A DNA stretch of 64,000 nucleotides from Bacillales bacterium (GTDB taxonomy: Bacteria > Bacillota_I > Bacilli_A > RF39 > UBA660): positions 49,751-113,750 of the forward strand of contig JAEEKZ010000046.1 in the NCBI GenBank assembly GCA_016288635.1. Direction: 5' to 3'. How positions within the stretch are numbered: the first letter of the stretch is position 1; every line of letters begins with the position of its first letter. The translations under genes were made by a program, and so were the position numbers. Below the pieces are notes generated by a model. That model was not told where the DNA came from. It made no database searches and was given only the letters and a program-made list of their open reading frames with translations. Positions 1 to 64,000 of the stretch are shown here, piece after piece.

Positions 1-93
1 AACAATCTTTAAAATGTTTAAAAGTGTACCGATAATTGCCCATAAATCCTTTGTCTTATTACAAAACTCTGCAGTATCAAGTAAATACATTTT
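1..93 (-). CDS. N-terminal fragment of an unidentified protein that continues past the window edge. The reverse complement reads MYLLDTAEFCNKTKDLWAIIGTLLNILKIV...
   Basis: ATG at 91-93 on the minus strand is preceded by a strong RBS (AGGAGAG, complement of 96-104). The frame stays open to the window edge. Confidence 0.3.
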
Positions 94-251
94 ATCTCTC
101 CTTCTTTCTAATTTTCGGCTTTTCTTGTCATTAAACAAGAGCAACCCATTTCATAAACTAATTTTACCTTAACAAAATAAAATAGTCAATAATATATCGT
201 AAATATATGTGTAAATAAAAAAGAAAATTTGTTTCCAAACTTTCTTCAAGA

Positions 252-593
252 TTAATTTCTTTCTTTAACTTTATATTCTTTACGCATACCTTTAACAAAG
301 TTAAGTTTAGCTCTTCTAACAAGACCTTTTTTAATAACTACTATTTTGTCAATTGTTGGAGCGTTAATTGGGAATATTCTTTCTACACCAATTGATCCAG
401 ATTTTTTACGAACTGTAAAAGTTGCAGAAACACTTCCTTCGTGTTTAGCAGTAACTAAACCTTCGAATGATTGAATTCTTTCCTTTTTACCTTCTTTTAC
501 CCAAACATCAACTCTTACTGTATCTCCTACTCTAAATTCAGGGATATCTTTACGAATATGCTTTTCATTAATCTTATCAACTAAATTAGCCAT
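252..593 (-). CDS. rplS: 50S ribosomal protein L19
   Basis: 113 aa with the typical L19 motifs (FRVGDTVRV, KEGKKERIQSFEG) and typical length. Confidence 0.9.
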   Translation of the reverse strand: MANLVDKINEKHIRKDIPEFRVGDTVRVDVWVKEGKKERIQSFEGLVTAKHEGSVSATFTVRKKSGSIGVERIFPINAPTIDKIVVIKKGLVRRAKLNFVKGMRKEYKVKERN

Positions 594-724
594 ATTTTCC
601 TTCCTTTCACTATATATTAACCAACAATCATGATATTAAATTCTTAATTCAGCGGATTATTTTTTCTTGGGCCAAAGGTATTATAGCAAATGTATATTTA
701 TATTTCAACACTTTTTTTATTGCT

Positions 725-2584
725 TTACTTAGATAAATACTCACAAATAATATTGCTTATTTCTGTTGGATTATCAATTGATAATCCTTCAATTAATCTA
801 GCTTGAGCATATAACACTTTTGTATACTTCTCTAAACCTTCTTTATCATTTTCATATAAGTCTTTTAATTTGCTTGCTATTTCATGTGATTCATTAATCT
901 CTAAAACCTTTGTAGCTTTAATAGAATCAGCATTAGGCATAAGCTTCATAGCCTTTTCCATTTCAATAGAAACGGCACCTTTTGTCGTTAATACTACTGG
1001 GTGATTCTTTAGGTTATTTGTAAATTTAATTTCACTTACTTCCGGAATTGCCTTTAACATTTCATCAAACAAGCCTTTAGCTTCTTCATTATTCTTCTTT
1101 AATTCTTCTTTTTCTTCTTCTGGCTCAACATCTTCAGTAGCAATGTTTGCAAATTCCATCTTTTCATATTCTCTTAATGTTAATAAAGCAAATTCATCAA
1201 TATACTCTGTACAATATAGTATTTCATATTTTTCTTTTAAAGATTCAACCTTTGGCATCTTATCAATCATTTCAATTGAATCGCCGCATGCATAATATAT
1301 TTTTGTTTGTCCATCTTTTTTTCTATCAACGTATTCTTTTAATGAAACTTGTTTTAAATCGTTAGATGAATTAAATAATATCAAATCTTTAATCTTGTCT
1401 TTATTTAAACCATATTCATTATAGATTCCAAACTTTAGTTGTAAAGCAAAGTCTTTATAGAACATTTCATACTTTTCTCTATCTTCTTTAAGAATTCTTT
1501 CTAATTCTTTGATAATCTTGTTCTCGATAGAATTAGCAATTGTTTTTAATACTCTATTTTGTTGTAAAGTTTCTCTTGAAATATTAAGTGACAAATCAGG
1601 AGAATCAACAACACCCTTAACAAAGCTTAAGTAATCAGGAAGTAAATCAGCACATTTTTCCATGATTAGTACACCATTTGAATATAGTTGTAATCCTTTT
1701 TCATAATCTTTTGAATAATAATTAAATGGTGCATGTGATGGAATATATAATAATGAATTATATTCAATCGTTCCCTCAGCAGAAGTATGAATATGACTTA
1801 TTGGTGATTCATAATCAAAGAATTTATCCTTATAGAATGTATCATATTCTTCATCTGTAATTTCATTTTTTCTTCTCTTCCAAAGTGGAACTAGTGAATT
1901 TAAAGTCTTAACTTCTCTTTCTTCTTTTTTCTCTTTAGATTCTTTATCCTCAACTTCTCTAACTTCTTCCATCTTAATTGGATAAGTAATGTAATCGCTA
2001 TATTTCTTAATTAAGCGTTCTATAGTGTTATATTCTAAATATTGATCATAGTCTTCATCATCATTTTCTTTAATAGTTAATTCTATTGTAGTTCCATAAT
2101 CATCTCTTTCAGCCTTTTTAATTGTATAACCTTCAATACCTTTACTTAACCATTCGTTAGCTTCATCAGATCCATATGCTTTAGATACAACTCTAACTTG
2201 ACTAGCAACCATAAATGCAGAATAAAAACCTACACCAAATTGGCCAATTATATCAATATCCTCTTTTTTCTCATTATTATTTTTAAAGTCTTGAGATCCA
2301 CTTTTAGCAATTGTTCCTAAGTTAGACTCCAATTCTTCTTTAGTCATACCTATTCCATTATCGGTAATGGATAATAATCTTTTATCTTTATCAATAGAAA
2401 TATTAATTTCTAACTTATCTTTATCAATCTTTATCTTCTTATCAGTTAACGATTTATAATGCAATTTATCAATTGCATCAGATGCATTAGATATTATCTC
2501 TCTTAAAAATATTTCCTTATTTGTATATATCGAATTTATCATCAAATCCATTAATTTCTTCGATTCTGTTTTAAATTCTTTCAT
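725..2584 (-). CDS. htpG: Molecular chaperone HtpG (Hsp90 family)
   Basis: Carries the Hsp90 N-terminal ATPase signature (IFLREIISNASDAIDKL) and is about 620 aa. I place the start at the ATG at 2584 (MKEFKTESKKLMDLMINSIYTNKE), which follows the RBS GGAGAGAGG. The ORF-track TTG extension to 2647 is probably not real. Confidence 0.9.
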   Translation of the reverse strand: MKEFKTESKKLMDLMINSIYTNKEIFLREIISNASDAIDKLHYKSLTDKKIKIDKDKLEINISIDKDKRLLSITDNGIGMTKEELESNLGTIAKSGSQDFKNNNEKKEDIDIIGQFGVGFYSAFMVASQVRVVSKAYGSDEANEWLSKGIEGYTIKKAERDDYGTTIELTIKENDDEDYDQYLEYNTIERLIKKYSDYITYPIKMEEVREVEDKESKEKKEEREVKTLNSLVPLWKRRKNEITDEEYDTFYKDKFFDYESPISHIHTSAEGTIEYNSLLYIPSHAPFNYYSKDYEKGLQLYSNGVLIMEKCADLLPDYLSFVKGVVDSPDLSLNISRETLQQNRVLKTIANSIENKIIKELERILKEDREKYEMFYKDFALQLKFGIYNEYGLNKDKIKDLILFNSSNDLKQVSLKEYVDRKKDGQTKIYYACGDSIEMIDKMPKVESLKEKYEILYCTEYIDEFALLTLREYEKMEFANIATEDVEPEEEKEELKKNNEEAKGLFDEMLKAIPEVSEIKFTNNLKNHPVVLTTKGAVSIEMEKAMKLMPNADSIKATKVLEINESHEIASKLKDLYENDKEGLEKYTKVLYAQARLIEGLSIDNPTEISNIICEYLSK

Positions 2585-2633
2585 ATTTCCTCTCTCCTTG
2601 TACTTGTGTACTAGAATTAATGTAGCACTATTT

Positions 2634-2660
2634 TTAGCACTTGTCAATCATAAGTGCTAA
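2634..2660. promoter_or_regulatory. CIRCE-like inverted repeat (HrcA operator) upstream of htpG
   Basis: TTAGCACTT-GTCAATCAT-AAGTGCTAA fits the CIRCE consensus TTAGCACTC-N9-GAGTGCTAA, with one change per arm. It lies about 50 nt upstream of the htpG start. Confidence 0.6.
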
Positions 2661-2671
2661 TTATTACTTGA

Positions 2672-2705
2672 AATAAAAAAAGTGCTATTTCTAGCACTTA
2701 TTTTA
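2672..2705 (-). terminator. Rho-independent terminator downstream of the fused giant ORF; appears bidirectional
   Basis: Hairpin AAGTGCTA-tttc-TAGCACTT with an A-run on one side and a T-run on the other. It sits immediately after the stop codon at 2703. Confidence 0.5.
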
Positions 2706-5700
2706 TTTCCAAGATGGTCCACCAAATTCTTTTTGTGAACCTATTTTTTCAACATCTATTTCATAACTAGCAACATTAATAAATGTATGCCAGTAATTGT
2801 TTTGTGAATTATTTACTTGTGTAGAAGCATGCTCTCTTTGTTCTTTATCTGAACTATTAATACGAGATGTACTAATATAATCAAAATCAGACTCAAACTT
2901 ATCAATAAATTCACTATAACAGAATATGTTTTCAAATGTTCTATCTTGAATCTTGTAGTCATAGCATTTTAATGAATTATCACTAAATCCACCTTTGCTA
3001 TTTTGATCTCTATTATAATCTCTAATCTTAGAAGCAAGACTTGGAGTCATAACAACTTTTAACACTTTTTGATAAGATCCAATTTCTTCAATCTCAGAAG
3101 TTATATAATCTTCTTTATCCATATAAATTAATTCACCATATTCAGATATTTCCCTAATCGTAGCTTTTGCTTTCTTAGCAATTATTTCATATTCTGAATT
3201 AACATTCCAGTTATATGGAGCCGATGTTTTATCACACCCTAAGATATTGCATTCTTGTTCAGGTGAACCTAAATCGCCTGAATTATTAGCTGTAGCTGTC
3301 TTATCAGGTGGAATTACCGTAATTGGTTTAAAGTTAAATTGTAAATCTCCATCATCGTAAATACATCCAATACAGCATTCCTCGCATTCTACTGTACAAA
3401 CTGGACAATGTGGAGTTATTGTACATAATTCTTCAGACTCACATGAAACATCACACATAGGACAATTAATAATGTATTGACATACATATTCACCATTAAA
3501 TAATACTTTATCAGAATTATTTAACAATTTATTAACCACTGTATTAGCATTTTCAACGGTATTATTAATAATTCTTCCTTTATCATGTTCATCAATTTCT
3601 GTTAAATATTTGTTATCGTACAATTCTCCAATTTTATCGACTTTATATTTAAAATCAAAAATACCGGTTGGAACTTTTATTTGAATTGGTAAGCCTTCAA
3701 TGATTGTTGAGTTTGTCGTCTCTTCATCTGTTACTACGCCAGATGGGAATGTGTTATAAACTACATTCTTAGTTGCATATTTATACGTATCAACATATTT
3801 TATTGAACGGTATCTTGTATTATATACTGTATACTTCTGACCGGATTCTTTTAAATTAGATCCGTCCCATTCATATTTATGAATCGCTGAACTTAAACTT
3901 ACAGGATTACTTCCACACTCTTCATAAGAATTATCTTTCAAACTTCCCGTACATCCCTCAACTGGGTATGATTTTTCTTCGGTTACGCTCGAAACATTAA
4001 AGACATTTCTATCTCCTTTATTAAAGAATCTTTCAAAATAAATATCTGCATATTCAAACTTGATTGTTAAAGGATCTAATCCTTTAACATCCCAACCATT
4101 ACATTCATTAATTTCAGAAACTTCTAAATCAATATTTGAAATCAATTTTCCAATTTGTTCTTCAGCATCTTTATATTTTTGTTCATAATCACTTCTGCTT
4201 TCATTAAATTTATCTTCAGCAGTTTTACTAATTGAATTTGAACCAGTACATTGATTAATTTGTTTATCGTATGTTGCTAGAATATAAGAATCCTCAAATG
4301 ATAATGAAGATGTTCTTTCTTCTCTATTAACTACTATTTGATAATCAACATAATTTCCTTGTTTAGTTCCCTCAACTAATTTATAAACATTATATTTTAT
4401 TCCACTCTTTTCACCAGGAACTCTTATTTCCGTAATATTTAATTCTCCCGCGCAAGAAGAAATTTTTCTATTACTTGTAGAAGAATTAACCAGTGCTTCA
4501 AAATAAGCTTTATTCTCAGCATAAACATTTAATTGTTTTACTAATTTTTTATAATATCTACCTACAATTTCATTAAATCCTTCAATATTTACGCCATCAG
4601 GTTCTGTTCTATTAGTATTATCGTTATATGTTCCCCTTCCTAAGTAGCATGTCTTTGTACCTTTTGAATCAGCTTTTAAAGTAATATATCTACCACTAAA
4701 TGTTTCTTGTCTTCCAGAGAATTTTAAATAATCATAATCTTCTTTACAATAAACTGCACAATACTTATTACCAGTTTTAGGAATAGTCATTGAATCAGGT
4801 TCATGATCTCCAGCCAACTTATAAGTATTTCCCGCAATATCTTTATTATTTAAAACACATTTAACAATATTATCATTTGCTACTTCTTTAAAGTCAAAGA
4901 CGTTTATCATATTGTCTTCGTCAGGTTCAAGATTAACACACGATTTAGATCCATTTATTTCTGGACCACAACACTTTTTACTAAACTCTTCAAATGTTAC
5001 AGGTTTACCATCATCTCCACGATAATCATCGCCCGGTAAAACAACACATGAACATTCTTCTTTAAATCCAGGATCAGATGAAGATGTGTAATGACTAAAA
5101 TTCCCATCAGATCCCATTGATCCATAGAACACCCCATTATTGGCTTCTGTACAAGAACAAGAATTAATATATTCTGATTTTAATTTAGTACGTGTTCCAT
5201 CAGCTAAATAGTAATATCCAGATTCAGCATCATATTCACAATAATGCTTTGTAGGATTATCACAATAATCAATATATTCTTCCTCTGTTACTCTAATTCC
5301 ATCATAATAGTAATCAGTATCATTTTCTATACAACATCCAGTTTGATATATACAACTACTAGGATTACATAATTGCTTATATTCTTCCATAGATACTGGT
5401 TTTCCATCATAGTAAGTAACATCACCATCTATACAGCATCCAGGCTCTGTTGTACAATCATTTTCTCCGGAATCACATACTTTTTTCCATTGTTCATAAT
5501 TACTTTCATCAGAACCTAAATCAATTAAATTCCCATCATTATCATAATATAAATGAGGAGTCACTTCAGTAACAATTCTACAACCACATAAATCCTTAAA
5601 TTTTTGAATTATTTCTTCTAAACTTGAGCCTGTTATTTTGTTATAATCCCAATCGTAATAATTACCCTCTTCATCTATTTGGCATCTATATTTTGGGCAA

Positions 5701-7373
5701 TCTATATTTGGATTATTTGTTACTTTTTTAATCTCTAAATCGCTTGATTCATCATAAAAAATATATTTTTGAGTACTTGCAGCTGTTGATGCTTTTGTAC
5801 TTAGATAACTAATTGTTTTATTATTTTTCTTATACTCATAAGAAATTGTATATTTTGTTTTAGAATTACTACATGATTCCCCAATATATTTTAATCTTAT
5901 ATATGCTTCATTACTTGTGCACTTTAATTTCTTAATATCTGTTTTAGACTTATTAAATGATTTATTACAAGAATAATCAACAATATAATTATCATTATCT
6001 ACTGCAATTTTTGTAATTCTTTTATAATTATTTATTTTATGAATTACTATTCTTTTATCAACTTCTCCGGCTTCAATAGATATTTCGCTTTCATCTATTT
6101 GTTCAGTTGCATATTTTCCTGCTTTATATATCTTACATGCATCAATATCAAATGCTTCGCGACAATCTTCACTGGCGGCATCATATGCAGTTTTAACACC
6201 ATTAAATGCTCCTGTAGAAAGTGTTCTTATTGCTTGAGCAAGAGAAACATATTGATCATTTGATAAATTATTTAGATTATATCCTAACGTTGATTCTGCA
6301 TATGAAAACATTTCTATAATGCTATTATTATATGTAGCATAAAATTCTGATGTACGAGAATCATTTGCGGGATCCGCTACTTTATAAACTTGTTTTACTG
6401 AATGCAATCCTGGATTAATACAAACAGCAAAACGAGTTTTTCCTTCACCAGTAGCATCATATTTTAATATATTTCTTAATCTTTTTTCACCAGTATATCC
6501 CCCTAAGTGATATGAAGAATATGTAGTATGCATAACAGTACCATATATTGTGTATTGTTGTTCTTCAGCATGAGCAGTAAATGGTAATAATACTAATATT
6601 AATAATAACAAAAATAGTTTTTTCTTTTTATGTCCTTTTTTAGACGGCTTTCTGCTTTGATAAATAGCAATAACTATTCCTAAAGCAATAATTGCTCCAC
6701 CTACAAAATATAATCCTAGCTTTATTGAGGAAGCAACTTTCTCTTGAAAATCTTTCTCCTCTTTTTTTGTTTCCTCTTTCTTTTCTCCATTTAAATAACT
6801 AGTTAATTCTTTTTGAAAAGTTTTATATGATATTTCACTCATCGTTGTAAATGTTTGACAAAAACTAAATTCAGGATGATCGATACATGCCTCATTATAA
6901 GAATAATGATTAAATCTAGGCAAAACCAATTTAAGTAATTTGATAGTTTCGCCATAACATGATGTGTTATTAGATGCCTTTACTGCAATATTTAAATTAC
7001 GAATATAATCAACATCATTAACTCCATATTCTTTTACATATTTTCCGTTTGTACTAGTACTATAATCAGCATAAACTACTTCAGGACTTATATCATCAGT
7101 TATTTCAGCATATAAATTCTCGGTTAAATTTAAAATATTTAATTTTAAACCATAACCAGTAATTAAACCTGTTTCATCTTCAAACTCTTGAATAACACCA
7201 TCAATGTTGTCATCAGTTTCAATTTCAACCACTTCGTATTTTGCTTCAACTAAATTTGCTTCTCTATTTAATTTTGCTTTTTCTTCATAATTGCAATTTG
7301 CTGCCTTAACAGGAAATATTATTATTAAAAGAAAACTTATCAACAATAAAAAACAACCTTTTTTAAGATTCAT
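2703..7373 (-). CDS. Module 1, in-frame fusion of a small membrane-anchored protein and a giant Cys-rich secreted protein. Paralogous to the gene pairs 58238-59023/53815-58245 and 63072-63872/59125-63075
   Basis: The layout reads: signal peptide, about 210-aa domain, TM helix (GLYFVGGAIIALGIVIAIY), basic tail KKGHKKKK, a second signal-peptide-like hydrophobic segment (LFLLLLILVLLPFTAHA), then a 1300-aa Cys-rich region. Both parts align with the separate small and large proteins of the other two modules. Confidence 0.6.
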   Translation of the reverse strand: MNLKKGCFLLLISFLLIIIFPVKAANCNYEEKAKLNREANLVEAKYEVVEIETDDNIDGVIQEFEDETGLITGYGLKLNILNLTENLYAEITDDISPEVVYADYSTSTNGKYVKEYGVNDVDYIRNLNIAVKASNNTSCYGETIKLLKLVLPRFNHYSYNEACIDHPEFSFCQTFTTMSEISYKTFQKELTSYLNGEKKEETKKEEKDFQEKVASSIKLGLYFVGGAIIALGIVIAIYQSRKPSKKGHKKKKLFLLLLILVLLPFTAHAEEQQYTIYGTVMHTTYSSYHLGGYTGEKRLRNILKYDATGEGKTRFAVCINPGLHSVKQVYKVADPANDSRTSEFYATYNNSIIEMFSYAESTLGYNLNNLSNDQYVSLAQAIRTLSTGAFNGVKTAYDAASEDCREAFDIDACKIYKAGKYATEQIDESEISIEAGEVDKRIVIHKINNYKRITKIAVDNDNYIVDYSCNKSFNKSKTDIKKLKCTSNEAYIRLKYIGESCSNSKTKYTISYEYKKNNKTISYLSTKASTAASTQKYIFYDESSDLEIKKVTNNPNIDCPKYRCQIDEEGNYYDWDYNKITGSSLEEIIQKFKDLCGCRIVTEVTPHLYYDNDGNLIDLGSDESNYEQWKKVCDSGENDCTTEPGCCIDGDVTYYDGKPVSMEEYKQLCNPSSCIYQTGCCIENDTDYYYDGIRVTEEEYIDYCDNPTKHYCEYDAESGYYYLADGTRTKLKSEYINSCSCTEANNGVFYGSMGSDGNFSHYTSSSDPGFKEECSCVVLPGDDYRGDDGKPVTFEEFSKKCCGPEINGSKSCVNLEPDEDNMINVFDFKEVANDNIVKCVLNNKDIAGNTYKLAGDHEPDSMTIPKTGNKYCAVYCKEDYDYLKFSGRQETFSGRYITLKADSKGTKTCYLGRGTYNDNTNRTEPDGVNIEGFNEIVGRYYKKLVKQLNVYAENKAYFEALVNSSTSNRKISSCAGELNITEIRVPGEKSGIKYNVYKLVEGTKQGNYVDYQIVVNREERTSSLSFEDSYILATYDKQINQCTGSNSISKTAEDKFNESRSDYEQKYKDAEEQIGKLISNIDLEVSEINECNGWDVKGLDPLTIKFEYADIYFERFFNKGDRNVFNVSSVTEEKSYPVEGCTGSLKDNSYEECGSNPVSLSSAIHKYEWDGSNLKESGQKYTVYNTRYRSIKYVDTYKYATKNVVYNTFPSGVVTDEETTNSTIIEGLPIQIKVPTGIFDFKYKVDKIGELYDNKYLTEIDEHDKGRIINNTVENANTVVNKLLNNSDKVLFNGEYVCQYIINCPMCDVSCESEELCTITPHCPVCTVECEECCIGCIYDDGDLQFNFKPITVIPPDKTATANNSGDLGSPEQECNILGCDKTSAPYNWNVNSEYEIIAKKAKATIREISEYGELIYMDKEDYITSEIEEIGSYQKVLKVVMTPSLASKIRDYNRDQNSKGGFSDNSLKCYDYKIQDRTFENIFCYSEFIDKFESDFDYISTSRINSSDKEQREHASTQVNNSQNNYWHTFINVASYEIDVEKIGSQKEFGGPSWK

Positions 7374-7429
7374 ATCATATCACCCTACTATTTTTAGTTT
7401 ACCATAATTGCCCATATAACACAAACAAA

Positions 7430-7462
7430 ATAACTAAAAAAACAGCTTATTCTTAAGCTGTT
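7430..7462 (-). terminator. Rho-independent terminator at the end of divIB/ftsQ
   Basis: Hairpin AACAGCTTA-ttc-TTAAGCTGTT followed by a T-run on the minus strand. It overlaps the stop codon. Confidence 0.5.
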
Positions 7463-8177
7463 ATTTTCCTTTTTCATAAATATAATTTGAACTATTACTA
7501 TCCAAATACAAAGTACCATTATTACCAATTTTTTCATATATTTTTAAATATTCATTCAATTTTCTAATATTTGGCGTATTTATATAAACATCATTTCCAT
7601 CATTCATTCTTAACAAAAAACGATATTCATCATAAACGACTTCATTCTTTATATCAGGATTATATTCTATTTCACTAATAGATCTAATTATTTCATCATC
7701 AATTTTATTTAACCCTTTTATTAATTCTTTATAGACTCCATCTTCAGTAACATAATTAATTAATGTTGGAAGCCCAATATATTTATTTGAATTTTTAACT
7801 TCTTTACTATTTGCTAAGACAACGTTACCCGTTATCATATTAACAAATAAAGGTTTACTCTCTTTAACAGAAATAGTTACTTTGCCACTTAAACTAAGTT
7901 TAATATTTGCTTCTTCAACATAACCAGTCTTAATTAAATTATCTTTAATTTTTAGTATATCAACACTTATTATTTTAGAATAATTACTTATTCCCGATAA
8001 ATCAATTATTTCATTATCAGTTAAATACTTGGCATTTTCAACAACAATATTTTTTACACGCATATTTAATATCCCTTTAATAGCAAAAAACAATACTACT
8101 AAAAGGATTATTAGAAATAAAATGCCTTTATAATTTATTCTAAGTTTCCTCTTCACTTTCTTCTTTTCTTTTTCCAT
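7461..8177 (-). CDS. ftsQ: Cell division protein DivIB/FtsQ
   Basis: Short basic N-terminus, one TM helix, then a POTRA-like extracellular domain. It follows murG-murB, the conserved dcw-cluster position. Confidence 0.7.
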   Translation of the reverse strand: MEKEKKKVKRKLRINYKGILFLIILLVVLFFAIKGILNMRVKNIVVENAKYLTDNEIIDLSGISNYSKIISVDILKIKDNLIKTGYVEEANIKLSLSGKVTISVKESKPLFVNMITGNVVLANSKEVKNSNKYIGLPTLINYVTEDGVYKELIKGLNKIDDEIIRSISEIEYNPDIKNEVVYDEYRFLLRMNDGNDVYINTPNIRKLNEYLKIYEKIGNNGTLYLDSNSSNYIYEKGK

Positions 8178-8178
8178 T

Positions 8179-9060
8179 TTAATTCCATCTAACTATCTTT
8201 TGCTCTAATTCTAATTCGATTTTATAATTATCATATACTTCTTTTTGAATATATTTAATCAATTCTTTTATATCTTTAGATGTAGCATTTCCACCATTAA
8301 CAATAAAGTTTGCATGAACTTCACTAACCATTGCACCACCAATACTATAGCCCTTTAAACCTAAAGAATCTATTAACCTGCCAGCTGCATCTCCCTCTGG
8401 ATTTTTAAAAACAGATCCTGCATTTGGCATACTAAGTGGCTGTGATTTCATTCTTTTTAATGCTTGCTCTTTAATTAATTCTCTTGCTTCATCAACATCG
8501 CCTTTTTCAACTTTAAACTTTGCGCCTAAAACAATACATTTATTTAAATTAGAACGTCTATAACCATATTCAATTTCATCTTTTTTTAATTTAATTAAAT
8601 CACCATTTTTATCAATTACTGTAACACTAACTAAATACTCAAATATTTCATGATTATATGCTCCTGCATTTCCTACAAGAGCTCCACCAAGAGTTCCCGG
8701 AATAGAATTAGCCCAGTAAAAATTTACATATTCATTTTTTAATAAAGTCTCATTTAAAACTCCAAGCGTTACTCCTGCTTCAACTTCGATTTCATCTTTA
8801 TCTTTATTAATTTCAATATTATTAAGTAAATCAAATACTATAATATTACCATTATAATCTTCATCAGGAAGAATTACATTTGATCCATTGCCCAAAATAT
8901 AATAACTCTCATCTGCTTTTTTTATTTCATCTAAAACTTTTTTTACATCTTTAAGAGAATAAGGATGAATAATTCTTTTAGCATATCCACCAATTTTATA
9001 TGTATTATATTTTTTTAAATCTGCATTTTCTTCAACTTCCGCAATTTTATCTAGTTTCAT
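8179..9060 (-). CDS. murB: UDP-N-acetylenolpyruvoylglucosamine reductase MurB
   Basis: FAD-binding N-terminus (KYNTYKIGG...LGNGSNVI), about 290 aa, and adjacent to murG. Confidence 0.9.
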   Translation of the reverse strand: MKLDKIAEVEENADLKKYNTYKIGGYAKRIIHPYSLKDVKKVLDEIKKADESYYILGNGSNVILPDEDYNGNIIVFDLLNNIEINKDKDEIEVEAGVTLGVLNETLLKNEYVNFYWANSIPGTLGGALVGNAGAYNHEIFEYLVSVTVIDKNGDLIKLKKDEIEYGYRRSNLNKCIVLGAKFKVEKGDVDEARELIKEQALKRMKSQPLSMPNAGSVFKNPEGDAAGRLIDSLGLKGYSIGGAMVSEVHANFIVNGGNATSKDIKELIKYIQKEVYDNYKIELELEQKIVRWN

Positions 9061-10130
9061 AATATCTCCTTAATTGATTTATAGATTATATCTCCAGATG
9101 ATTCTTTACTAATTTTATCAAGATTTTTCTTCAAATCTTTTATTTTATTTTGCATTACATCTCTATATTCAATCAATAATTTTTCAGGATTCAATTCTTT
9201 TTCTTCCATTAAAACAGAAACTTTCATATTACTTAAATCTAATGCATTGTAATATTGATGATTATTGGCAACATTTGGACTTGGTATCATTATACTTGGC
9301 ACCTTAAGAGCTAATATTTCGCTTATTGTAGAAGCCCCAGCACGAGATATTATTAAATCAACATCTTTCATTAATCCAGCCATATTATCAATATATGGAA
9401 CTATATGAACATTCTTTGGAAATTCTGCTCCTTCAATAAAATCATCATAATGCGATTTACCTGTTACAAATATAAATTCATATGGGTCATCTCCCACTAA
9501 AGATAAAAACACTTTCATTATTTCGTTAAGACTACCACTACCTAAAGATCCAGCAACAACTAAAATTGTTTTAGAATCCTTTTTAACACCAAAATTCGTC
9601 TTAGATATTTTAGGAATAGTTAAAGCATTACTTCCGCATGGATTACCAGTGTATACTACTTTTTTAGCATTTCTAAAATATTGCTTACTATTACTAAATG
9701 ATACGCCAATTAAATCAATACCTTTAGATATAAATCTATTTGCTTTACCAGGAATACTATTTTGCTCATGTATAAAAGTTTTAACTCCTAACTTCTTTGC
9801 CGCCCACATAACTGGATATGTAACATATCCACCTACTCCCACAACAATATCGGGTTTAAACTCTTTAATAACTTCTAAGCATTTCTTTTTTGCTTTATTT
9901 ATCAAAAAAATATTCTTAACATTTCTTATCATGTTGGTTTTACTTAAACCATATATCTCAATTGGGACATACTTAATACCTGCCTCAGGAACAATATCCT
10001 TCTCCATTCTATTATGTGTTCCAATATAAATAACTTCAAAGTCTTTTTCTTTCTCTTGAAATTTTTTTATGATGGCTAAAGCCGGATAAATATGACCTCC
10101 GGTTCCCCCTGCTGAAATAATCATTCTCAT
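9057..10130 (-). CDS. murG: Undecaprenyldiphospho-muramoylpentapeptide beta-N-acetylglucosaminyltransferase MurG
   Basis: N-terminal glycine motif ISAGGTGGHIYPALAI. The ATG at 10130 (MRMIIS...) follows the RBS GAGGGTGA. The ORF-track TTG at 10145 is probably too far upstream. Confidence 0.9.
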   Translation of the reverse strand: MRMIISAGGTGGHIYPALAIIKKFQEKEKDFEVIYIGTHNRMEKDIVPEAGIKYVPIEIYGLSKTNMIRNVKNIFLINKAKKKCLEVIKEFKPDIVVGVGGYVTYPVMWAAKKLGVKTFIHEQNSIPGKANRFISKGIDLIGVSFSNSKQYFRNAKKVVYTGNPCGSNALTIPKISKTNFGVKKDSKTILVVAGSLGSGSLNEIMKVFLSLVGDDPYEFIFVTGKSHYDDFIEGAEFPKNVHIVPYIDNMAGLMKDVDLIISRAGASTISEILALKVPSIMIPSPNVANNHQYYNALDLSNMKVSVLMEEKELNPEKLLIEYRDVMQNKIKDLKKNLDKISKESSGDIIYKSIKEIL

Positions 10131-10240
10131 TTCAATCACCCTCAATATAATTATACTATATATACATGTTGATTTCTAACTATTTTTTGTTTCTATGTAA
10201 ATGAAAAAGGAACTTCAATGAAGTTCCTTATTTGCTTAAT

Positions 10241-10317
10241 TGGTGGAGAATGTGGGATTCGAACCCGCGACCCTCTGCGTGCAGGGCAGATGCTCTAGCC
10301 AGCTGAGCTAATTCCCC
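10241..10317 (-). tRNA. tRNA-Cys (anticodon GCA)
   Basis: The reverse complement folds as a cloverleaf: 7-bp acceptor stem, D-arm GCTC/GAGC, anticodon stem TCTGC/GCAGA with loop CCTGCAC, T-loop TTCGAAT, and an encoded 3' CCA. The T-stem has one C-A mismatch. Confidence 0.8.
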
Positions 10318-10409
10318 AAAAGCAAAGTAATTGTACCATATAAATTAAGTGATGACAACATTTTTTTAACAAAAAAAGCAATTTTACTACGAAATTGCCT
10401 AATTTCTTA

Positions 10410-10622
10410 CTATTCTTCTGTTTTTTCCACTACTTTAACATAGCCTTTTTCTATTTCCTCAAGTGCTCTTCCAAGTTCCTTTTTATTAACATATTCTTTT
10501 TCTTTCATTTGAAAATGATGATTTTCTAACATTTGTTTACTTCTTTTTGAACTTACATGCACTAATTTATATTTAGAATCGACTAACATTAATAATTTGT
10601 CTATTGACGGATATAACATCAA
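10410..10622 (-). CDS. rpoZ: DNA-directed RNA polymerase subunit omega
   Basis: 70 aa with the RpoZ N-terminal motif MLYPSIDKLL...SKYKLVHVSSKRSKQM. Confidence 0.75.
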   Translation of the reverse strand: MMLYPSIDKLLMLVDSKYKLVHVSSKRSKQMLENHHFQMKEKEYVNKKELGRALEEIEKGYVKVVEKTEE

Positions 10623-10701
10623 ACCACTCCTTACACTCTAATAGTACACCAAAAAATGTAAAGAATACACAAAAAGAAGCAAAAGTTTACATAACTTGAC
10701 G

Positions 10702-11073
10702 TTATGATTTAACTTTTGCTTCAATCTTATTATTTTTCTTTGTGATAATTATTTTTAAATTATTTAATTTTTTATTAATATCTCTGGGATCTTCCAAATC
10801 ACCATTTTCGTTTGCAGCCAAATAGCCACTTTTTATTAAATCTTTTACATAAATAGTTACTGATCTTTTTCCCTCTGCAAAAATTGTTTCTTCGTTATCA
10901 TTAGCATATTGCTTTGCAACTGCTTCTATTATAAGTATTTTATTATTATATGAATCATTTTGATTGTTGCTTGGAATTGAATGAGAAACATAAATCATAC
11001 CAATTAAATAAACAACCGTAAATGCTACAATAACAATAAGCATTTCTAAAATAGTGCTTCCTTTTTTGTTCAT
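10702..11073 (-). CDS. Type IV pilin or pseudopilin-like protein with a class III (prepilin) signal
   Basis: The N-terminus MNKKG/STILEMLIVIVAFTV matches the G/xTLxE prepilin cleavage motif, with Glu at +5 and a hydrophobic helix. Confidence 0.7.
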   Translation of the reverse strand: MNKKGSTILEMLIVIVAFTVVYLIGMIYVSHSIPSNNQNDSYNNKILIIEAVAKQYANDNEETIFAEGKRSVTIYVKDLIKSGYLAANENGDLEDPRDINKKLNNLKIIITKKNNKIEAKVKS

Positions 11074-11082
11074 AACACTCCC

Positions 11083-12006
11083 CTACTTCCAAGATATCTC
11101 AGCCTTGGCCACCTCAAATATTTTCTTTATAAGATTATTATATAACTTATCATTATTAAATTCAAATTTTTCTTTTAAGTTAATTTCCAAGAATCTCATG
11201 GCATTTTCCTCATTCATCTTATAATAATCTATCGTAGGAGATAGTATCTCATTCTTAAATGTATTTAATGCATTATCAGTAAACCTGTACTTACTCTTAA
11301 TATATCTTATTAAACTATTATATTTGGTATTAAATTTAAAATCTCTTTTACCATAAGAATATATTAATCTTTCTTTATATATTTTATTATTTTCTTTTAA
11401 TAATGCACTTGCTTCTTTACTATTCTTTATTGTTCTCTTATATATAATATTATCTGTTAATTTAACTTCATTATACAAAACAATAAATCTTTCAATTAAT
11501 TCCATATAATTCTTTAAAGGTTTTGATAACGATGTATTGTATATTCTTGTAAATTCATCCATGGTTAATGCACCATAAATATTCATTATTCCAGACACAT
11601 AAGCATATTCTTTATCTATAATTTTGCTCTTTTTTAATAAAAGTTTACTTTTTAAATGATGAATCATATTATTTCTAACATCATCATAAAAATAATATTT
11701 TTCTCCTTCTTTATAAATAAATTCATACTTAATTAATTGATTTAATACAAATAATCTATGATACGTAAGATCCTTTTTATTTATACCTCTTTTTAATTTT
11801 AATAATTTATTTAATTCCTTAAGATCATTATATTTTAAACACTTTATAAACTTAAGCGTTATATTATCTAGTTCACTTATAAAATCTGATGCCTTTTTAC
11901 CAAAATCAACAGGTTTATCTATATACAAAACTTTATATTTGTCCGTAAATTTAGTTAATTTATCTTTTTTTAAGGTTAAAACATAATTGCTAATTAACTT
12001 TTCCAT
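11083..12006 (-). CDS. Hypothetical Lys-rich cytoplasmic protein
   Basis: 307-aa ORF with no recognisable motifs. Confidence 0.4.
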   Translation of the reverse strand: MEKLISNYVLTLKKDKLTKFTDKYKVLYIDKPVDFGKKASDFISELDNITLKFIKCLKYNDLKELNKLLKLKRGINKKDLTYHRLFVLNQLIKYEFIYKEGEKYYFYDDVRNNMIHHLKSKLLLKKSKIIDKEYAYVSGIMNIYGALTMDEFTRIYNTSLSKPLKNYMELIERFIVLYNEVKLTDNIIYKRTIKNSKEASALLKENNKIYKERLIYSYGKRDFKFNTKYNSLIRYIKSKYRFTDNALNTFKNEILSPTIDYYKMNEENAMRFLEINLKEKFEFNNDKLYNNLIKKIFEVAKAEISWK

Positions 12007-12035
12007 ATCACACCACGATAAAATTATAATAAGTT

Positions 12036-12067
12036 TTTAAAATAAAAACAAGTGCCTAAGCACCTGT
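12036..12067 (-). terminator. Rho-independent terminator after the 12232-13463 gene pair
   Basis: Hairpin ACAAGTGC-ctaa-GCACCTGT with one mismatch, followed by a T-run on the minus strand. Confidence 0.4.
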
Positions 12068-12231
12068 TTACAATGTTACTTTTATCTTACTCTTTAAACA
12101 GATTTAAACTTTGCATTCTGAGGAATTATCTCATATCTATATGCAGCGCGTCTTAATCCAGCAGCAAATATGCTATAGATATCGCTTGATAATTCAGATT
12201 CTCTAATAGCATTATATACTACACACAATTT

Positions 12232-12471
12232 TCAAAAAAGTGAACTTTTTTTTGACTTTTTTATTAATCTATTAAATTTTTTAAGAATTTCAGCCCTTTT
12301 ATCACTATATTCCTTACTATTTTCTACGTATTTGTCATCTTTATACTCTAATATCATTCCATCATAAGGAATACCATCAATTAGTTCTTTATTAATGGTT
12401 TTTGTTTCTTTACTTTCTAGATCAATTATTACAACTTTGTCATCAATTATTTCATCTACTGCATATTTCAT
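12232..12471 (-). CDS. Small conserved hypothetical protein, translationally coupled to the upstream MBL-fold gene
   Basis: 79-aa ORF overlapping the preceding gene by 4 nt. This class of small protein is often found next to ComEC-like MBL genes. Confidence 0.4.
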   Translation of the reverse strand: MKYAVDEIIDDKVVIIDLESKETKTINKELIDGIPYDGMILEYKDDKYVENSKEYSDKRAEILKKFNRLIKKSKKSSLF

Positions 12472-13463
12472 TTACCATCAGTCTCCGTTTTTTCACTTTT
12501 AATATTAATTTTATTTCCATCAGTCGTTAATATTATTGTTCCTAATTTATCAGTCCTATACACCTCAATACCCCTCTTTTTTAATTTTTTTAATATTGGT
12601 TCATGAGGATGTCCATAGTCATTATCTTTCCCCACACTAATTATGGCATACTGAGGATTAACCTTGTCCAAAAATTTATCTATAGTACTATATCGTGATC
12701 CATGATGAGCTACCTTTAATATATTTGCCCTAATATTCTTATCTAAGATTTCATTTTCAACATTACCTGTTGCATCACCTGTAAATAAAGCCCTAACCTT
12801 ATCATATTCAAGCAATAAGATTATTGATGAATCATTCAAATCTTCAGGATTATCCTTTGTATATATAACTGTTAATTCAGCGTTACCAACTTTTAACTTT
12901 TGGCCAATTTCAGGAACATTATAAACATATCCTTTCTTATCTAATTCATCCAATACAGATTCAAAAGATGGCGTTGTTGTAATTGCATCAGGCATATAAA
13001 ATTGGCCAATTTTAAATCTTCTTATAACATTGTCCATACCACCAATATGATCTTCATGGGCATGTGTACCAACTACATATTTAAAATCATTAATGCCCAA
13101 ATTAGATAAGTAATTAACTAATAGTTTTCCATCTTCATTATTGCCAGCATCAATTAGCATATTATCTTTACCGGATCTAATTAATATTGCATCAGCTTGT
13201 CCAACATCTATGAATTGTATTTCTAATCCATCAAGACTTTCATCACTTGTTTTAAGTTTATAATATAGTTTATTATAAATTGTACTAAAGAAATCTTCTT
13301 TAACATATTCTCCAATTTCTTTTATCTTCTTTATATCAGATTCCTTTGGAGTATATGAAAAAGAATATCCCATTTGAACAGCAATACTATATAACAAATA
13401 TCCCATTAAAAGTAAAAATATAAACACTTTACCAGAACTATTCTTCTTTTTTCTTTTACTCAT
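12468..13463 (-). CDS. Membrane-anchored MBL-fold metallo-hydrolase, resembling the ComEC C-terminal domain
   Basis: N-terminal TM helix. Beta-lactamase-fold motifs: IDVGQADAILI ... GTHAHEDHIGG ... AHHGS. Confidence 0.75.
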   Translation of the reverse strand: MSKRKKKNSSGKVFIFLLLMGYLLYSIAVQMGYSFSYTPKESDIKKIKEIGEYVKEDFFSTIYNKLYYKLKTSDESLDGLEIQFIDVGQADAILIRSGKDNMLIDAGNNEDGKLLVNYLSNLGINDFKYVVGTHAHEDHIGGMDNVIRRFKIGQFYMPDAITTTPSFESVLDELDKKGYVYNVPEIGQKLKVGNAELTVIYTKDNPEDLNDSSIILLLEYDKVRALFTGDATGNVENEILDKNIRANILKVAHHGSRYSTIDKFLDKVNPQYAIISVGKDNDYGHPHEPILKKLKKRGIEVYRTDKLGTIILTTDGNKINIKSEKTETDGK

Positions 13464-13512
13464 GTTAACTCCTAAAATGAAAAAATCTAGATTACTCTAG
13501 ACTTTTAAATTA

Positions 13513-14232
13513 CTATTTAACCAAATTTTGACAATTTGAAACATCTAGTATAATGTCACCGCCAAATGTAGCTCCTTGGTGATTTGCTTCAATACAAGCA
13601 CCACCACTATAATGATTTGAATCGCAGTCTTGGTTAATTCCTAAATTATAGAATCTAACGTTTGTATTATATGCCACTTTACCAGATGACCCTCCAGGAA
13701 TTATAAATGTACCACCAAGAATTACAGTTTCAGATGAGACGCCTGTAATATCGTAACGATAAACTTTTCCATCTAATGTAGCATTATTGGTAGTCTTATT
13801 AATTGTTGCTGAGCCTTCTATTACTTCTTCGAAACTAATTTCTAATTCTGTAATATTTTCAGTATTCTCAGCAGATTTTTTATAAACAGCTGTAGGAATA
13901 TATTTTAATGCAAAATCGCAAGAAAAGTCATTAGCTGCACTTGAATTATCAGCATACGCACTTACTTGTTGAGCTGCACTAGCATTTTCTGAATAAACTG
14001 ATTTATCATTATTTCCAATTTCTTGAATCATATTTTCAGATGATACAGTCAACGCAATTTTATTCTCTGCATTAACTATAATTGGTGTTAATACTTGTGT
14101 TTTAACTTCAACAGCAGATCTTCCCATTCCTCCATTAACAGCAGAAAAGTATGCAAATGTCGCTCCTACTACTGCTACTAATAATGTTGCTATAGCTATA
14201 ACAGTTAATAATATAGTATTTTTTCTATCCAT
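13513..14232 (-). CDS. TasA/camelysin-like secreted protein with a SipW-cognate class signal peptide
   Basis: The N-terminus LLTVIAIATLLVAVVGATFAYFSA matches the GTxAxF(S/D) SipW-cognate motif of TasA and CalY. The mature domain is about 200 aa. Confidence 0.55.
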   Translation of the reverse strand: MDRKNTILLTVIAIATLLVAVVGATFAYFSAVNGGMGRSAVEVKTQVLTPIIVNAENKIALTVSSENMIQEIGNNDKSVYSENASAAQQVSAYADNSSAANDFSCDFALKYIPTAVYKKSAENTENITELEISFEEVIEGSATINKTTNNATLDGKVYRYDITGVSSETVILGGTFIIPGGSSGKVAYNTNVRFYNLGINQDCDSNHYSGGACIEANHQGATFGGDIILDVSNCQNLVK

Positions 14233-14344
14233 TTCTTAACTCCTCCTATATTTTAAGAATATCATAGTGAGCACTTAAAATCAAGAATATTTATGTTATT
14301 TTTCTAGATAAAACCAATAAAAAAAGTGCTTTTAACAAGCACTT

Positions 14345-14959
14345 TTAATCTATTACTTTTATACTGTTTATTACTGGTTGATTTTCAGGTAAAACTGTTC
14401 CATTATTATCTTCAACAATTGCATCTTTAGCAATCTTATCGACAATTTCCATTCCCTCAGTTACCTTACCAAAAGCAGCATATTCGCCATCTAAATGTGG
14501 TGAATCGACTTGGCAAATAAAGAACTGACTTGAAGCACTATTTCTTGTTTCATCCGTATCAGGAATAGATCCAGCTCTAGCCATAGATATAACACCTCGT
14601 AGATGCTTAATATTATTAGATACACCATTGGATTCAAATTCGCCTTTTATATTTTTATCTGATCCACCATTTCCAGTTCCAGTTGGATCTCCACCTTGAA
14701 TCATAAAACCATCTATTATGCGATGAAAAGTTAGCCCATCATAGAATCCTTTTTTTGCTAAATCAATAAAATTAGCAACTGTTATAGGAGCTTCATCGGC
14801 ATTTAGCTCAACCTTAATTACACCATAATCTTTAACATCGATTTCAATATGATGCAAGCCTTTTATTTTTCCGTCTTTTACTTTGCATCCCGTTAGACAT
14901 ATACCCAAAAATATAATTGCAATAATACTTAATATTTTTTTCATTTTATAACTCCCCAA
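14345..14959 (-). CDS. ppiB: Peptidyl-prolyl cis-trans isomerase, cyclophilin type, lipoprotein
   Basis: Lipobox LTGC and the cyclophilin core FHRIIDGFMIQGGDPTGTGNGG. Confidence 0.85.
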   Translation of the reverse strand: MGSYKMKKILSIIAIIFLGICLTGCKVKDGKIKGLHHIEIDVKDYGVIKVELNADEAPITVANFIDLAKKGFYDGLTFHRIIDGFMIQGGDPTGTGNGGSDKNIKGEFESNGVSNNIKHLRGVISMARAGSIPDTDETRNSASSQFFICQVDSPHLDGEYAAFGKVTEGMEIVDKIAKDAIVEDNNGTVLPENQPVINSIKVID

Positions 14960-16014
14960 ATATCATTAAATGTTACAAAAATCATTAATAACATTAATAA
15001 TACAAAACCAATTGTATGACATACATTTTCAAATTTTGAATTTACTGGACTACCCTTAATTTTCTCAACTAATATAAAGAATACTCTGCCACCATCAAAT
15101 GCTGGGAATGGTAATATATTCATAATACCAACATTGAGTGACAAATACGCTGTAATATATAATACAAAATTAAAAGCTGCCCCAGCTTTATAACTAAATG
15201 TACTGCCTATTACCTGATATATTCCAACAGGACCTGATAAGTTAGATAAAGCTATCTTTCCAGTAAATAATCCTCCCAGCGTATACCATAATGTAACAAC
15301 TAGAGTACTAAATTTAGTAAAAGCATATTTTATATGTCCCCAAAGTGTTTTCGAAACAGATTGTTTTATTGCTATGCCAAATACAGGACTTTCTTTTTTA
15401 GTTTCTTTATCCATTACCATATTTGGTTTAATATGATATTCTTCTATTTTTCCATCTTTATGTTTAACAGAAAAATCATAAACACCATCTTTATCTTTCA
15501 TGATTAGTAGTATTTGACCAACTTCCCATGAACTAACTTTTTTACCATTTATTTTTAGAATTCTATCTCCTGCAACTAAACCAACTTGTTCTGCCGCTGA
15601 ATCTTTCTGAACTTCCGCAATAATTGGCTTATATGTTGCGCCTCCCCAAATACATGCAATTGTAAATAATAATACTAATGCTAAAACAAAGTTATTAAAT
15701 ACACCGGCACATAAGATTATTAATCTCTGCCACCAAGGTCTATTGCACATAAATCTATCTTTTGGAATTTTCTCATTACTATCATCTTCATATACTTCCC
15801 CAGCCATTGATACATATCCACCAATGGGAAGTGCTCTGAAATTATAGTCTATTCCGTCTTTTCCCTTATGTGAAAAAACAATTGGACCCATTCCAATCGA
15901 AAATTCATAAATGAACACGTTAAACATTTTTGCGCAAATAAAATGGCCAAATTCATGAACTAGTACTATTAGACTTAATACTACAAAAAACAATAATAAT
16001 TTTAGTAAAAACAT
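14941..16014 (-). CDS. rseP: RIP metalloprotease RseP/RasP (site-2 protease)
   Basis: HEFGHF zinc motif in TM1, a central PDZ-like region and the typical position after cdsA. Confidence 0.85.
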   Translation of the reverse strand: MFLLKLLLFFVVLSLIVLVHEFGHFICAKMFNVFIYEFSIGMGPIVFSHKGKDGIDYNFRALPIGGYVSMAGEVYEDDSNEKIPKDRFMCNRPWWQRLIILCAGVFNNFVLALVLLFTIACIWGGATYKPIIAEVQKDSAAEQVGLVAGDRILKINGKKVSSWEVGQILLIMKDKDGVYDFSVKHKDGKIEEYHIKPNMVMDKETKKESPVFGIAIKQSVSKTLWGHIKYAFTKFSTLVVTLWYTLGGLFTGKIALSNLSGPVGIYQVIGSTFSYKAGAAFNFVLYITAYLSLNVGIMNILPFPAFDGGRVFFILVEKIKGSPVNSKFENVCHTIGFVLLMLLMIFVTFNDIWGVIK

Positions 16015-16035
16015 GTTCTTCCTTTCTAGTATTTA

Positions 16036-16830
16036 TTATAAATTAGAAATCAATAACATAAATGTCATAATTACAAAGAATAAACTATCAAGTCTATCTA
16101 ACATTCCACCATGACCAGGGAAAATGTTTGAATAATCCTTAACTTCACATTCTCTTTTAAACTTACTAAATACCAAATCACCAATTTGTGATGCTACACA
16201 TAAAATTAATACACATATTACGGTTCTAAAATCAATTGGTCTACCACAATAAAAATGATAAATCAAAAGTGAAATTGCCATTCCAAATACACCGCCAACA
16301 ATAGATCCCTCGATTGTTTTTTTAGGGCTTACTGTAGGCATAAGTTTATGTTTACCTATTAAACGTCCACCTAAAAGGGCGAAGATATCATTAAATGTAG
16401 CTATAGATACCAAGAATACAAAAATAGGTAAACTAGCATTTCTAACATTAATAAATAAATTGAAACCCAATCCTAAGAAGAAAGCAACTCCAAATAAATA
16501 AAAAGCTTGCTTTGCTGTATATTTATTATCTTTATAAAATAATACAGGCAATACTGTTAATAATAATGCTGCTATCATCCTTTGATACGTTATTTGTGTA
16601 TAACTAATGCCAAAGCCTTTATCGTTATACAAAAATATTAGCATACTTATTGCACCTAATACTTTCATCAAATTAGGTATCTTTCCGTAGTTTTTCTTTA
16701 AATCTAACATCTCCTTATAAGACATAAGTGCAATTAATAATACTACTGTTGCAAAAGTATATCCTCCAAAATAAATAATTGGTACTGCAACAAGTAACAT
16801 AATCAATCCCGTAATAATTCTTTTTTTCAT
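16036..16830 (-). CDS. cdsA: Phosphatidate cytidylyltransferase
   Basis: 264-aa polytopic membrane protein with the CdsA C-terminal signature (FSKFKRECEVKDYSNIFPGHGGMLDRLDS). Confidence 0.85.
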   Translation of the reverse strand: MKKRIITGLIMLLVAVPIIYFGGYTFATVVLLIALMSYKEMLDLKKNYGKIPNLMKVLGAISMLIFLYNDKGFGISYTQITYQRMIAALLLTVLPVLFYKDNKYTAKQAFYLFGVAFFLGLGFNLFINVRNASLPIFVFLVSIATFNDIFALLGGRLIGKHKLMPTVSPKKTIEGSIVGGVFGMAISLLIYHFYCGRPIDFRTVICVLILCVASQIGDLVFSKFKRECEVKDYSNIFPGHGGMLDRLDSLFFVIMTFMLLISNL

Positions 16831-16894
16831 AAAACAATCCTCCTTATGTATTATATCATTTTATTTAAAAAAAACTATGCTTTAAAAGCATAAT

Positions 16895-17323
16895 TTATAA
16901 TGTTTCATCAATTTTATCTAACTCGTCGAGATTTTCTTCTAATAAATCCTTAAATCTTTTTTTATAAGAAGCAACTTTTCTTCTTAAAGATTCATTATCA
17001 CGTTCAAGACTTTCCGCTCTAAGTAATGCAGAATTAACAATTCTTGATGCATTCTTTTTTGCATCATCTACGATAACTCTTGACTCATCGTAAGCGGATT
17101 TTCTTATATTATTTGTTGTTTCTTCAGCAAGCATAATTGCTCTATTTAAACTACTTTCTAATTGTTTGTAATGAACAAGTTCAGCTTCTAAACTTTGAAC
17201 TTTTTCATCGCTTTCTTTTAGCTTATTTAATAAACTTTCATACTCTGCTGTTACATCAGCAACAAATTTATTAACGTCTTCTTTATTATAACCAGATAAA
17301 CCAACCCTGAATTTCTCGACCAT
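16895..17323 (-). CDS. DivIVA-domain protein
   Basis: N-terminal DivIVA motif (FRVGLSGYNKEDVNKFVADV) followed by coiled coil. Adjacent to sepF. Confidence 0.7.
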   Translation of the reverse strand: MVEKFRVGLSGYNKEDVNKFVADVTAEYESLLNKLKESDEKVQSLEAELVHYKQLESSLNRAIMLAEETTNNIRKSAYDESRVIVDDAKKNASRIVNSALLRAESLERDNESLRRKVASYKKRFKDLLEENLDELDKIDETL

Positions 17324-17338
17324 GACTTAGATCACCAA

Positions 17339-17761
17339 TTACCAATCTAATTCATCATTAGTATTTTTCTTTGAAGTTGTTTCCTTTGCTTCAGCGTTTT
17401 CTTCAGTGATTTTACCCTGAACACTTACATTCTTAGGCGTACATAGATAAATACCTACACCAATCTTTTGCATTGATCCACCAATTGCATAAATAACACC
17501 GCTTAAGAAATCATAAATTCTTTTTGCTTGTTCACTTGTAACTCTTTTTAAGTTAACAACAACGCTGTTTCTATTTTTTAAATATTCAGCGATTTGTTGC
17601 GATTCAGAATATGCACGTGGTTCTAACAAAATCATTTTATTTCCAGTTTTATCAGCATCTTTTAATGCATCACCTTTCGAAACTGTATAAAATTCATCTT
17701 CATTAACTTGTTCGTCGTTATCATTGTCGCCCATTATTTTATTAAAAAATCCAAGAGCCAT
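17339..17761 (-). CDS. sepF: Cell division protein SepF
   Basis: SepF core: VVVNLKRVTSEQAKRIYDFLSGVIYAIGGSMQKIG. The start is the ATG at 17761 (MALGFF...), which follows the RBS AGGAGGG. Confidence 0.8.
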   Translation of the reverse strand: MALGFFNKIMGDNDNDEQVNEDEFYTVSKGDALKDADKTGNKMILLEPRAYSESQQIAEYLKNRNSVVVNLKRVTSEQAKRIYDFLSGVIYAIGGSMQKIGVGIYLCTPKNVSVQGKITEENAEAKETTSKKNTNDELDW

Positions 17762-17951
17762 TATATTCCCTCCTATTTTCAAAATAATTTTAGCAAAATT
17801 AACAACAAAATTCAACACTTTTAATACTAATTAAAATGAATTAATTCCTATTAAAGCACATTTGTGTAAATTAGTCTACATTTTATATTTAACTTTTAAT
17901 ATTTTTTTGTTTTTATTTATGGTACAATGATGTAGAAAGGATAAAATATAT

Positions 17952-18356
17952 ATGAAAGCATTTCGCCTTTATTTACCCGCCTTTATAAGTATGGTTTTAA
18001 TTCTTTTACTTGGAATCATTTGTGTTAAAGAAACTTTTTCTAAAAAAGAAACACAAACGAATACCATAGATATTAAAATAATTAAAACAAAAGAATCAGC
18101 TTTACATACATATTATAGTAATGTTAATCTCTATAATATTGATGACGTTATGATTAACGATATAAACTTAAAAGACTACTTAAAAGCCAATTCAATAAAA
18201 AATCTTATAAAATCATTTGAAAAATATAGCGAAGATGAGTACAAGACAATACATAAATATAAAGATAATATAGATATAGTATTAGTAAAATGTAAAAATG
18301 AATCTTATATTTTAGGGGATAAAGAATTATTAAATGTAAATGATATATGTTTATAA
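17952..18356 (+). CDS. Hypothetical secreted or membrane-anchored protein
   Basis: N-terminal signal/TM segment. Preceded by an extended -10 (TGGTACAAT) and a good RBS. Confidence 0.4.
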   Translation: MKAFRLYLPAFISMVLILLLGIICVKETFSKKETQTNTIDIKIIKTKESALHTYYSNVNLYNIDDVMINDINLKDYLKANSIKNLIKSFEKYSEDEYKTIHKYKDNIDIVLVKCKNESYILGDKELLNVNDICL

Positions 18357-18375
18357 AGAATAAAAGGAGATAAAA

Positions 18376-19734
18376 ATGAAAGAATCAATATTTAGAGAAT
18401 ATGATATACGTGGGGTATATCCAACAGACATAAACGAGGAAACAGCTTACACAATAGGAAAAAGTTATGGTTCAATATTACAAGAGAAATATAATCAATC
18501 TACATGTGTTGTTTCTCATGATAATCGTTTATCAAGCGAACCATTAAGCCAAAATTTAATTAAAGGTATTCTTGATAGTGGCTGTAATGTAATTGACTAC
18601 GGACTATCAACAACTCCAATGAATTATTATGCAAGATATTTAAATAATTTATTTGGAATAATGGTAACTGCATCCCATAATCCAAAAGATGATAATGGAT
18701 TTAAGTTTTCATTTGATCACCTAGCAAATGCTAGAGGAGAACAAATTAAGGAATTTAAAGAATATACTCTTGCAGGAAAATTTAAATCTGGTGTTGGAAC
18801 ACTACAAAATGGAAGCCTAAAGGCTCAATACCTAGACTATATGAAAAAAGGAATTAATCTAGGACCTAGACGTATTAGAGCGGTTATTGACTGCGGAAAT
18901 GGTGTTACTTGTTCGGTAGCAAGATCAATCTTCCAACAATTTAATATTGATTATACAATTATTAACGAGGAAAATGATGGTACCTTCCCTAACCACCACC
19001 CAGACCCAGCTGTTAAAGAAAATATGAAACAATTACAACAAGCTGTATTAGATTATAAAGCTGATATAGGTGTTGCTTATGATGGTGATGGTGATAGAAT
19101 CGGATTTGTTAAAAATGATGGTACATTAATGTCAACTGAAGAATTTATGATTATCATCATTAGAGATATTATTAATAAAGTAGATAATAAGAAATTCTTA
19201 TATGATGTTAAATGTTCTAAAGCACTAGAAGATGAAATAATTAAACTTGGCGGAACACCATTTATGTATAGAACTGGAGCAAGTTATACTCAAGCCAAGG
19301 TAAAAGAAGACTCTCTTGCCTTTGGTGGAGAATTATCAGGACATGTATTTTTTAGAGATAAAGTAGCAGATATGGGTTCAGGCATATATGCCTCACTAAG
19401 AATGATTGAAATATTATCAAATACTGAAAAAAACGCCGTTCAATTATGCGAAGGAATTAACAAATACTATGCTACTGAAGAAACTAAAATACCAACAAGC
19501 GATGATGTTAAATTTATGGTAATTGAAAATATTAAAGAGTTCTGTAAAAAACAAAATTTCCAAATAAATGATATAGATGGAATTAGATTAACATTTAAAA
19601 CTGGTTGGGTATTAATGAGAGCAAGCAATACTGGTCCTAACTTAATCTTTAGAGCGGAAGCTGATAATGAAGCAGATCTAAAGCAATTAGAAACATACTT
19701 CAATGAAGTTATAGATCATTATAATGATTATTAA
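18376..19734 (+). CDS. glmM: Phosphohexomutase, probably phosphoglucosamine mutase GlmM
   Basis: Active-site Ser loop TASHNPKDDNGFKF, metal-binding DGDGDR and a GlmM-like size of 452 aa. Confidence 0.7.
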   Translation: MKESIFREYDIRGVYPTDINEETAYTIGKSYGSILQEKYNQSTCVVSHDNRLSSEPLSQNLIKGILDSGCNVIDYGLSTTPMNYYARYLNNLFGIMVTASHNPKDDNGFKFSFDHLANARGEQIKEFKEYTLAGKFKSGVGTLQNGSLKAQYLDYMKKGINLGPRRIRAVIDCGNGVTCSVARSIFQQFNIDYTIINEENDGTFPNHHPDPAVKENMKQLQQAVLDYKADIGVAYDGDGDRIGFVKNDGTLMSTEEFMIIIIRDIINKVDNKKFLYDVKCSKALEDEIIKLGGTPFMYRTGASYTQAKVKEDSLAFGGELSGHVFFRDKVADMGSGIYASLRMIEILSNTEKNAVQLCEGINKYYATEETKIPTSDDVKFMVIENIKEFCKKQNFQINDIDGIRLTFKTGWVLMRASNTGPNLIFRAEADNEADLKQLETYFNEVIDHYNDY

Positions 19735-19737
19735 AAG

Positions 19738-19768
19738 CACTTAAAAATAAGTGCTTTTTTATTGATAT
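19738..19768 (+). terminator. Rho-independent terminator after the glmM-like gene
   Basis: Hairpin AAGCACTT-aaaaat-AAGTGCTT followed by TTTTTT. Confidence 0.5.
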
Positions 19769-19772
19769 TTTT

Positions 19773-19801
19773 TTGCAAATATAAGCATTTTAGAGTATAA
19801 T
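19773..19801 (+). promoter_or_regulatory. Sigma-A type promoter for ftsK
   Basis: TTGCAA, 17-nt spacer, TATAAT, ending 17 nt upstream of the ftsK ATG. Confidence 0.5.
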
Positions 19802-19817
19802 TATATTGGTGAATAAT

Positions 19818-22136
19818 ATGGCAAGAAGGAAAAAAACAAGACAAAATAAAAGTTCTCATAACTTTAGTATAGATTTAACAAGCCTAATCTTAATACTTAT
19901 TGGTGTTATCGGCTTTGGATTTGGCCCAGCGGGAATGTATTTTAAAAAAGGTGCAATGTTCCTTTTAGGCGAAGGATGGATGTTTTTATTAATTGGCCTA
20001 ATTTATGTTGGGCTATATATGCTTATTAAAAGAAAGGCTCCTAACCTTTTCACAATAAAACTAATAGGTATTTATTTATTAGTATTTGTTATTTTATCAG
20101 TTATGCATTTAGCTTTCTTAAAACATGAAACAACTGTTACTGGAATTATTCAAATGACAAAAGATAATTGCTTAGCTAGAGTAAATACTTTTGATGCAAG
20201 TACCGCACTTACATCGACCGGAGATCGTACTATATTAATTGGTGGAGGTATGGTGGGTGCTCTAGGTGTTTCATTACTATCAAACCTTTTCTCTACGTTA
20301 GGTGCTAAAATAGTTCTTGCCGTATTAGGTATATTCTCATTAGTACTAATATTCAATATGAATATTGCTCAATTATTTGAAAAAATATTTGGTGGTTTAA
20401 AAGATATTCCTATTGATGATGGAAAACCTGAAGACTCTAAGAAGAAACACTTAATAATTAATGAAGACGGTATTGTTTATGATAATAATAATGAAACAAA
20501 GGATGCTAAATTAGAACAAACGCTTACATTAGCTTCTGAAGTTGAAGAAATAAAAGAAAAAGAAGAAGTTAAGCCAACAATCATTCACAGTATTGATGAA
20601 ATAAAGAATTTACGTAACAATGAACCCGCTCCTGCTAAAGAGGAAAAGGAACCTGTTATCATTGATAATTACTCTGGAGACTATAAACTTCCACCATTAT
20701 CATTACTTGACCCAGTTAAGGTAAAACATGATAACAATATGGTTGAAGAAGTTAAACAAAACAAAGAAGTATTACAACGAGTATTAAAAGACTTTGGTAT
20801 CGATGCTACAGTTGTAGAAATACATATTGGTCCAGCTGTAACAGAATATGAGATTACTGTTCCTGCTGGAACAAAAGTTAGTAGAATACTTGGTATAAAT
20901 AAAGAAATTGCCCTTGCGCTAGGAGCGAAAGATGTTAGAATTCAAGCCCCTATTCCGGGTAAGAAAGCTATTGGTATTGAATTACCAAACTCTACTATTG
21001 CTGCTGTACAAATTAAAGAAATATTTGATGCTAGCAAGAACTTAAAAACAGCTGGTAAGATTCAAGTATGTTTAGGTAAGAATATCGTAGGAGAAGCAAT
21101 AAATGCTGATATTTCTAAAATGCCTCACCTACTTGTTGCTGGTTCTACTGGATCTGGTAAATCAGTATGTATTAATTCAATGATTTGTTCAATTTTAATG
21201 CGTTACAAACCAAGTGAAGTTAAATTGGTTTTAGTAGACCCAAAGAAAGTTGAACTATCAAATTATAATTTAGTACCTCATCTACTTTGTCCGGTTGTAA
21301 CTAATCCAAAGAAAGCTTCAATAACACTACAAAAGATAGTTGAAGAAATGGAAAGAAGATTCCAACTATTTGCAGACAAAGAATTCAAAAATATCGCAGG
21401 ATATAATGAATGGGTTGAAAAATATAACAAAGAAAACCCAGATAATGAAATAGCTAAAATGCCATTCATTGTAGTAATTATCGACGAATTAGCAGACCTT
21501 ATGATGGTTGCTTCTAAAGAAGTTGAAGATTCAATTACAAGAATAACACAATTAGCTCGTGCTGCTGGTATTCATTTAATTGTAGCAACACAAAGACCAT
21601 CTACAGATGTCATTACTGGTTTAGTTAAAAATAACATTCCATCAAGAATTTCTTTCGCTGTATCAAGTCAAATTGACTCAAGAACAATTCTTGACCAAGC
21701 CGGTGCTGAAAAACTACTAGGACGAGGAGATATGTTATATTTCCCTATGGGAGAAAGTGCTCCTGTCAGAGTTCAAGGATGTTATATATCAGATGATGAA
21801 ATAGAAAGATTAATTGAATATTGTAAAAATCAATCTACTGCACAGTATGATAAAACATTCGAACAAATTCAAGAAATGTCAGAAAGTTCCCTTAGTGGCG
21901 AGGGTTTTGCAGGAGATGATAATTCGGATGACGCAATGTATGATGAAGTATTAGAATTTGCAATCCAAACTGGAAAAATAAGTACATCATTAATTCAAAG
22001 AAGATTTAGATTTGGATACACTAGAGCAGCTAGAATGATGGATTTATTAGAGCAACGTGGTATAGTTGGACCTCAAAATGGATCTAAACCAAGAGACGTT
22101 TTAATTAAAATGGAAGAAAATAACGAAGAAGTATAG
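19818..22136 (+). CDS. ftsK: DNA translocase FtsK/SpoIIIE
   Basis: N-terminal TM helices, linker, and a motor domain with Walker A (GSTGSGKSVCIN) and Walker B (IVVIIDELADLMMV). The C-terminus has a winged-helix gamma domain. Confidence 0.9.
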   Translation: MARRKKTRQNKSSHNFSIDLTSLILILIGVIGFGFGPAGMYFKKGAMFLLGEGWMFLLIGLIYVGLYMLIKRKAPNLFTIKLIGIYLLVFVILSVMHLAFLKHETTVTGIIQMTKDNCLARVNTFDASTALTSTGDRTILIGGGMVGALGVSLLSNLFSTLGAKIVLAVLGIFSLVLIFNMNIAQLFEKIFGGLKDIPIDDGKPEDSKKKHLIINEDGIVYDNNNETKDAKLEQTLTLASEVEEIKEKEEVKPTIIHSIDEIKNLRNNEPAPAKEEKEPVIIDNYSGDYKLPPLSLLDPVKVKHDNNMVEEVKQNKEVLQRVLKDFGIDATVVEIHIGPAVTEYEITVPAGTKVSRILGINKEIALALGAKDVRIQAPIPGKKAIGIELPNSTIAAVQIKEIFDASKNLKTAGKIQVCLGKNIVGEAINADISKMPHLLVAGSTGSGKSVCINSMICSILMRYKPSEVKLVLVDPKKVELSNYNLVPHLLCPVVTNPKKASITLQKIVEEMERRFQLFADKEFKNIAGYNEWVEKYNKENPDNEIAKMPFIVVIIDELADLMMVASKEVEDSITRITQLARAAGIHLIVATQRPSTDVITGLVKNNIPSRISFAVSSQIDSRTILDQAGAEKLLGRGDMLYFPMGESAPVRVQGCYISDDEIERLIEYCKNQSTAQYDKTFEQIQEMSESSLSGEGFAGDDNSDDAMYDEVLEFAIQTGKISTSLIQRRFRFGYTRAARMMDLLEQRGIVGPQNGSKPRDVLIKMEENNEEV

Positions 22137-22193
22137 AATCAATAAATTATTTTTGATATAATATGACATAGTATATGTTAAGGAGAATAAAAT

Positions 22194-22727
22194 ATGGCTA
22201 AAGAAAAAAACAAGTCAACAATTATAACAAATACAATTAAGGCTATTTTAGTGCTTATATTAATCGTTGGACTAGGTCTATACTATAAAGAATGGAAAAG
22301 AGTTAAAAACGAAGAAAAATACTTAAATAGTTATTTAATTGAAACAAAGACTGTTAACTTACAATTAAATTCATTAAAGGAATATTCTCAAATAAAAGAA
22401 GATATGCCTAGCGAATATTTCATTCTAATTAGTTATACTAAAGATAAAAATGTCAATAAGTTAGAAACAAAATTAAAAACAATAATAGATGGTTATTCAT
22501 TACAAAATATATTCTATTATTTAAATGCAACTGACTTATTAACAGAAGACTATTATAAAGAATTAAATAAAGTATTTGGAACAGAAGATATTAAGAAAGC
22601 TCCTGCACTAATATATGTTAAAGATTACAAATTAGAAAAAGTAATTAGCAGCAATAATGATAAATTATTTAATGTTAATGACTTTGAAAAATTATTAAAA
22701 GATAATGAGTATGAAAAAGCTGAATAA
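22194..22727 (+). CDS. Hypothetical membrane-anchored protein
   Basis: 177 aa with a single N-terminal TM helix. No assignable motifs. Confidence 0.4.
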   Translation: MAKEKNKSTIITNTIKAILVLILIVGLGLYYKEWKRVKNEEKYLNSYLIETKTVNLQLNSLKEYSQIKEDMPSEYFILISYTKDKNVNKLETKLKTIIDGYSLQNIFYYLNATDLLTEDYYKELNKVFGTEDIKKAPALIYVKDYKLEKVISSNNDKLFNVNDFEKLLKDNEYEKAE

Positions 22728-22763
22728 AGCTTTTTTTACTTGGCACAAGAAAGAGATGATAAA

Positions 22764-23282
22764 ATGATAAATATAGTGTTATTTGAACCAGAAATACCCC
22801 AAAATACGGGAAACATAATGAGGACCTGTGTAGCAACAAACTCCGTTCTTCATTTAATTAAACCATTAGGATTCAGTCTAGACGAAAAATATATTAAAAG
22901 ATCAGGCGTTAATTACATAGATAATTGTGTTTATCACGTATATGAAAACATTGAAGATTTCTACGAAAAAAATCCTGAAGGAGAATTTTATTATCTAACT
23001 AGATACGGACATAAACCACATACAGTATTTGATTATAGTGACCCAAATAAGAATTATTATTTTATCTTTGGTAAAGAAAGTACTGGTATTCCTAAAAAGT
23101 ATCTTAAACCCCATATAGAACATTGTATGCGCATGCCAATGACCGATAAGGTTAGAGCGTTAAATCTATCTAATACAGTTGCTATAATGACTTATGAGGC
23201 TCTTAGACAACAAAACTATCCCAATTTATTATTTGATGAACCCCATAAAACTAAAACAGAAATTGAAGATTGTGAAGAATAA
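22764..23282 (+). CDS. trmL: tRNA (cytidine/uridine-2'-O)-methyltransferase TrmL (SpoU/TrmH family)
   Basis: N-terminus MINIVLFEPEIPQNTGNIMRTC. I place the start at ATG 22764. The ORF-track start at 22740 is a TTG extension. Confidence 0.8.
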   Translation: MINIVLFEPEIPQNTGNIMRTCVATNSVLHLIKPLGFSLDEKYIKRSGVNYIDNCVYHVYENIEDFYEKNPEGEFYYLTRYGHKPHTVFDYSDPNKNYYFIFGKESTGIPKKYLKPHIEHCMRMPMTDKVRALNLSNTVAIMTYEALRQQNYPNLLFDEPHKTKTEIEDCEE

Positions 23283-23316
23283 AAAAACATCAGTTTACTC
23301 TGATGTTTTTATTTCA
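23281..23316. terminator. Bidirectional terminator between convergent trmL and the 23295-24395 gene
   Basis: Hairpin AAACATCAG-tttactc-CTGATGTTT flanked by an A-run and a T-run. It overlaps the stop of the minus-strand gene. Confidence 0.4.
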
Positions 23317-24395
23317 TTTTGAGTACATTCATATCCCTTTTTATTAATATATGTATCAATAAATTCTTTTTTAGTTGTCTCTTTTATTACTTCTTCAACT
23401 GTATATCTAATAACATAAGGCTTACTTTTCTTTCCACTATAATATACATCATCTGAAGATATTACTTTTTCTGCAACGATAGCTCTAACTTTGCCTTCTT
23501 CGTCATCGTAATACTTTGGATAATTGGTTTGATAAGCATACTCATACTTTATTTTTCCAGCAATTTTTTCAACATTATTAAATTGGACAGTAATTTTTTC
23601 GCTTGTAGCTGAATCATTCAAGGAATCAGTTGATTGTTTTGTGCATACATATGATTCAATTATTTTAGGAATCTTTTTGAATCTTATTGTATCACTTTCA
23701 ACACACTGATCTGTTGAACCCTTTTCACATGTTTTAAGTTTAATGTTTGTTTCTAACTCTACATTAGCGTTAATATCTACTCCCTCATCAACAATAAATT
23801 CACTTTCACATTCCTTATATTTACATTTAACAATAAATTTCTCTGGAATAACACTTTCGCCAACATATAATGTAACTTCTTCTTTATAAATAACTTTTCC
23901 ACCCTCGACACGAGCACGGCCATTATATTTATTTTGTCCACATGTAATTACAAAATCATATGTTCCTTCTTTTGATGTATCAATTTTTGATATATCTACA
24001 ACACAGTTTTCCGATTTAATACCACTAAAAGTAGCATAGAATGTTGGATTCTTAGAAGGACTTGTCTTTAATGAAATTACAACGTTCTTAGGATTAACTG
24101 TATATTCCACTTTTTCTTCTGCTCTTCTTAAAATTAAGAATAACCCAACCGCAATTGCTAATATTAATACTGATATTATAACTAAGAAGAAAGTCTTTTC
24201 TCCTTTTGACATTTCTTTTTTCTTTTCTTTTTTTGGTGGCATAAAGCCAATTTCTTCAGCACTACGTCTAAGTTTAAATTCAGCATATTTATTTGTTTCT
24301 TGAACTGGTTGTTGAGGAGTAGATAACTGCTCTATTTCTTCAGCATTTTCTACCTGACTACCATTATTCATATTGTCCTGATTTGGCATATACAC
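23295..24395 (-). CDS. Hypothetical bitopic membrane protein with a Pro/Gln-rich cytoplasmic N-terminus
   Basis: N-terminal 75 aa are low complexity (PQQPVQ), followed by one TM helix and an extracellular domain rich in beta residues. Confidence 0.4.
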   Translation of the reverse strand: MYMPNQDNMNNGSQVENAEEIEQLSTPQQPVQETNKYAEFKLRRSAEEIGFMPPKKEKKKEMSKGEKTFFLVIISVLILAIAVGLFLILRRAEEKVEYTVNPKNVVISLKTSPSKNPTFYATFSGIKSENCVVDISKIDTSKEGTYDFVITCGQNKYNGRARVEGGKVIYKEEVTLYVGESVIPEKFIVKCKYKECESEFIVDEGVDINANVELETNIKLKTCEKGSTDQCVESDTIRFKKIPKIIESYVCTKQSTDSLNDSATSEKITVQFNNVEKIAGKIKYEYAYQTNYPKYYDDEEGKVRAIVAEKVISSDDVYYSGKKSKPYVIRYTVEEVIKETTKKEFIDTYINKKGYECTQNEIKTSE

Positions 24396-24430
24396 CCTCC
24401 CTATTCTATTTATTATTATAAAACTTTATA

Positions 24431-25753
24431 TTATTCTTGCCAAGACTTAATTATATTCTTAAATTCATCTCCACGGTCTTCAAATTTCTTATAAAAGTCT
24501 TGAGAAGCACTAGCGGTAGATAATAAAACTATATCTCCCGGCTTTACATTTTCTTTAATTTTATCCATTGCATTTTTCAAATATTTACATTCATAACATT
24601 TCTTGCCAATTCCAGCTGCATATTCACAAACTCTTTGTGTAGTTGTACCCACAGCATATATAGTTCCAACATATTTCATATAATCATTTAAATCATTAAA
24701 ATCTTGAAATCTTTCTTGTCCACCAAGAATTAAATGAATATTGCTTTTAAATGTCTTTAAAGCGGTTATAGTAGCCTCTGGATTAGTTGCTTTAGAATCA
24801 TTATAGTATTTAACACCATTTAATTCTGTTACATATTCTAAACGATGTTCAACTCCTCCAAAGTTTTTTAATACTCTTTTAACTGTATCAATATCTAAAT
24901 TGAATTCTTTCATAACTAATAAAGCACATAGTATATTTTCATAATTATGATTTCCTAATAGTTTAATTTCATCTAATCTAATTACTAATTTCTTATCGAT
25001 ATAAATACCTTTATCATCAAAATAATTATTATTATCATTAAAATATTCAACTTTAGATTTAATACCTTGAGAAACTTCCATAGCATCGTTATTAGCTTTA
25101 TTAATAATTGCCAAGCAATTCTCATCATGATTATTAAATATTCTTCCCTTAGTTTGTTTATAATGCTCATAAGAGCCATGATAATCTAAATGAGTTGGAC
25201 TAATATTAGTTAAAACACTTATATCAGTTTTAAAATCACGGAAATCCACTAGTTGATGATCACTAATTTCTAGTAACAAAATAGAATTTTCTTCGATATC
25301 TTTTACAAAACTACATAATGCCGTACCAATATTTCCACCAAGATATACTTTTCTTCCTAAATCTTTAATTAATTCATAAATAATAGTTGACGTAGTTGTC
25401 TTACCATTAGAACCTGTTACACCAATTATTGTAGTACTCTTAGGTAAAAAATGATAAGCAAGTTCTAATTCATTAATCACTTTTAAATTTAATTCTAAAC
25501 ACTTTTGATATACTTTACTAACATATGGTATTGCGGGATTCTTAATAATTAAATCCCAAGAATCATCAATAATATCTTCTTGGTGATCAGAAATGATTAT
25601 TTTTACTCCAAGACTTTCTAACTCTTTTCTATCCTCTTCATTTAATTCTTTCATATCGCACAAAGTAACATCATTGCCTTCGCAAATTAGTTTTGCTGCG
25701 GAAATACCACTTCTTGCTCCACCTAATAATAATATTTTTAAATCCTTATACAT
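24431..25753 (-). CDS. murD: UDP-N-acetylmuramoylalanine--D-glutamate ligase MurD
   Basis: Mur ligase P-loop GVTGSNGKTTT and a MurD-like N-terminal Rossmann motif (LGGARSG). Confidence 0.85.
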   Translation of the reverse strand: MYKDLKILLLGGARSGISAAKLICEGNDVTLCDMKELNEEDRKELESLGVKIIISDHQEDIIDDSWDLIIKNPAIPYVSKVYQKCLELNLKVINELELAYHFLPKSTTIIGVTGSNGKTTTSTIIYELIKDLGRKVYLGGNIGTALCSFVKDIEENSILLLEISDHQLVDFRDFKTDISVLTNISPTHLDYHGSYEHYKQTKGRIFNNHDENCLAIINKANNDAMEVSQGIKSKVEYFNDNNNYFDDKGIYIDKKLVIRLDEIKLLGNHNYENILCALLVMKEFNLDIDTVKRVLKNFGGVEHRLEYVTELNGVKYYNDSKATNPEATITALKTFKSNIHLILGGQERFQDFNDLNDYMKYVGTIYAVGTTTQRVCEYAAGIGKKCYECKYLKNAMDKIKENVKPGDIVLLSTASASQDFYKKFEDRGDEFKNIIKSWQE

Positions 25754-25762
25754 ATATCCTCC

Positions 25763-26944
25763 CTATTTAACCATAACATCTAAATCAACATCGCCTTTTA
25801 TTCCTGGAATTCTTCCTGTTGATGAAAACTGCCACATCTTATATCCTTTATAGCCTGTATCAGTAACATAATGAGCTAGCCAAATATTTTCTATTTGATC
25901 ATCATCCCAATAATTAACCAGATTATTTCTACTACCATAAAGCATTCCTTTATATCCAGCATCTTCAACTGTTTTAATATATGTTTTAGCCATTTCATTT
26001 AATTCATGTAAACTCAAATGATATGTACTCCAGCCATCCCATATTTCCCAGTCAAATACTATTGGTAAATCTAATTTTTCTCCATCTAAAGCATTTAATA
26101 CCCATTCTGCTTCATGCTTTGCCTCATTTACACTTAATGCCTTGCTATATAAATAAACGCCAACTTTTAATCCTGCTGCTTTAGCATTTTTTATATTTTG
26201 TAAATAGTATGAATCCATGACCGGTTCATCACCTGATTTTAACTTTACTCCAATACGCATCATTACAAATGTTGCTCCGGCATCTCGTACCTTTTCAAAA
26301 TCTACATCAGCTTGCCACTTTGAAACATCTATACCCATTTCTGTATTATCATTTTTATACTTTGCATAAGCATCCGCAAATTGAACCGTAGGCATTCTTG
26401 AGGACGAAGTTGTTTTAGATATTTTTTCAACAACTTTAACTTCAAGCGGATGATCTACTTTATTACCTGATGAATCAGTTATATATAAATTAACATTATA
26501 CGTTCCTAGTTTAGTAGTATCATATTCTCCTTCAACTACACATATTGGCGTACTATCATAATAATCTGCAATACGAACTGAATTACATAAATCACCACTA
26601 TAATTTAGTTCCACTGTTTTTGATGATGATCCATGTACTAATGGCGGAGTTGTATCTACAACATTAACTGCAGTTCTCGTAACATACTTTTTATTTTTAT
26701 ATACATAATGAATAGATACATTTTGAATTCCAACATTATTTGTATCTATTACTTCATTCTTATAATCATCAACATTTGTTTCTTTAATCAAATCTTTAAT
26801 TTCTATATGAGAATATACCTCAGGATTAACCGCATTTAATTCCAAAACAACTTCTTGTGGTTGCACTTCTATTTCTTTTCCCTCTTCTTTACAAGCACAT
26901 AAGAATAACAAACACATAAAAATTAATAATAATTTCTTTTTCAT
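25763..26944 (-). CDS. Lipoprotein with a C-terminal GH25 muramidase (lysozyme) domain
   Basis: Lipobox LLFLCAC. N-terminal Ig-like region. GH25 motif GIDVSKWQADVDFEKVRDAGATFVMMRIG. Confidence 0.7.
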   Translation of the reverse strand: MKKKLLLIFMCLLFLCACKEEGKEIEVQPQEVVLELNAVNPEVYSHIEIKDLIKETNVDDYKNEVIDTNNVGIQNVSIHYVYKNKKYVTRTAVNVVDTTPPLVHGSSSKTVELNYSGDLCNSVRIADYYDSTPICVVEGEYDTTKLGTYNVNLYITDSSGNKVDHPLEVKVVEKISKTTSSSRMPTVQFADAYAKYKNDNTEMGIDVSKWQADVDFEKVRDAGATFVMMRIGVKLKSGDEPVMDSYYLQNIKNAKAAGLKVGVYLYSKALSVNEAKHEAEWVLNALDGEKLDLPIVFDWEIWDGWSTYHLSLHELNEMAKTYIKTVEDAGYKGMLYGSRNNLVNYWDDDQIENIWLAHYVTDTGYKGYKMWQFSSTGRIPGIKGDVDLDVMVK

Positions 26945-26994
26945 TTATATCACTAGTTTATTTTATCATTTTTATACTAATTTAAAAAGATAAA

Positions 26995-27027
26995 GAATAT
27001 AAAAAACATCTTATTTACTAAGATGTT
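26995..27027 (-). terminator. Rho-independent terminator at the end of the SipW/TasA-like operon
   Basis: Hairpin AACATCTTA-tttac-TAAGATGTT followed by a T-run on the minus strand. Confidence 0.5.
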
Positions 27028-27732
27028 TTATCTATTTTGAGTAACTATTAATTTAACATTAACAACTATACATTCTTGAGTAGGATGGGCTTGTTGGAAA
27101 CTATATGCTAGATTACCCCAATAAGTATCTGTAGCATCATCACCCGACTCAAAAGGCCATGTAATTTCCATGGAGTATGAACCCGTTTCCCCAACACCCA
27201 AATTAGTTCTATCAGTTAAAAATGTTATTGAAAACGGATAATTTGATTCTAAAAAGTCTTCTAATTCATCACTCGTCATATCATCTTCATTTGGAGTTTG
27301 TCCTCGGTCTAATCTTCCATCAACAGAAACATATTCTGTACCAAGTATATTTGCACTCATAATTTTATATTCCATAGAAGCTGCCATTTCTCCGTCATTT
27401 ATGATATTAATAGAGTCATAGGCATCAGCCATTCCCGGATATACTTCATCTATATCAAACTGTACATATTGAACATTTTGATTATCATCAGTTTTGAAAT
27501 TAATCTGCCAAGATCTAACATGTACATTGATATCGTTGGATACTTCACTGGCATAAATAAACCACGCTAAAGTATTAGCAGTTATCAATACAACTACCAA
27601 TAATAACTGCCATATTTTAACTTTTTTAAATAAGATTTTAAGAATAAACTTAAATTTATTTATTTTAGGCTTATTATTCCTTTTCTTCTCCTCCATTTGA
27701 ATCATCCTCATCGTCTTCTTCATCTTCTTCAT
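27028..27732 (-). CDS. TasA/camelysin-like secreted protein with a SipW-cognate type signal; last gene of the operon
   Basis: Basic N-region, hydrophobic core, then TLAWFIYAS, which fits [TS]-x-A-[YWF]-F. The ORF-track start overlaps the upstream SipW gene by 59 nt, so the true start is probably an internal Met. Confidence 0.5.
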   Translation of the reverse strand: MKKMKKTMRMIQMEEKKRNNKPKINKFKFILKILFKKVKIWQLLLVVVLITANTLAWFIYASEVSNDINVHVRSWQINFKTDDNQNVQYVQFDIDEVYPGMADAYDSINIINDGEMAASMEYKIMSANILGTEYVSVDGRLDRGQTPNEDDMTSDELEDFLESNYPFSITFLTDRTNLGVGETGSYSMEITWPFESGDDATDTYWGNLAYSFQQAHPTQECIVVNVKLIVTQNR

Positions 27733-28303
27733 CTATTTCACTAAACTTTTCAGCTACTATTTGAAGAGATAAAGATACACCAATTATTAACACTATAATA
27801 AAGTATGTAACTATATTATTTGTTAACTTACTTATAAAACTAAGTAAAACTGATTTATATATTACTTTTCCATATATTTGTGATTGAGTTATTTCCTCAT
27901 CTTCAATTGCATTAGCAACACCCTTTGTAATAAAGTGATATTGCTTATCTTCTTCATCAAATTTTTTATCAATTACACGGTGAGTTATTGTAAATCCTTC
28001 ATACTGAATTTTCTCAGTATCAAATGTAACATCATCACCAATTTTTATATCTTTACCTTCAGTCTTTTTAATAAATATAATATCGCCAACTTTATATACC
28101 GGTTCCATTGATCCAGTAGCAACATTATAAATCCTAATACCAAACACAGATATATTCTTACTGCTAGGTATTTTTTGAACTAAAATAATAACTAATAAAC
28201 AAAGTAATATAAAGAATGCAATTCCTTTTCCAATTCCTATAATTAATTTGATTATCTTATTATTATCTATTGCTTCCTTTAATTTAATTATTTTTTTAAT
28301 CAT
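27674..28303 (-). CDS. sipW: Signal peptidase I of the SipW (ER/archaeal) type
   Basis: N-terminal TM helix. Catalytic Ser motif ATGSMEP and His motif ITHRVI. It also has a C-terminal TM helix and an acidic tail. Confidence 0.8.
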   Translation of the reverse strand: MIKKIIKLKEAIDNNKIIKLIIGIGKGIAFFILLCLLVIILVQKIPSSKNISVFGIRIYNVATGSMEPVYKVGDIIFIKKTEGKDIKIGDDVTFDTEKIQYEGFTITHRVIDKKFDEEDKQYHFITKGVANAIEDEEITQSQIYGKVIYKSVLLSFISKLTNNIVTYFIIVLIIGVSLSLQIVAEKFSEIDEEDEEDDEDDSNGGEEKE

Positions 28304-29435
28304 TTTGCCCTCTTAATTTGAAATTAATAATTTTACTAATTGCACTTTGAATCTTACTATTTAACTTAGTTTGAACTTCCTCAATAGAAGCTTCTTTTTT
28401 ATTCTTAATAATAGCAATCTTATCACCAATCTTTTGAGTAATCTCTTCAACTGGCAATTCAGAATTTATTTCAACAATTTTATTAATCATACCATTAGTC
28501 AAGTTTTCAACTTGATCTCTAGTTAATTCTAATTGTTCTATCTTATTTGAAGTTAAACTATCCATAACTAAATAGTTAAGTAAGAATAATTCATCAAATT
28601 TACCCTTAGCTTCAATATCATCTTTATATTCTTTATTCGTTTTATTTTTTGTACTACCATCCTCAAGATTATTCTGCAAAAAATCCCATAACTTCATTGC
28701 ATATTGGAAGTTAGTATTTTTTAAAATTAAGTTTGTCTTCTTAATCGGTGGAATAACTCTAGATACGTGAGCTCTCATTAATGTTTTATAAACAGTTGTA
28801 TTAGTTAAGTCAGTAATTCTCATCTCTAACTTTTCTATTCTCTCTGGAATAGTTAAACCACTATTGTTCTTGCCTTTCCATTCTTTAGATACATTGGCAG
28901 ACGCATCCATAGTGACATTAATAGAAACATTTTCTGTTCCCATTTTAGCTTGTCCACAATACATACTTTGTCTATGATTCTTAGAAAATGATTTAGTAAC
29001 CAATTTTGACTTTTTAAAATCTATAAAAGTTCTCATATTTTGAATTAGAGTATATATTACTCTATTTTCATATGTATCATAACTTTCATCTTTATTAATA
29101 TTTAATATTTTAGATGGTTTAACATCTCCATTTGCTTCGATTTCTTGAATAAAACTTGTGTGTTTTGCCAAATGTTTAATACTTTCAACAGTAATTCTTC
29201 TTGCTTGTTCAACTTTAACTATTTCTTCTTCGTTTATGATAAATCTATTTGGATTTCTTAAAATATTATCAAGATATCTTACTGTATCTTCCATTAATTC
29301 TAACCACTCAAAAGAAACATCAAGACTCTCAATGTTTTCTTTTATATTATAAGAAGATTTTATTGAACTTTCGAAGGATACAACTGATTTTTTATCAGCA
29401 TGTTCATATGTATCAAATACTCTTAAACTACTCAT
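28296..29435 (-). CDS. Hypothetical partner of the McrB-family GTPase (McrC-like position); no nuclease motif seen
   Basis: 379 aa and translationally coupled: it starts 9 nt after the McrB-like gene and ends inside sipW. Contains a DTYENRVIYTLIQNM segment. I could not find a clear PD-(D/E)xK motif. Confidence 0.35.
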   Translation of the reverse strand: MSSLRVFDTYEHADKKSVVSFESSIKSSYNIKENIESLDVSFEWLELMEDTVRYLDNILRNPNRFIINEEEIVKVEQARRITVESIKHLAKHTSFIQEIEANGDVKPSKILNINKDESYDTYENRVIYTLIQNMRTFIDFKKSKLVTKSFSKNHRQSMYCGQAKMGTENVSINVTMDASANVSKEWKGKNNSGLTIPERIEKLEMRITDLTNTTVYKTLMRAHVSRVIPPIKKTNLILKNTNFQYAMKLWDFLQNNLEDGSTKNKTNKEYKDDIEAKGKFDELFLLNYLVMDSLTSNKIEQLELTRDQVENLTNGMINKIVEINSELPVEEITQKIGDKIAIIKNKKEASIEEVQTKLNSKIQSAISKIINFKLRGQND

Positions 29436-29443
29436 ATTAACAC

Positions 29444-30973
29444 CTATGACATCTTCTTAAGCCTTAATACATATTCAATACATTCAGCCATTTTATCTTT
29501 ACCAAATGTTTTATCTAAATATTCTACGAAACCATCAATTTCATCACGAATATATGAAATATTTAACTGTTCAAATTTTCTTAAAATCTTACGAGCAATG
29601 AAATAATCTACTCCAGCAATTTCATCTCCACCACAGGCAACAAATACTGGAACAAACTTTTTCATATGTGCCATAATACGGTTACCAAAAGCTATACGGA
29701 AATGTTTAATAACATAGTCATCCATTTCCTCAATCTTTTTAAGTGTTTCATCTGAAATAGGATTATCATCTATTGCATCAGTAAATAACTTATCTAAGTA
29801 ACTGAAATTAATATCTTGAGCTTGAACATTCTCTGCATCAAACACTTGACCTTTTGTATTAATATCTATTGGCATAGCACGGTCGTAAACCTTATCTGTA
29901 ACCATAAATGTTGAGTCATCGTTATTGATTGTTCCTATATACCAACAATTTGGTGGAATCTTTAATTTACCACTTATTAAATGTTTAGGGTCACTTGCCC
30001 ATGCTGAAGAAACAACTTCAACAATCCATTCATCTTTATTAGGCATTTCTAGAATTGATAACATCTCGGCAAAATAATATTCGACACGAGAGATGTTCAT
30101 TTCATCTAGGATGATTGTATAAACATCATCTGTATATCCTGCTTCATATAATGTTTTTAAAATATCAGTCTCATTAAACTTCTTAGTAAATTCGTTGAAG
30201 TATCCAAATAACTCTGATCTATCACGCCATGATGGCTGAACAGATGCAACACATGAGTCATGCTTTAAGAATTTTCCCCAAGCATATGCTAGGGAAGTTT
30301 TACCTGTTCCAGAAATACCTTGTAAAATTACAATCTTAGTACTTGCTAAACCAGATATAAATATACGAATCATATCAGATGTATAATATAAACCTAACTG
30401 ACTAGCTGCAAAATTTCTAAATAATTCAATTAACTCTGGTAAAGTAAATGAATTGTTATAATTTTGAATCTTATAATCTTTATATTGTATATCAACATCA
30501 TGTAATTTAGAGAATCTAATTGCAGTATTTTGATCAATTTCTTCCCCTTCACCATTTTCATCAGGGTTAACAATATTATCCTCACCTGGTTGTAAACCTA
30601 GTTGGGAAACTTTCATTGCAAGAATTGATTCTCTTTCTTTCATTAAAGATGAAACTTTAGAATTTAATGTAGAAATTTCCTCTAACATTGATTCTTGTTC
30701 CACAATTGTCTTCCTAAATCTAATATATTTTCTAATTAAATAAACGATTAATAAAACTATACCAGCAATAAAAGCTAATAGAATTAATAAACCTATGCCA
30801 AATAATACCCATTCACCTGGCGAAAGATCTGCTTTATAACGGGCTATTATCTTAATATATTGAGGGACATTTAAAGTTTGAACTACACCTTTAAAAATGC
30901 CTATAACGCCTAATTTTAAACCACCAAAAAACTGTGATAATACTTCATAAAACAATTTTAAAAATGTCTTCAA
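29444..30973 (-). CDS. Membrane-anchored McrB-family AAA+ GTPase
   Basis: Walker A (ILQGISGTGKTSL), McrB-type Walker B (TIILDEMNISRVEYYFAEMLSILE), the McrB signature IGTINNDDS...DRAMPI, and an N-terminal TM helix plus coiled coil where a DNA-binding domain would normally sit. Confidence 0.6.
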   Translation of the reverse strand: MKTFLKLFYEVLSQFFGGLKLGVIGIFKGVVQTLNVPQYIKIIARYKADLSPGEWVLFGIGLLILLAFIAGIVLLIVYLIRKYIRFRKTIVEQESMLEEISTLNSKVSSLMKERESILAMKVSQLGLQPGEDNIVNPDENGEGEEIDQNTAIRFSKLHDVDIQYKDYKIQNYNNSFTLPELIELFRNFAASQLGLYYTSDMIRIFISGLASTKIVILQGISGTGKTSLAYAWGKFLKHDSCVASVQPSWRDRSELFGYFNEFTKKFNETDILKTLYEAGYTDDVYTIILDEMNISRVEYYFAEMLSILEMPNKDEWIVEVVSSAWASDPKHLISGKLKIPPNCWYIGTINNDDSTFMVTDKVYDRAMPIDINTKGQVFDAENVQAQDINFSYLDKLFTDAIDDNPISDETLKKIEEMDDYVIKHFRIAFGNRIMAHMKKFVPVFVACGGDEIAGVDYFIARKILRKFEQLNISYIRDEIDGFVEYLDKTFGKDKMAECIEYVLRLKKMS

Positions 30974-30995
30974 TCTCTCTCACCCTTTTCTCTTA

Positions 30996-31979
30996 TTAAA
31001 GTGTTACAACTATATCCTTTAATATTTTATCTTCACTATCCATTATAATATCATAATATTCATATTTTTCATATACGAAAACGTTCTTAAATAATATTAA
31101 ACAATCAAAATCATTATCAAATGTCTCATCTAATAATAATGATATCTTATATCCCAAATTAATTAATTTATTTATTTTTTCTTTATTATTAACATAATCT
31201 TTATATGAATATCTAATTGATATTTTATTCTTAACTATAGAACTATCTAATATTCTTAGATATCTTTTTATTTTCTTTTCTTTACCTAAAAGTGATATAG
31301 GTAATTCAACAACATATGTTTTATCAAAATTTAGTGATATAACATCAGTTAAAATCTTCTCAGTTAGAAGATAATACAACAAATAATATTTGTTTTCTTC
31401 AACAACTCCTGAATTAAACGCTTTTTCAATAGCATAATCACTATATAATTTTGAAACATTACAATGTTGAGCCATATGAACATATTGTAAATTTCTTTTT
31501 AATCTTCTAAATTTTAATTCAAAATCTTCACATTCAAATATCTTGAAAAAATCTTTTTTCTTCTTGTTAAAATCTTTTATTAGATTTCGATATTCTTCTT
31601 TTGCTTCATCAGTATATTCTAGTTTAATATTAGTATCTTTTAATAATGCATTATTTAACTTAACAATATTATCGATTTCTACACAATCATCTAAATATAA
31701 TACGTAGCCCATCAAAGCAAAAGCGTTTTTTACGGTTTCTTTTTTATCTGAATACTGCTTAATTAATTCATCAGCAACATCTCTAAGTTCCTTATTTATT
31801 CTTTCAATAAAACTCTTTGCATTTGGATAATTAGTAACATTATAATAACGAACATTTACATATTTATCGATAAATGATTTTACAATTTTCTCATCATATG
31901 TATCGCCCAATAATGTCTGATAAAACTTAATCAAAAAATCTATAACAAATTGTATATATTCCTCGATAATATTTTCCAT
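30996..31979 (-). CDS. Hypothetical cytoplasmic protein
   Basis: 327-aa ORF inside the operon with no recognisable motifs. Confidence 0.4.
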   Translation of the reverse strand: MENIIEEYIQFVIDFLIKFYQTLLGDTYDEKIVKSFIDKYVNVRYYNVTNYPNAKSFIERINKELRDVADELIKQYSDKKETVKNAFALMGYVLYLDDCVEIDNIVKLNNALLKDTNIKLEYTDEAKEEYRNLIKDFNKKKKDFFKIFECEDFELKFRRLKRNLQYVHMAQHCNVSKLYSDYAIEKAFNSGVVEENKYYLLYYLLTEKILTDVISLNFDKTYVVELPISLLGKEKKIKRYLRILDSSIVKNKISIRYSYKDYVNNKEKINKLINLGYKISLLLDETFDNDFDCLILFKNVFVYEKYEYYDIIMDSEDKILKDIVVTL

Positions 31980-31998
31980 TTTCTCCCTCTATTCTTTT

Positions 31999-32922
31999 TT
32001 ATATTTGTGCTGTAAATGTTATTACAGAATTTTGATTTACAAAAGGATATGTGTAATTCTGTGAAACATTCTTTTTATAAAACCTCACTTCTGTACTACT
32101 TTGAGAATCAACCTTAAATGTTAATGAGCTAATATAATTTACGCCATTAATCATTGTATGCTGAAATGTTGCACTCGCCATAATATCACTGGTAGTATCT
32201 AGAATAACTACATTTGGATCAAACGATAATGTAATCATCGCAGATGCAAAATTTTCTCTTTCTTCAGGAGTTAAATTTCTATATACATCAGTTAAAATTA
32301 CATCTCCAACATTATATGAACCAGTTGGTCTAATTGCTTTATATTCATCTGCTGCATTAGTTATAATAAAATTTAAATATGTGTTTCCAACAGAATCCGT
32401 TATTTCATACGAAATACCTTTTTTACCCACTTTAATTATGAAATGAGCTGATAATGTTTCTTCATATGGCGAAATACTTGATGCGGTCACATTTACTTCA
32501 ACTTCTTCATCAGTATCAAATACTCGAGTAGGAATAACTGTTAAAACAATATTATCAGTTTTCTCATCAACATATATTGTTCCTGATGTTGCACTCAAAT
32601 TACAAATAACATCTTGACTGCAACTTGCATTTAATTGGTATGCAATATCAGTATCACTTGTAAGAATATTATTTTTATGATTATTTAGGTCAAATTGAAT
32701 TGTAAAATTACTAACCCCTGACCAGTTATTAACACGATATAATTCGTTATTTTTTGTTAACTTGTCACTGTTAAAAAAGAAATTATTAGATTCAATAATA
32801 TAGTTTTTAACAAAGTTATATACATATCTTGAAAATGTTATAGTAAGCGGTAATATGATAGCAATACCTAATAAGATAATAACTAATTTTAATTTCTTAT
32901 TTCTTATTTTTATCTTTTTCAT
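31999..32922 (-). CDS. Secreted protein with a SipW-cognate-like signal; TasA-like fibre candidate
   Basis: Basic N-terminus, hydrophobic core, then TITFSRYVY. Mature region is beta-rich. Confidence 0.4.
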   Translation of the reverse strand: MKKIKIRNKKLKLVIILLGIAIILPLTITFSRYVYNFVKNYIIESNNFFFNSDKLTKNNELYRVNNWSGVSNFTIQFDLNNHKNNILTSDTDIAYQLNASCSQDVICNLSATSGTIYVDEKTDNIVLTVIPTRVFDTDEEVEVNVTASSISPYEETLSAHFIIKVGKKGISYEITDSVGNTYLNFIITNAADEYKAIRPTGSYNVGDVILTDVYRNLTPEERENFASAMITLSFDPNVVILDTTSDIMASATFQHTMINGVNYISSLTFKVDSQSSTEVRFYKKNVSQNYTYPFVNQNSVITFTAQI

Positions 32923-32947
32923 ATTAACTCCTTTCTATAATATTTTA

Positions 32948-33577
32948 TTAACCCTCATATTCTCCTTTAACAAAAGTAATATCAGTATCTATTTCATTAC
33001 TAGCATTTTTATTTATATTTACTGCTGAATCACTAACTATTATTTCTATTTCCCAGGTATGGACCGTTTCTTTTCCTTTATCTGCACTAATTTCGTAATT
33101 ATTTGCAAATTTAAATACACCTGTTTTATTAGTAATATCAAACACATTATTTTCTACATTAAAATTCAAACCGTTAATTGAATTTACATAGGTTCCATCA
33201 GGCTTCTTAATTTTCAAATTTATTGCTTCCGAATTATCCTCAGAGCGAACGATGTTATTATTTTTAATATTTATATAACCATTATAAGTAGTAGAACCAT
33301 TATTTTTTGAATCGGCAGTATAAACCACTACAGGTCTTGTAATAGCCCTATGAGTATTATCTTCTGTCTCTATTAATTGATTAATAGTTTCTCCTTTTAA
33401 GAAAAGTAAAGTTTCTCCTTTGGCGGAACTTGCTGACATACTTCCCACAGAAGCTTCATTAACATTTGAAGAAAGATATGAATATGTTATTGTAATAGTA
33501 ATCATAAACAATAAAACGAAAGACAAAGTACATATTGCTATAGTTTCTTTTCTAATTTTCTTTCTTACATTATCCAT
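32948..33577 (-). CDS. Secreted protein with a SipW-cognate-like signal; TasA-like fibre candidate
   Basis: Signal ...ITITYSYLSS, followed by a 170-aa beta-rich mature region. Confidence 0.4.
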   Translation of the reverse strand: MDNVRKKIRKETIAICTLSFVLLFMITITITYSYLSSNVNEASVGSMSASSAKGETLLFLKGETINQLIETEDNTHRAITRPVVVYTADSKNNGSTTYNGYINIKNNNIVRSEDNSEAINLKIKKPDGTYVNSINGLNFNVENNVFDITNKTGVFKFANNYEISADKGKETVHTWEIEIIVSDSAVNINKNASNEIDTDITFVKGEYEG

Positions 33578-33594
33578 ATTCTTCTCCTTTCTTT

Positions 33595-34200
33595 TTAATT
33601 TTCAATATCCTGTTCAGCATGAATAGTAAATGTTACTAAATCAATTAATCCTTGATATTTATTTGCATCTGTTTTATATTGCGACGGGAAATTAACTATT
33701 ATCGAATATTGATCTATTTGATTAGAACTAATTGTAAATGCATACTCATCATTATCAACAAACTCGTTATAATACATTCCATCATCATCTGATATAACGC
33801 TATCTGCATCAATTATATTTGTTGCTGCAGAAGAATAAGTTTCATTCCTAATCACCTGATACTGAAGTGGTAAATTAGTTGTTGTTTTTAAACTTATACT
33901 ATAATGCAAATTAACATCACATCTTTTATTATCATCATAATTATACACGTTTATTGTAAATATATATGGATCATCACTTGGTTCTAAGCCATCAAGTGTA
34001 ATTGTTCTTGACTGTGTACCTTGATCAACTATGAAATATGCAACATTAGCTTCTGTGTAAACATTGGCATTTGATTCATATCTTGAATAAGCAACCCCAA
34101 TCACATTTGCGGCTAATACTAAAAAAAGAAATAATAAAATTATTTTGAAATTAAACTTAAACTTTTTTTTATCAAATAATTCATTAAGATTCTTTTTCAA
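33595..34200 (-). CDS. Secreted protein with a SipW-cognate-like signal; TasA-like fibre candidate
   Basis: Signal ...ANVIGVAYSRYES. Size is about 200 aa. Confidence 0.45.
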   Translation of the reverse strand: MKKNLNELFDKKKFKFNFKIILLFLFLVLAANVIGVAYSRYESNANVYTEANVAYFIVDQGTQSRTITLDGLEPSDDPYIFTINVYNYDDNKRCDVNLHYSISLKTTTNLPLQYQVIRNETYSSAATNIIDADSVISDDDGMYYNEFVDNDEYAFTISSNQIDQYSIIVNFPSQYKTDANKYQGLIDLVTFTIHAEQDIEN

Positions 34201-34203
34201 GTT

Positions 34204-34938
34204 TTAATCCTCCTTGTCTATATTTTCCTTTATTTCCTTACTAATTTCACTTAAATCCAATCTAATTGTATATTCGTCTTTCTCTTCTTCCTTAGCAGGA
34301 ATTTCACCATCTATTTTTTCTTCTTTTTTCTTTAACTTAGGAAGTACCATTGTTTTATCAAAATCATCATATAATGTCATTGGCTCTTCTATTTCACAAT
34401 TTTCTTTCTCTATAAGTTTATTAGACTTAGTTTTCTTTTCTTCATTCTTATCTTTGTAAGATAAAGCAAAATCAAAAGCAAGAAGAGTAATAAAAATAGT
34501 AATATATATTTCTTTAGTGGTTAATATTTTTTGCCATATTCCACCATGTTCAATAATCTTGATAACTCTACCAATAACAACTCCCCTTTTAATTGGAGCA
34601 TCAGTTGTATTATTAGCATCACCCTTAGCAATTATGCCTGATTTATTAATCTCTACAATTCTATGAGTTATATAACTATTATTCTTTTCATAAGTTATTA
34701 TATCTCCAACTTTATAACTCTTTTGTTTTTTAACAAGAATAATATCATTCTCATGAATAGTGGGTTCCATACTACCAGTTGCAATATTAAAAATAGAGTA
34801 GCCAAAAAAATCTAGATAATTCTTTTTATTAGCTAGTGTCATTACTTTTAATATTATTATAAGTAGCAATATTACTATTGCTACACTTAATAATACATTT
34901 ACCAAAATATTAAGTACTTTTAAAACTGTTTTTGGCAC
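34204..34938 (-). CDS. sipW: Signal peptidase I of the SipW (ER/archaeal) type
   Basis: Catalytic Ser motif ATGSMEPT and His motif ITHRIV. It has N- and C-terminal TM helices and an acidic/Lys-rich C-terminal tail. Confidence 0.8.
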   Translation of the reverse strand: MPKTVLKVLNILVNVLLSVAIVILLLIIILKVMTLANKKNYLDFFGYSIFNIATGSMEPTIHENDIILVKKQKSYKVGDIITYEKNNSYITHRIVEINKSGIIAKGDANNTTDAPIKRGVVIGRVIKIIEHGGIWQKILTTKEIYITIFITLLAFDFALSYKDKNEEKKTKSNKLIEKENCEIEEPMTLYDDFDKTMVLPKLKKKEEKIDGEIPAKEEEKDEYTIRLDLSEISKEIKENIDKED

Positions 34939-34961
34939 GTATACAACCTCTTTTTCCTTTT

Positions 34962-35540
34962 TTATTCTCCTAAGTATTGAATTAATTTTATATTAATTGG
35001 AATAACAATTTTATTATTCAACACTATTCCTAGTTGAGTATCTGAATCATTTAATGTCTCGTCGTTAACCCAACTAACATGTACTCTAAGTGATATTGTT
35101 TCACCTTCATCAATATCATCTAATGTAATTACTCCTATATAAGTGTTTTCATCTACTTGTGTAGCGCTATCACCACTTAGCATATCGACACTATAAGTTA
35201 TATTATCTTCATATGCGTCATCTAAGTTAAATGTGATTTCATATTGAATTGCTACATCAGTACCACTAGGATCAAGAATTAAATCAAAATATCCTGATCT
35301 CCCCGGTGCTATATAACCATTATTTATTGTTGTAGAGTCTTCATAAACAAACTCATCAACATTTATATCTGTCTCTCCTGTTTCAGAGATTAAGATATCA
35401 TTTAAGTTTATTGTCCAACCACCAACAGGATTTTCTTCCAATGCAGTAGCATTATTCTCAAATAAACCATATGAATTATATATAACAAGCAGCAAGACAA
35501 CAAATAGAAGAATACTTACTGTCCATAGCTTTGCTCTCAT
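34962..35540 (-). CDS. Secreted protein with a SipW-cognate-like signal; TasA-like fibre candidate
   Basis: Signal ...LLVIYNSYGLFENNAT. Mature region is beta-rich. Confidence 0.4.
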   Translation of the reverse strand: MRAKLWTVSILLFVVLLLVIYNSYGLFENNATALEENPVGGWTINLNDILISETGETDINVDEFVYEDSTTINNGYIAPGRSGYFDLILDPSGTDVAIQYEITFNLDDAYEDNITYSVDMLSGDSATQVDENTYIGVITLDDIDEGETISLRVHVSWVNDETLNDSDTQLGIVLNNKIVIPINIKLIQYLGE

Positions 35541-36196
35541 TATTCCTCGCTTGATACAAAAAGTGGTTTTTCTTTTTCTTCTTCAAGAATAGGTTTATCT
35601 TCAGGATCTTTTTTCTTACCTTCTGATTGCATATTCTTCATTTCTTTTTGATATTCTCTTTTAACTACAACTACAATTCTATATATTTCATATACCACCA
35701 AATAAATAGTCGGTAAAATTATAAGAAATAAGAATCCCCATCTTGAACTTATAATGTTATATATGAATCCAATTCCACCAAGTTTCATTGCACCATTTGC
35801 TGCACCAATTATGTTACCATAAGAAACAACAACATCTCCAAAATAATAATTATCTTGAGTATTCTTTAACACATCAATTGAAGTTATTTCTGCTAAATTA
35901 ACATAACTTCCAATATCCCTATTATTGTAGTAGAAGAACACTAAATCTCCTTTTTTATAAGTATCTTCAGGTTGTTTAGAAACAAAAACCATATCATATT
36001 TGTTAAATCCATATTTTGATATTGATTTATTATCTACTACAAACATAGAAGTATCTCCAAATTCACTTACTCTATGCTCATTTAAAAATAATAAACAAAT
36101 CGTTGATGCAATTGCTATTACTATCCATATTGTAAGTAATATTCCTTTTAACGTATCTTTTACCACTTTCATATTATTTATCACCATTATTATCAT
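35540..36196 (-). CDS. SipW-like protein, probably a catalytically degenerate signal-peptidase paralog
   Basis: Same architecture and length as the two SipW genes, with N- and C-terminal TM helices and GD boxes. The Ser box reads GDTSMFVV instead of SGSMEP, and no HR motif is present. Confidence 0.5.
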   Translation of the reverse strand: MIIMVINNMKVVKDTLKGILLTIWIVIAIASTICLLFLNEHRVSEFGDTSMFVVDNKSISKYGFNKYDMVFVSKQPEDTYKKGDLVFFYYNNRDIGSYVNLAEITSIDVLKNTQDNYYFGDVVVSYGNIIGAANGAMKLGGIGFIYNIISSRWGFLFLIILPTIYLVVYEIYRIVVVVKREYQKEMKNMQSEGKKKDPEDKPILEEEKEKPLFVSSEE

Positions 36197-36239
36197 ACCA
36201 TTATTTACTTATTTATTAAAGACTTTATTTACTTATTTA

Positions 36240-36270
36240 AACAAAAAAGCAAGGTAAATCTTGCTTTAAT
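36240..36270 (-). terminator. Rho-independent terminator after thiI
   Basis: Hairpin AAGCAAG-gtaaat-CTTGCTT followed by a T-run on the minus strand. Confidence 0.5.
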
Positions 36271-36273
36271 TTT

Positions 36274-37461
36274 CTATAATAAATCTTGATATTTTCCTTC
36301 AATTGAACTAAGTTTTATAACCTCATGGTTTCTAACAGTTTCCCTAATATATTCTTCATATGGAATTAGTTTTTCATACTCTTCACATAATTCTGCACTC
36401 GGGTTAATTACGGGATGCTTAGGTACAAATATTGTACAACAGTCCTCGAATGGTCTAATAGAGATTTCATAAGTACCTATTTTCTTAGATATATCAATTA
36501 TTTCTAACTTATCTAAACATGCAACAGGTCTTATCACGGGCATTTTAACCACTCTATTAATAGCATTCATACTAGTTAAAGTTTGACTTGCAACTTGTCC
36601 TATTGATTCCCCATTTACAATTATTTTAGCATTAACTTTTCTAGATATTTCTTCAGAAATACGATACATCATTCTTCTCATAATTGTTATTAAATACTCA
36701 TGTGGTATATTTTTAAGTATTTCCTCTTGTATCTTTGTAAAATTAATAATATGTACTTTAATATCGTTGTTATATTTTGATAGTACTTTAGCTAAATCCA
36801 TTACTTTTTCTTTTGCCGCTTCACTTGTATGAGGAGGAGATTCAAAATATAAACATTCTAACTTAACTCCTCTTTTCATAGCAAGATAACCTGCAACAGG
36901 AGAATCAATCCCACCACTAAGCATTAGTAAGCCTTTACCTAAGGTAGAAACTGGATATCCTCCACATCCAGGAATTCCTTTTAAATACATAAGAGTTTCA
37001 GTTAGTCTTATTTCCACATTAACAACTATTTCAGGTTCATGAACGTCTACACTTACTATCTTTTTCTTCTTTAAAATAACAGCACCGAGTTGTTTTGATA
37101 TTTCTGGACTTGTTAAAGGATAATCTTTATTAACTCTTTTTGTTTCAACTTTAAAAGTACTAAATTCCTCTTCATCAACAAGTATTTCTAAATTAGCTTT
37201 TATTTCATCAAAATCAGTCGTATCAATAATATAACCAATAACTATTTCATGAATACCAAATACTTTCTTTAAAACGTCTACACTAGTTTCTAAGTCACTT
37301 TCAGCTACATCAATATACATTCTTCCATGATCGTACTTAATTTCGTGATTAATGTTTTTTAAAGCATAATCAATATTGTTTTTTAGTGTCTTTAAAAAGA
37401 AATTAATATTATCTTTTTTTGTTGATAACTCGCCATACTTAATAACAATTAACTTTTTCAT
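36274..37461 (-). CDS. thiI: tRNA 4-thiouridine synthase ThiI
   Basis: THUMP domain N-terminus and PP-loop SGGIDSPVA. About 395 aa. Confidence 0.85.
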   Translation of the reverse strand: MKKLIVIKYGELSTKKDNINFFLKTLKNNIDYALKNINHEIKYDHGRMYIDVAESDLETSVDVLKKVFGIHEIVIGYIIDTTDFDEIKANLEILVDEEEFSTFKVETKRVNKDYPLTSPEISKQLGAVILKKKKIVSVDVHEPEIVVNVEIRLTETLMYLKGIPGCGGYPVSTLGKGLLMLSGGIDSPVAGYLAMKRGVKLECLYFESPPHTSEAAKEKVMDLAKVLSKYNNDIKVHIINFTKIQEEILKNIPHEYLITIMRRMMYRISEEISRKVNAKIIVNGESIGQVASQTLTSMNAINRVVKMPVIRPVACLDKLEIIDISKKIGTYEISIRPFEDCCTIFVPKHPVINPSAELCEEYEKLIPYEEYIRETVRNHEVIKLSSIEGKYQDLL

Positions 37462-37541
37462 ATTAACGCCCTTTCTTACGTAGGTAGTATACTTTATTTT
37501 TTTATACCTTGCAATAAATTAGAAAAAAATAACCATTTTGG

Positions 37542-38174
37542 TTATTTTTCTTTATTCTTTTTTTCTTGTTCTCTTAAGTTTTCACGCATTAAGTCACCAA
37601 TAACTTTTTCTAACTTTTTATTGGCAGTTTCTAAATCCATGTCATCTACTTTAAACGGTTTGCCAAAACGAACAGTTAAATCTTTTGATCTAAACTTGTA
37701 ATCACCAGTTACACCAAAAGGTACTAGTGTAGCTCCTGTTTTTTTAGCCATAGACACAGCACCGAATTTGAATGGTAATAGGAATTCTTTTGTTTTATTT
37801 CTAGTTCCTTCAGGAAATAATCCAATTGCTCCACCATCTTCTAGCACCTCTAAAGCAAGTGACTTAGCTGTTTCATCATGTATACTTCTATTAACAGAAA
37901 TACAACCTGCAGCTTTAAAGAACCATGCCATTTTACCATCAAAATATTCTTTTTTTGCCATATAATGAACTGGTCTTTTTGTAGATATAATAACAGAGCA
38001 TTGATCCATGACATGCTTATGATTACCCACTATTAAGATAGGTCCATCTTTAGGAATTACTTCTTTATTAATAATTCTTGGATGGTAATATAATCTATAA
38101 ATAGGCCCTAATATAGTTCTAAAAAAATGCAAACCAAAATTAGGTAATTTACTTTTCTTTTCTGTCTTTTTCAT
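37542..38174 (-). CDS. plsC: 1-acyl-sn-glycerol-3-phosphate acyltransferase
   Basis: Acyltransferase HX4D motif (VGNHKHVMD) and FPEGTRN. Confidence 0.75.
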   Translation of the reverse strand: MKKTEKKSKLPNFGLHFFRTILGPIYRLYYHPRIINKEVIPKDGPILIVGNHKHVMDQCSVIISTKRPVHYMAKKEYFDGKMAWFFKAAGCISVNRSIHDETAKSLALEVLEDGGAIGLFPEGTRNKTKEFLLPFKFGAVSMAKKTGATLVPFGVTGDYKFRSKDLTVRFGKPFKVDDMDLETANKKLEKVIGDLMRENLREQEKKNKEK

Positions 38175-39903
38175 TTTGATTCTCCATTTCTAACTTTTTA
38201 TAATCAATTTTATTATACAAAGTCTTAGGTAGTGAATCAACAAATGCGTATTCTTTTGGTTGAGAATAAGCAGCTAAATCTTTCTTACACATTTGTTTTA
38301 ATTCATATTTTGTTTTAGATTCTAACTTTTTGTTTTTTAAAACTACATACGCCTTTGCAACATGCATCTTATATTGATGAGGTATGCCAATTACACAACA
38401 CTTATCAACATTTGGATGTTGTTCAATTGTCTCTTCAATAACACTTGGATAGACATTAAATCCACTAGATATAATAACTCTTTTAATTCTTTGGGTAAAA
38501 TAAATAACTCCATTTAAAGATATATAACCAGCATCACCTGTATGCAACCAAGTTTTACCATCTTTATGTTTTCTTAAAACTAAAGCTGTTTCTTCAGGAT
38601 TCTTATGGTATCCCATCATAATTGTAGGACCATATACACATATTTCTCCTTCTTCACCTAAAGGAAGTTCCTCAACAGTATCGGGTTTACAAATACAAAA
38701 TGAATTTCCTATCATAGGTATACCGATTGATCCTGGTTCATTTGTTCCATCAAATGTGTATGATGTTGCAGCAACAGATTCAGTCATACCATAACCCTTA
38801 GAAATATTAATCTTAGCATTATGAGTATGTAACCAATTATTCATCTTTTGTTCCATAGGAATAGTCATATAATCCCCACCGGAAATAACATATTTTAAAC
38901 TTGATAAATCAACTCCATCATAGTTGTTGTTAGACATCATACCTTCCCACAATGTTGGAACACCAGCCAAGATATTTGGATTATATTTTTTAATAGCTTG
39001 TAAGAATCTTCCAGCATTATATTCAGGCATTAATATAACTTCCACTTTTAACGATAAAGGGCAATGTAAACAAACCCCTAATCCAAATCCATGGAATATT
39101 GGTAATATAGTTACAATCTTATCTTTTGGTCTAGTTCCACTTACGTTAACTCCGCCTTGCTGAGCCAGTGCATTAAAACTATAGTTAGATATCATTATTC
39201 CTTTTGGAGTACCCGTTGTACCACCACTATGAAGAATAATAGCTAAATCGTCTTTCTTCATAGGATAAGCCGTCTCTTTATGATAAGAATACCCTAAATT
39301 ATAAAATTCATTCCATGTTAAATATTCATGGTCTCTAAATCCTGGCCTTTTTAATTTAAATATTCTTGATAATTTGTACATTCTACCCAATAAAGGTGGC
39401 ATAGATTGTGCAACTGAAGCAAGAATAACTTTATATACTTGAGTATCATCTAAAATAGACATAATTTTTTCATAGTTATCTTCATACAACAATAAAATTC
39501 TTGATTCAGATTGTTCCAAATATTTTTTAATCTCAGCTTGTCCAGATAGTGGATGAATCATATCCGCTACGGCACCAATCTTATTTATAGCATAGAAAGT
39601 TTCTACCGCTTCAGGAGTATTAGGCATACAAATAGTTACTATATCTTGTTTCTTTACTCCCAGTGATTTTAATGATCTTGCTATCATATCAATTTTATGA
39701 AACATAGTTTCATACGTAATACGATTATTAAAATAGTTTAAAGCATAATAATCTGTATGAACCCCTACTCCTTCAAGTAAGTATTCATAAATAGTTTTCT
39801 CTGTAAATTTAATTTTTCTTTCTTTTTTTGAATAATACTCTAACCATTTATCGTCTACATCTTTTTTGAATAGTTTTCTGTATAATCTCTTTAAAAATCC
39901 CAT
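38149..39903 (-). CDS. AMP-dependent synthetase/ligase (long-chain fatty-acid--CoA ligase-like)
   Basis: AMP-binding motif ILHSGGTTGTPKGIM and the adenylate-forming core (GYGMTE...GD). 584 aa. Confidence 0.8.
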   Translation of the reverse strand: MGFLKRLYRKLFKKDVDDKWLEYYSKKERKIKFTEKTIYEYLLEGVGVHTDYYALNYFNNRITYETMFHKIDMIARSLKSLGVKKQDIVTICMPNTPEAVETFYAINKIGAVADMIHPLSGQAEIKKYLEQSESRILLLYEDNYEKIMSILDDTQVYKVILASVAQSMPPLLGRMYKLSRIFKLKRPGFRDHEYLTWNEFYNLGYSYHKETAYPMKKDDLAIILHSGGTTGTPKGIMISNYSFNALAQQGGVNVSGTRPKDKIVTILPIFHGFGLGVCLHCPLSLKVEVILMPEYNAGRFLQAIKKYNPNILAGVPTLWEGMMSNNNYDGVDLSSLKYVISGGDYMTIPMEQKMNNWLHTHNAKINISKGYGMTESVAATSYTFDGTNEPGSIGIPMIGNSFCICKPDTVEELPLGEEGEICVYGPTIMMGYHKNPEETALVLRKHKDGKTWLHTGDAGYISLNGVIYFTQRIKRVIISSGFNVYPSVIEETIEQHPNVDKCCVIGIPHQYKMHVAKAYVVLKNKKLESKTKYELKQMCKKDLAAYSQPKEYAFVDSLPKTLYNKIDYKKLEMENQNEKDRKEK

Positions 39904-39904
39904 G

Positions 39905-40477
39905 TTACTTAACCTCCATTAAAGATACAACCTTTTTCATTAATTCATTATTACTTTTTTCAATATCATCATTTGTATAATATGGTTGTCCGAATTTTAT
40001 TTTTAATTTTCCACCAAAAACTTTATATTTGCCTGTAATAGCAAATGGAATAATTGGTACCTTTGTATCGTTTGCCATTTTAACGGCACCATACTTAAAA
40101 GGCATAATCGGATCTTTAGTTTTATTAATTGTTCCCTCAGGAAATATTCCAATTATATTTCCTTCTCTTAGTACTTCTCTTGAAAGATCCATAATCTCCG
40201 GATTCTTTCTTGATCTATCTACAGGAATAACTCCCATCATTTTCATAAACGGTTTTGTAATTCCCTTAAATAATGAACTTTTTGCTAAAAAATGAACTTG
40301 TCTTTTATTAGCCGCTATCAACATAAAACAATCTAAATTATTTGTGTGTGTACCCGCCAAAACATATCCACCTTTATCAGGCAAGTTCTCCTTTCCTTCA
40401 TATTTTGGATGAAATATTACGAATGACAAGAACTTAATTATTGGTTTTGCAAATTTATAAAATAAATTATCTTTCAT
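39905..40477 (-). CDS. Lysophospholipid acyltransferase (second PlsC-family gene)
   Basis: Motifs AGTHTNNLD and FPEGTINKT. Confidence 0.7.
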   Translation of the reverse strand: MKDNLFYKFAKPIIKFLSFVIFHPKYEGKENLPDKGGYVLAGTHTNNLDCFMLIAANKRQVHFLAKSSLFKGITKPFMKMMGVIPVDRSRKNPEIMDLSREVLREGNIIGIFPEGTINKTKDPIMPFKYGAVKMANDTKVPIIPFAITGKYKVFGGKLKIKFGQPYYTNDDIEKSNNELMKKVVSLMEVK

Positions 40478-41999
40478 TTTTAACTATTAGTGATGAACCA
40501 TCCATTTCATCAGGAATCTTTATACCTAGTAATTCGCACATAGTTGGAGCAACATCAGCTAACTTACCTTCTTCAACTAATGTTAATCCTTCTTTTGTAA
40601 TAATACAAGGGACAGGATTAGTTGTATGACTAGTAACAGGATTATGATTTTCATCCCACATCATGTCACAATTACCATGATCCGCAATAATAATTAATAC
40701 TGCACCCAGTTCATTAACAACCTTGTTATATATCTTTTCGATACATTTATCCATGTCTTCAACAGCTTCAACTGCAGCATCATAATTACCAGTATGACCA
40801 ACCATATCACCATTAGCTAAATTCATAATGGTAACATCATAATTACCTACTTCTTCTAAGAATGTATCAGTAACTTTATAGGCACTCATTTCTGGTTGTA
40901 AATCATATGTTGCTACTTTTGGTGATGGTATTAATATCTTTTTCATATCTGGATATTCAACTTCCCTACCGCCATCAAAGAAGAAAGTTACATGCGCATA
41001 TTTTTCAGTTTCTGCAATTCTAAATTGACTTAAGCCACAATCATGCAAATAGTCCACTAAAATATTTTTCATGTCTAAATCATTAAATGCATGTGGAGCT
41101 TTAACTGTTTCAACAACAGGGAACATTGTTAATACTTTTAAATTATCAAATGTTTTAACTTCTATTCCTTTTTCTTCTGCTTTTTCTCTATATGCATCTG
41201 GATTAGATAATAATGTAAACATTTCTCTTAATCTATCTTTTCTGAAATTAAAAGCAATTATTGCATCAGAATCACTAAGTGGTGCATTATCAATTAAGCC
41301 AGGAATTAAAAATTCATCATATACTCCCTTTTGATAATTCTCCTCAATCATTTCATTATAATTACTATATTTAGGACCTTTTCCATAAACAATTGCATCA
41401 TATGATAATTTTAATCTATCAAAATTATCATCTCTATCCATTCCATAATATCTACCAGATATTGTAGAAATATGACCAAATCCTAATTCTTTAATTTTAT
41501 TATTCAACATATCCAAATATGTTAATGCACTCTTTTCATAGGTATCTCTACCATCAGTACAAACATCTATATAAACATTTGTAACATTATTCTCTTTACA
41601 AATATCTAATAATCCCAATAATTGATTAATATGAGAATGTACTCCACCATCAGATAATAATCCAAAAATATGTAAATTTGAATTATTTTCTTTAACATGT
41701 TTAAATACTTTTAATAATTCCTCATTATTATATAAAGACTTATCATCTAATGCAGCATTAATAGCCTCCAAAGGTTGAAGAGCAACTCTTCCACTTCCAA
41801 TATTCATGTGCCCTACTTCACTAGTTCCCATTTGTCCTTCTGGAAGTCCCACTGCTTTTCCACTTGCTTGTAAAATAGTATGCGGATACTTATTAACTAA
41901 CATATCAAATGTTGGTTTTTTTGCGTTCTTAAACGCATTTCCATCTGAATTATCTCTTAATCCACATCCATCTAAAATACATAATACTAACTTTGTCAT
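40467..41999 (-). CDS. gpmI: 2,3-bisphosphoglycerate-independent phosphoglycerate mutase
   Basis: N-terminus VLCILDGCGLRD and the iPGM metal-binding motifs (ADHGN). 510 aa. Confidence 0.85.
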   Translation of the reverse strand: MTKLVLCILDGCGLRDNSDGNAFKNAKKPTFDMLVNKYPHTILQASGKAVGLPEGQMGTSEVGHMNIGSGRVALQPLEAINAALDDKSLYNNEELLKVFKHVKENNSNLHIFGLLSDGGVHSHINQLLGLLDICKENNVTNVYIDVCTDGRDTYEKSALTYLDMLNNKIKELGFGHISTISGRYYGMDRDDNFDRLKLSYDAIVYGKGPKYSNYNEMIEENYQKGVYDEFLIPGLIDNAPLSDSDAIIAFNFRKDRLREMFTLLSNPDAYREKAEEKGIEVKTFDNLKVLTMFPVVETVKAPHAFNDLDMKNILVDYLHDCGLSQFRIAETEKYAHVTFFFDGGREVEYPDMKKILIPSPKVATYDLQPEMSAYKVTDTFLEEVGNYDVTIMNLANGDMVGHTGNYDAAVEAVEDMDKCIEKIYNKVVNELGAVLIIIADHGNCDMMWDENHNPVTSHTTNPVPCIITKEGLTLVEEGKLADVAPTMCELLGIKIPDEMDGSSLIVKNER

Positions 42000-42011
42000 A
42001 ATTTCCTCCTG

Positions 42012-43145
42012 TTATTTATTTGTTAAATCATTTAACTTATTATACTCCTCTTTAAATATCTCTATAAACTTATTTATCTCATCATTAGTAGTTAATGATG
42101 ACAAACTAACTCTAATCGTATGAGAAGCTCTTTTTTCATCATTATATAACGCCATAACGCTTGAAGAAGAATCTCCACTTGAACATGCTGTTGTAGTACT
42201 TAAGTATATTTCATGTTCATCCATAGCATGTATAAACGTTTCCGGCCTAATATTAAGTAGACTTATATTAAGCATATTAGGAATAGAATATTCCGTATTA
42301 TTAACGGTTACTCCTTCAAGTTCATTAAAGAAATTAACTAACTTTTTATTTAATTTCTCAATATAACTATATTTTCTATCTAAATCTTCAGTAGCTAAAC
42401 GAATAGCCTTTGATGATCCCACTATTAAAGGTAATGCAGGCGTACCTGGATGTAAAAAATTACTCTTTCCAGATCCATACAACAAAGGGCTAACTTTAAC
42501 ATTATTTGCTTTATAAAATATACCAATTCCTTTAGGTCCATATATTTTATGAATAGACATACTCGCCATATCAACATCCTTTAAAGAAATATTTACTTTT
42601 CCTAAAGCCTGAGTCATATCACTATGAAAATATGTTTTAGGATTAGCTTTCTTAATTATCTGTCTAATCATTTTAAGCGGCTGTCTAATTCCTAATTCAG
42701 AATTAACAGCAACAATACTTACTAAAATAGTACTTGGCTTAATTAATTTTTTTAAATCTTCAAAATCAACTAAACCATCTTCATTATTCTTAACATAACT
42801 TATTTCAAACCCTAACGTTTTTAAATAATCACATATTGCATAAATACTTGGATGTTCTAATTTAGAAACAATAATATGCTTTCCCCTTTTTTTATTTGCC
42901 AAGCATGTTCCTATTAAAGCAAGATTATTCGATTCCGTAGCACCAGATGTATAAGTTATTTCTTTTTCATCACACAAAAAAATTTTGGCAATTTGCTCAG
43001 TAGCGCTTTTCATTAATTCACTTGATTTTTGCCCTAATGAATTTAATGAATTCGCGTTGCCAATAAATTCTCTTGTGACTTTGTTAATTGTGTCTTGTAC
43101 TTCAAGCGACAACGGAGTTGTTGCTGAATAATCTAAATATATCAT
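42012..43145 (-). CDS. Cysteine desulfurase (NifS/IscS-like class V aminotransferase)
   Basis: PLP-lysine region SIHKIYGPKGIG. About 380 aa. Lies next to thiI and ezrA, as in the Bacillus nifZ-thiI neighbourhood. Confidence 0.8.
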   Translation of the reverse strand: MIYLDYSATTPLSLEVQDTINKVTREFIGNANSLNSLGQKSSELMKSATEQIAKIFLCDEKEITYTSGATESNNLALIGTCLANKKRGKHIIVSKLEHPSIYAICDYLKTLGFEISYVKNNEDGLVDFEDLKKLIKPSTILVSIVAVNSELGIRQPLKMIRQIIKKANPKTYFHSDMTQALGKVNISLKDVDMASMSIHKIYGPKGIGIFYKANNVKVSPLLYGSGKSNFLHPGTPALPLIVGSSKAIRLATEDLDRKYSYIEKLNKKLVNFFNELEGVTVNNTEYSIPNMLNISLLNIRPETFIHAMDEHEIYLSTTTACSSGDSSSSVMALYNDEKRASHTIRVSLSSLTTNDEINKFIEIFKEEYNKLNDLTNK

Positions 43146-44860
43146 TACTTATAGTCCTCCAATAATTTATTATGGATTCCCGGTTCAATTATATTAATAG
43201 CATTTATTGCGTATTCAATACTATTCTTAAAGTTTCCTTTATAGAATGCATTCTCCGCTCTAACAAGTCCCATGTCAATTTCCTTATTTGTCACACGATA
43301 CTTGTTACCATATACAATAGCAACTTCTGCCATTTTAGCTAACTTAATTGTTTCATTAATTGTATTATATACTTTTAAAGCTAAATCTCTAGCAGTATCC
43401 ACTCTTGTATTTAATGTTTTAATTGATATAGGTCTCTTTTCTAATTCTTCACTAATATTGCTAATAGCCTCAATAGCTTCATCCAATTCAACATAATAAT
43501 TCTTTGGTGTACTTGGAAGTTTAAAACTTCTTTGTTTCTTTTTTGTATTAGCAAGTATCTTCTTAATTTCTACTAATTGCTCTCTTGCTCTATTTTCATC
43601 TTCTTTTAATCCACCTAATGTTTTAAGAGCTAAGTTAAGTTTTTCTTCAGCATCTAACAATCTAGTGTTTAAAGAACTCATTTCTTTAGTTAGTTTAGTA
43701 TATGCTAGAGCCTTTCTTCTAAATAAATCGATTATTTTATCATATTCCATTCGAATCTCGCTTAGAGTGTCTCTTAACTCATAAATAACAACTATATCTT
43801 CATCAGCCAAATCATAACTATATTTAATATCATCAATTTTCTTCAATAATTCATTATTAACCTTTTCTAATCTAGTAGTTTTAATAAGAATACTTCTCAT
43901 ATAATCATCAAATTTATGTCTAGCCACTTTTTCAGCATCAAAATCTGCATATAATGAGTCAAAATAATCATAAATAGTTGTTAGTTCAAATAGTGAATCC
44001 TCAACATTTAACACATTTAATCTTTGGAAAATATCCTGAATCTTCTTCTCTGATTCATTCTTATTATATTCAACATTTAAATATTCAAGATTATATCCAT
44101 CAGAAGTCATACGATCTTTAATATTCATAATGTCTTCAATACGTTTAGGTATTAAATTCTTACCTAAGTTAACAATAGGCTTAGTTTCATCAATAATAAC
44201 TTTTAAATTACTAATAATATCATCCAATGCTCTAACAATTCTACCAACTTCTGTATAAGCATTTCTCTCCATTGATGATTCAAAAGCTTGGAATAACTTC
44301 TCAACATTTTCAAACTGTAATTTTAAAGGGGTCTCAATTATTTGATATCCCTCTTGATCTTCTTCGTATCTATCAGTTATTTCACGATATTCGCTTTTTA
44401 ATTTTATTATTACTTCTCTATTTCTTTCTTCGCTTAATGTTATATCTTTTATCTCATTAAAAAGATAATCTGCCTTTGTTTTAAGCATATTTAAATCTAA
44501 TTCAGCACTTAATATTGAAGAATTTAAATCTTTATATTTACCCTCAACAAAAAGAGTCTCAATCTCATTTATTTCGTCAGTTATTTTAGACATATCAACT
44601 TCTTTGATAGTCTTAAATCTCTCTTTCCATAGTTCATATTTTTCTTTAAGTTCCTCATTGTTAGCTAAAGCTTCAACCTTATTTAATTCAGTAACCATAT
44701 TGGCATTTACAACAAGATTTTTCTCTCTTTCAAGTTTTTCTATTTGCTTCTTGTATTTATCCTTTGTAAGCTTATTAATTAGGTTTAAAGCAACAACAAT
44801 TAAAACAATCCCAAATAAATATAATCCACCTGCCATAAGCATGAATGTCTCTTTATTCAT
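43145..44860 (-). CDS. ezrA: Septation ring formation regulator EzrA
   Basis: Single N-terminal TM helix followed by about 540 aa of coiled coil. Size and the adjacent nifS/thiI context match ezrA. Confidence 0.65.
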   Translation of the reverse strand: MNKETFMLMAGGLYLFGIVLIVVALNLINKLTKDKYKKQIEKLEREKNLVVNANMVTELNKVEALANNEELKEKYELWKERFKTIKEVDMSKITDEINEIETLFVEGKYKDLNSSILSAELDLNMLKTKADYLFNEIKDITLSEERNREVIIKLKSEYREITDRYEEDQEGYQIIETPLKLQFENVEKLFQAFESSMERNAYTEVGRIVRALDDIISNLKVIIDETKPIVNLGKNLIPKRIEDIMNIKDRMTSDGYNLEYLNVEYNKNESEKKIQDIFQRLNVLNVEDSLFELTTIYDYFDSLYADFDAEKVARHKFDDYMRSILIKTTRLEKVNNELLKKIDDIKYSYDLADEDIVVIYELRDTLSEIRMEYDKIIDLFRRKALAYTKLTKEMSSLNTRLLDAEEKLNLALKTLGGLKEDENRAREQLVEIKKILANTKKKQRSFKLPSTPKNYYVELDEAIEAISNISEELEKRPISIKTLNTRVDTARDLALKVYNTINETIKLAKMAEVAIVYGNKYRVTNKEIDMGLVRAENAFYKGNFKNSIEYAINAINIIEPGIHNKLLEDYK

Positions 44861-44907
44861 ATAATCACTAACCTATAGAAATATTTTATCACAAAACAAC
44901 TATCTTT

Positions 44908-44940
44908 TAAATAAAAAAATATAAGTCTTTCGACTTATAT
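44908..44940 (-). terminator. Rho-independent terminator ending the Tad-like locus
   Basis: Hairpin ATAAGTC-tttc-GACTTAT followed by a T-run on the minus strand. Confidence 0.5.
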
Positions 44941-45953
44941 TAAAATATACTTGGGAACCCACTTTTTACTGAATTACCTAATCTTGAGAAGCCTAAACCA
45001 TTCAAGAATTTAGTTAATTCTTCAACATTTGCATCCTTATCATCCATTGATGGCATATTATAGAAAATATGTACACCTAGATCTTTTTCTAACTCAGAAA
45101 TACCTTTTGCATTAATTGTACTTTGATTAATTACAACTTTCTTTCCAGATAAGTTTTTAAATGTCTCAGGATTCATTTTTATTGCCTTATTTAATTTGAC
45201 AATACTCGTTTCCATTAGATAGACAACATCATTACATAATGATTCATTACCTGATTCATTTAAATCTACGATAATAACATTCATATCTTGCATATTGCCA
45301 ATTGCCGTCTGCAATTCATTAGCATGAACACTAACATATTCTTTCGGATTTTCTCTATCTCTAAAAAAATCAAAATCTGTTTTATCAACTTCTATACATT
45401 TAACTTTATAACATTTATCAAGACATTTCTTTAACATATAAGCTAAAGTTGTAGCTCCAGCTCCATCAGTTAAATTCTTAATTCCCAACACTTTTTGAGC
45501 CATCTCTCCATTTAAATAACTATCAGCAGCTTCCTCTGATTTATCGTTAAATGGATTAATATTTATACCACCAAAATTTTGATATTGTTCAACATCAGCA
45601 TAAGAATTTGGATGATCTATTAAATATGGAATATTATTGACTTCTCTTGTAAAATTATAAATACCCATATTAACTAAATTGCTTAAGAATTCTCTTGAAT
45701 TTGTTTTTCTAGAATCATCTAATAAAAGAATTATCTTACTTGCATCAAAGTTTCTTGAAAGGCCCCTAAGTGTCTCAGAGTTTTCATAGTTCTTTAAAGC
45801 AGTTACATCTATTATCATTTTATTAAAAAATTGTCCATTTCCAAATTTACTAACAATTTCACTAACGGAATAAACTCCATTTAAAACATTATCAGACACA
45901 ATATCCAAACTTGATAATAATTGTTGATATTTATTCGAAATAATTATATTCAT
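44940..45953 (-). CDS. TadZ/CpaE-like pilus-assembly protein with a degenerate ParA/MinD fold
   Basis: N-terminal receiver-like region. Atypical P-loop GIKNLTDGAGATTLAYMLK in place of KGGxGKTT. Positioned as in other tad loci. Confidence 0.45.
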   Translation of the reverse strand: MNIIISNKYQQLLSSLDIVSDNVLNGVYSVSEIVSKFGNGQFFNKMIIDVTALKNYENSETLRGLSRNFDASKIILLLDDSRKTNSREFLSNLVNMGIYNFTREVNNIPYLIDHPNSYADVEQYQNFGGININPFNDKSEEAADSYLNGEMAQKVLGIKNLTDGAGATTLAYMLKKCLDKCYKVKCIEVDKTDFDFFRDRENPKEYVSVHANELQTAIGNMQDMNVIIVDLNESGNESLCNDVVYLMETSIVKLNKAIKMNPETFKNLSGKKVVINQSTINAKGISELEKDLGVHIFYNMPSMDDKDANVEELTKFLNGLGFSRLGNSVKSGFPSIF

Positions 45954-46024
45954 TTGAACCTCCTAATTAACATTTTACATTTATATCATACTTTTTTATT
46001 TATTTATAGTCAATCAAATTTAAA

Positions 46025-46056
46025 TAAAAAACAAGACTTTACAAATCTTGTTCATT
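46025..46056 (-). terminator. Intra-locus terminator or attenuator between the 166-aa gene and the tadZ-like gene
   Basis: Hairpin AACAAGA-ctttacaaa-TCTTGTT followed by a T-run on the minus strand. Confidence 0.4.
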
Positions 46057-46065
46057 TTATTTTAT

Positions 46066-46566
46066 TTATGGATTTTGTACCCACATATCAGGCAAACTTT
46101 GATCGTATAAAATATTTGTTGTTCCATTTACTCTAAATGTGCCAAATAAATTAAAAATTGGCAAATCTATAATATGGAAAAACATAATTCTATAATACAT
46201 TTTAGTTTGTCCTTCTTCTGTAGTTATTGTAATTCTCTTTAGGCAATAATTATATGTAGTAGTATTGTCAGCCAAAACAGGTTTCTCACCATAATTGACA
46301 CCATACCAGCCACCATATTCAGAATCACCGTTATCATGATAGCATGAACCTCTATTACTATAATTCTGCGTTTGAAAATAAGAATCCATTATTCCTTTAG
46401 ATATTTCGGTATAACCATTATATTTTTCAAGAATATTTAAAGCCTCATTTTTAAGTCTATATACCCTTTGATATGACATAGTTAAAGCAAGGAAACTTGA
46501 AAACAATATAATAAATAAAATTACTGCCAAAAATGCATACGCAGACATACTACTTTCTTTTATCAT
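46066..46566 (-). CDS. Small membrane-anchored protein (pseudopilin or TadE/F-like candidate)
   Basis: The MIKESS... N-terminus followed by a hydrophobic helix. 166 aa. Sits in the Tad-like locus. Confidence 0.3.
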   Translation of the reverse strand: MIKESSMSAYAFLAVILFIILFSSFLALTMSYQRVYRLKNEALNILEKYNGYTEISKGIMDSYFQTQNYSNRGSCYHDNGDSEYGGWYGVNYGEKPVLADNTTTYNYCLKRITITTEEGQTKMYYRIMFFHIIDLPIFNLFGTFRVNGTTNILYDQSLPDMWVQNP

Positions 46567-46593
46567 ACTTCAACCTCTTTAACTATTTAGGAC

Positions 46594-47073
46594 CTAACTA
46601 CAATTATAAACAATTGGAGTCTGTCCCGTAACTTTCATACTCCATACAGAAGAAACCATTGGAATATAAAAACTATAAAACAATTGAACCATATAATAGC
46701 AACCATGTTGTTTATCTGGATCAGCTAGTATTTCTTTTCCTTCTCCAAATTCATTGACAGCTTCAACCATTTTAACGCATAGAACTGCAGTTGAATTATC
46801 AACATTAGTTCCTGATCTATCATATCCGTCATAGCCATTACTACATTTACCTGTTGAATAATGATTAGATTCCTTAATTGTTTTTAACAATTCATCGTCT
46901 ATACCATCACTATCACGGAATTTACCACGATAGTTTTTTATATATTGTACAACGTCATTCTTAACGCCAGAAGCATTTGCTCTATTTAACGTTGTACTCA
47001 TTATACCAACAAATAATAGTATAAAAAATACTACTATTAATAATATTGGCCCACCAGTTAAACCTTCCTTCAT
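46594..47073 (-). CDS. Small membrane-anchored protein (pseudopilin or TadE/F-like candidate)
   Basis: The MKEGLTGGPILLIVVFFILLF N-terminus. 159 aa. Sits in the Tad-like locus. Confidence 0.3.
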   Translation of the reverse strand: MKEGLTGGPILLIVVFFILLFVGIMSTTLNRANASGVKNDVVQYIKNYRGKFRDSDGIDDELLKTIKESNHYSTGKCSNGYDGYDRSGTNVDNSTAVLCVKMVEAVNEFGEGKEILADPDKQHGCYYMVQLFYSFYIPMVSSVWSMKVTGQTPIVYNCS

Positions 47074-47081
47074 TAAAACAC

Positions 47082-47324
47082 CTATCCTTTATATGGACAT
47101 TGTATATCATGCTTTTTATAACAACACCAAATCATACCATCAGATACGTCGTTATTTACAACCCCATCACACTTTCTGCCGCAAATTGCTTTATCACAAC
47201 TTGATTGGCTTTCAAAATTTGAGTGCAATGCAGGCCATATAACAGTTAAAAAAAAGGCTATTAGCATGCCAATTAAAATAACAACAACTAACATACTTGA
47301 TAGTTCTTCAGTAGCCTCTTTCAT
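47082..47324 (-). CDS. Cys-rich mini-pilin candidate (non-canonical Flp-like)
   Basis: 80 aa: MKEATEELSS leader, one hydrophobic helix, and a C-terminal 40 aa with 7 Cys. Confidence 0.4.
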   Translation of the reverse strand: MKEATEELSSMLVVVILIGMLIAFFLTVIWPALHSNFESQSSCDKAICGRKCDGVVNNDVSDGMIWCCYKKHDIQCPYKG

Positions 47325-47342
47325 TTTTATATTATCCTTTTA

Positions 47343-47606
47343 TTATCTATCGCCATTTTTATTAGGACATTGAATTTTGTTTTCAGATAATATAGAGTGA
47401 CCTTCTTCGTCTTCCTCATAATACTGACATTCACATGTATTAGAACCCTCAGCACACTCACAGTTTACTGCAGCAGCACAATGTATACCTGCATCAATTT
47501 GTGTTCTTATCATTGGAAGTACAATTGTAGCAAATAATGTTGCAATTAAACCGATTGCAACTACGGCAATAACTGTTGTACTTAATTCACCTGTAGCTTC
47601 TTTCAT
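47343..47606 (-). CDS. Cys-rich mini-pilin candidate (non-canonical Flp-like)
   Basis: 87 aa: MKEATGELST leader, one hydrophobic helix, and a C-terminus with 7 Cys. Paralog of 47082-47324. Confidence 0.4.
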   Translation of the reverse strand: MKEATGELSTTVIAVVAIGLIATLFATIVLPMIRTQIDAGIHCAAAVNCECAEGSNTCECQYYEEDEEGHSILSENKIQCPNKNGDR

Positions 47607-47695
47607 TAATTTATTCCTCCTTTATCTTAATTTTAGTATACAATAATATATTTTTTTTATCAATATTTCTTGACATTTACACTGTAAAGCATTTT

Positions 47696-48487
47696 TTATG
47701 ATGATCCCATCATCTGCATTACAGATAACAACAATAGTATCATTAATCCAACACCGGTTGATACAAGCATTTGCATAGTTTTGTTTTCCATCTTTTCAAG
47801 ACGATTAGCATATCTAGTTTCTCTTGCTTTTTGTTGCAATGACGAAATAGTTCTTGAAAACATTACTAATTGTTCCTGTTTTCTTTCCTGTCTTCCTAAT
47901 GATAATCTATATAACAATCTCATCATACGCATTGAATCTCTAACAGGATATCTTTTAGCAAAGTTCATATATGGGGTAATTGTATCATCACCTGAATTGA
48001 TTTCATCAATCATAATCTTTAAACCATCTTTAAATATCTCTGGTGAGTCAGTAATAGACTTACCTATTGCAACAGGAACAGTATAGTGTTGAATTAATAT
48101 TTCTAATCCTTTCAAGTATTGAGGTAATAATGAGTCAATTTGCATCATATGATCTTTATAATACTTACTTAAATTGATATATCCCATCTTAAATACCCCA
48201 AATCCAATTGCAATTGAGATACAAATTGTTAACACAGATATTTTAGTAATCATTGCTAGCAATGCAAGTGTAGATACTATCATCCAATACTTAATTCTCT
48301 GATTAAAAAGTACGTTTGGATTAACTGATTCTCCATACCTTGCTTTTACATAGAAATCATAATCCTCTTCTTTTAATTTTCTAAAAAGCATTTCATTATC
48401 TGTAACAAGTTGATTTAGGCTTATCTGACCAGATGAAACCATTACAACAAATATTATTACAGTTAATATAAGCATTTCTATTTGCAT
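47696..48487 (-). CDS. tadC: TadC-like inner-membrane platform protein (T2SS-F domain)
   Basis: Polytopic membrane protein with a GspF-like domain, next to the tadB-like gene and tadA. Confidence 0.6.
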   Translation of the reverse strand: MQIEMLILTVIIFVVMVSSGQISLNQLVTDNEMLFRKLKEEDYDFYVKARYGESVNPNVLFNQRIKYWMIVSTLALLAMITKISVLTICISIAIGFGVFKMGYINLSKYYKDHMMQIDSLLPQYLKGLEILIQHYTVPVAIGKSITDSPEIFKDGLKIMIDEINSGDDTITPYMNFAKRYPVRDSMRMMRLLYRLSLGRQERKQEQLVMFSRTISSLQQKARETRYANRLEKMENKTMQMLVSTGVGLMILLLLSVMQMMGSS

Positions 48488-49413
48488 TATTCTACCCCCA
48501 CATCTTCATTAAAGAATGTTTCTCCTTTTAGCATAAAGAAACCATTTATAATTATAATTGCATGTAGAATTACTTGAACATACCATAAATTTAATAACTT
48601 GGTTTGATATGAATCCATGCCAAGCATAAACTGGAATGCAACTGGTAAAAAGAACAAAGCTCCACCAAATGTTAAGAATTTTCTATGAGATGCTTTTCTA
48701 TCCATTTGGTCACGATATACACCTTCAACTAGTGAGTCAATATCCATTGACATGTTTTCCAATGCTTGCCCAGAATCTTTTGCACCTTCTTTTGTAATTT
48801 GCAAAAACAACTGGTGCATATTTTTTACCATATAAAATGGATATCTATTATTGAAATATGCTATAGATTCATCTATCGTACCATTTTGATATGACATATC
48901 AATCATAACTTTAATATCTGATTTAATTGGATCTTCAATAATTCCAGATTCATAAACTCCCTCAAGAGATTTAACAAAACTTTGTGTAGTATTAAACTCC
49001 ATAATGACGTTCGTAGTATATGTTTGAATTTGTTCAAAAATAAAATCAGAATATTTCTTTTTACTTTGTAAATAAGCCAAAAATGGAACGAATGTAATAG
49101 CAATTCCACAATAAATTATTGCCCAAATTATAGAAATAAAATATAAATACCCGATAATGGCAGCAAAGCCACCAATTAAGGTACACTGAACAATATATTG
49201 TTTAGATGTATAATTATATCCAAATTCTTGCATTTTCTTTTTAACTTCAGCAAAAGAATATGCTGCATATTTTTGCTGCAAATTATTAATATTTTTGTTT
49301 AAAGAATCAATTCCATTGCCAGTTTTTGCATTAGAATTATCTTTTGATTTAACAAAAATAATCAAAAGAGCAAGTCCTAACAGAATTGCTAATTCCAAAA
49401 AAGTTTCAGTCAT
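48487..49413 (-). CDS. tadB: TadB-like inner-membrane platform protein (T2SS-F domain)
   Basis: 308-aa membrane protein with a GspF-like architecture. It is translationally coupled (ATGA overlap) to the tadC-like gene. Confidence 0.6.
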   Translation of the reverse strand: MTETFLELAILLGLALLIIFVKSKDNSNAKTGNGIDSLNKNINNLQQKYAAYSFAEVKKKMQEFGYNYTSKQYIVQCTLIGGFAAIIGYLYFISIIWAIIYCGIAITFVPFLAYLQSKKKYSDFIFEQIQTYTTNVIMEFNTTQSFVKSLEGVYESGIIEDPIKSDIKVMIDMSYQNGTIDESIAYFNNRYPFYMVKNMHQLFLQITKEGAKDSGQALENMSMDIDSLVEGVYRDQMDRKASHRKFLTFGGALFFLPVAFQFMLGMDSYQTKLLNLWYVQVILHAIIIINGFFMLKGETFFNEDVGVE

Positions 49414-49430
49414 ATATTATTACCACCCTT

Positions 49431-50816
49431 CTAAGCCGTTCCTATCGGTACAGCCGGAATTTGTGGTTGTACTTGCGCATTAATTACTTGTCCTTGAGCT
49501 TGAACTTGAGGCATTTGTTGTGGCGCTTGTGCAGCCTGCATAGTAGGCATTGGAGCTGGTTGTGCAGTCACAACCGGTTGAGGATTTACAACAGGTTGTT
49601 GTGTCTGTACAGGAGCCTGTGCTACCTGCTGAGGAACTGCTTGAGGTTGACTAGGAACAGTTGGTGCAGGTTCAGAAATAGGTTGAACCGGATTTTGTTC
49701 CACAGTTTCTTTAACTTCCTCATTTTCTCCCTCAGGAGGATTATTTGCAATTTCAGCATCAAAAAGATTTGGCTGAAGAATAACCCCTTGGCTTCCCAAA
49801 TAATCATATAAATGATGAGTAGGATTGTGATAACAAATTCTACCATCTAAATTTCTTTTAAAAATTGTATTAACTGCAGGTTCATTATTATCATCAACAT
49901 AAAATTGAGATACTTCTACAATCTCACGTTTAAACTTTCCAATAGTGTTATCCATAAAACCTTTAACATGAACTCCAAGTTGTACATATCTATGAATTGA
50001 GTTTAAGAATTGTTGTACGTCTTGACTTGATTCCATTAAGGAATAAAGACGCATTGGTATATTTGCAGCACTATCTGAGTGAATTGTTGAAATAATATTG
50101 TGACCTGATGAAATAGAGTTACGTACAGCAGTAACAGCTTCAGCGGAACGAACCTCGGAAAGTAGAATCCATTTAGGGTTCTGTCTCATACATGTAACCA
50201 ATACTTCTGTATAACTTGCAATATTATTTGTTTTCATTGCAACTATATCTCTATGTGGATAAATTTTATCCAAGTGAAGTTCTAGTGTATCCTCAATTGT
50301 AATGATCTTTTCATTTTCAGCAGTATTACTTGCCAAGTACTTAACAAGCTCTGTTTTACCTGAACCAGTTTCACCACTAACCATAATATTGCAGTGTCCA
50401 TGTACACAAGTAATTAAAAAGTCTAATACGCTCTCAGAAATATAATCTTCATTTAGTAACTTTTCGCGATTTAATCTTATCTTAGCTGGGGTCTTACGTA
50501 TAACACATGCTATTCCATTTGTCGCAATAGATTCATGTACAAAGTTAAGACGCAACTCCGAACTTTCGGCATCAAGAAATGGTGAAGCCATATTGAAAGT
50601 TTTACCCATTACATTCGAACATTGAAACGCCAATTTTTCAAACAAAGCATTATTTATATCAGGTCTATCAACACGATATATACCTTTATCTAATGTTTTA
50701 AGCCAAACTTGTCCTCCATTTGAATATGAAACGTCGGTAACATTATCATCATTTAGAAATTCCTTTAAAGGCCCAAAATCTAACTGTGAAAATATAGCCT
50801 CATTCATTTTTATCAA
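49431..50816 (-). CDS. tadA: CpaF/TadA secretion ATPase (VirB11/T2SS-E superfamily)
   Basis: Walker A VSGETGSGKTE, Asp box ITIEDTLEL and a His box. The C-terminal 95 aa are Pro/Gln/Ala/Val low complexity. Confidence 0.85.
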   Translation of the reverse strand: MIKMNEAIFSQLDFGPLKEFLNDDNVTDVSYSNGGQVWLKTLDKGIYRVDRPDINNALFEKLAFQCSNVMGKTFNMASPFLDAESSELRLNFVHESIATNGIACVIRKTPAKIRLNREKLLNEDYISESVLDFLITCVHGHCNIMVSGETGSGKTELVKYLASNTAENEKIITIEDTLELHLDKIYPHRDIVAMKTNNIASYTEVLVTCMRQNPKWILLSEVRSAEAVTAVRNSISSGHNIISTIHSDSAANIPMRLYSLMESSQDVQQFLNSIHRYVQLGVHVKGFMDNTIGKFKREIVEVSQFYVDDNNEPAVNTIFKRNLDGRICYHNPTHHLYDYLGSQGVILQPNLFDAEIANNPPEGENEEVKETVEQNPVQPISEPAPTVPSQPQAVPQQVAQAPVQTQQPVVNPQPVVTAQPAPMPTMQAAQAPQQMPQVQAQGQVINAQVQPQIPAVPIGTA

Positions 50817-50830
50817 CCCTTTCTATTTAT

Positions 50831-51664
50831 TTATTCATCTGCTACATATGTATAATCAGTATTCATCATTGAAACAGAATCAACATATTGCTTTAATCTA
50901 CTGAATTCTTCAGATTTAATATTTTCCCCTTCATTTTGAAATTTTTCTGAATAACTTGCTCCTCTTGGAATAGGGACTAGTCTAAAACCATATCCGCTTA
51001 GTTTTTCAATTGATTTTAAAACTTCCCAATCCTCTTTAACAACTTTAAACCACAAATGTGTAGGAATATCATATGGATCTTGAGCAAATACATCTTTACC
51101 TTTATTCATTACTTTATAAACTTTTATATGTTTAATAAAATTCTGAAAAACCATTCTATTGTTGCCCGCTCTTGAATTTGCTTCTATTCTTAAATATAAA
51201 TCAATATATGATCCTGGTAAAATAGAATTACCATAAGAAAGCGTATTATTAACGCTAAGATGATAAATATAATAAGTTCCATCAAACTCTTCATCTTCAT
51301 ATAAATTATTACAATTTTCAGAAGTAAGAGCATCTAAATAAACTAAACCATTGTTAGGGATGGAATATCCTTCCTTAATACAGTAATCGCCAGAAACGAT
51401 TTTTCCGTAATCACCTTGCTTAACAACATCCAACTTACTTAAAAATTTTTTACTAACATTTGCACGTCCAATACTTTCTGCTGTAATAATATCTCCTGGA
51501 TATAGCGCTTTCTTTGCAATATAAACTGTTCCTGGATTCTTACCTGTTGATACTAAGTTGTTATATACGACCCATATTACTATAGTAACTACTATAATAA
51601 TAAGCCCTCCAAGAGCTTTTTTATTACTAGCTATTGATCTTAAGTAATTAACGAATTGTGTCAT
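50831..51664 (-). CDS. CpaB/RcpC-like pilus-assembly protein (paralog 1 of 3)
   Basis: N-terminal TM helix, a SAF-like start (VYIAKKALYPGDIITAESI) and the conserved motif YGNSILPGSYIDLYL. Confidence 0.6.
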   Translation of the reverse strand: MTQFVNYLRSIASNKKALGGLIIIVVTIVIWVVYNNLVSTGKNPGTVYIAKKALYPGDIITAESIGRANVSKKFLSKLDVVKQGDYGKIVSGDYCIKEGYSIPNNGLVYLDALTSENCNNLYEDEEFDGTYYIYHLSVNNTLSYGNSILPGSYIDLYLRIEANSRAGNNRMVFQNFIKHIKVYKVMNKGKDVFAQDPYDIPTHLWFKVVKEDWEVLKSIEKLSGYGFRLVPIPRGASYSEKFQNEGENIKSEEFSRLKQYVDSVSMMNTDYTYVADE

Positions 51665-51666
51665 TT

Positions 51667-52452
51667 CTAGTTCCCCACATTACCATTATATCTTTGAATA
51701 ATAGCTGATAATTCATTTGAAACTTTTTTCGTTTCGCCATCATTTTGTCCATATTCAATTCCTCTTGGTACCGGAACTAAAGTCCAATCACCGCCCAATT
51801 CACGAATAAATGTTAATTCTTCGAATAAATCATTTTCAATAGCAAATAACATTAAACTTGGTTTAGTTGGAGTATCTTGAGCAAATACGTTTTTTCCGCT
51901 TCCGTCTCTAACTTCTAAAACCTGGATTTTTTCTACATACTTTTGGAATATCCTTCCGCCAGTATCAGGATTTTTTCCCTTTAAATATAAGTCAATATAA
52001 CTTCCAGGCGTAATAGAATTTCCATATGTAGATTTATCATCAACTGACATATAAAAAATACCATAGTTCTCATCTAATCCTTGCCAAATAGAATTTTGAA
52101 CTTCTTCTTTTTTTACAATTTGATTTCTATCTTTATAAAAAAAGCCAGATTTAGGGACAGTAACATTAACATTTGTATATAAATCATTTAAATTGTCTTT
52201 CGTATAAAAAATATTTAATTTTTTTGCAAGTGTTTCACTAATCTTTACTCTTACAAGCATAGTACTATCAATTTTAGTAACGGGTTTTATTGTTGCTCCT
52301 GCTGCCCAAACTTCAACAGATTTTGTTGACTGGCCAACTCTATAACTATAACCAACCCATAAAACAACAATACCAACAAGAACAGCAAATATTGTAACAG
52401 TATTTTTGTTCATTGCAAATCGCTTTATTCCAGCAATAATACCATTTCCCAT
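51667..52452 (-). CDS. CpaB/RcpC-like pilus-assembly protein (paralog 2 of 3)
   Basis: N-terminal TM helix and the shared motif YGNSITPGSYIDLYLKG. C-terminus (LVPVPRG) matches paralog 1. Confidence 0.6.
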   Translation of the reverse strand: MGNGIIAGIKRFAMNKNTVTIFAVLVGIVVLWVGYSYRVGQSTKSVEVWAAGATIKPVTKIDSTMLVRVKISETLAKKLNIFYTKDNLNDLYTNVNVTVPKSGFFYKDRNQIVKKEEVQNSIWQGLDENYGIFYMSVDDKSTYGNSITPGSYIDLYLKGKNPDTGGRIFQKYVEKIQVLEVRDGSGKNVFAQDTPTKPSLMLFAIENDLFEELTFIRELGGDWTLVPVPRGIEYGQNDGETKKVSNELSAIIQRYNGNVGN

Positions 52453-52469
52453 TTTTAATTCTCCTTTTT

Positions 52470-53249
52470 TTAATCAAGTGTACTTGAGTATAATTTACGC
52501 TTAATAAATTCTTCTGTAACTCTACCATCACAGGTGGTTTCTTCTTTCATATTACCAATTGGAACTGGATAAAAAGTTACTCCAGAAGTTGACCCTACTG
52601 TCAAATATTGATAATAATGATTTGAAACAATAAAATACATTATTGCAGGAGTACCATTATAACCTTTTTGACTAACATCCTTTAAAGATTTATCTCTAAC
52701 AGAATATACCTTTATACTACCAATATAGCACTCTTGCATTAACGTGCCTACTTCATCAACATATTTTGAATATATAGCCACATTTTGACCAGGCTTAATA
52801 GAATTGAAATCAGTATCAATAGAAGTAACATCTAACATATAAATTGTTTGATCATCTTCTACCTCACGCCAAATATCGTCTGGCATTTCCTCTTCACTTA
52901 CAATGACATCTTTATAAAATAAGCCCTTTTTAGGTATTGTAGCTGATATTTTAACATATTTACCAATAAGGTTATTTGCTTCAGATGCCTTGTAAATCAT
53001 CGAATCAGTTCTGCCAGATGCCTTATTTAAAGCTTTAAGATCAGCACTATTCATTTTCATTCTAATAAACATAGTAGCGTCAATTTGCGTTTTACCATTA
53101 ATAGTATCTTTAGCAACTAAAACCTCAACAGGACCAGTCAATATTTGAGTCCTATAATAATACCCGCCAACAATAACCGCTATTCCAGCAATAACGCCAA
53201 ATAACACAATAGTCTTTTTGTTTATAAAAAACTTTAATAACCCTTTCAT
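52470..53249 (-). CDS. CpaB/RcpC-like pilus-assembly protein (paralog 3 of 3, most diverged)
   Basis: Same size and topology as the other two. Motif SIKPGQNVAIYSKY and C-terminal FYPVPIGN. Confidence 0.55.
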   Translation of the reverse strand: MKGLLKFFINKKTIVLFGVIAGIAVIVGGYYYRTQILTGPVEVLVAKDTINGKTQIDATMFIRMKMNSADLKALNKASGRTDSMIYKASEANNLIGKYVKISATIPKKGLFYKDVIVSEEEMPDDIWREVEDDQTIYMLDVTSIDTDFNSIKPGQNVAIYSKYVDEVGTLMQECYIGSIKVYSVRDKSLKDVSQKGYNGTPAIMYFIVSNHYYQYLTVGSTSGVTFYPVPIGNMKEETTCDGRVTEEFIKRKLYSSTLD

Positions 53250-53268
53250 TATTGTTCACTTTCTATAA

Positions 53269-53685
53269 TTAATTAGCTTTTACGTATTTACCCGCAATAA
53301 TAGCATCAATATTATTTGTAATGTCGTATACAGCTTTATCTCCGTCAATATTAAAACTTGCTGATTTTGTAGAAATCCTAACACTAACCTTAGGTGGTGC
53401 TTCATAAATTGCTACAAACTCAATAGTATATGTTTGCGTTAAAGATGTTTCTTCAGCCATTCTTCTTATAAAGTTTTCCATAAATTTTTCTTTGTTAATC
53501 TTTAACTCACCATATGTTCTATAGTAACCTTTATCAACAGCATCAACCATAGATGCTTCAGCGATAGAATTTATTAAATATCTATCCTCAGTACTAGTTG
53601 TTGTAATACTTTGAACAAGTAGCATAATAACCACAACAAAAATACCTAATAAAATTAACCAATATCCCCACATTGCATTTCTCAT
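53269..53685 (-). CDS. Small membrane-anchored protein; first gene of the Tad-like operon
   Basis: 138 aa with one N-terminal TM helix. Preceded by an intergenic region containing the terminator of the upstream module. Confidence 0.35.
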   Translation of the reverse strand: MRNAMWGYWLILLGIFVVVIMLLVQSITTTSTEDRYLINSIAEASMVDAVDKGYYRTYGELKINKEKFMENFIRRMAEETSLTQTYTIEFVAIYEAPPKVSVRISTKSASFNIDGDKAVYDITNNIDAIIAGKYVKAN

Positions 53686-53779
53686 AAAAACACTCTCCTT
53701 ATAGGGTATAACTTCCCTACCCTTACTATTTAAAATTTTACCATATCTAATTTATAAATACAAGTTTACAAAACGTTAA

Positions 53780-53814
53780 TTTTATAAAAAAAACATGAAA
53801 TTTTCATTTCATGT
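53780..53814 (-). terminator. Rho-independent terminator after giant gene 2
   Basis: Hairpin ACATGAAAT-tttc-ATTTCATGT followed by a T-run on the minus strand, placed directly after the stop at 53815. Confidence 0.5.
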
Positions 53815-56800
53815 TTATCTCCAAGAAGGTCCTCCAATTTGGCTCATTTCTCCTTCAACAATCTTATTAATCTTCTCAGCATATTGACCGCAACTACTGC
53901 CGCCACAATCAGGTTGATCAATAAATGTTTGCCAATAGCCATTTTGATTATTAGTTGTACTTCTTGAATTATCATCACTTAATCTACCAGAATAGAAAGT
54001 GAAATTAGGATTATCTCTATACTCATCTAAGAATGAACTATAGCAGAATATCTTTTCGAATTTATAAGTATCATAAGTGTAATCATAACACATTAATGTT
54101 TGATCAGTAAAACTCTTATCATCATTATAATTTCTTATTTTTTGAGCAAGACTTGGCGTCATGACAACTTTCAACACACCAAAGTCTGTTGGAGAACTTA
54201 TACCCTCGATTGAAGGTTGTCCTTCATAAACATCATCAGTTCCCAATTCTTTAGAAACATATATCAATTCTCCGTATGTTTGAATTTCATTAATTGTTAA
54301 TTTTGCTTTATCACTAATGATTTTATATCTATCTCCATATTCCTCAGAAACTGACCATGCATTCCAGTTATATGGAACGTATTCAGATCCAGGAGGACTA
54401 ACTACAGATATAACCTCATTTGGATCATTAGGATTGCCTTGAGGCACACGCAATGGTATTGGCGTAACATCAAGATGGAATTCTTTCTTAGAATAAATAC
54501 AATCTACACATTCGATGTCACAAACAGGGCAGCAATTCTCTCCTTTACATTCCTCTACTGTGGTTTCACATCCGTCTTCATCACATCCAGGAATACATGT
54601 AGGACAATTTCCTTGATTTACTCTATAGTAACATAAATACTCATACTCTGAATCATCATTAAATATTGGTTTCTCAGCACTATTATATTTACCCAAAACA
54701 GTATTTTCATCTTTGTGATTCTTAGCATTTAAAACTCTGCCTTCACCTTCATGATCGAAATATTCTCCAATATCACTGAATGTAAATGTAAATTTATGAA
54801 GTCCGCTCTCAGTTTCTAATTGAACTGGTAAGTCACCAAAATCAACTTTCATTCTTTGATTTTCATTATCTTCAAAATTTGAATCACTTCTTAAAACTAC
54901 AACACCACTTGGATATAAAGTAGCAAATAAGTTTGGAGAAGCATATTCATAATGAACTTCAATATTCTTTTTTGTAAATGTTTTATTACTCATATCTTGA
55001 GGATCAGATTCTAAAACATAATAACCGCTTCCTAAATTCATTTTTACATAATTAACAGATTCTTCTTGGAGAGATGCTGTAACACAACCGTTATTTCTAT
55101 TACCTGAATACTCATCATTTACACATGGATCTGTATTACTTCTCTCATCATCATATTTAATTGTGCTTCCACTTAACTCTTTTTTTATTTTACTTTTATC
55201 AATTTTAGTTGCCTTCAATGTAGTATCAGTTGCTGAACTTGACCAATCATCAGCACCATCAATATTAGAGATTTCTTCTTTTTCACCTCTAACAAGTGGA
55301 ACAGCATCGATACTCGGATCTTTTATCATATCAAAATAACCATAATCATAGTTTTTACTTTCATCATCTTGATATCCATATTTGAAGTTAATATCAGGTT
55401 CCGTATTATACTTCATATCATTATACCAACTAGTACAACGATTAATTTGGTCAATATAATTATTTATATTTTTGAATGCTGTATCTATTGCTGTTTTAGC
55501 GCTATCATATTCAGTCTGATATTCTGAAATCAATTCATTTAATTGCTCAGTAGCAGTTTTTCTTTCAACAATACAATTCTCGTAATCATATACTAAAATA
55601 TCTTTTTTCTTAGTAGCGGGATTATACTCATAATGAAAACCAGATGATTGTGCAGATTGTTCTGTAGCTGTCTCTGTTTCAAAATATTTTTGAACAGTTG
55701 AATCTAATGGCTTTCCTTCTTCGACTATATAACTGATATGATAATCAGTCGTTTTATCTTTATCTATTCGAATTTTATACTCAATTGGTTTTACAGGGCC
55801 TTCGACTTCATATGTAATAGTTTCAATTGAATAAGTTTTAGCTTGTGTACATTCATCAGGATTCTTCTCATTTTCTGGATTATATACACTAGCTGGTCTA
55901 TTTTTCTGTAAATATTGAAGTCTAACATAAGCCAAATTCATTTTATTAATATTATCATTAATAATTTCAATTTCCTTATTTACTTGTTCATTAAATAAAT
56001 CTAGATCTATTTCACGTCTATTATTATCTTCTGCAGAACTTGAATAACATGTTTTCTTGGCATTGTAAGCTGCAGACAATTTAAAGTATCTACCACTATT
56101 AGCATCTTGCATACCCGCAACAGAATAACCATATTTATATTTTTGATCTTCTAATAGGTTTCCATCTTTATCAAATTTACCGAAATCTTCTTTACATAAT
56201 ACTTTGCAATAATTATTTCCATAAACTATCTTTGTTTCTAATGAGTTACCAGCATAGTCTTCTTTTTTCTCAAGAACACATTTAACAATGTTATTATCTT
56301 CAATTTCTTTATATGTTAAATAGTTAACACTCTCTTTATCTTCATTAGATGTTTTAGTTAAATCACCAACTTGCTCACCATCAGAAAATGATATTTCTTC
56401 TGTTTCTTCAGGATTTTCACATGTATTGTGATATGAAACAAATGGTTTACATTTAGAACACTTTGCCTTATCAACTTTAACACCATCGATATAATATTTA
56501 TTATTTATAACACAACAGTCTTCATATTTAGTACCACAACATTTTTCGTTCCATTCATCAGAACCTGACAATACCTCACCAGCAGGTCCATAATATTTGC
56601 CACCAAACAATTCACACTTGTGTTCGCCAACATTAGAACACTCTTCATCATATTGTTGTTTTAAAATAACAGTAAATGGATCAAGGCCATAATAAATTGT
56701 ATTTCCGCTTCCATCGGTTTCAATACGACATTTACATTTATCTCTATAAGCTTCTTCAGATTCTAAAGGGGTTCCATCAGGCCCATAATAAGTGCCATTT

Positions 56801-58245
56801 TCATATTTACACAAATTTTTACTTTCACACTTTTCTTCAAAATCTTCTTTAGACTCTAACACTTCCGCACTAGGTCCATAATATATAGTATTACCATTAC
56901 TATCTTCTTCTTTACGACATCCACATGACTTTTTGTATGCTTCCTCAGAATCAACAGGTTTTCCGTCTACTCCGTAATAAGTATTACCTACTTTTTTACA
57001 TTTGTTTTTACACTGTTCGTTCCATTCATCTTCAGTCTGAAGAATATTATCTGGTGGATTTGGTGGAATTGGTCCATAATATCTAATAGAACCATCTATT
57101 TCTAATTTTACGCAAGAACAATCTTTTTTAAATTCCTCTTCTGTTACTTCTGTACCATCTTTTCCATAATAAATCCCATTTTCATGTTTACAAACATTCT
57201 CAGATTTACATTGTGCAATTTGATCACTTTCAGATCCAACTGTTGTTGGAGGATTTGGTCCATAATATATAGTAGGCTTTCCATCTAAATCAAAAGTTCT
57301 ACATTTACACTTGTCTTTATATTCATCAAATGACACAACATCTTGCTTTGTTTTATTACTATCTAAAACATAATATGTAAGTGGAGTCGTAGAATCATCT
57401 ACATTACAATCACAATAATATATAAATTCTTGCTCTGAATCAGCTGTTTTTCCATCAGGCAAAAACCAATATTTATACTCCGGTTGTTGAGTACAAGCAC
57501 ATTGATCTAAAAATACTTTTTTATCTTCAACAACTTTGCCATCAATGTAATATACAGCAGGTGTTTTTGATTCATCTACGCAACAACCTTCAACATCTTT
57601 ACAATTATTTTCTTCAATAGTTATATCATCACAATCAGCAATATACATTGGTTGTCTATTAGCTATTTTATACATTTGACTTTCTTTATGAAAATAATAT
57701 GGGTGTGCTTCATAAATTTTACAAGATTTGCCTTCTTCTATATTTTTTTCTATTTCACCGCATAGATCATGTGTGCATGAACCAGATCGAGAAAGATCAC
57801 GAATAGCATAATAGTATCTTTTTCCGCCATATTTCTCATCTATCCCCGCTAATTTTTGCAAGCATGCATAATCATCGTTACTGCAATTTGCCGCTTTACG
57901 AGCCGCATACCAGTATTTTCCTAGTGTTTTGCATAGTTCACTATTACATTCAACAGCATTATAGCGATCATTTGCTTTAAAGTGTAATCCGCCTTTCCCA
58001 CAAACAGCATCATGACCAACCAAATTAGTTAATTCGCATTTTTCGCCACGAACCTTAAATCTTGAATAAGTCGCTTGTAAATATTCATTTTCACCAACTT
58101 GTTTTCCTCTACCATATATATCCATAAATCCCAAGTTAGGATTTGAAAGATATTCTTCCGGTTCCGCAAAAACATTGCTAGGTATTAACAATAATAAAAA
58201 TATAAACGATAATAATAAACAATTTATTTTTTTCATATTAATCAC
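53815..58245 (-). CDS. Giant Cys-rich secreted protein (module 2 large subunit), candidate surface adhesin
   Basis: Signal peptide LLLIPSNVFA. 1476 aa with more than 100 Cys. Repeated CxxENGTYYGPDGTxxxSEEAYxxxCxC units, a central conserved domain, and a C-terminus VLKVVMTPSLAQKIRNYN...IGGPSWR shared with 2703-7373 and 59125-63075. Confidence 0.6.
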   Translation of the reverse strand: MINMKKINCLLLSFIFLLLLIPSNVFAEPEEYLSNPNLGFMDIYGRGKQVGENEYLQATYSRFKVRGEKCELTNLVGHDAVCGKGGLHFKANDRYNAVECNSELCKTLGKYWYAARKAANCSNDDYACLQKLAGIDEKYGGKRYYYAIRDLSRSGSCTHDLCGEIEKNIEEGKSCKIYEAHPYYFHKESQMYKIANRQPMYIADCDDITIEENNCKDVEGCCVDESKTPAVYYIDGKVVEDKKVFLDQCACTQQPEYKYWFLPDGKTADSEQEFIYYCDCNVDDSTTPLTYYVLDSNKTKQDVVSFDEYKDKCKCRTFDLDGKPTIYYGPNPPTTVGSESDQIAQCKSENVCKHENGIYYGKDGTEVTEEEFKKDCSCVKLEIDGSIRYYGPIPPNPPDNILQTEDEWNEQCKNKCKKVGNTYYGVDGKPVDSEEAYKKSCGCRKEEDSNGNTIYYGPSAEVLESKEDFEEKCESKNLCKYENGTYYGPDGTPLESEEAYRDKCKCRIETDGSGNTIYYGLDPFTVILKQQYDEECSNVGEHKCELFGGKYYGPAGEVLSGSDEWNEKCCGTKYEDCCVINNKYYIDGVKVDKAKCSKCKPFVSYHNTCENPEETEEISFSDGEQVGDLTKTSNEDKESVNYLTYKEIEDNNIVKCVLEKKEDYAGNSLETKIVYGNNYCKVLCKEDFGKFDKDGNLLEDQKYKYGYSVAGMQDANSGRYFKLSAAYNAKKTCYSSSAEDNNRREIDLDLFNEQVNKEIEIINDNINKMNLAYVRLQYLQKNRPASVYNPENEKNPDECTQAKTYSIETITYEVEGPVKPIEYKIRIDKDKTTDYHISYIVEEGKPLDSTVQKYFETETATEQSAQSSGFHYEYNPATKKKDILVYDYENCIVERKTATEQLNELISEYQTEYDSAKTAIDTAFKNINNYIDQINRCTSWYNDMKYNTEPDINFKYGYQDDESKNYDYGYFDMIKDPSIDAVPLVRGEKEEISNIDGADDWSSSATDTTLKATKIDKSKIKKELSGSTIKYDDERSNTDPCVNDEYSGNRNNGCVTASLQEESVNYVKMNLGSGYYVLESDPQDMSNKTFTKKNIEVHYEYASPNLFATLYPSGVVVLRSDSNFEDNENQRMKVDFGDLPVQLETESGLHKFTFTFSDIGEYFDHEGEGRVLNAKNHKDENTVLGKYNSAEKPIFNDDSEYEYLCYYRVNQGNCPTCIPGCDEDGCETTVEECKGENCCPVCDIECVDCIYSKKEFHLDVTPIPLRVPQGNPNDPNEVISVVSPPGSEYVPYNWNAWSVSEEYGDRYKIISDKAKLTINEIQTYGELIYVSKELGTDDVYEGQPSIEGISSPTDFGVLKVVMTPSLAQKIRNYNDDKSFTDQTLMCYDYTYDTYKFEKIFCYSSFLDEYRDNPNFTFYSGRLSDDNSRSTTNNQNGYWQTFIDQPDCGGSSCGQYAEKINKIVEGEMSQIGGPSWR

Positions 58246-59023
58246 GTTTTTTTCCTTTCATTACAATTACACTAGCCACAATAATAGTCGCCCCGCCAAT
58301 CATAATCATAACTGGCGCTAATAATGAATTCTCTTCTTTTGCATTATTTTTAGTAGGCTTTCCTTCCTTTTCTATTCCCCTTTTTACCTTTTCTTCACGT
58401 ATTTCTGTCGAATAAGATAACAAATCTAGTTTTGTATCAAATGAACTAACAAATGGCTGGCACAAATAATATTCCTCAATATCCTTACACTCTACATAGC
58501 TATAATAAGGATTAGTTCGAGGTAACGTTAAATCAACTACTCTCAAAATTTCGTTGTAACATCCACTTTTTTCTGTACCTACAATCGTAAAAACAAACTT
58601 ATCAGTTTTAAAGGAAGTATCATACCTAAAACTATACTTTCCATTTTTTGTATCTTCATAATTTATCGATGTTGGAATCTCGTTATAAGATGTATTAGCA
58701 TGACTTACATTCACCTTGAAATTTTCGCTTATATTTAATAATTCCACAGTCAAATATTTATCTTCAACAATAGGATAATATTCTCCAGGGCTATCAAAAA
58801 AAGCCTCTTCTTCGCCGCCTTCCCTATATTTATCATAACAGGCATCTTCTACTTCACACACCTCGATGTGCGGCGTATAAATTGCTTTTACGTTGTTTGC
58901 TTCCCTTATCAACGCTCCTTTTTTATCAGCATCACATGTAGCAGCTTTAACTCTAGAACAACCTAGAAACAAAATACTAACTACCAATAAAAAAGATAAT
59001 ATTTTCATAATCTTACTTTTCAT
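58238..59023 (-). CDS. Small type-I membrane protein (module 2 small subunit)
   Basis: Signal peptide, about 210-aa ectodomain with conserved Cys (ATCDADKKGALIREANN ... YLCQPF), a C-terminal TM helix and a basic tail KGKKRD. The stop overlaps the large-gene start by 8 nt. Confidence 0.55.
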   Translation of the reverse strand: MKSKIMKILSFLLVVSILFLGCSRVKAATCDADKKGALIREANNVKAIYTPHIEVCEVEDACYDKYREGGEEEAFFDSPGEYYPIVEDKYLTVELLNISENFKVNVSHANTSYNEIPTSINYEDTKNGKYSFRYDTSFKTDKFVFTIVGTEKSGCYNEILRVVDLTLPRTNPYYSYVECKDIEEYYLCQPFVSSFDTKLDLLSYSTEIREEKVKRGIEKEGKPTKNNAKEENSLLAPVMIMIGGATIIVASVIVMKGKKRD

Positions 59024-59048
59024 TTTCTTGTCCTACCTTACTAAATTA

Positions 59049-59076
59049 ATTTTATCATAATTTTTAATTTATGCAA
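59049..59076 (-). promoter_or_regulatory. Putative promoter of module 2 (TTGCAT, 16-nt spacer, TAAAAT); duplicated upstream of module 3
   Basis: On the minus strand: TTGCAT aaattaaaaattatga TAAAAT, followed by the RBS AAGGTAGGA and ATG. An almost identical 40-nt block lies at 63880-63926. Confidence 0.35.
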
Positions 59077-59091
59077 CTTTATTATAGCAAA

Positions 59092-59124
59092 ATAAAAGAA
59101 AAAACATGAATAAATAATTCATGT
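59092..59124 (-). terminator. Rho-independent terminator after giant gene 3
   Basis: Hairpin ACATGAAT-aaata-ATTCATGT followed by a T-run on the minus strand, placed directly after the stop at 59125. Confidence 0.5.
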
Positions 59125-62100
59125 TTATTTCCAAGCTGGTCCACCTATTTTTTCCATATCTCCATCTTTAATTTTAACTATTGCACTACCATATTTTTCA
59201 CCAAATCTTTCTCCACTCGAAGATGACTGAGAAAGGAATGTTGTCCAATAATCTCCATTTGCAGTATTATCTCTAGCATTTATATCTTGAATTCTGCTAT
59301 GACTAAATGTGAAATTCGGATCATCCACATATTCATCTAAAAATGAGCTGTAGCAGAATATTTTTTCAAAAACGGTTGAACCATATACATAATCGTAACA
59401 AGTTAGAGTTGAATTGGTGTAAGATTTTTCTCTACTATTATAATCCCTGATTTTTTGAGCTAAACTAGGAGTCATAACAACTTTTAATACACCAAAATCC
59501 TTTGAAGAAGAACCAATTCCTTCAATTACAGGACTACCTTCAAAATCATTATTTGTTCCTAAATCTTTGGATACATATATTAATTCACCATACGTTTGAA
59601 TTTCATCAATAGTTAATTTTGCTTTTTCATTTAAAATAATATATTTTTGACCATAATCATCATAGGTTGCCCACGTATTCCAATTCCAATTGTATGGAAC
59701 AAATTCAATACCATTTGGATTAACAACACTTATAACATTATAGGTTGGATTTCCGCCAGGTCCTGGTGATGGTGAAGTACCAGATGGTATGCTTGTTGTA
59801 TGTACCGGTATTGGAGATACATCTAACTGATACTCTTTTGAAGTATAAATACAATCAACACACACAGGATTACAATATTGGCAGCAATCTTCTCCTAGGC
59901 ATTCTTCTTCTGTAGTCGACGTACATTCATCATCATCACACGTCGGTTCACAAGTTTTACAAGTTGTTTGATTTACTCTATAATAGCAAACATAATTATA
60001 ATCTTTTTGCTCTAATGGGAAAATAGAGTATTTTTCATTATATTTACCCAGAACAGTTTCAACATTTGTGTTTTGCTCTGCATCATAAATTCTACCAGTA
60101 GAATCCTCTCTATCAAAGTATTCTCCGATATTACTAAAATTAAATGTGAATTTATGAGGGCCATTTGACGTCTCTATTTGAACAGGTAATCCATTAAATT
60201 CAACATATTCTTCTTTTTCAAAATCACCACCATAATTTTCTCTTAAAATAACTGCTCCACTTGGATACAATGTTGCAAATATATTTGGAGATGTAAACTT
60301 ATATGTTTGTTCTATACTCTTTTTCATATATGTATAATTAACAAAATGCTGGGGGTTGGTTGTTACAGAATGATAGTGTCCTTTCTGAGGAATATCTGTA
60401 ATATAAGTAACAGAATCATCTGTACCATCTTCATCATAACATTTAATTCCGCTTCTATCATCTGAATACTTATCATCAACACAAGGTAGTATTTGAGGAT
60501 TTGTACTTATATACCACTCCCAAGAGCCATCATCATTATATGTTGTCGTTTTAGCCGTCCATTTTTCTTCTTCTGATATTGGAGCCAAATCTTGTCTTTC
60601 CATTTTAGTATATTTGCCTTCATCTAAATCTCTAATTGCATCATAATATGCCCCATCATTATTGCCATTCTCAGCATAACCATATTTATACGTAATTATA
60701 GATTCCGGTTTATAATTAAATTCGTTTGGCCAATTAATCGTACAATCCTCTATTTCTTGAATATAAGCTTGAATCTGCTTGAGAGCGTTCTCAATATTCC
60801 TATTACTAGTATCATAAGTGGATTGTATATCAGCAACATAATCTGTATAATCCTCATATGCATCGTAATTACTGCCATAACAATCTAATGTATCTTGACA
60901 TGGATAAGATTCCTCTCCAATATAATTCCATTGAGCATCATATTTAGGTCTCCAACAAGTAGTATCATAAGGTTTAGAATCAAATGTATACGTAGTATCA
61001 GTCCACGATGTTGTTGGAGAAGGAGTTAATTCACCCTTTTCTTCCACTTTAAAACTTAAATGATGTTCAGTTGATGTATCATTATCCAAACTAATTTCAT
61101 ATTTAGGATATTTGTATTTAGAAAGATTAGCTATAGCGGACGCAGTATAATAATACGAATTAATTATATAATCCTTTGGAGAACACAAATCTGTCCCATT
61201 CGACAACTCATTCTGATCGTGTTTAAACTCTTCAGTTTTTAACCACGTTAACGTTGCTAGCGCATCATTCATTGTATTAATATTATCGTTAATTATTTTA
61301 ACTTGGGTATATACATCTTCGTTAAATTTATCCAAATTAATTTCCCTTGTTTCTTTATCATCATCATTAGAAGTTGTATAACAAGTTCTCTTGGATGTAA
61401 ATTCTGCATTTAATCTAAAATATCTGCCACTATTAGCTTCTTGCATTCCTGATACAGAATATCCAAAAGGAAAAGGATCTGATCTCAATGTTCCATCATC
61501 CTCAAATTTTCCGACATCGTCTTTACAGAATACCTTACAATATCTATTATTAGGATCTATTACCTTAATATTTTGTAATGTATTCTCTGCATAATCGGTT
61601 TGTTTTGTAAGAACACATTTTATAATATCATCGTCATCTACTTCTTTATAAGTAATAAAGTTAATGCTTTCTTTATTTTCGAATTTTGTTTTTAATAACT
61701 CTCCCTTAGTTTCTCCACCATCATAACCTTCTATATCACACATTGGATCTAAATCTTTAAGCTGACATGAAGAATGGTATGAAACGGCTGGTTCACATGA
61801 AAGACACTTCTTTTTATCATCTACTTTTGTGCCCTCAGGGTCTAAATAATACTGACCATCCAAAACACAACATTTATCATAATGTTCTTCACAACAATTA
61901 GCAATATATGTTGCTATATTTACTGGAGACCTATTCCAATAATAAGTATTTCCGCTTTTACAGCATCCATCCTGATCGCATGGACAAGATTTTTTATATT
62001 CGGTTTCGCCTACTTCTCCGCCACCAACATAAAAATGGCCTTCATATTTACAACAAGTAGTTGTAGACTTACACGGGTTATTACATTTTAAATTAAAATC

Positions 62101-63075
62101 CGCTTCTGAAGACAATTCTTCTCCATTTGGGCCATAATAAGTATTGCCTACTTTTTCGCACTTATGTGCTCCTGGACATTTTTGATTAAATTCTGCCTCA
62201 GAATTTAGTACTTCGCCATTTGGACCATAATAAGTATTGCCTACTTTTTCACACTTATGTGCACCAGAACATTTTTGATTAAACTCGGCCTCAGAATTTA
62301 GCACTTCGCCATTTGGGCCATAATAAGTATTGCCTACTTTTTCACACTTATGTGCTCCTGGACATTTTTGATTAAACTCTGCTTCAGAGTTTAGTACTTC
62401 TCCGTTTGGACCATAATAAGTATTACCTACCTTTTCACACTTATGTGCTCCTGGACATTTTTGATTAAACTCTGCTTCAGAGTTTAGTACTTCTCCGTTT
62501 GGACCATAATAAGTATTACCTACCTTTTCACACTTATGCTCCTCTGTTGTAGGAACTAATGTACAATCTACAGCGTACATATTTTGAGCATCATTACGTT
62601 CAACACATATACCCAATTTATTGTCATTATATCGAGCTTTACCATAATATACAGTACATTTATTGTTGTTCATCTCATCTTTTATAGTTTTACACGGTTC
62701 TCCAGAACAACTGCCAGTTCTTGCAACTTGTCTAATTGCCGAATATACATCCCAAGTATTATAAATACCAGAACCATATTTAGCATATGCAGAATATACA
62801 AATTTAGCAAAATAATCATCAGATGTTTCTGTTAAATAATAATAATAGGGCTCACCTTTACTGTTTTTTATTTTGGCACCCTCATTAAGACACCAAGCAT
62901 ATTTACCATCAATTATAAATTTTGTAGAATTTCCAGAACCATTCATTTTAAGTTGAACACCGCAATCAGCTGCACCCAAAGCATCAACTTTAACTGGAAA
63001 CACCAGTATGAAAGCAAAGCATATTATTAATAAAAATATACATTTTATATTTTTTCTCATCTTCATTATAATCAC
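59125..63075 (-). CDS. Giant Cys-rich secreted protein (module 3 large subunit), candidate surface adhesin
   Basis: Signal peptide ...FPVKVDA. 1316 aa. Five tandem 31-aa repeats KCEKVGNTYYGPNGEVLNSEAEFNQKCPGAH. Central and C-terminal domains are homologous to the other two giants and end GGPAWK. Confidence 0.6.
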   Translation of the reverse strand: MIIMKMRKNIKCIFLLIICFAFILVFPVKVDALGAADCGVQLKMNGSGNSTKFIIDGKYAWCLNEGAKIKNSKGEPYYYYLTETSDDYFAKFVYSAYAKYGSGIYNTWDVYSAIRQVARTGSCSGEPCKTIKDEMNNNKCTVYYGKARYNDNKLGICVERNDAQNMYAVDCTLVPTTEEHKCEKVGNTYYGPNGEVLNSEAEFNQKCPGAHKCEKVGNTYYGPNGEVLNSEAEFNQKCPGAHKCEKVGNTYYGPNGEVLNSEAEFNQKCSGAHKCEKVGNTYYGPNGEVLNSEAEFNQKCPGAHKCEKVGNTYYGPNGEELSSEADFNLKCNNPCKSTTTCCKYEGHFYVGGGEVGETEYKKSCPCDQDGCCKSGNTYYWNRSPVNIATYIANCCEEHYDKCCVLDGQYYLDPEGTKVDDKKKCLSCEPAVSYHSSCQLKDLDPMCDIEGYDGGETKGELLKTKFENKESINFITYKEVDDDDIIKCVLTKQTDYAENTLQNIKVIDPNNRYCKVFCKDDVGKFEDDGTLRSDPFPFGYSVSGMQEANSGRYFRLNAEFTSKRTCYTTSNDDDKETREINLDKFNEDVYTQVKIINDNINTMNDALATLTWLKTEEFKHDQNELSNGTDLCSPKDYIINSYYYTASAIANLSKYKYPKYEISLDNDTSTEHHLSFKVEEKGELTPSPTTSWTDTTYTFDSKPYDTTCWRPKYDAQWNYIGEESYPCQDTLDCYGSNYDAYEDYTDYVADIQSTYDTSNRNIENALKQIQAYIQEIEDCTINWPNEFNYKPESIITYKYGYAENGNNDGAYYDAIRDLDEGKYTKMERQDLAPISEEEKWTAKTTTYNDDGSWEWYISTNPQILPCVDDKYSDDRSGIKCYDEDGTDDSVTYITDIPQKGHYHSVTTNPQHFVNYTYMKKSIEQTYKFTSPNIFATLYPSGAVILRENYGGDFEKEEYVEFNGLPVQIETSNGPHKFTFNFSNIGEYFDREDSTGRIYDAEQNTNVETVLGKYNEKYSIFPLEQKDYNYVCYYRVNQTTCKTCEPTCDDDECTSTTEEECLGEDCCQYCNPVCVDCIYTSKEYQLDVSPIPVHTTSIPSGTSPSPGPGGNPTYNVISVVNPNGIEFVPYNWNWNTWATYDDYGQKYIILNEKAKLTIDEIQTYGELIYVSKDLGTNNDFEGSPVIEGIGSSSKDFGVLKVVMTPSLAQKIRDYNSREKSYTNSTLTCYDYVYGSTVFEKIFCYSSFLDEYVDDPNFTFSHSRIQDINARDNTANGDYWTTFLSQSSSSGERFGEKYGSAIVKIKDGDMEKIGGPAWK
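62070..62537 (-). repeat. Five tandem 93-bp coding repeats inside giant gene 3 (the two most 3' copies identical over 93 bp)
   Basis: Direct DNA repeats with a 93-nt period seen in the sequence at 62101-62555. They encode four near-identical and one diverged 31-aa unit. Confidence 0.8.
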
Positions 63076-63872
63076 CTGTATTTCCTTTTAAGAATAATTA
63101 TGCCAGCGCCAATCAACCCCATTCCGCAAGCTGTAGCGGCAAATATATAAACATATTCGATTTTATTATCTTTATTTTTATTTTCACTATTGCTTTTATT
63201 ATTGATTCTTGTCGTTTTTTCATTTTCAACCATTTGCCACACTTCAGCTGCATTTAAATGACTAACATCAGTATTAATAAATGGCTGACACAAAAAATAG
63301 TCTTCTAATCCCTCACACCTACTAACTTGATAAAATTCATTACCTTTAGGATGAGTAAGAGTTAACTCTCTAATATGTACTCCTTCACATCCTGATTCAG
63401 CGGAACCATATATATTAATACTAAACTTTCCAACTTTATCTATAGCATCCCATTCAAAAGAATATTTATTATTTTTAAAATCACTATATACTATTTTTTG
63501 GGAATATGCAGACGATCTATTATGTTTAACTACAGCATAAAAATTTTGGGAAACATTATAAATATCTATTTCAAGATATAAATCATTAACATATGGTAAA
63601 TATCCCTCTTCTCCAGATGAAGTTGTACCATATGGAGCATCGCCATGCATTTCACCATCTTCACCTAAAAAACTATTTATTGCATCTTCATGGCATTTTT
63701 CTCCTGGATAACATATTTCAACATGAGGAACATATGAAACCCTAATATTTTGTGCTTCTCTAATCAAAGCCGCTTTTTCATCAGCAGTACATTCTGCATA
63801 TACATTTGTTGCAAACAAAGCAACAAAAACAGTTAATATAATTAATAAAAATTTCTTAGATAATTTAGTCAT
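63072..63872 (-). CDS. Small type-I membrane protein (module 3 small subunit)
   Basis: Signal peptide, ectodomain with ECTADEKAALIREAQN ... YFLCQPF, a C-terminal TM helix and a KRKYR tail. The stop overlaps the large-gene start (ATGA). Confidence 0.55.
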   Translation of the reverse strand: MTKLSKKFLLIILTVFVALFATNVYAECTADEKAALIREAQNIRVSYVPHVEICYPGEKCHEDAINSFLGEDGEMHGDAPYGTTSSGEEGYLPYVNDLYLEIDIYNVSQNFYAVVKHNRSSAYSQKIVYSDFKNNKYSFEWDAIDKVGKFSINIYGSAESGCEGVHIRELTLTHPKGNEFYQVSRCEGLEDYFLCQPFINTDVSHLNAAEVWQMVENEKTTRINNKSNSENKNKDNKIEYVYIFAATACGMGLIGAGIIILKRKYR

Positions 63873-63898
63873 AATTTATACCTTACCTTACTAAATTA

Positions 63899-63926
63899 AT
63901 TTTATCATAATTTTTAATTAATGCAA
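63899..63926 (-). promoter_or_regulatory. Putative promoter of module 3 (TTGCAT, 16-nt spacer, TAAAAT)
   Basis: Same sequence block as at 59049-59076. It is followed by the RBS AAGGTAAGGTA and the ATG at 63872. Confidence 0.35.
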
Positions 63927-64000
63927 TGTTCTCAATACTATTTTTATTGGATTTCCTGGCATAAAAAAATCCCATATATAATATGGAATTTATAAAATTT

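Follow-up and report, generated by a model that had tools for sequence, protein, structure and literature searches.

The stretch of DNA analysed here (the window, 64,000 nucleotides) raises the question of whether a single open reading frame between divIB and htpG is a genuine union of two proteins that are otherwise encoded separately and, if so, what would be made from it. The 1556-aa frame is present as the earlier note had described it, with a Shine-Dalgarno-like GGGTGA 7 nt 5' of its ATG (Table 1), and its designation as a third paralogue of a two-gene module holds for both halves. Residues 1-251 align to the small proteins of modules 2 and 3 with 29 and 27% identity (E 2e-19 and 8e-13), respectively, and the remainder aligns to the giant proteins of these modules, with 34% identity over the C-terminal 400 aa (E 3e-50). 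The small-gene stop was said to overlap the large-gene start in modules 2 and 3; the two are indeed adjacent, but they overlap only with GTG as start, and ATG starts with a Shine-Dalgarno-like motif, 1 nt and 5 nt past the small-gene stops, are more probable for both large genes.

Table 1. Coordinates of the features in the window.
Feature	Position	Strand	Details
Promoter-like site for htpG	2647..2619		beyond the fused gene's terminator-like hairpin
Terminator-like hairpin	2680..2699	-	immediately 3' of fused gene
Fused small+large ORF	2703..7373	-	1556 aa; ATG start; stop included
Conserved C-terminal body of large family	2706..4898	-	aa 826-1556; ends GGPSWK
Cys-rich repeat region, presumed stalk	4899..5693	-	aa 561-825
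TED fold, class II-like	5694..6566	-	aa 270-560
Candidate thioester Gln535	5769-5771	-
Candidate thioester Cys318	6420-6422	-
Internal signal-peptide-like segment LFLLLLILVLLPFTAHA	6567..6617	-	aa 253-269; predicted SPase I site AHA/EE
Basic cytoplasmic loop QSRKPSKKGHKKKK, fusion junction	6618..6659	-	aa 239-252
Small-partner TM anchor	6660..6719	-	aa 219-238; hydropathy
Small-partner ectodomain	6729..7301	-	aa 25-215; 4 family-invariant Cys (C27, C139, C163, C172)
Signal peptide 1	7302..7373	-	aa 1-24; predicted cleavage VKA/AN; hydropathy and sequence inspection
Terminator-like hairpin	7441..7462	-	3' of divIB, 5' of fused gene
Tad-like operon	44940..53685	-	3' of modules 2 and 3
Two small pilin-like genes	47343..47606, 47082..47324		in Tad-like operon
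T2SSE ATPase	49431..50816		in Tad-like operon
Large partner, module 2 (large2)	53815..58245	-	1476 aa from GTG; probable ATG 58236
Small partner, module 2	58238..59023	-	261 aa
Large partner, module 3 (large3)	59125..63075	-	1316 aa from GTG; probable ATG 63063
Tandem repeat, 93 bp x 4.5	62118..62538		inside large gene of module 3
Small partner, module 3	63072..63872	-	266 aa

The fused gene is monocistronic and lies between terminators. Of the promoter and terminator of its own that it had been credited with, the two flanking hairpins were found, but no convincing promoter occurs in the gap 7374..7440. Base composition is the same as in the surroundings. The gene order murG-murB-divIB-fusion-htpG-rplS is the same in a relative (L001) with 85% identity in DivIB and 77% in the fused orthologue. 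Neither ftsA nor ftsZ was found across the whole 64-kb window and sepF/divIVA are located upstream of murG; the cluster was therefore already rearranged. The earlier note's suggestion of an insertion into the dcw region, at a place normally taken by ftsA/ftsZ, gains no support from these data, and a search for an outgroup locus yielded none.

The in-frame fusion of small and large partner is genuine, evolutionarily conserved and under purifying selection, which bears out the claim of a natural and stable fusion. Both orthologues, P0001 (90% identity) and P0002 (77%), are full-length fusions, and independent assemblies L092 and L093 of the same strain show no difference at the junction. The 4.7-kb frame is intact in three lineages at dS up to ~0.8, and its dN/dS is ~0.2 (0.17 overall, 0.24 for aa 216-269, 0.11-0.24 across all segments), with 0.08, 0.05, and 0.18 for divIB, htpG, and murB, respectively. 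That the A-tracts at ~6615-6650 hide an assembly error or a phase-variable frameshift, with two genes as the true state, is effectively refuted and has a negligible probability: the junction does hold A6, A5, and A6 runs, but it recurs in the other assemblies, the orthologues differ there in sequence and yet remain in frame with only 3-nt indels (two against L001), no other frame offers a start or stop arrangement, and runs of at most six A are ordinary in a genome of 28% GC. It is also highly improbable that the gene is an orphan relic: a module copy that moved away from the pilus operon after duplication, had its stop removed by chance and is now decaying or functionless. Its distance of 46 kb from the Tad-like operon, its monocistronic setting and its somewhat faster evolution than divIB and htpG would fit such a relic, but the frame has outlasted the divergence of three lineages, each segment evolves at a dN/dS like that of murB, and the thioester Cys and Gln are kept together with the Cys framework.

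Hydropathy of the fused frame revealed exactly three hydrophobic segments at ~aa 7-22, aa 219-238, and aa 253-266, the last two being separated by the loop QSRKPSKKGHKKKK with its eight basic residues. The segment that follows the loop looks like a cleavable signal peptide, with a 13-residue h-region, Pro at -6 and A-x-A, V-x-A, and V-x-A at -3/-1 in the three fused orthologues; the corresponding sites in the unfused paralogues are VFA/E and VDA/L. The gene therefore most likely encodes a polyprotein that signal peptidase would cut into anchor and adhesin, and the two-TM hairpin is probably just its precursor state. The topology that had been proposed (out, TM, cytoplasmic loop, TM, out) fits the hydropathy, but as a final state it sits poorly with these marks of cleavability. 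Were it the end state, the internal segment would be an uncleaved TM helix and the giant would be tethered N-terminally to the small partner via a two-helix hairpin. Such a permanent fusion has a self-consistent topology with a strongly basic loop, the dN/dS of the hairpin region (0.24) points to purifying selection, and a lasting tether would stand in for the anchor that the large protein lacks. It is nevertheless doubtful, as the segment matches the signal peptides of the unfused paralogues and the TED head begins only a few residues past it. Without cleavage the head would be pinned to the membrane under the wall, whereas in described TED adhesins the TED forms the distal, N-terminal end (PMC6194298, PMC8092201).

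With some reserve, we favour the view that the gene encodes both components of a surface adhesin module as one polyprotein-type precursor. Signal peptide 1 would direct export of the ~190-aa small-partner ectodomain, the TM helix would halt transfer, the loop would remain cytoplasmic, and the next hydrophobic segment would act as an internal signal peptide that restarts Sec translocation before signal peptidase I cleaves between aa 269 and 270. The predicted products, a membrane-anchored small subunit and a ~1290-aa secreted protein without an anchor of its own, would equal those of the unfused paralogues, in which two translationally coupled genes encode them. At its N terminus, the secreted protein would carry a class II-like thioester domain, putatively an adhesin head that acts as a covalent 'harpoon'. 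A stalk of Cys-rich repeats would come next and the conserved C-terminal body of ~730 aa last; this body is the likely cell-proximal docking part and may bind the small subunit or minor pilins of a Tad-like filament. Fusion would be possible because the end of the small partner and the signal-peptide start of the large partner are both predicted inside the cell, so that loss of stop and start would be topologically free. It would also set a 1:1 ratio for the copy 46 kb from the operon.

In the AF2 model of aa 253-560 (pLDDT 76.6), the N-terminal tip of the giant part folds like a covalent thioester (TED) adhesin of a class II-like type. Cys318 and Gln535 are the candidate residues for the thioester bond; among 81 aligned family members, Cys occurs in 80 and Gln in 79, in the contexts [YF]C[LIRM][DN]P and Q[RK][FY]. 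By the published motif definitions (PMC4450167, PMC6194298), the fused copy deviates in having V before Cys, not Y/F/L, and LAQAIR as central-helix motif, not TQxxΦW. With family TED-region HMMs, the fused copy scores 56 and 26 bits, and the operon-linked paralogues large2 and large3 give no match at all. Pfam TED scores over gathering in family member P0004 (residues 66-163) and matches no copy in the window.

The large family comprises at least 343 representative clusters and has no Pfam model. Among 171 proteins retrieved, 165 of which were large-family members of at least 850 aa, a small-partner domain or internal TM occurs in P0001 and P0002 only, and on this search only the orthologous group of the present gene is fused; the small-partner profile gave nine matches, all of 253-296 aa. 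LPXTG occurs in none of the 165 members, and with no TM in the family either, the large protein by these signatures has no anchor of its own. A C-terminal GP[SA]W[KR] is present in 151/165. The C-terminal body, not the adhesive head, is the most conserved part of the family, and in the fused protein it carries the Cys cluster CPMCDVSCESEELCTITPHCPVCTVECEECCIGC. Since its model is moderate (pLDDT 65.8) and no fold relative was found in PDB, its docking role is a guess.

Downstream of modules 2 and 3, the Tad-like genes run in the order DUF5411, three RcpC/CpaB-like genes, the T2SSE ATPase, two polytopic membrane proteins, the two small pilin-like and two minor-pilin-like genes, and a 337-aa protein. 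The order small-large-DUF5411-RcpC-T2SSE-... is found in the window and in L082/L083, L084, L094, and L095. Small and large genes are the first two of the operon in 4/4 distant loci examined and abut or overlap by 1-4 nt in all of them, an invariable pairing which agrees with the earlier note that the two proteins act together. By gene order, an uncharacterised Tad-like pilus operon of uncultured gut Bacillota thus begins with the unfused pair. The ATPase, described as CpaF/VirB11-like, scores under every NCBIfam cut-off and RcpC matches under gathering; the label 'Tad-like' is based on these two and on gene order. The platform proteins and pilins gave no HMM matches, and no prepilin peptidase was seen.

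It is possible, though on the unlikely side, that the giant TED protein is a stand-alone adhesin kept at the surface by nothing but the small subunit. The Tad-like machine would then be uninvolved for the fused copy, and the linkage of the other copies to the operon would reflect co-regulation only. In favour of this, the fused copy is bounded as a transcription unit of its own with no pilus genes close by, the large partner is always accompanied by the small one, a predicted type I membrane protein, and a sortase-independent TED adhesin with unknown attachment is known on pLS20 (PMC8092201). Against this, the pair opens the operon in every distant locus examined, and conservation that peaks in the C-terminal body fits docking to conserved machinery. 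The two-component precursor, possibly pilus-associated in its fused copy too, remains our preferred reading. New here are the operon linkage, the size of the large family, its lack of a Pfam model, LPXTG and anchor, and the limitation of the fusion to one orthologous group.

The closest systems are the class II TIEs BaTIE (6FWV), SaTIE (6FX6), and EfmTIE86 (6FWY) and the class I TEDs CpTIE (5A0G), SfbI (5A0L), and Cpa (2XI9). As in both classes, a Sec signal peptide leads directly into an N-terminal TED fold with a repetitive stalk behind it, and the conserved Cys and Gln lie in [YFL]CΦζ-like and ΦQζΦΦ-like motifs, respectively. A feature shared with class II is a beta-rich insert that separates the helices from the Gln strand. 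Unlike either class, the present family carries no LPXTG or sortase signal (0/165), has a stalk of Cys-rich repeats instead of isopeptide or ester domains, ends in the ~730-aa body without a detected fold relative, and is always paired with a small TM protein. Its central-helix motif is T[SN]IAΦR and not TQxxΦW, and its Cys-Gln spacing is 217-340 aa compared with 130-204 in solved TEDs.

TIEpLS20 (p34), encoded on the conjugative plasmid pLS20 of Bacillus subtilis, is a class II TED adhesin that is displayed independently of sortase and attached to the cell by unknown means (PMC8092201). Like the present family, it is a TED adhesin without sorting signal encoded with a cell-envelope-spanning apparatus, a conjugative T4SS there and a Tad-like operon here. 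It has CnaB stalk domains, and no small TM partner has been described for it. Cpa/Spy0125, the TED tip adhesin of Streptococcus pyogenes, belongs to a covalent sortase pilus, whereas the genes associated here are of the type IV filament kind. PilY1/PilC-type proteins are large tip-associated proteins of type IV pili and, like the large family, big Sec-exported non-pilins encoded beside minor pilins, in which the N-terminal adhesive module varies and the C-terminal one is conserved; the likeness is architectural only, as no similarity in sequence or fold was found.

Miller et al. 2022 (PMC9523054) predicted a 'secretion-related' DUF5411/CpaF operon for Clostridia. It shares with the present one DUF5411, a CpaF-type ATPase, a PilC/GspF-like membrane protein, an adjacent putative adhesion protein and its occurrence in Gram-positive gut bacteria, but its description mentions an internalin-like 'cell invasion' protein and no TED giant with small TM partner (PMC9523054). 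For both operons, the function is a prediction. Polyproteins cut by signal peptidase at an internal signal peptide include the Bradyrhizobium FbcH cytochrome b/c1 and those of flaviviruses. These, like the fused gene, combine TM, cytoplasmic loop and internal signal peptide with AxA site in a single ORF; their processing gives two membrane or exported products, as is predicted here for partners that are instead adhesin components.

The earlier note had described an uninterrupted 1556-aa ORF on the minus strand between divIB and htpG, and this ORF was borne out, with an ATG start and a GGGTGA Shine-Dalgarno-like motif ahead of it. By BLASTP, its first 251 residues matched the separate small proteins of modules 2 and 3 with 29% (E 2e-19) and 27% identity (E 8e-13), respectively, and the alignment with the module 2 protein spans the signal peptide through the TM helix. 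The remainder aligns with the giant proteins of both modules (34% identity over the last 400 residues, E 3e-50), which are 41% identical to each other. In the unfused copies the small-gene stop had been said to overlap the large-gene start; the genes do abut, but they overlap only with the listed GTG starts, and ATG codons with better Shine-Dalgarno spacing sit 1 nt and 5 nt past the small stops. As a crude neighbor-joining tree of the C-terminal body clustered the three window copies together, the fused gene is taken to be an old lineage-specific paralogue. Two orthologues, P0001 (90% identity) and P0002 (77%), were retrieved by a protein search with the whole ORF. Pfam and NCBIfam assigned no family to any of the three large and small copies, save for a marginal DUF2963 repeat match in large3, and a search of the region ahead of the fused gene with Rfam gave neither a riboswitch nor any other RNA. 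The large3 gene also carries a 93-bp tandem repeat (4.5 copies, 93% match) encoding near-identical 31-aa CEKVGNTYYGPNGEVLNSEAEFNQKC modules, where the marginal Pfam match lies. Other assemblies of the same gene (L085-L088) differ or break at this repeat, which suggests copy-number variation or assembly collapse.

Features of the window and hydrophobic segments of the fused ORF (aa, residues of the fused ORF)
Feature	Position	Strand	Basis or description
htpG	725..2647	(-)	
Fused ORF	2703..7373	(-)	1556 aa
Signal peptide of fused ORF	~aa 7-22		hydropathy scan
Small-partner TM anchor	aa 219-238		hydropathy scan
QSRKPSKKGHKKKK	loop between TM anchor and LFLLLLILVLLPF		hydropathy scan
Third hydrophobic segment, LFLLLLILVLLPF	aa 253-266		hydropathy scan
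Prepilin-like gene	10702..11073	(-)	123 aa
Unannotated gene	11083..12006	(-)	307 aa
Cluster of about ten ORFs	27028..35540	(-)	mostly without Pfam match
DUF2357 protein	28296..29435		within the cluster of about ten ORFs
S24/S26 signal-peptidase-like protein	34204..34938		within the cluster of about ten ORFs
Tad-like operon	44940..53685	(-)	same strand, downstream of both unfused pairs
DUF5411 protein			operon gene; E 5e-51
Three tandem paralogous RcpC/CpaB-like proteins			operon genes; weak matches
T2SSE-family ATPase			operon gene; Pfam E 1e-27; C-terminal P/Q-rich tail
Two polytopic (platform-like) membrane proteins			operon genes; 308 and 263 aa, downstream of ATPase
Two Cys-containing pilin-like proteins			operon genes; 80-87 aa; MKEATGEL/MKEATEEL leaders, then hydrophobic helix, no Flp EY
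Two minor-pilin-like proteins and a 337-aa protein			operon genes; EzrA next
Module 2, large protein (large2)	53815..58245	(-)	
Module 2, small protein	58238..59023	(-)	
Module 3, large protein (large3)	59125..63075	(-)	
Tandem repeat in large3	62118..62538	(-)	
Module 3, small protein	63072..63872	(-)	

A 19-residue hydropathy scan of the fused ORF found only three hydrophobic segments. In topology the small partner is of type I: behind its signal peptide follow an ectodomain, in which four Cys are invariant, then a charged linker, the TM helix, and finally a basic tail on the cytoplasmic side of the membrane. The large partner is a Sec substrate that lacks an anchor. The small partner is predicted to end in the cytoplasm, where the signal peptide of the large partner would start; because both ends would be cytoplasmic, removal of the stop and start would join the partners without topological conflict, and the merged basic tail and n-region would form a cytoplasmic loop. 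The internal segment has a short h-region, Pro at -6, A/V at -3, and A at -1 in all three orthologues, and its -3/-1 pattern agrees with VFA|E and VDA|L of the unfused paralogues. Since it has retained all the hallmarks of a signal peptide that can be cleaved, cleavage by signal peptidase at AHA|EE is, with moderate confidence, judged the most likely outcome. The fused copy thereby predicts a processing event whose products would be the same two proteins as those of the unfused modules, in an obligatory 1:1 ratio. Without cleavage, this internal segment would stay in the membrane in a hairpin as the tether of the giant protein. Such a hairpin would fix the N-terminal adhesive head to the membrane, whereas thioester domain (TED) adhesins are arranged oppositely (PMC6194298, PMC8092201). 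The fusion resembles polyproteins that are processed at internal signal peptides; a search for literature on bacterial polyproteins of this kind found nothing useful.

The fusion itself was examined by comparison with relatives. The earlier note had asked whether the fused copy is ever split into two genes, and both P0001 and P0002 are fused along their whole length. On the 142-kb contig of P0002 the order murG-murB-divIB-fusion-htpG-rplS is identical to that of the window, and the junction DNA differs from the window's by substitutions and two indels, each of exactly 3 nt. Two further assemblies, essentially of the same strain, have an identical junction (99.98 and 100% identity over 11 kb). 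Between the window and the P0002 contig, dN/dS (Nei-Gojobori) was 0.17 for the whole fused gene and 0.24 for aa 216-269, with dS of ~0.8; murB had a comparable ratio of 0.18, and divIB and htpG had lower ones of 0.08 and 0.05, respectively. An assembly error in the A-tract, phase variation, or a decaying pseudogene is effectively excluded by the conserved in-frame junctions, the further assemblies with an identical junction, and dN/dS, and the fusion is stable as first proposed.

The fusion is restricted to one orthologous group, comprising the window copy, P0001, and P0002. Among 171 retrieved proteins, only these two orthologues matched a small-partner HMM, and among family members only they have the internal TM-like segment. 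A database search with the small-partner profile retrieved nine proteins, all of 253-296 aa. Small and large proteins are separate in modules 2 and 3 of the window and in the distant loci L082, L084, L094, and L095. The pair thus forms a Rosetta-stone case, with partners that are separate elsewhere, fused in one lineage, and kept so by selection (dN/dS 0.17). The fused copy serves as a natural experiment indicating which two proteins belong together and as a single construct for expressing both at a fixed ratio, and the 1556-aa ORF should not be “corrected” to two genes in annotation. The fused gene is probably a neat yet near-neutral event, and the family with its operon context is the more valuable lead.

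An insertion into the dcw region had also been suggested. The divIB gene encodes POTRA_1 and FtsQ_DivIB_C domains, and there are two terminator-like hairpins, one after divIB and one after the fused gene, the latter followed by a promoter-like site for htpG. Among the window ORFs scanned, neither ftsA nor ftsZ was found, and sepF and divIVA are located on the upstream side of murG. GC content is uniform across the window, and the gene arrangement is the same in a relative with 85% DivIB identity. Any such insertion would be older than the divergence from the 77% relative. A scan of species-representative genomes with HtpG found the closest protein (65%) in an “uncultured Bacilli” MAG, in an unrelated context, and a metagenome scan with MurB found one relative at 81%, on a contig that breaks off 758 bp past murB. 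Apart from the 65% MAG, the closest HtpG proteins in species-representative genomes are from Clostridia (~57%). The context of the locus is not conserved, and htpG, next to the fused gene, may itself be mobile or laterally acquired.

The head of the large protein has, in the structural model, the three-dimensional fold of a TED, a fold defined by a beta-barrel plus a three-helix bundle, to which class II TEDs add a beta-sandwich insert. Of 81 family members, 80 have the thioester Cys, as [YF]C[LIRM][DN]P, and 79 the thioester Gln, as Q[RK][FY][YVI]; these match the [YFL]CΦζ and ΦQζΦΦ motifs described by Walden et al. 2015 and Miller et al. 2018 (PMC4450167, PMC6194298). In the fused copy, FAVCINPG (Cys318) lies at the end of model strand 60-66, with V in place of Y/F/L, and STQKYIF (Gln535) adjoins model strand 285-290. 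The central-helix motif TQxxΦW is absent, with T[SN]IA[LIV]R in the family and LAQAIR in the fused copy; this motif is reported to be conserved but not essential, with its Gln and Trp dispensable (PMC4450167, PMC6194298). Cys and Gln are 217 aa apart in the fused copy and ~300 in most relatives; in this long spacing, and in the beta-rich stretch that separates the helices from the Gln strand, the modelled head resembles class II TEDs. None of the three window copies matched Pfam TED (PF08341) at its gathering threshold. The family member P0004 does pass (23.5 bits vs 22) over residues 66-163, the Cys-to-helix region, and 2 of 31 family members matched at E <0.01. Family HMMs of the Cys and Gln regions scored 56 and 26 bits on the fused copy. 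The modelled fold and the two residues that define the domain make the head a TED, with a putative Cys-Gln bond. A “dead” TED, in which T[SN]IAΦR would replace the thioester Gln, was considered and dropped, because the family conserves the actual Gln motif at a later point in the sequence and T[SN]IAΦR is, by the motif definitions, the non-essential central helix.

The family HMMs of the Cys and Gln regions did not match large2 or large3. In each, the N-terminal domain is short (~170 aa) and retains A[VW]C and AIR motifs; it may be a TED in compact or degenerate form, or a head of another kind. The hand-picked Gln candidates RQPMY and AQNMY in large2 and large3, respectively, gained no support from the family HMMs.

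A profile of the C-terminal body retrieved 343 representative clusters (50% identity) at E <=1e-3, mostly of 900-1400 aa. Of 165 long members, 151 end in GP[SA]W[KR]; none has LPXTG in its last 60 aa, and none has a C-terminal hydrophobic segment. The median Cys content is 3.3%. Because LPXTG is missing, the large protein is not a TIE or sortase-anchored adhesin. Pfam found no Cna or isopeptide stalk domains. A PDB sequence search gave 0 matches with the large-family profile and only chance matches (E >0.6) with the small-family profile. A combined alignment of small part, junction, and large N-domain, intended for folding the first 560 aa of the fused protein, was rejected, as MAFFT placed large proteins on the small part. 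From N- to C-terminus the protein consists of head, presumed stalk, and conserved body. Taken with the link to the operon, this orientation suggests that the body may dock to the small subunit, to the minor pilins of a Tad-like filament, or to both.

The operon in question lies complete in the window, downstream of both unfused pairs. Two of its three RcpC/CpaB-like paralogues match PF16976 under the gathering threshold (E 1e-4 and 5e-3), with faint or weak matches in L082 and L094. The NCBIfam models nearest to the ATPase, VirB11, the TadA family, and TrbB, give scores well short of their cut-offs. The two polytopic proteins have no Pfam or NCBIfam match as TadB/TadC (T2SSF) platform proteins and are placed by position and size, and the pilin-like proteins lack the EY of Flp-type prepilins (G/XXXXEY) and any HMM match. 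No TadV prepilin peptidase was seen among the window ORFs scanned. The same gene order occurs in the distant loci L082/L083, L084, L094, and L095, whose large proteins are 22-31% identical to those of the window; there, the stop of the small gene (244-246 aa) abuts or overlaps the large start by 1-4 nt, followed by DUF5411, RcpC-like, and T2SSE genes. On this shared order, the small and large pair is a conserved opening of a Tad-like operon. The DUF5411/CpaF operon of gut Clostridia has been reported as an uncharacterised secretion-related system (Miller et al. 2022, PMC9523054). This machinery now gains a candidate cargo or adhesin, a TED-headed giant protein with its small membrane partner.

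Further genes were noted around these loci. In L095 (8002..9525), DUF5411 is fused to Peptidase_M15, a VanY-like peptidoglycan peptidase, a hint at a role for DUF5411 at the cell wall where the apparatus passes through it. A divergent gene for an Rce1-like (CPBP) intramembrane protease lies upstream of the small gene in all four of L082 (region 6383..7731), L083 (region 7108..8456), L084 (region 7725..9145), and L094 (region 3890..5935). Beside it is a metallophosphoesterase gene in L082, L083, and L094 and a 265-aa gene without Pfam match in L084; in L094 a thioredoxin-like/PedC-like gene is present as well. These neighbours are possible maturation or disulfide-handling factors for the Cys-rich proteins. 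The window's species lacks this neighbourhood ahead of module 3, and lepA and hemW-like genes are found there instead (L085). In one relative, a VirD4/TraG-type coupling protein and an M23 peptidase (L082 1584..3641/L083 2309..4366) occur a few kb upstream of the small-large-Tad-like operon; some copies of the system may be carried on, or beside, conjugative elements. Within the window, the 123-aa protein has a type IV prepilin leader (MNKKG|STILEM) and a weak ComGC match. Its gene and the adjacent unannotated gene lie between rpoZ and a metallo-beta-lactamase-fold gene, and the protein is conserved on the P0002 contig and apparently unrelated to the Tad-like operon.

The family comprises at least 343 representative clusters without a Pfam model and combines a TED giant with an obligatory small membrane partner linked to a Tad-like operon. 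To our knowledge, the only thioester adhesins described are wall proteins anchored by sortase, tip proteins of sortase pili, and one adhesin of plasmid conjugation, and there has been very little characterisation of the Tad and type IV filaments made by Gram-positive bacteria of the gut. Our search found no paper tying thioester domains to Tad or type IV pili. We tentatively raise the possibility, itself rather doubtful, that the pair is an undescribed way to display a covalent (thioester) adhesin in monoderms, in which a sortase-independent giant TED protein is handed from a dedicated membrane partner to a Tad-like machine. The machine would carry the giant protein across the wall, at the filament tip or with the filament as a piston as in type II secretion, and the conserved ~730-aa, Cys-rich, fold-orphan C-terminal body would be the docking module. 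If this is true, the natural fusion would be direct genetic evidence of a 1:1 anchor-adhesin complex. Three known systems come closest in function: Cpa, with its TED at the tip of a sortase pilus; TIEpLS20, a TED adhesin that is likewise sortase-independent and is encoded with a conjugation apparatus; and PilY1-type tip proteins of type IV pili, which are alike in architecture only.

Follow-up and report, generated by a model that had tools for sequence, protein, structure and literature searches.

A large clade of McrB proteins fused to an FtsB-like transmembrane (TM)/coiled-coil region was recognised by Bell et al. (eLife 2024; PMC11090510), who named the system 'CoCoPALM' in one paragraph of that paper, deferring its analysis, and associated the clade with proteins of the signal peptidase family, which they took to be pilus assembly factors. 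The fibres processed by the signal peptidase SipW form a second point of reference. An aromatic residue at P2' has been reported as a hallmark of SipW-dependent cleavage (PMC10269814), and the growth of TasA and Bsa fibres by donor-strand exchange (PMC9674648, PMC11580942) offers a precedent for the type of polymerisation proposed below. Here we describe an operon of an uncultured gut bacterium, found within a window of 64,000 nucleotides, in which an McrB-like GTPase, signal peptidases and small secreted proteins are encoded together. All features whose coordinates are given lie on the minus strand.

Organisation of the operon

Eleven minus-strand ORFs, numbered g1 to g11, run from 36196 to 27028, and an eleven-gene operon with tight or overlapping spacing had been predicted originally for exactly this span. 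The gaps from g1 to g11 are, in order, -1, 23, 3, 17, 25, 19, 22, 8, -8 and -59 nt, and the genes form a single, tightly packed operon. Both of the predicted bounding terminators were recovered. The upstream boundary is a hairpin with an 8-9 bp stem and a T-run (36246-36267) that serves the preceding gene, thiI (ThiI by TIGR00342, 362 bits); it was found by a scan that returned five terminator-like sites against 1.8 expected in shuffled sequence. The downstream boundary, directly 3' of the g11 stop codon, is a hairpin visible in the sequence, AACATCTTA-GTAAA-TAAGATGTT plus a T-run (about 27000-27027), which was missed by the scanner because its A+T-rich stem has fewer than three G-C pairs. A promoter-like element, TTAATA-16 nt-TATGAT with an extended TG, was placed just 5' of g1 (36192-36219) by a consensus scan; it is weak, such sites being as frequent in shuffles as in the region, and it overlaps the start of the longest g1 ORF. 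The N-termini of orthologues suggest that the true start of g1 is an ATG at about 36172.

A conserved core with an McrB-like GTPase

The centre of the operon is occupied by a conserved core, g7-g9, that the original prediction did not describe. The product of g8 (29444-30973) is a membrane-anchored McrB-like AAA+ GTPase with a hydrophobic N-terminus, a TM segment (residues 62-80), a heptad-like stretch (92-119) and an NTPase domain at about 195-490. When its profile was compared with the PDB, McrB (6hz4) was the sole match, with Walker A, Walker B and the N..D motif aligned, and the sequences GISGTGKTS, LDEMN and INNDD are invariant in 80/80 proteins. Residues 64-116 match the FtsL family TIGR02209 at a sub-threshold E-value of 0.0099, and among 21 homologues sub-threshold matches to Pfam FtsL and FtsL_2 were obtained in seven and five, respectively; both the coiled-coil and the FtsB-like assignment are sub-threshold here. 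Homologues of g8 number more than 8000, the top 120 being 72-80% identical. On a Deinococcus plasmid a DUF2357 protein is paired with an AAA protein that shares 37% identity with g8, and the NTPase domain of g8 alone matches the PADLOC family PDC-M26A (6e-36), PADLOC giving no match for the remaining operon proteins. Among 72,556 plasmids and 50,697 phages no full-length, membrane-anchored form was encountered; matches there were confined to the NTPase domain, at 37% identity or less.

The gene that follows, g9 (28296-29435), encodes a protein with the N-terminal domain of McrC (DUF2357; PF09823, 1.5e-10) and a helical C-terminal extension, whose sole match in the PDB was a designed helical protein. 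DUF2357 was detected in 37/37 orthologues and nuclease families in 0/37, and the gene is present in 68 of the 70 loci with sufficient downstream sequence. On the other side of the GTPase gene lies the conserved g7 (30996-31979), which encodes a cytoplasmic protein of 327 aa with no TM segment. Its fold is not assignable: searches of Pfam, NCBIfam and PADLOC gave no match, and its profile found weak helical matches only in the PDB. By tblastn g7 is present in 63/80 loci, and an ORF was assigned in 52 of the 61 loci with sufficient upstream sequence. Because this core is present, the locus is a CoCoPALM-type system and not an enlarged sipW-tasA operon.

Signal peptidases

As predicted, the operon holds two intact ER/archaeal-type signal peptidases and one degenerate copy. 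The former are g3 (34204-34938), which has a long charged C-terminal tail, and the core copy g10 (27674-28303), with TM segments at residues 24-42 and 164-182 and an acidic C-terminal tail. Both are predicted to be active type I enzymes, as they score 79.6 and 88.8 bits, respectively, against TIGR02228 (cut-off 51.85) and retain the TGSMEP and THR boxes in alignment. Although this places them in the SipW class, they are not equivalogs of Bacillus SipW; the two peptidases reach about 60 bits (60 for g3) against NF046067, for which the cut-off is 190. The degenerate copy, g1 (35540-36196), is a signal-peptidase-like membrane protein with N- and C-terminal TM helices (residues 19-37 and 153-171) that scores 19.6 bits against TIGR02228 and is matched by the g10 profile at 1.6e-13 (hmmsearch). 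In seven aligned sequences of the g1 type the catalytic His is absent from all and the Ser is kept in one; the catalytic residues have thus been lost, yet the gene is conserved, being present in 56/80 loci by tblastn and assigned an ORF in 36 of the 61 loci with sufficient upstream sequence. A peptidase gene comes next after g9 in 67 of the 70 loci that extend far enough downstream.

Secreted proteins and the TasA question

Five secreted proteins of 190-310 aa had been predicted, and five were found, g2, g4, g5, g6 and g11, of 192, 201, 209, 307 and 234 aa, each with one N-terminal hydrophobic segment. The segment is followed by a motif, [TSA]-[YF]-[AGS]|x-[FY], that is far from chance: in orthologue alignments of five families position -1 is A, G or S in 265/275 sequences and position +2 is F or Y in 270/275. 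The cleavage site of TasA, TWA|AFND (mature N-terminus A28 in 8aur), has the same form. The SipW-cognate signal that had been claimed for these proteins is supported by the motif, including the aromatic P2', and not by the TIGR04088 model, which matched none of the five, nor by g5, which has Leu at +2.

The putative subunits g2 (34962-35540; TM 3-21; predicted cleavage SYG|LF), g4 (33595-34200; TM 20-38; AYS|RY) and g11 (27028-27732; TLA|WF) are pilin-like, g11 having in addition a long Lys-rich cytoplasmic tail. The g2 motif is conserved across 48 orthologues; in 41 orthologues of g4 position -1 is A or S in 39 and +2 is Y or F in all; and in 63 sequences of the g11 family, where the motif reads N-[TS]-[FY]-A-W-F, A(-1), W(+1) and F(+2) occur in 61, 63 and 61, respectively. 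The gene g11 is present in 76/80 loci by tblastn. An AF2 model of g2 is of moderate confidence (pLDDT 71) and consists of a stretch below 50 (residues 24-53) followed by a beta-sandwich. Clustered at 50% identity, the g2 family (E-value up to 0.001) comprises 2854 representatives, and some of its members are fused C-terminally to BspA-LRR, ConA-like lectin or Cys-rich repeat domains, or carry giant extensions, a design also seen in tip adhesins. For g6 (31999-32922; predicted cleavage TFS|RY), which belongs to the invariant core of the operon, the model is confident and consists of a long N-terminal helix and two Ig-like domains of the PapD/MSP class, known also from pilus chaperones and matrix scaffolds. 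Most of these families are distant paralogues by hhalign, which links g2 to g2c (100%), g4 (98%) and g11 (96%), and g4 to the N-terminal domain of g6 (95%). The exception is g5 (32948-33577; TM 12-30; signal anchor TYS|YL), a lineage-specific protein that is not demonstrably paralogous (21.5% or less against the other subunit families) and has no tblastn match in 80 related loci.

Membership of the TasA/camelysin class, which the original prediction had proposed, was not supported by these comparisons. The Peptidase_M73 model matched none of the five secreted proteins, profile searches of PDB sequences did not find TasA, and hhalign gave probabilities of 4.6% and 0.9% against TasA. The confident model of g6 does not show a TasA jelly-roll. 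Comparison with solved fibre proteins in general produced no significant match, and the suggestion of a spore-surface fibre found no support.

Distribution and conservation

The order g1-(g2-g3-g4)-g6-g7-g8-g9-g10-g11, in which the brackets enclose a variable module, was observed in 80/80 retrieved loci from different species, and the minimal form of the locus is g1-g6-g7-g8-g9-g10-g11. The GTPase gene is carried by at least 582 species genomes, all of them MAGs of uncultured gut or rumen Bacilli/"Mollicutes". Across species g8 is 63-77% identical, compared with 23-64% for the other operon genes, with medians over 80 species of 69% for g8 and 31-44% for its neighbours. The genes flanking the operon are not syntenic with it in other species.

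What the operon might build

On balance we favour the view that the operon specifies a machine for building a proteinaceous surface fibre or pilus, processed by signal peptidases and coupled in its assembly to a GTPase. In the manner of SipW and TasA, g3 and g10 would cut the precursors at the outer membrane surface of the cell. The N-terminal segment released by the cut, which is disordered in the model of the g2 monomer, would then pair with a neighbouring subunit in donor-strand fashion to yield a heteropolymer, in which the paralogues could be major or minor subunits, form the tip or provide the anchor. The catalytically dead g1 may hold or anchor an uncleaved subunit. Acting from the cytoplasm by way of the coiled-coil/TM tether, a GTPase hexamer with its McrC-like activator could perform mechanical work in a regulated manner or serve as a gate, a role analogous to that of the evolutionarily unrelated ATPases of type IV pili. 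This reading accommodates the gene content and spacing, the peptidase boxes, the conserved cleavage-type motif, the paralogous subunits and the adhesin-like fusions, together with the Ig domains of g6, the combination of McrB-like and TM parts in g8, the nuclease-less g9, the fixed gene order and the conservation of g8; it also has independent support in the link drawn by Bell et al. between the McrB clade and presumed pilus assembly factors. Against it, filament and cleavage are both predicted from genes, the subunits have no significant match among solved fibres, the g2 model is moderate and the fold of g7 is unassigned. Moreover, why such a fibre would require a GTPase is hard to see: for TasA-type and other donor-strand fibres, the abstracts on TasA, archaeal bundling pili, archaeal threads and BsaA mention no dedicated NTPase. 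Nor is a mechanism evident by which a cytoplasmic ring would act on proteins released across the membrane.

The very strong conservation of g8 would also fit a housekeeping role in the envelope, in which the FtsB/FtsL-like region connects the GTPase with the divisome or with the machinery of wall synthesis and the processed Ig-like proteins form a surface layer, sheath or cell-cell connector for the normal growth of small-genome Bacilli. We regard this as rather unlikely. The identity and breadth of g8 are typical of core functions, and the likeness of g6 to matrix scaffolds such as RbmA equals its likeness to pilus proteins, but the FtsL matches that would join g8 to division are sub-threshold. 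A GH25 muramidase lipoprotein gene lies directly downstream, and genes for EzrA, MurD and FtsK lie in the same window; this neighbourhood argument is weak, since the flanking genes are not syntenic elsewhere, and multiple fast-evolving paralogous subunits with adhesin fusions typify fibres that face a host or environment rather than housekeeping layers. It is also doubtful that the operon is an McrBC-derived anti-phage conflict system of the membrane, with surface proteins as phage-adsorption sensors or decoys and the GTPase/McrC-N pair signalling to an effector such as g7. The descent of g8 and g9 from a type IV restriction module, with plasmid AAA and DUF2357 pairs as closest annotated relatives, the PADLOC defence candidate matched by g8, and the placing of the clade beside the CoCoNuT defence systems in the Bell et al. 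text all point that way. Yet neither g9 nor g7 has a nuclease or effector domain, PADLOC matches nothing else in the operon, the anchored g8 is missing from the plasmids and phages searched, and defence islands, being sporadic, do not show the near-universal presence, the fixed gene order or the strong purifying selection seen for g8.

The original prediction could also be kept with an addition: an ordinary, if enlarged, matrix operon of the sipW-tasA type would have received g7-g9 as an unrelated McrBC-like insertion, the two parts being independent. This seems very improbable and is largely refuted by synteny. Both the class of the peptidases and the likeness of the cleavage motif to that of TasA would suit such an origin, and a multi-substrate operon, sipW-bsaA-bsaB-bsaC of Clostridium perfringens, has been reported (PMC11580942). 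However, g7-g8-g9 occupy the same position in 80/80 loci and are the best-conserved part; as the minimal locus keeps them, the supposed insert is the core and g2-g3-g4 the variable part. A TM anchor has replaced the DNA reader in g8, g9 lacks a nuclease, and the substrates fail the TasA tests by HMM, profile and fold.

Comparison with known systems

With type IV pili and Com pseudopili the operon has in common, in function only, paralogous small subunits and a processing peptidase and, for type IV pili, a cytoplasmic hexameric NTPase. It differs in having no prepilin peptidase, PilB or PilC and in drawing its NTPase from another clade of AAA+ proteins. The class III signal is also lacking, since the conserved site of the secreted proteins follows their hydrophobic segment instead of preceding it. 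Chaperone-usher pili likewise resemble it in function only, through Ig-like subunits and PapD-like folds, but the operon has no usher and its host no outer membrane. From McrBC type IV restriction systems and CoCoNuTs it retains Walker A, Walker B and N..D in g8 and the DUF2357 activator domain in g9, whereas the TM helix of g8 stands where those systems have a DNA/RNA-binding N-terminal domain, PD-(D/E)xK and HEPN nucleases are lacking, and g8 and g9 sit among secreted proteins and peptidases in a chromosomal, lineage-wide locus.

Bacillus subtilis tapA-sipW-tasA and C. perfringens sipW-bsaA-bsaB-bsaC also place a dedicated ER/archaeal-type peptidase beside fibre subunits, and TasA shares the small residue at -1 and the aromatic residue at +2. 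Descriptions of those operons include no NTPase, McrC-like protein or dead peptidase, and the subunits and peptidases of the present operon fall outside the TasA and SipW families proper. The McrB-like GTPase fused to an FtsB-like TM/coiled-coil is shared with CoCoPALM, for which the published paragraph describes no anatomy, subunits or experiment. The operon is a member of a system type named in 2024 yet uncharacterised, to which it adds, relative to that paragraph, a dead peptidase, five secreted subunits with a TasA-type motif, g7, and long and short forms of the locus.

Organisation of the operon

Eleven ORFs, every one on the minus strand, lie between 27028 and 36196 and are numbered here g1 to g11 in the order of transcription, with spacings of -59 to +25 nt between neighbours. 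The upstream neighbour is thiI (TIGR00342, 362 bits), which is closed by a hairpin terminator at 36246-36267, and an A+T-rich hairpin with a T-run (~27000-27027) directly follows the last stop codon of the operon. The eleven-gene operon of the original prediction is thus borne out, and its count of three peptidase-like genes (g1, g3 and g10) and five secreted proteins (g2, g4, g5, g6 and g11) was right. This inventory accounted for the peptidases and the secreted proteins and left the three middle genes, g7 to g9, unexplained.

Immediately past the operon terminator, at 25763-26944 (minus strand), a lipoprotein is encoded whose C-terminal domain is a GH25 muramidase (PF01183, 4.7e-31). It could breach the wall where a surface structure is to pass, but its gene does not keep synteny with the operon in the 80 related loci retrieved from other species. 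Between 18000 and 24000 the GC skew flips, as does the coding strand, with plus-strand genes there (including ftsK at 19806-22136) in a window that is otherwise minus-strand.

Conservation and distribution

Homologues of g8, which encodes a membrane-anchored McrB-like GTPase, number more than 8000, and the best 120 of these share 72-80% identity over the full length. A scan with one genome per species found g8 in at least 582 species, the carrier genomes being uncultured gut, rumen or faecal MAGs without exception, titled as Bacilli, Tenericutes, Mollicutes, Erysipelotrichaceae or Clostridium sp. CAG; the carriers include two chromosomes that are closed, at 1.26 and 1.55 Mb. All 80 retrieved loci arrange the genes around g8 as the window does. 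Where enough downstream sequence was available, g9 follows g8 in 68 of 70 loci and is succeeded by a peptidase gene in 67 of 70, and g6 lies upstream of g8 in 60 of the 61 loci with enough upstream sequence. A short form of the locus, g1-g6-g7-g8-g9-g10-g11 plus a convergent g2-like gene (family g2c), occurs in 19 loci; in the long form, seen in 42, g1 is followed by an inserted g2-g3-g4. The core of the system therefore consists of the central genes, and the second peptidase with its two subunits (g2-g3-g4) is an accessory module. Median identity is 69% for g8 versus 31-44% for the remaining operon proteins. The flanking genes murD, thiI, GH25 and plsC were considered as a benchmark for conservation and set aside, as the 80 loci keep synteny for none of them. 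What is established directly comprises gene content, motifs, catalytic residues and conservation.

Full-length relatives of g8 are absent from plasmid and phage collections, where the NTPase domain alone is matched, at no more than 37% identity; on a Deinococcus plasmid, for example, such a relative stands beside a 705-aa DUF2357 protein. A mobile-element origin of the operon was rejected on the strength of these domain-limited matches.

Signal peptidases and a conserved pseudo-peptidase

The ER/archaeal-type signal peptidase I family, SipW included, is described by TIGR02228 with a curated cut-off of 51.85 bits, which g3 (79.6 bits) and g10 (88.8 bits) exceed and g1 (19.6 bits) does not reach. 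An S-M-x-P box with the catalytic Ser and a T-H-R box with the His are found in g3, in g10 and in the orthologues of both. Neither protein attains the cut-off of 190 bits of the Bacillus SipW equivalog NF046067 (60.2 and 58.9 bits), and on profile scores g3 and g10 are thus members of SipW's class, yet not SipW orthologues. The SipW-type peptidases of the original prediction therefore hold as regards their class and the presence of a degenerate third copy, and fail at the level of the equivalog.

That third copy, g1, is homologous to the peptidases (hmmsearch with the g10 profile, 1.6e-13) and retains both TM helices. Within its family the His is missing in all seven aligned sequences and the Ser is kept in one of the seven. 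As tblastn finds g1 in 56 of the 80 loci, its retention together with both helices, in spite of the lost catalytic residues, marks it as a conserved pseudo-peptidase and not a decaying gene.

Signal motif and paralogy of the secreted proteins

Each of the five secreted proteins has a single N-terminal hydrophobic segment preceded by a Lys/Arg-rich tail. The hhalign probabilities (g2 with g2c, 100%; g2 with g4, 98%; g2 with g11, 96%; g4 with the N-terminal domain of g6, 95%) show four of the five to be distant paralogues at the level of their profiles, with g2c as a fifth family; g5 is lineage-specific and has no demonstrable link to the other secreted families. The g2c gene lies just downstream of g11 in most other species: in 61 of 70 loci a g2-like subunit gene with the motif T-Y-A-K-Y is found on the opposite strand, ~100-700 nt downstream of the g11 orthologue (e.g. 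L003:13950-14525). This convergent gene is absent from all 64 kb of the window, which has instead the lineage-specific g5 within the operon. That g5 might be the relocated convergent gene is not supported, the hhalign probability being at most 21.5%.

Common to every family is the motif [TSA]-[YF]-[AGS]-x-[FY] at the outer end of the hydrophobic segment. Among 275 orthologous sequences position -1 is A, G or S in 265 and position +2 is F or Y in 270. The mature chain of TasA begins at A28 in PDB 8aur, which places its site at T-W-A↓A-F-N-D, and the operon motif has the form of this cleavage site, so that cleavage of the operon proteins is predicted. According to PMC10269814, E. coli LepB processes TasA poorly on account of its aromatic P2' residue, and B. 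subtilis has a dedicated peptidase, SipW, that cleaves TasA. The SipW-cognate-like signal originally proposed is therefore borne out as far as the motif goes, although the corresponding HMM, TIGR04088, has no match in any operon protein.

A 239-aa ORF at 13513-14232 (minus strand), 13 kb from the operon, with a ComEC-like MBL gene on one side and a PPIase lipoprotein on the other, has an N-terminus (…LLVAVVGATFAYFSAVNGG…) with a near-canonical camelysin/TasA-type signal (GATFAYFS). Its sole NCBIfam match is TIGR04088, 'SipW-dependent-type signal peptide', at 13.6 bits (cut-off 19, E 0.059). The ORF is a candidate sixth substrate for the peptidases encoded in the operon.

Subunit folds and adhesin-type relatives

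Membership of the secreted proteins in the TasA/camelysin family, as first proposed, was not upheld. Neither Peptidase_M73 nor TIGR04088 gave a match at E up to 0.1 for the five proteins (g2, g4, g5 and g6 against Pfam and NCBIfam, g11 against NCBIfam only), an NCBIfam scan up to E = 10 found neither Peptidase_M73 nor TIGR04088 in 45 members of the g2/g2c family, and TasA was not recovered among PDB sequences by the g2/g2c or g11 family profiles; with hhalign, the probability of a match to TasA was 4.6% and 0.9%. For g6, AlphaFold (76-sequence alignment; pLDDT 91.7) gave a single helix, residues 9 to 46, that spans the predicted cleavage site and leads into a pair of beta-sandwich domains. Foldseek retrieved generic tandem Ig-like proteins for this model, with query-normalised TM-scores of no more than 0.34. 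Confidence is lower for g2 (pLDDT 71), with residues 24-53, just past the predicted cleavage site, below 50 and a beta-sandwich thereafter; nothing in PDB matches this g2 model significantly, and among the weak matches are donor-strand fibres (Pyrodictium cannulae, FimG). The proposed comparison with the TasA jelly-roll therefore does not put the subunits with TasA, and as modelled the secreted proteins are beta-sandwich proteins compatible with fibre subunits.

An exhaustive profile search extended the g2 family to 2854 representatives, in some of which the g2 module is fused to adhesin-type domains. It lies N-terminal to a BspA-type LRR region, to Cys-rich ephrin-receptor-like repeats or, in a 3424-aa giant, to a remainder that ends FGE-sulfatase-like (P0365, P0372 and P0451), and in P0473 a ConA-like lectin domain precedes the g2-type module. 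Modular tip adhesins of pili have the same build, which suggests that these fusions are modular tip adhesins.

Other surface-related genes occur elsewhere in the window. Three giant secreted ORFs with ordinary signal peptides, at 2703-7373, 53815-58245 and 59125-63075 (all minus strand; 1556, 1476 and 1316 aa), go unmatched by Pfam at E up to 1e-5, and the last two are each followed by a secreted Cys-containing paralogue of ~260 aa (58238-59023 and 63072-63872); together they look like an uncharacterised surface-protein family. At 10702-11073 (minus strand), a 123-aa ORF begins like a type IV prepilin (MNKKGSTILEMLIVIV…) and matches ComGC/ComGD weakly; taken together with a ComEC-like gene nearby (12468-13463), this ORF suggests remnants of a competence pseudopilus.

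The central core

From its N-terminus g8 comprises a hydrophobic region, a TM helix (62-80), the string RKYIRFRK, a stretch resembling heptads and, last, an AAA+ domain. When PDB sequences were searched with its profile, E. coli McrB alone was matched, in an alignment that takes in Walker A, Walker B and the N..D signature. All 80 orthologues have GTGKT, DEMN and I-N-N-D-D without variation, the NNDD string being readable as either NxD or NxxD. The TM/coiled-coil part has sub-threshold FtsL-type matches (TIGR02209, E 0.0099; of 21 members, 7 match Pfam FtsL and 5 FtsL_2), and heptad periodicity over 92-119 was seen by a crude script only, which did not suffice to establish a coiled coil.

The neighbouring g9 carries DUF2357 (PF09823, 1.5e-10), as do all 37 of its orthologues. 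DUF2357 is the N-terminal domain of McrC, the activator of McrB. At only 379 aa, g9 has no nuclease family in any of the 37 orthologues; a hidden nuclease in its C-terminal half was considered and rejected, the PDB match being a designed helical protein only. The 327-aa g7 is predicted to be cytoplasmic and has no family match in Pfam, NCBIfam or PADLOC, and a PDB profile search gave weak helical matches only. A degenerate EAL domain, suggested by its C-terminal sequence, was discarded, as Pfam EAL was touched by just one of 36 orthologues (E 0.035).

A possible fibre-assembly system and its alternatives

Assembly of a fibre is the most likely role of the operon, an assignment held with moderate confidence. 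Precursors would insert with the N-terminus on the cytoplasmic side, and g3 and g10 would cleave after the small residue of the motif. The freed N-terminal segment would complement a neighbouring subunit and so form a mixed fibre, in which the two-domain g6 and the adhesin-fused relatives may be specialised subunits. The dead peptidase g1 could bind the signal region without cutting and may anchor or chaperone a subunit, and a ring of g8, activated by g9 and probably assisted by g7, would couple GTP hydrolysis to assembly or gating via its membrane tether. Cleavage, polymerisation and the role of the GTPase are what we infer here. A housekeeping envelope or division structure is a doubtful alternative to fibre assembly, and a membrane-linked defence system a somewhat more doubtful one. 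The view that the operon simply joins two independent modules is highly improbable, as it is largely refuted by the synteny of the loci.

Fibre assembly can be given a more specific form, which is offered tentatively and is rather less probable than the general role: an uncharacterised monoderm route of pilus biogenesis, in which a tethered McrB-family GTPase ring with a nuclease-less McrC plug, exapted from DNA restriction, drives or gates the assembly of donor-strand-linked Ig-like subunits processed by signal peptidase I, with the dead signal peptidase as the fibre's membrane anchor or chaperone. If true, filaments would be assembled here by a machine of a new class, one that is common across the human and ruminant gut. 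Should the GTPase be coupled to fibre assembly, a restriction-enzyme motor (McrBC) would for the first time be seen turned to the building of a cell-surface structure, and a further principle of pilus assembly would be added for bacteria without an outer membrane. The carriers, at least 582 species-level genomes, are uncultured small-genome gut and rumen Bacilli, poorly known commensals; as the subunits diversify quickly and can carry adhesin domains, the operon is a good candidate for attachment of such commensals to hosts, food particles or partner cells.

Comparison with known systems

The operon is unlike a type IV pilus or pseudopilus in that its conserved site follows the hydrophobic segment, whereas a class III signal is cleaved before the helix, and neither a prepilin peptidase nor anything like PilB/PilC is encoded by the 11 operon ORFs. 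For its secretion half, the closest systems that have been characterised are tapA-sipW-tasA and the sipW-bsaA-bsaB-bsaC operon of C. perfringens, for which growth of the fibres by donor-strand exchange is reported (PMC11580942, PMC9674648). Canonical McrBC differs from the central genes, since the N-terminus of g8 is hydrophobic and membrane-spanning, not nucleic-acid-binding, and g9 is without the PD-(D/E)xK nuclease of McrC.

That a GTPase derived from restriction systems can sit in a secretion operon of pilus-like type is already on record, in a single paragraph of a survey of McrBC systems by Bell et al. (eLife 2024, PMC11090510), who named the type CoCoPALM and deferred its analysis to a forthcoming publication. 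A literature search found no follow-up paper on CoCoPALM, and the supplementary text of Bell et al. is without CoCoPALM details. Shared with this type are the McrB-like GTPase with Walker A/B and an N..D-type signature (g8), the adjoining McrC homologue with DUF2357 (g9), and associated genes of the signal-peptidase family, of which the window has three copies; across the related loci a peptidase gene succeeds g9 in 67 of 70. Of the FtsB-like fusion of a TM helix and a coiled coil, the TM helix of g8 is clear and the FtsL-type/coiled-coil signal is weakly reproduced. Judged from its genes, the operon is better described as CoCoPALM-type, a new case of a named but uncharacterised system, and the anatomy now given, with its cleavage motif, active and dead peptidases, and core and accessory modules, makes a system of this type directly testable.

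Follow-up and report, generated by a model that had tools for sequence, protein, structure and literature searches.

On the minus strand of a 64,000-nt stretch of bacterial DNA (the window), two adjacent genes code for a membrane-anchored McrB-like GTPase and a McrC-like partner. The pair is probably the McrB/McrC core of a CoCoPALM-type system, that is, a nuclease-less and reader-less NTPase module in a SipW-dependent membrane apparatus. McrBC is known from textbooks as a restriction enzyme driven by GTP. In this pair, the motor and the activator are retained under very strong purifying selection after loss of the DNA reader and the nuclease, and the McrBC-derived pair is wired to a signal peptidase, in some lineages covalently. 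Both open reading frames of the original prediction were present on the minus strand (Table 1), and its reading of the pair as a repurposed McrBC-like GTPase is supported by the data below; a role in secretion or assembly is suggested by the genomic context. The system is abundant in uncultured bacteria of the gut and rumen that have genomes of ~1.25 Mb, and since the genes retained in such small genomes tend to matter, it may define how its hosts build their surface or attach.

Table 1. Features of the cluster, in the coordinates of the window
Feature	Position	Strand	Remark
Secreted protein sec234, N-terminal h-region, TLAWF at residue 54	27028..27732	-	conserved after SipW a in related loci
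SipW-like signal peptidase a, 209 aa, with catalytic GSMEP and THR	27674..28303	-	overlaps partner end by 8 nt
McrC-like partner, 379 aa, DUF2357 domain, without nuclease, helical C-terminus	28296..29435	-	
Second conserved partner motif PPIKKTNxILKNxNFQYAxxLW, residues 229-250	28686..28751	-	invariant columns
Most conserved partner stretch, residues 44-134	29034..29306	-	invariant columns in orthologue alignments
McrB-like NxD-clade AAA+ GTPase, CoCoPALM McrB homologue, membrane-anchored	29444..30973	-	509-aa ORF
McrB signature N350-N351-D352-D353 (NxD then D)	29915..29926	-	aligns with NTAD of E. coli McrB
Walker B, McrB-type DExN, ILDEMN, residues 288-293	30095..30112	-	invariant in 29 orthologues
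Walker A GISGTGKT, residues 219-226	30296..30319	-	invariant in 29 aligned orthologues
Heptad-patterned helix, residues 88-125, "FtsB/FtsL-like" coiled-coil stalk	30599..30712	-	orthologue alignment
Predicted TM helix, about residues 55-80, then basic RKYIRFRK	30734..30811	-	hydropathy scan
g327, soluble 327-aa protein, directly upstream of GTPase	30996..31979	-	synteny and alignment
Secreted protein sec307, signal anchor, TFSRY at residue 29	31999..32922	-	
Secreted protein sec209	32948..33577	-	no orthologue in 80 related loci at BLASTP E ≤ 1e-8
Secreted protein sec201, AYSRY at residue 37	33595..34200	-	
SipW-like signal peptidase b, 244 aa, with catalytic GSMEP and THR	34204..34938	-	Pfam S24/S26 above cut-off
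Secreted protein sec192	34962..35540	-	
SipW-like paralogue c, 218 aa, first cluster gene	35540..36196	-	weak NCBIfam SipW match, E = 2.8e-5
Terminator-like hairpin between thiI and cluster	36246..36267	-	

The GTPase and its McrC-like partner

The larger protein is a McrB-like AAA+ protein of the NxD clade. At its N-terminus it has a TM helix, followed by a helix with a heptad pattern. Its reading frame starts with TTG, with AAAGGGTGAG just 5' of the start, and the N-termini of the orthologues align from M1. More than 8,000 homologues were present in the database, the best 120 of which are full length and 72 to 100% identical, and the similarity is far above chance. All of the McrB-type motifs that had been predicted were recovered. 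Walker A, the ILDEMN motif (aligning with FIIDEIN of E. coli McrB), ISRVEYYFAEMLSILE right after I288-LDEMN293, IGTINNDDS (N350-D353) and D364-R365-A366 showed no variation in 29 aligned orthologues. Walker A and Walker B (DExN) were also kept across 150 diverse representatives, and the signature GT[AI]N-x-D-[DE]-ST, with a fixed D at the third position, was common to all 150 of them. The protein carries N-x-D-[D/E] and was therefore placed, by motif, in the NxD clade. When PDB sequences were searched with the single sequence and with a profile, McrB was the only match, and a weak one (E = 0.002 to 0.007); Pfam AAA_5 did not match at E ≤ 0.1. Since the searches of curated families returned only sub-threshold P-loop matches (nSTAND3, AAA_14 and TsaE), the assignment to the McrB family rests on the motifs, the PDB matches and the partner.

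A TM helix and a coiled coil had been predicted to replace the DNA-binding domain, and both a hydropathy scan and the orthologue alignment agreed: residues 1 to 130 are made up of an amphipathic segment, the TM helix and the coiled coil, and a DNA-binding domain for modified DNA is absent. The scan gave a single strong hydrophobic segment, beginning near residue 51, whose position is conserved in orthologues and distant relatives. The basic stretch after the helix would, by the positive-inside rule, put the AAA+ domain in the cytoplasm. L97, L103, N104 and L110 of the stalk are invariant in the 29 aligned orthologues. Through such a stalk, the GTPase could also be recruited to the divisome or to the wall-synthesis machinery, as a cell-envelope or division factor with SipW as a lineage-specific add-on. 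Indeed, homology to FtsB was reported by Bell et al., and the NCBIfam model ftsL_broad (TIGR02209) matched residues 64 to 116 with an E value of 0.0099, but the score of 15.8 bits is far under the cut-off of 42.45 bits, and any TM helix with a coiled coil looks FtsB/FtsL-like.

The smaller protein has a DUF2357 domain (the McrC N-domain) and lacks nuclease residues, in agreement with the prediction of a partner in the McrC position that lacks a nuclease motif. A PD-(D/E)xK nuclease was looked for in its C-terminal part and not found, and neither the partner nor its longer homologues contained a nuclease, HEPN or other effector domain. The pair had been described as translationally coupled; the partner gene is directly downstream of the GTPase gene, and the two do not overlap but are separated by 8 nt (TAG gtgttaat ATG). 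The proposed 8-nt overlap of the 3' end of the partner gene with the start of sipW was seen as predicted (ATGATTAA).

Residues 44 to 134 of the partner follow the pattern W..ME.T..Y.DNILRNPNRF..NEE..K.E.AR..T..SI.HL...T..IQ....G.V.PSKILN..K.E..TYENR.IY.LI.NM, and their motifs recur in distant and fused homologues; we propose that this region may contact the GTPase. Invariant in the second motif are P230, K232, K233, T234, N235, K239, N240, N242, F243, Q244, Y245, L249 and W250, and fusions with SipW carry this motif as RPPVMRTNAIMKNVDLKACLTLW. An AlphaFold model of the partner built on a shallow alignment of 22 sequences was unusable (pLDDT 54); a second model, based on 49 sequences of greater diversity, reached a pLDDT of 69. 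Residues 66 to 116 have a pLDDT below 50 in the monomer model, and residues 274 to 370 are predicted with low confidence to be helical; distant homologues contain a long E/R/K-rich helical region. Searching the PDB with Foldseek gave nothing beyond noise of the TolC and CapZ kind, at TM-scores near 0.1.

Signal peptidases, secreted proteins and cluster boundaries

The surroundings of the pair had been described as SipW/TasA-like. The first half of this description stands: two of the three SipW-like genes of the cluster matched Peptidase_S26/S24, and the third gave a weak match to the NCBIfam SipW model. The second half was not confirmed: none of the five secreted proteins matched Pfam, NCBIfam or PDB sequences, and neither Pfam searches with 24 and 23 of their orthologues nor PDB profile searches gave a TasA/camelysin-family match. 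Ten distant T[YF]AW[FY] proteins were likewise negative in NCBIfam, including the SipW-cognate signal model, and in Pfam. Since none of the known fibre or pilin families matched the secreted proteins, the words "fibre" and "pilus" are assumptions. The motif T[YFL]AW[FY] occurred 140 times within the first 80 residues of neighbouring ORFs and once in 573,106 residues elsewhere. It is N-terminal, just past the hydrophobic segment, in sec234 and in many core-adjacent proteins of related and distant loci, a placement that we take to be reminiscent of the end of the TasA/CalY signal peptide.

SipW c is probably a pseudo-peptidase, judged by its residues: the catalytic Ser-Met and Thr-His motifs are missing, and none of 61 orthologues keeps either. 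No Pfam family was found for g327. By eye, its C-terminal half had looked EAL-like; this idea was dropped, with a weak EAL match (E = 0.035) in one of 25 orthologues. The hairpin between thiI and the cluster probably marks the upstream boundary of the transcription unit, and no comparable hairpin was found on the minus strand from 36196 to 27200. Promoter-like sites were left unused as evidence because they are at background frequency in the AT-rich cluster region (85 found, 87 expected). Genes for a GH25 muramidase and MurD come after the cluster in the window.

Gene order, conservation and fusions

In all 80 related species-level loci, the McrB-like and McrC-like genes are adjacent, and wherever the contig reaches, the cluster runs in the order secreted protein, g327, McrB-like, McrC-like, SipW, secreted protein. 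ThiI, MurD and FtsK accompany the cluster in 0 of these 80 loci, and the housekeeping genes on either side vary. Of the cluster members, the GTPase is conserved far better than any other: across the 80 genomes its identity is 68 to 79%, compared with 40 to 64% for the partner, 24 to 53% for g327 and 26 to 60% for the secreted proteins. Since the flanks of the cluster vary between genomes, HtpG was the sole usable housekeeping benchmark, and in the single genome where both were seen the GTPase was 71% and HtpG 55% identical.

Co-occurrence of the pair with SipW elsewhere, which had been proposed as a check, was found in 80 of 80 related genomes and extended to distant relatives (32 to 48% identical to the probe). 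There, the partner follows the GTPase in 72 of 72 loci and a SipW gene is present in 72 of 80 metagenomic loci, directly upstream in 48 of 68 and downstream in 50 of 60. In three loci (L130, L140 and L145) the McrC-like protein is fused to SipW, giving DUF2357, a coiled coil, a TM helix and a Peptidase_S26 domain with GSMEP and THR, and the SipW part of these fusions looks active from its motifs. Five others (L101, L133, L143, L148 and L155) encode a fusion of SipW with a g327-like protein, the g327 domain being the C-terminal part of a SipW-like peptidase in a sister lineage.

A canonical McrBC, a Type IV restriction system inserted by chance as a passenger in a fibre operon, would share the McrB-type motifs and a DUF2357 partner in the McrC position. 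However, the TM helix and coiled coil in place of the DNA-binding N-terminal domain and the missing PD-(D/E)xK nuclease speak against it, as does the insertion point, which is identical in 80 of 80 genomes. Because the gene order is conserved, the linkage to partner and SipW persists in distant relatives and fusions to SipW occur, we conclude against a passenger restriction system, an explanation that we consider extremely improbable. A nuclease in the partner together with occurrence of the pair in defence islands would have pointed to such a passenger; instead, the pair stays inside the cluster of SipW and secreted-protein genes.

A small lineage (L150, L151 and L156, and also L097) has g327-like, McrB-like and McrC-like genes, and no SipW gene was seen within reach of them. 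The upstream gene of this variant aligned with g327 with an hhalign probability of 78% (E = 1.8e-5). Since this lineage exists, SipW is not an obligatory neighbour of the pair. The SipW-less trio adjoins mraZ-rsmH-ftsL-pbp in L151 and pbp-mraY-ftsW in L150, which favors the role in envelope synthesis or division raised above, as do the muramidase gene and murD after the cluster in the window and the very high conservation in genomes as small as ~1.25 Mb, which suggests a housekeeping role. We nevertheless regard a division factor as unlikely: such a dcw neighbourhood was seen in only 2 of 160 loci, the 80 close loci share no conserved housekeeping flanks, and adjacency and fusion to SipW are the dominant signal.

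Relation to known systems and proposed mechanism

The idea of such systems is not new. Bell et al. (eLife 2024) named CoCoPALM in a single paragraph and deferred further analysis; they described an NxD-type McrB-like GTPase with an FtsB-like TM helix and coiled coil, a DUF2357 McrC homologue and signal-peptidase genes, and predicted a non-restriction function in pilus assembly. The name was not found in the later literature searched, nor in the supplementary files of Bell et al. 2024 searched as text; the class has a name and no published analysis or experiment. The window matches the description in its NxD-type GTPase with N-terminal TM helix and heptad-patterned helix, in its DUF2357 McrC homologue and in its linkage to signal peptidases, with three SipW-like genes in the cluster and conservation of the linkage in related and distant loci. 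Nothing that we looked at contradicts membership. To the described set, the lineage of the window adds a separate g327, three SipW paralogues, one of them without catalytic residues, and five secreted proteins. Its McrC homologue is short (379 aa), with a modest helical tail, whereas the three McrC-like/SipW fusions have a long charged coiled coil.

Compared with the McrBC systems of E. coli and Thermococcus (PDB 6hz4, 6ut3-6ut8 and 7vsr), the pair has neither DNA-binding domain nor PD-(D/E)xK nuclease, and its GTPase is membrane-anchored, carries the NxD-type signature and is a conserved part of the cluster, unlike a mobile defence gene. The sporadic distribution in defence islands was not seen, the cluster position being the same in 80 of 80 genomes. 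With CoCoNuT (PDC-M26) systems the GTPase shares the NxD clade, but the non-TM relatives have 700 to 870 residues with long N-terminal regions that cannot be aligned with the GTPase of the window. According to Bell et al. 2024, a HEPN or other nuclease always accompanies CoCoNuT systems, whereas the system studied here is TM-anchored and has no nuclease, and its partner has no PADLOC match.

A module for defence or abortive infection, tethered to the membrane and related to CoCoNuT, in which the pair senses invasion (e.g., via a surface structure serving as phage receptor) and SipW or the secreted proteins are effectors, would fit the shared clade, since CoCoNuT systems are predicted to be defensive, and the defensive ancestry of McrBC. 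The PADLOC candidate PDC-M26A also matched the GTPase (E = 6e-36). This match spans only the GTPase core, residues 192 to 317, with no model matching the partner or g327, and was rejected as evidence of defence, since it reflects the shared core at domain level only. Moreover, there is no nuclease, HEPN or other effector domain in the partner or its longer homologues, the neighbours are signal peptidases and secreted proteins with no other defence genes among them, and the fixed order and very high conservation across 80 genomes are unlike those of sporadic, fast-evolving defence genes. A defence module is, in our view, quite unlikely.

If the pair is the core of a CoCoPALM-type apparatus, the GTPase could form a ring beneath the membrane, tethered by its TM/coiled-coil stalk. 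The McrC-like protein might insert its conserved segment of residues 56 to 125 into this ring and stimulate hydrolysis, as McrC does for McrB, and its helical C-terminus may tie it to SipW, covalently in the fused forms. The nucleotide cycle would thereby be coupled to the steps by which the co-encoded signal-anchored proteins are cleaved, released and polymerised or exported, with the GTPase either doing mechanical work (extraction or extrusion) or serving as a gate or timer of SipW. The system would then process or assemble surface proteins in a SipW-dependent manner, driven or gated by GTP. The weak PDB E values, the missing Pfam AAA_5 match and the SipW-less lineage stand against this explanation, as do the secreted proteins without a match among fibre or pilin families and the SipW/TasA systems that are not known to need an NTPase. 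If the coupling is true, this would be the first AAA+ GTPase that controls signal-peptidase-dependent export or assembly and a clear example of a defence machine recruited to cell-surface biogenesis.

A further-reaching reading, possible yet rather doubtful, is that of an undescribed Gram-positive machine for surface-protein assembly, in which a SipW-coupled, McrBC-derived GTPase ring powers or gates cleavage and polymerisation of a new T[YFL]AW[FY] subunit family unrelated in sequence to TasA, and which would be a core, near-essential trait of the whole small-genome gut and rumen Bacillota lineage. New handles on the system are the McrC-SipW and SipW-g327 fusions, the apparently catalytically dead SipW paralogue and the candidate substrate motif T[YFL]AW[FY].

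The cluster resembles tapA-sipW-tasA of B. subtilis and related operons in that a SipW-type (S26) peptidase is encoded beside its presumed secreted substrates. In contrast to those operons, its secreted proteins have no detectable TasA/camelysin homology, and it contains several SipW paralogues and a McrBC-derived GTPase pair that they lack. To our knowledge, known SipW/TasA systems such as tapA-sipW-tasA of B. subtilis do not need an NTPase. For BsaA of C. perfringens, a passage in PMC11580942 proposes that an NTPase-driven machine made of type IV pilus proteins helps the polymer to cross the wall.

Gene order and conservation of the SipW cluster

The cluster consists of eleven closely packed genes, transcribed in the order SipW_c, sec192, SipW_b, sec201, sec209, sec307, g327, GTPase, partner, SipW_a, sec234; here, SipW_a to SipW_c are SipW-like signal peptidase paralogues, sec denotes a secreted protein followed by its length in amino acids, g327 is a soluble 327-aa protein, and the GTPase and its partner are the McrB-like and McrC-like proteins of 509 and 379 aa. 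Genes for a GH25 muramidase and then murD lie downstream. The genes around the partner are coupled: the GTPase stop codon is separated from the ATG of the partner by 8 nt, so that these two genes do not overlap, and the predicted 8-nt overlap between partner and sipW was indeed found, with the last partner codons lying on the start of SipW_a. The G+C content is uniform throughout the region (~0.26 to 0.30), and thus there is no compositional trace of a recent insertion. Unrelated to the cluster, the window also encodes, between ftsK and trmL, a small protein with a membrane anchor and a strong DUF6568 match (E = 1.6e-36).

Features of the window and of fused or SipW-less arrangements in distant loci
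Feature	Position	Strand	Remark
Whole cluster	27028..36196	-	eleven genes
SipW_c	35540..36196	-	first gene of cluster
sec209	32948..33577	-	secreted protein
g327	30996..31979	-	directly upstream of GTPase
509-aa GTPase	29444..30973	-	TTG start, good ribosome-binding site before it
379-aa partner	28296..29435	-	ATG start
SipW_a	27674..28303	-	directly after partner
sec234	27028..27732	-	last gene of cluster
Terminator-like hairpin	36246..36267		between cluster and upstream thiI
GH25 muramidase lipoprotein	25763..26944		downstream of cluster
DUF6568 protein	22194..22727	+	between ftsK and trmL
SipW + g327 fusions	L101:5095-6990, L133:6051-7997, L143:2951-4969, L148:5955-7988, L155:5907-7997		directly upstream of GTPase
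McrC-like + SipW fusions	L130:9610-12579, L140:1948-5121, L145:9594-12548		single ORFs
SipW-less arrangements	L150:5318-10677, L151:6916-11868, L156:2575-7545		order g360, GTPase, partner, g416

When one genome per species was scanned (GTDB representatives), 250 stretches were found to encode a GTPase relative, and the best 80 of these loci were analyzed. All 80 encode a GTPase that is 68 to 79% identical throughout its length. They derive from gut, rumen, and digester MAGs labeled Mollicutes, Tenericutes, Bacilli, Erysipelotrichaceae, or 'Clostridium sp. CAG:914/628/609/451'. The size is ~1.256 Mb for two of the records, of which one is a chromosome in circular form and one a large single contig. 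In 80/80 loci, the partner gene comes after that of the GTPase. Wherever the contig permits, the two are found in the arrangement sec307, g327, GTPase, partner, SipW_a, sec234, and the upstream block SipW_c, sec192, SipW_b, sec201 is present in about half of the loci. ThiI, MurD, or FtsK accompanied the cluster in none of the 80. The GTPase is by a wide margin the most conserved product, with a median identity of 71% (partner, 47%; g327, 33%; other cluster genes, 34 to 41%), and in the single genome where a comparison with a housekeeping protein was possible, its identity was 71% versus 55% for HtpG. About 50 of the 80 genomes (53 by listing) carry a sec192 paralogue on the opposite strand, convergent and just downstream of the sec234 orthologue; in the window, this position is taken by the muramidase lipoprotein, without a sec192 paralogue.

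The GTPase and its McrC-like partner

No significant family was found for the 509-aa protein in the curated libraries (Pfam, NCBIfam), and its matches among solved proteins, obtained with the single sequence and a 29-sequence profile, were solely McrB GTPases (6hz4, 6ut3, 6ut6, 7vsr; E = 0.002 to 0.03). The McrB-type motifs named in the original prediction aligned with those of McrB: GISGTGKT (Walker A) on GPPGVGKT, ILDEMN (Walker B) on IIDEIN, and the signature TINNDDS on MNTADRS. When 1.84 billion cluster representatives were searched exhaustively, 8358 relatives were obtained, 755 of them with E ≤ 1e-30. In the best 150 of the 8358, the signature reads GT[AI]N-x-D-[DE]-ST[FY], with an invariant Asp at position three and Asp or Glu at position four. 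Exactly this NxD variant, with D or E as the next residue, is described by Bell et al. (eLife 2024, PMC11090510) for the clade with the CoCoNuT and CoCoPALM systems. The AAA+ domain is nearly invariant in the alignment of orthologues. It is preceded by a conserved amphipathic segment (residues 1 to 45), a strong hydrophobic helix (~55 to 80), a basic cluster, a heptad-patterned helix (88 to 125), and a variable acidic linker; residues 64 to 116 gave a sub-threshold match to FtsL (NCBIfam).

The assignment of the 379-aa protein to the McrC position held, since Pfam DUF2357, the N-terminal domain of McrC, matched residues 27 to 149 above the gathering score (E = 1.5e-10) and was present in all listed homologues. 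Conservation is focused on residues 44 to 134 and 229 to 250. Homologue alignments revealed no invariant acidic residue beyond residue 124, and therefore the PD-(D/E)xK catalytic set is absent, in agreement with the earlier statement that the partner has no clear nuclease. A first AlphaFold model was poor; a second, built on 49 diverse sequences (pLDDT 69), consists of a helical bundle, a long beta-hairpin (148 to 185), and a helical tail. Residues 66 to 116, where conservation is highest, were modeled with low confidence, which might reflect folding only against a partner.

Gene fusions and SipW-less variants in distant loci

A metagenome scan seeded with relatives 34 to 44% identical to the window GTPase gave 80 distant loci (32 to 48% identical to the probe), whose neighboring genes were scored with locally built HMMs. 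A DUF2357 partner is encoded directly downstream of the GTPase in 72/72 loci with room, and SipW genes are found directly upstream in 48/68 and just after the partner in 50/60. The co-occurrence of the pair with SipW loci extends to other genomes: its place in the cluster is kept in the best 80 related loci, and SipW is present somewhere in 72 of the 80 distant ones. The distant partners are longer (360 to 1057 aa); Pfam DUF2357 was detected in 14 of the 16 scanned, a nuclease domain in none.

In three distant loci, McrC-like protein and SipW are fused in one polypeptide of 984 to 1057 aa. Its N-terminal DUF2357 is joined through a long helical region rich in E/R/K and through hydrophobic segments to a Peptidase_S26 domain in which GSMEP and THR are preserved. 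Five other loci encode proteins of 630 to 700 aa with an N-terminal SipW-like (S24/S26) domain and a C-terminal g327-like part. The best local HMM match was the window g327 profile in four of them; L133, with the SipW profile as best match, was grouped with these by size, position, and Pfam domains. If judged by these fusions, g327 would be a cytoplasmic domain that has separated from a SipW-like protein, and both kinds of fusion argue that McrC-like protein, SipW, and g327 work within one complex.

No SipW was detected with the local HMMs in L097, L150, L151, and L156, despite room. The last three share a common gene order in which g360 (~360 aa) precedes the GTPase and an unknown soluble protein of 416 to 558 aa (g416) follows the partner. 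g360 is probably a homologue of g327 (hhalign probability, 78%; E = 1.8e-5). This layout indicates that the g327/GTPase/partner trio can occur without an adjoining SipW, and a role of the trio in the cell envelope therefore stays in play. The trio adjoins mraZ-rsmH-ftsL-pbp in L151 and pbp-mraY-ftsW in L150, that is, division and cell wall genes (named by eye from N-terminal sequences).

Secreted proteins, SipW paralogues, and the proposed role of the module

The description of the fibers as TasA-like was supported by none of the tests run: the five secreted proteins of the window had no match in Pfam, NCBIfam, or PDB sequences, and their orthologues and ten proteins from distant loci likewise matched no family or PDB sequence. 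Many secreted proteins carry T[YFL]AW[FY] immediately after the N-terminal hydrophobic segment; across the 160 loci, 140 copies of the motif lie within the first 80 residues of ORFs, compared with a single one in the 573,106 residues beyond. sec234 has TLAWF at residue 54, and sec307 and sec201 have [TA][FY]SRY in its place. We take the motif to be reminiscent of the end of TasA/CalY signal peptides. The motif-bearing proteins gave no match to the curated model for SipW-cognate signals; the motif may mark a site of SipW cleavage or recognition. sec209 had no orthologue in the best 80 related loci (BLASTP, E ≤ 1e-8) and appears to be an extra subunit, lineage specific or fast evolving. The catalytic Ser-Met and Thr-His motifs are kept in two of the three SipW paralogues. 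SipW_c lacks both, as do all 61 orthologues in related genomes, and is probably a conserved pseudo-peptidase.

Unlike canonical McrBC restriction systems, the locus has neither the DNA-binding domain nor the nuclease, and it resembles the PADLOC candidate defense system PDC-M26 only in the shared GTPase core. It does have the NxD-clade GTPase and the association with signal peptidase genes that define CoCoPALM. As to relatedness to FtsB, the FtsL match lies below threshold, and as to a coiled coil on the McrC homologue, residues 274 to 370 of the partner are predicted to be helical with low confidence. We are confident that the pair forms an integral CoCoPALM-type module of the SipW cluster and not a passenger restriction system; on balance, we favor the view that it helps to process or assemble the secreted proteins. 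The GTPase would form a ring tethered beneath the membrane, the McrC-like partner would activate the ring and tie it to SipW, and the nucleotide cycle could drive or gate cleavage and assembly of signal-anchored proteins. Bell et al. (PMC11090510) gave the name CoCoPALM to systems of an McrB-like GTPase with an FtsB-like TM and coiled-coil region and an McrC homologue that are tightly associated with signal-peptidase-family genes, predicted that they act in pilus assembly and not in restriction, and deferred their analysis to a future paper; our literature search found no later paper that uses the name or links McrB/McrC to SipW or TasA. The cluster is a new example of this named but unstudied class. 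It is of interest since no analysis of the class has been published and since experiments could start directly from the substrate motif, the catalytically dead SipW paralogue, and the fusions.

Among the relatives from the exhaustive search, a large group of NxD-type McrB-like GTPases (~550 to 730 aa; P0280, P0285, P0289, P0290, P0293-P0296, and others) has at least four predicted N-terminal TM helices, a membrane-embedded architecture unlike the single-TM form. No description of this architecture was found in the passages of Bell et al. that were consulted.
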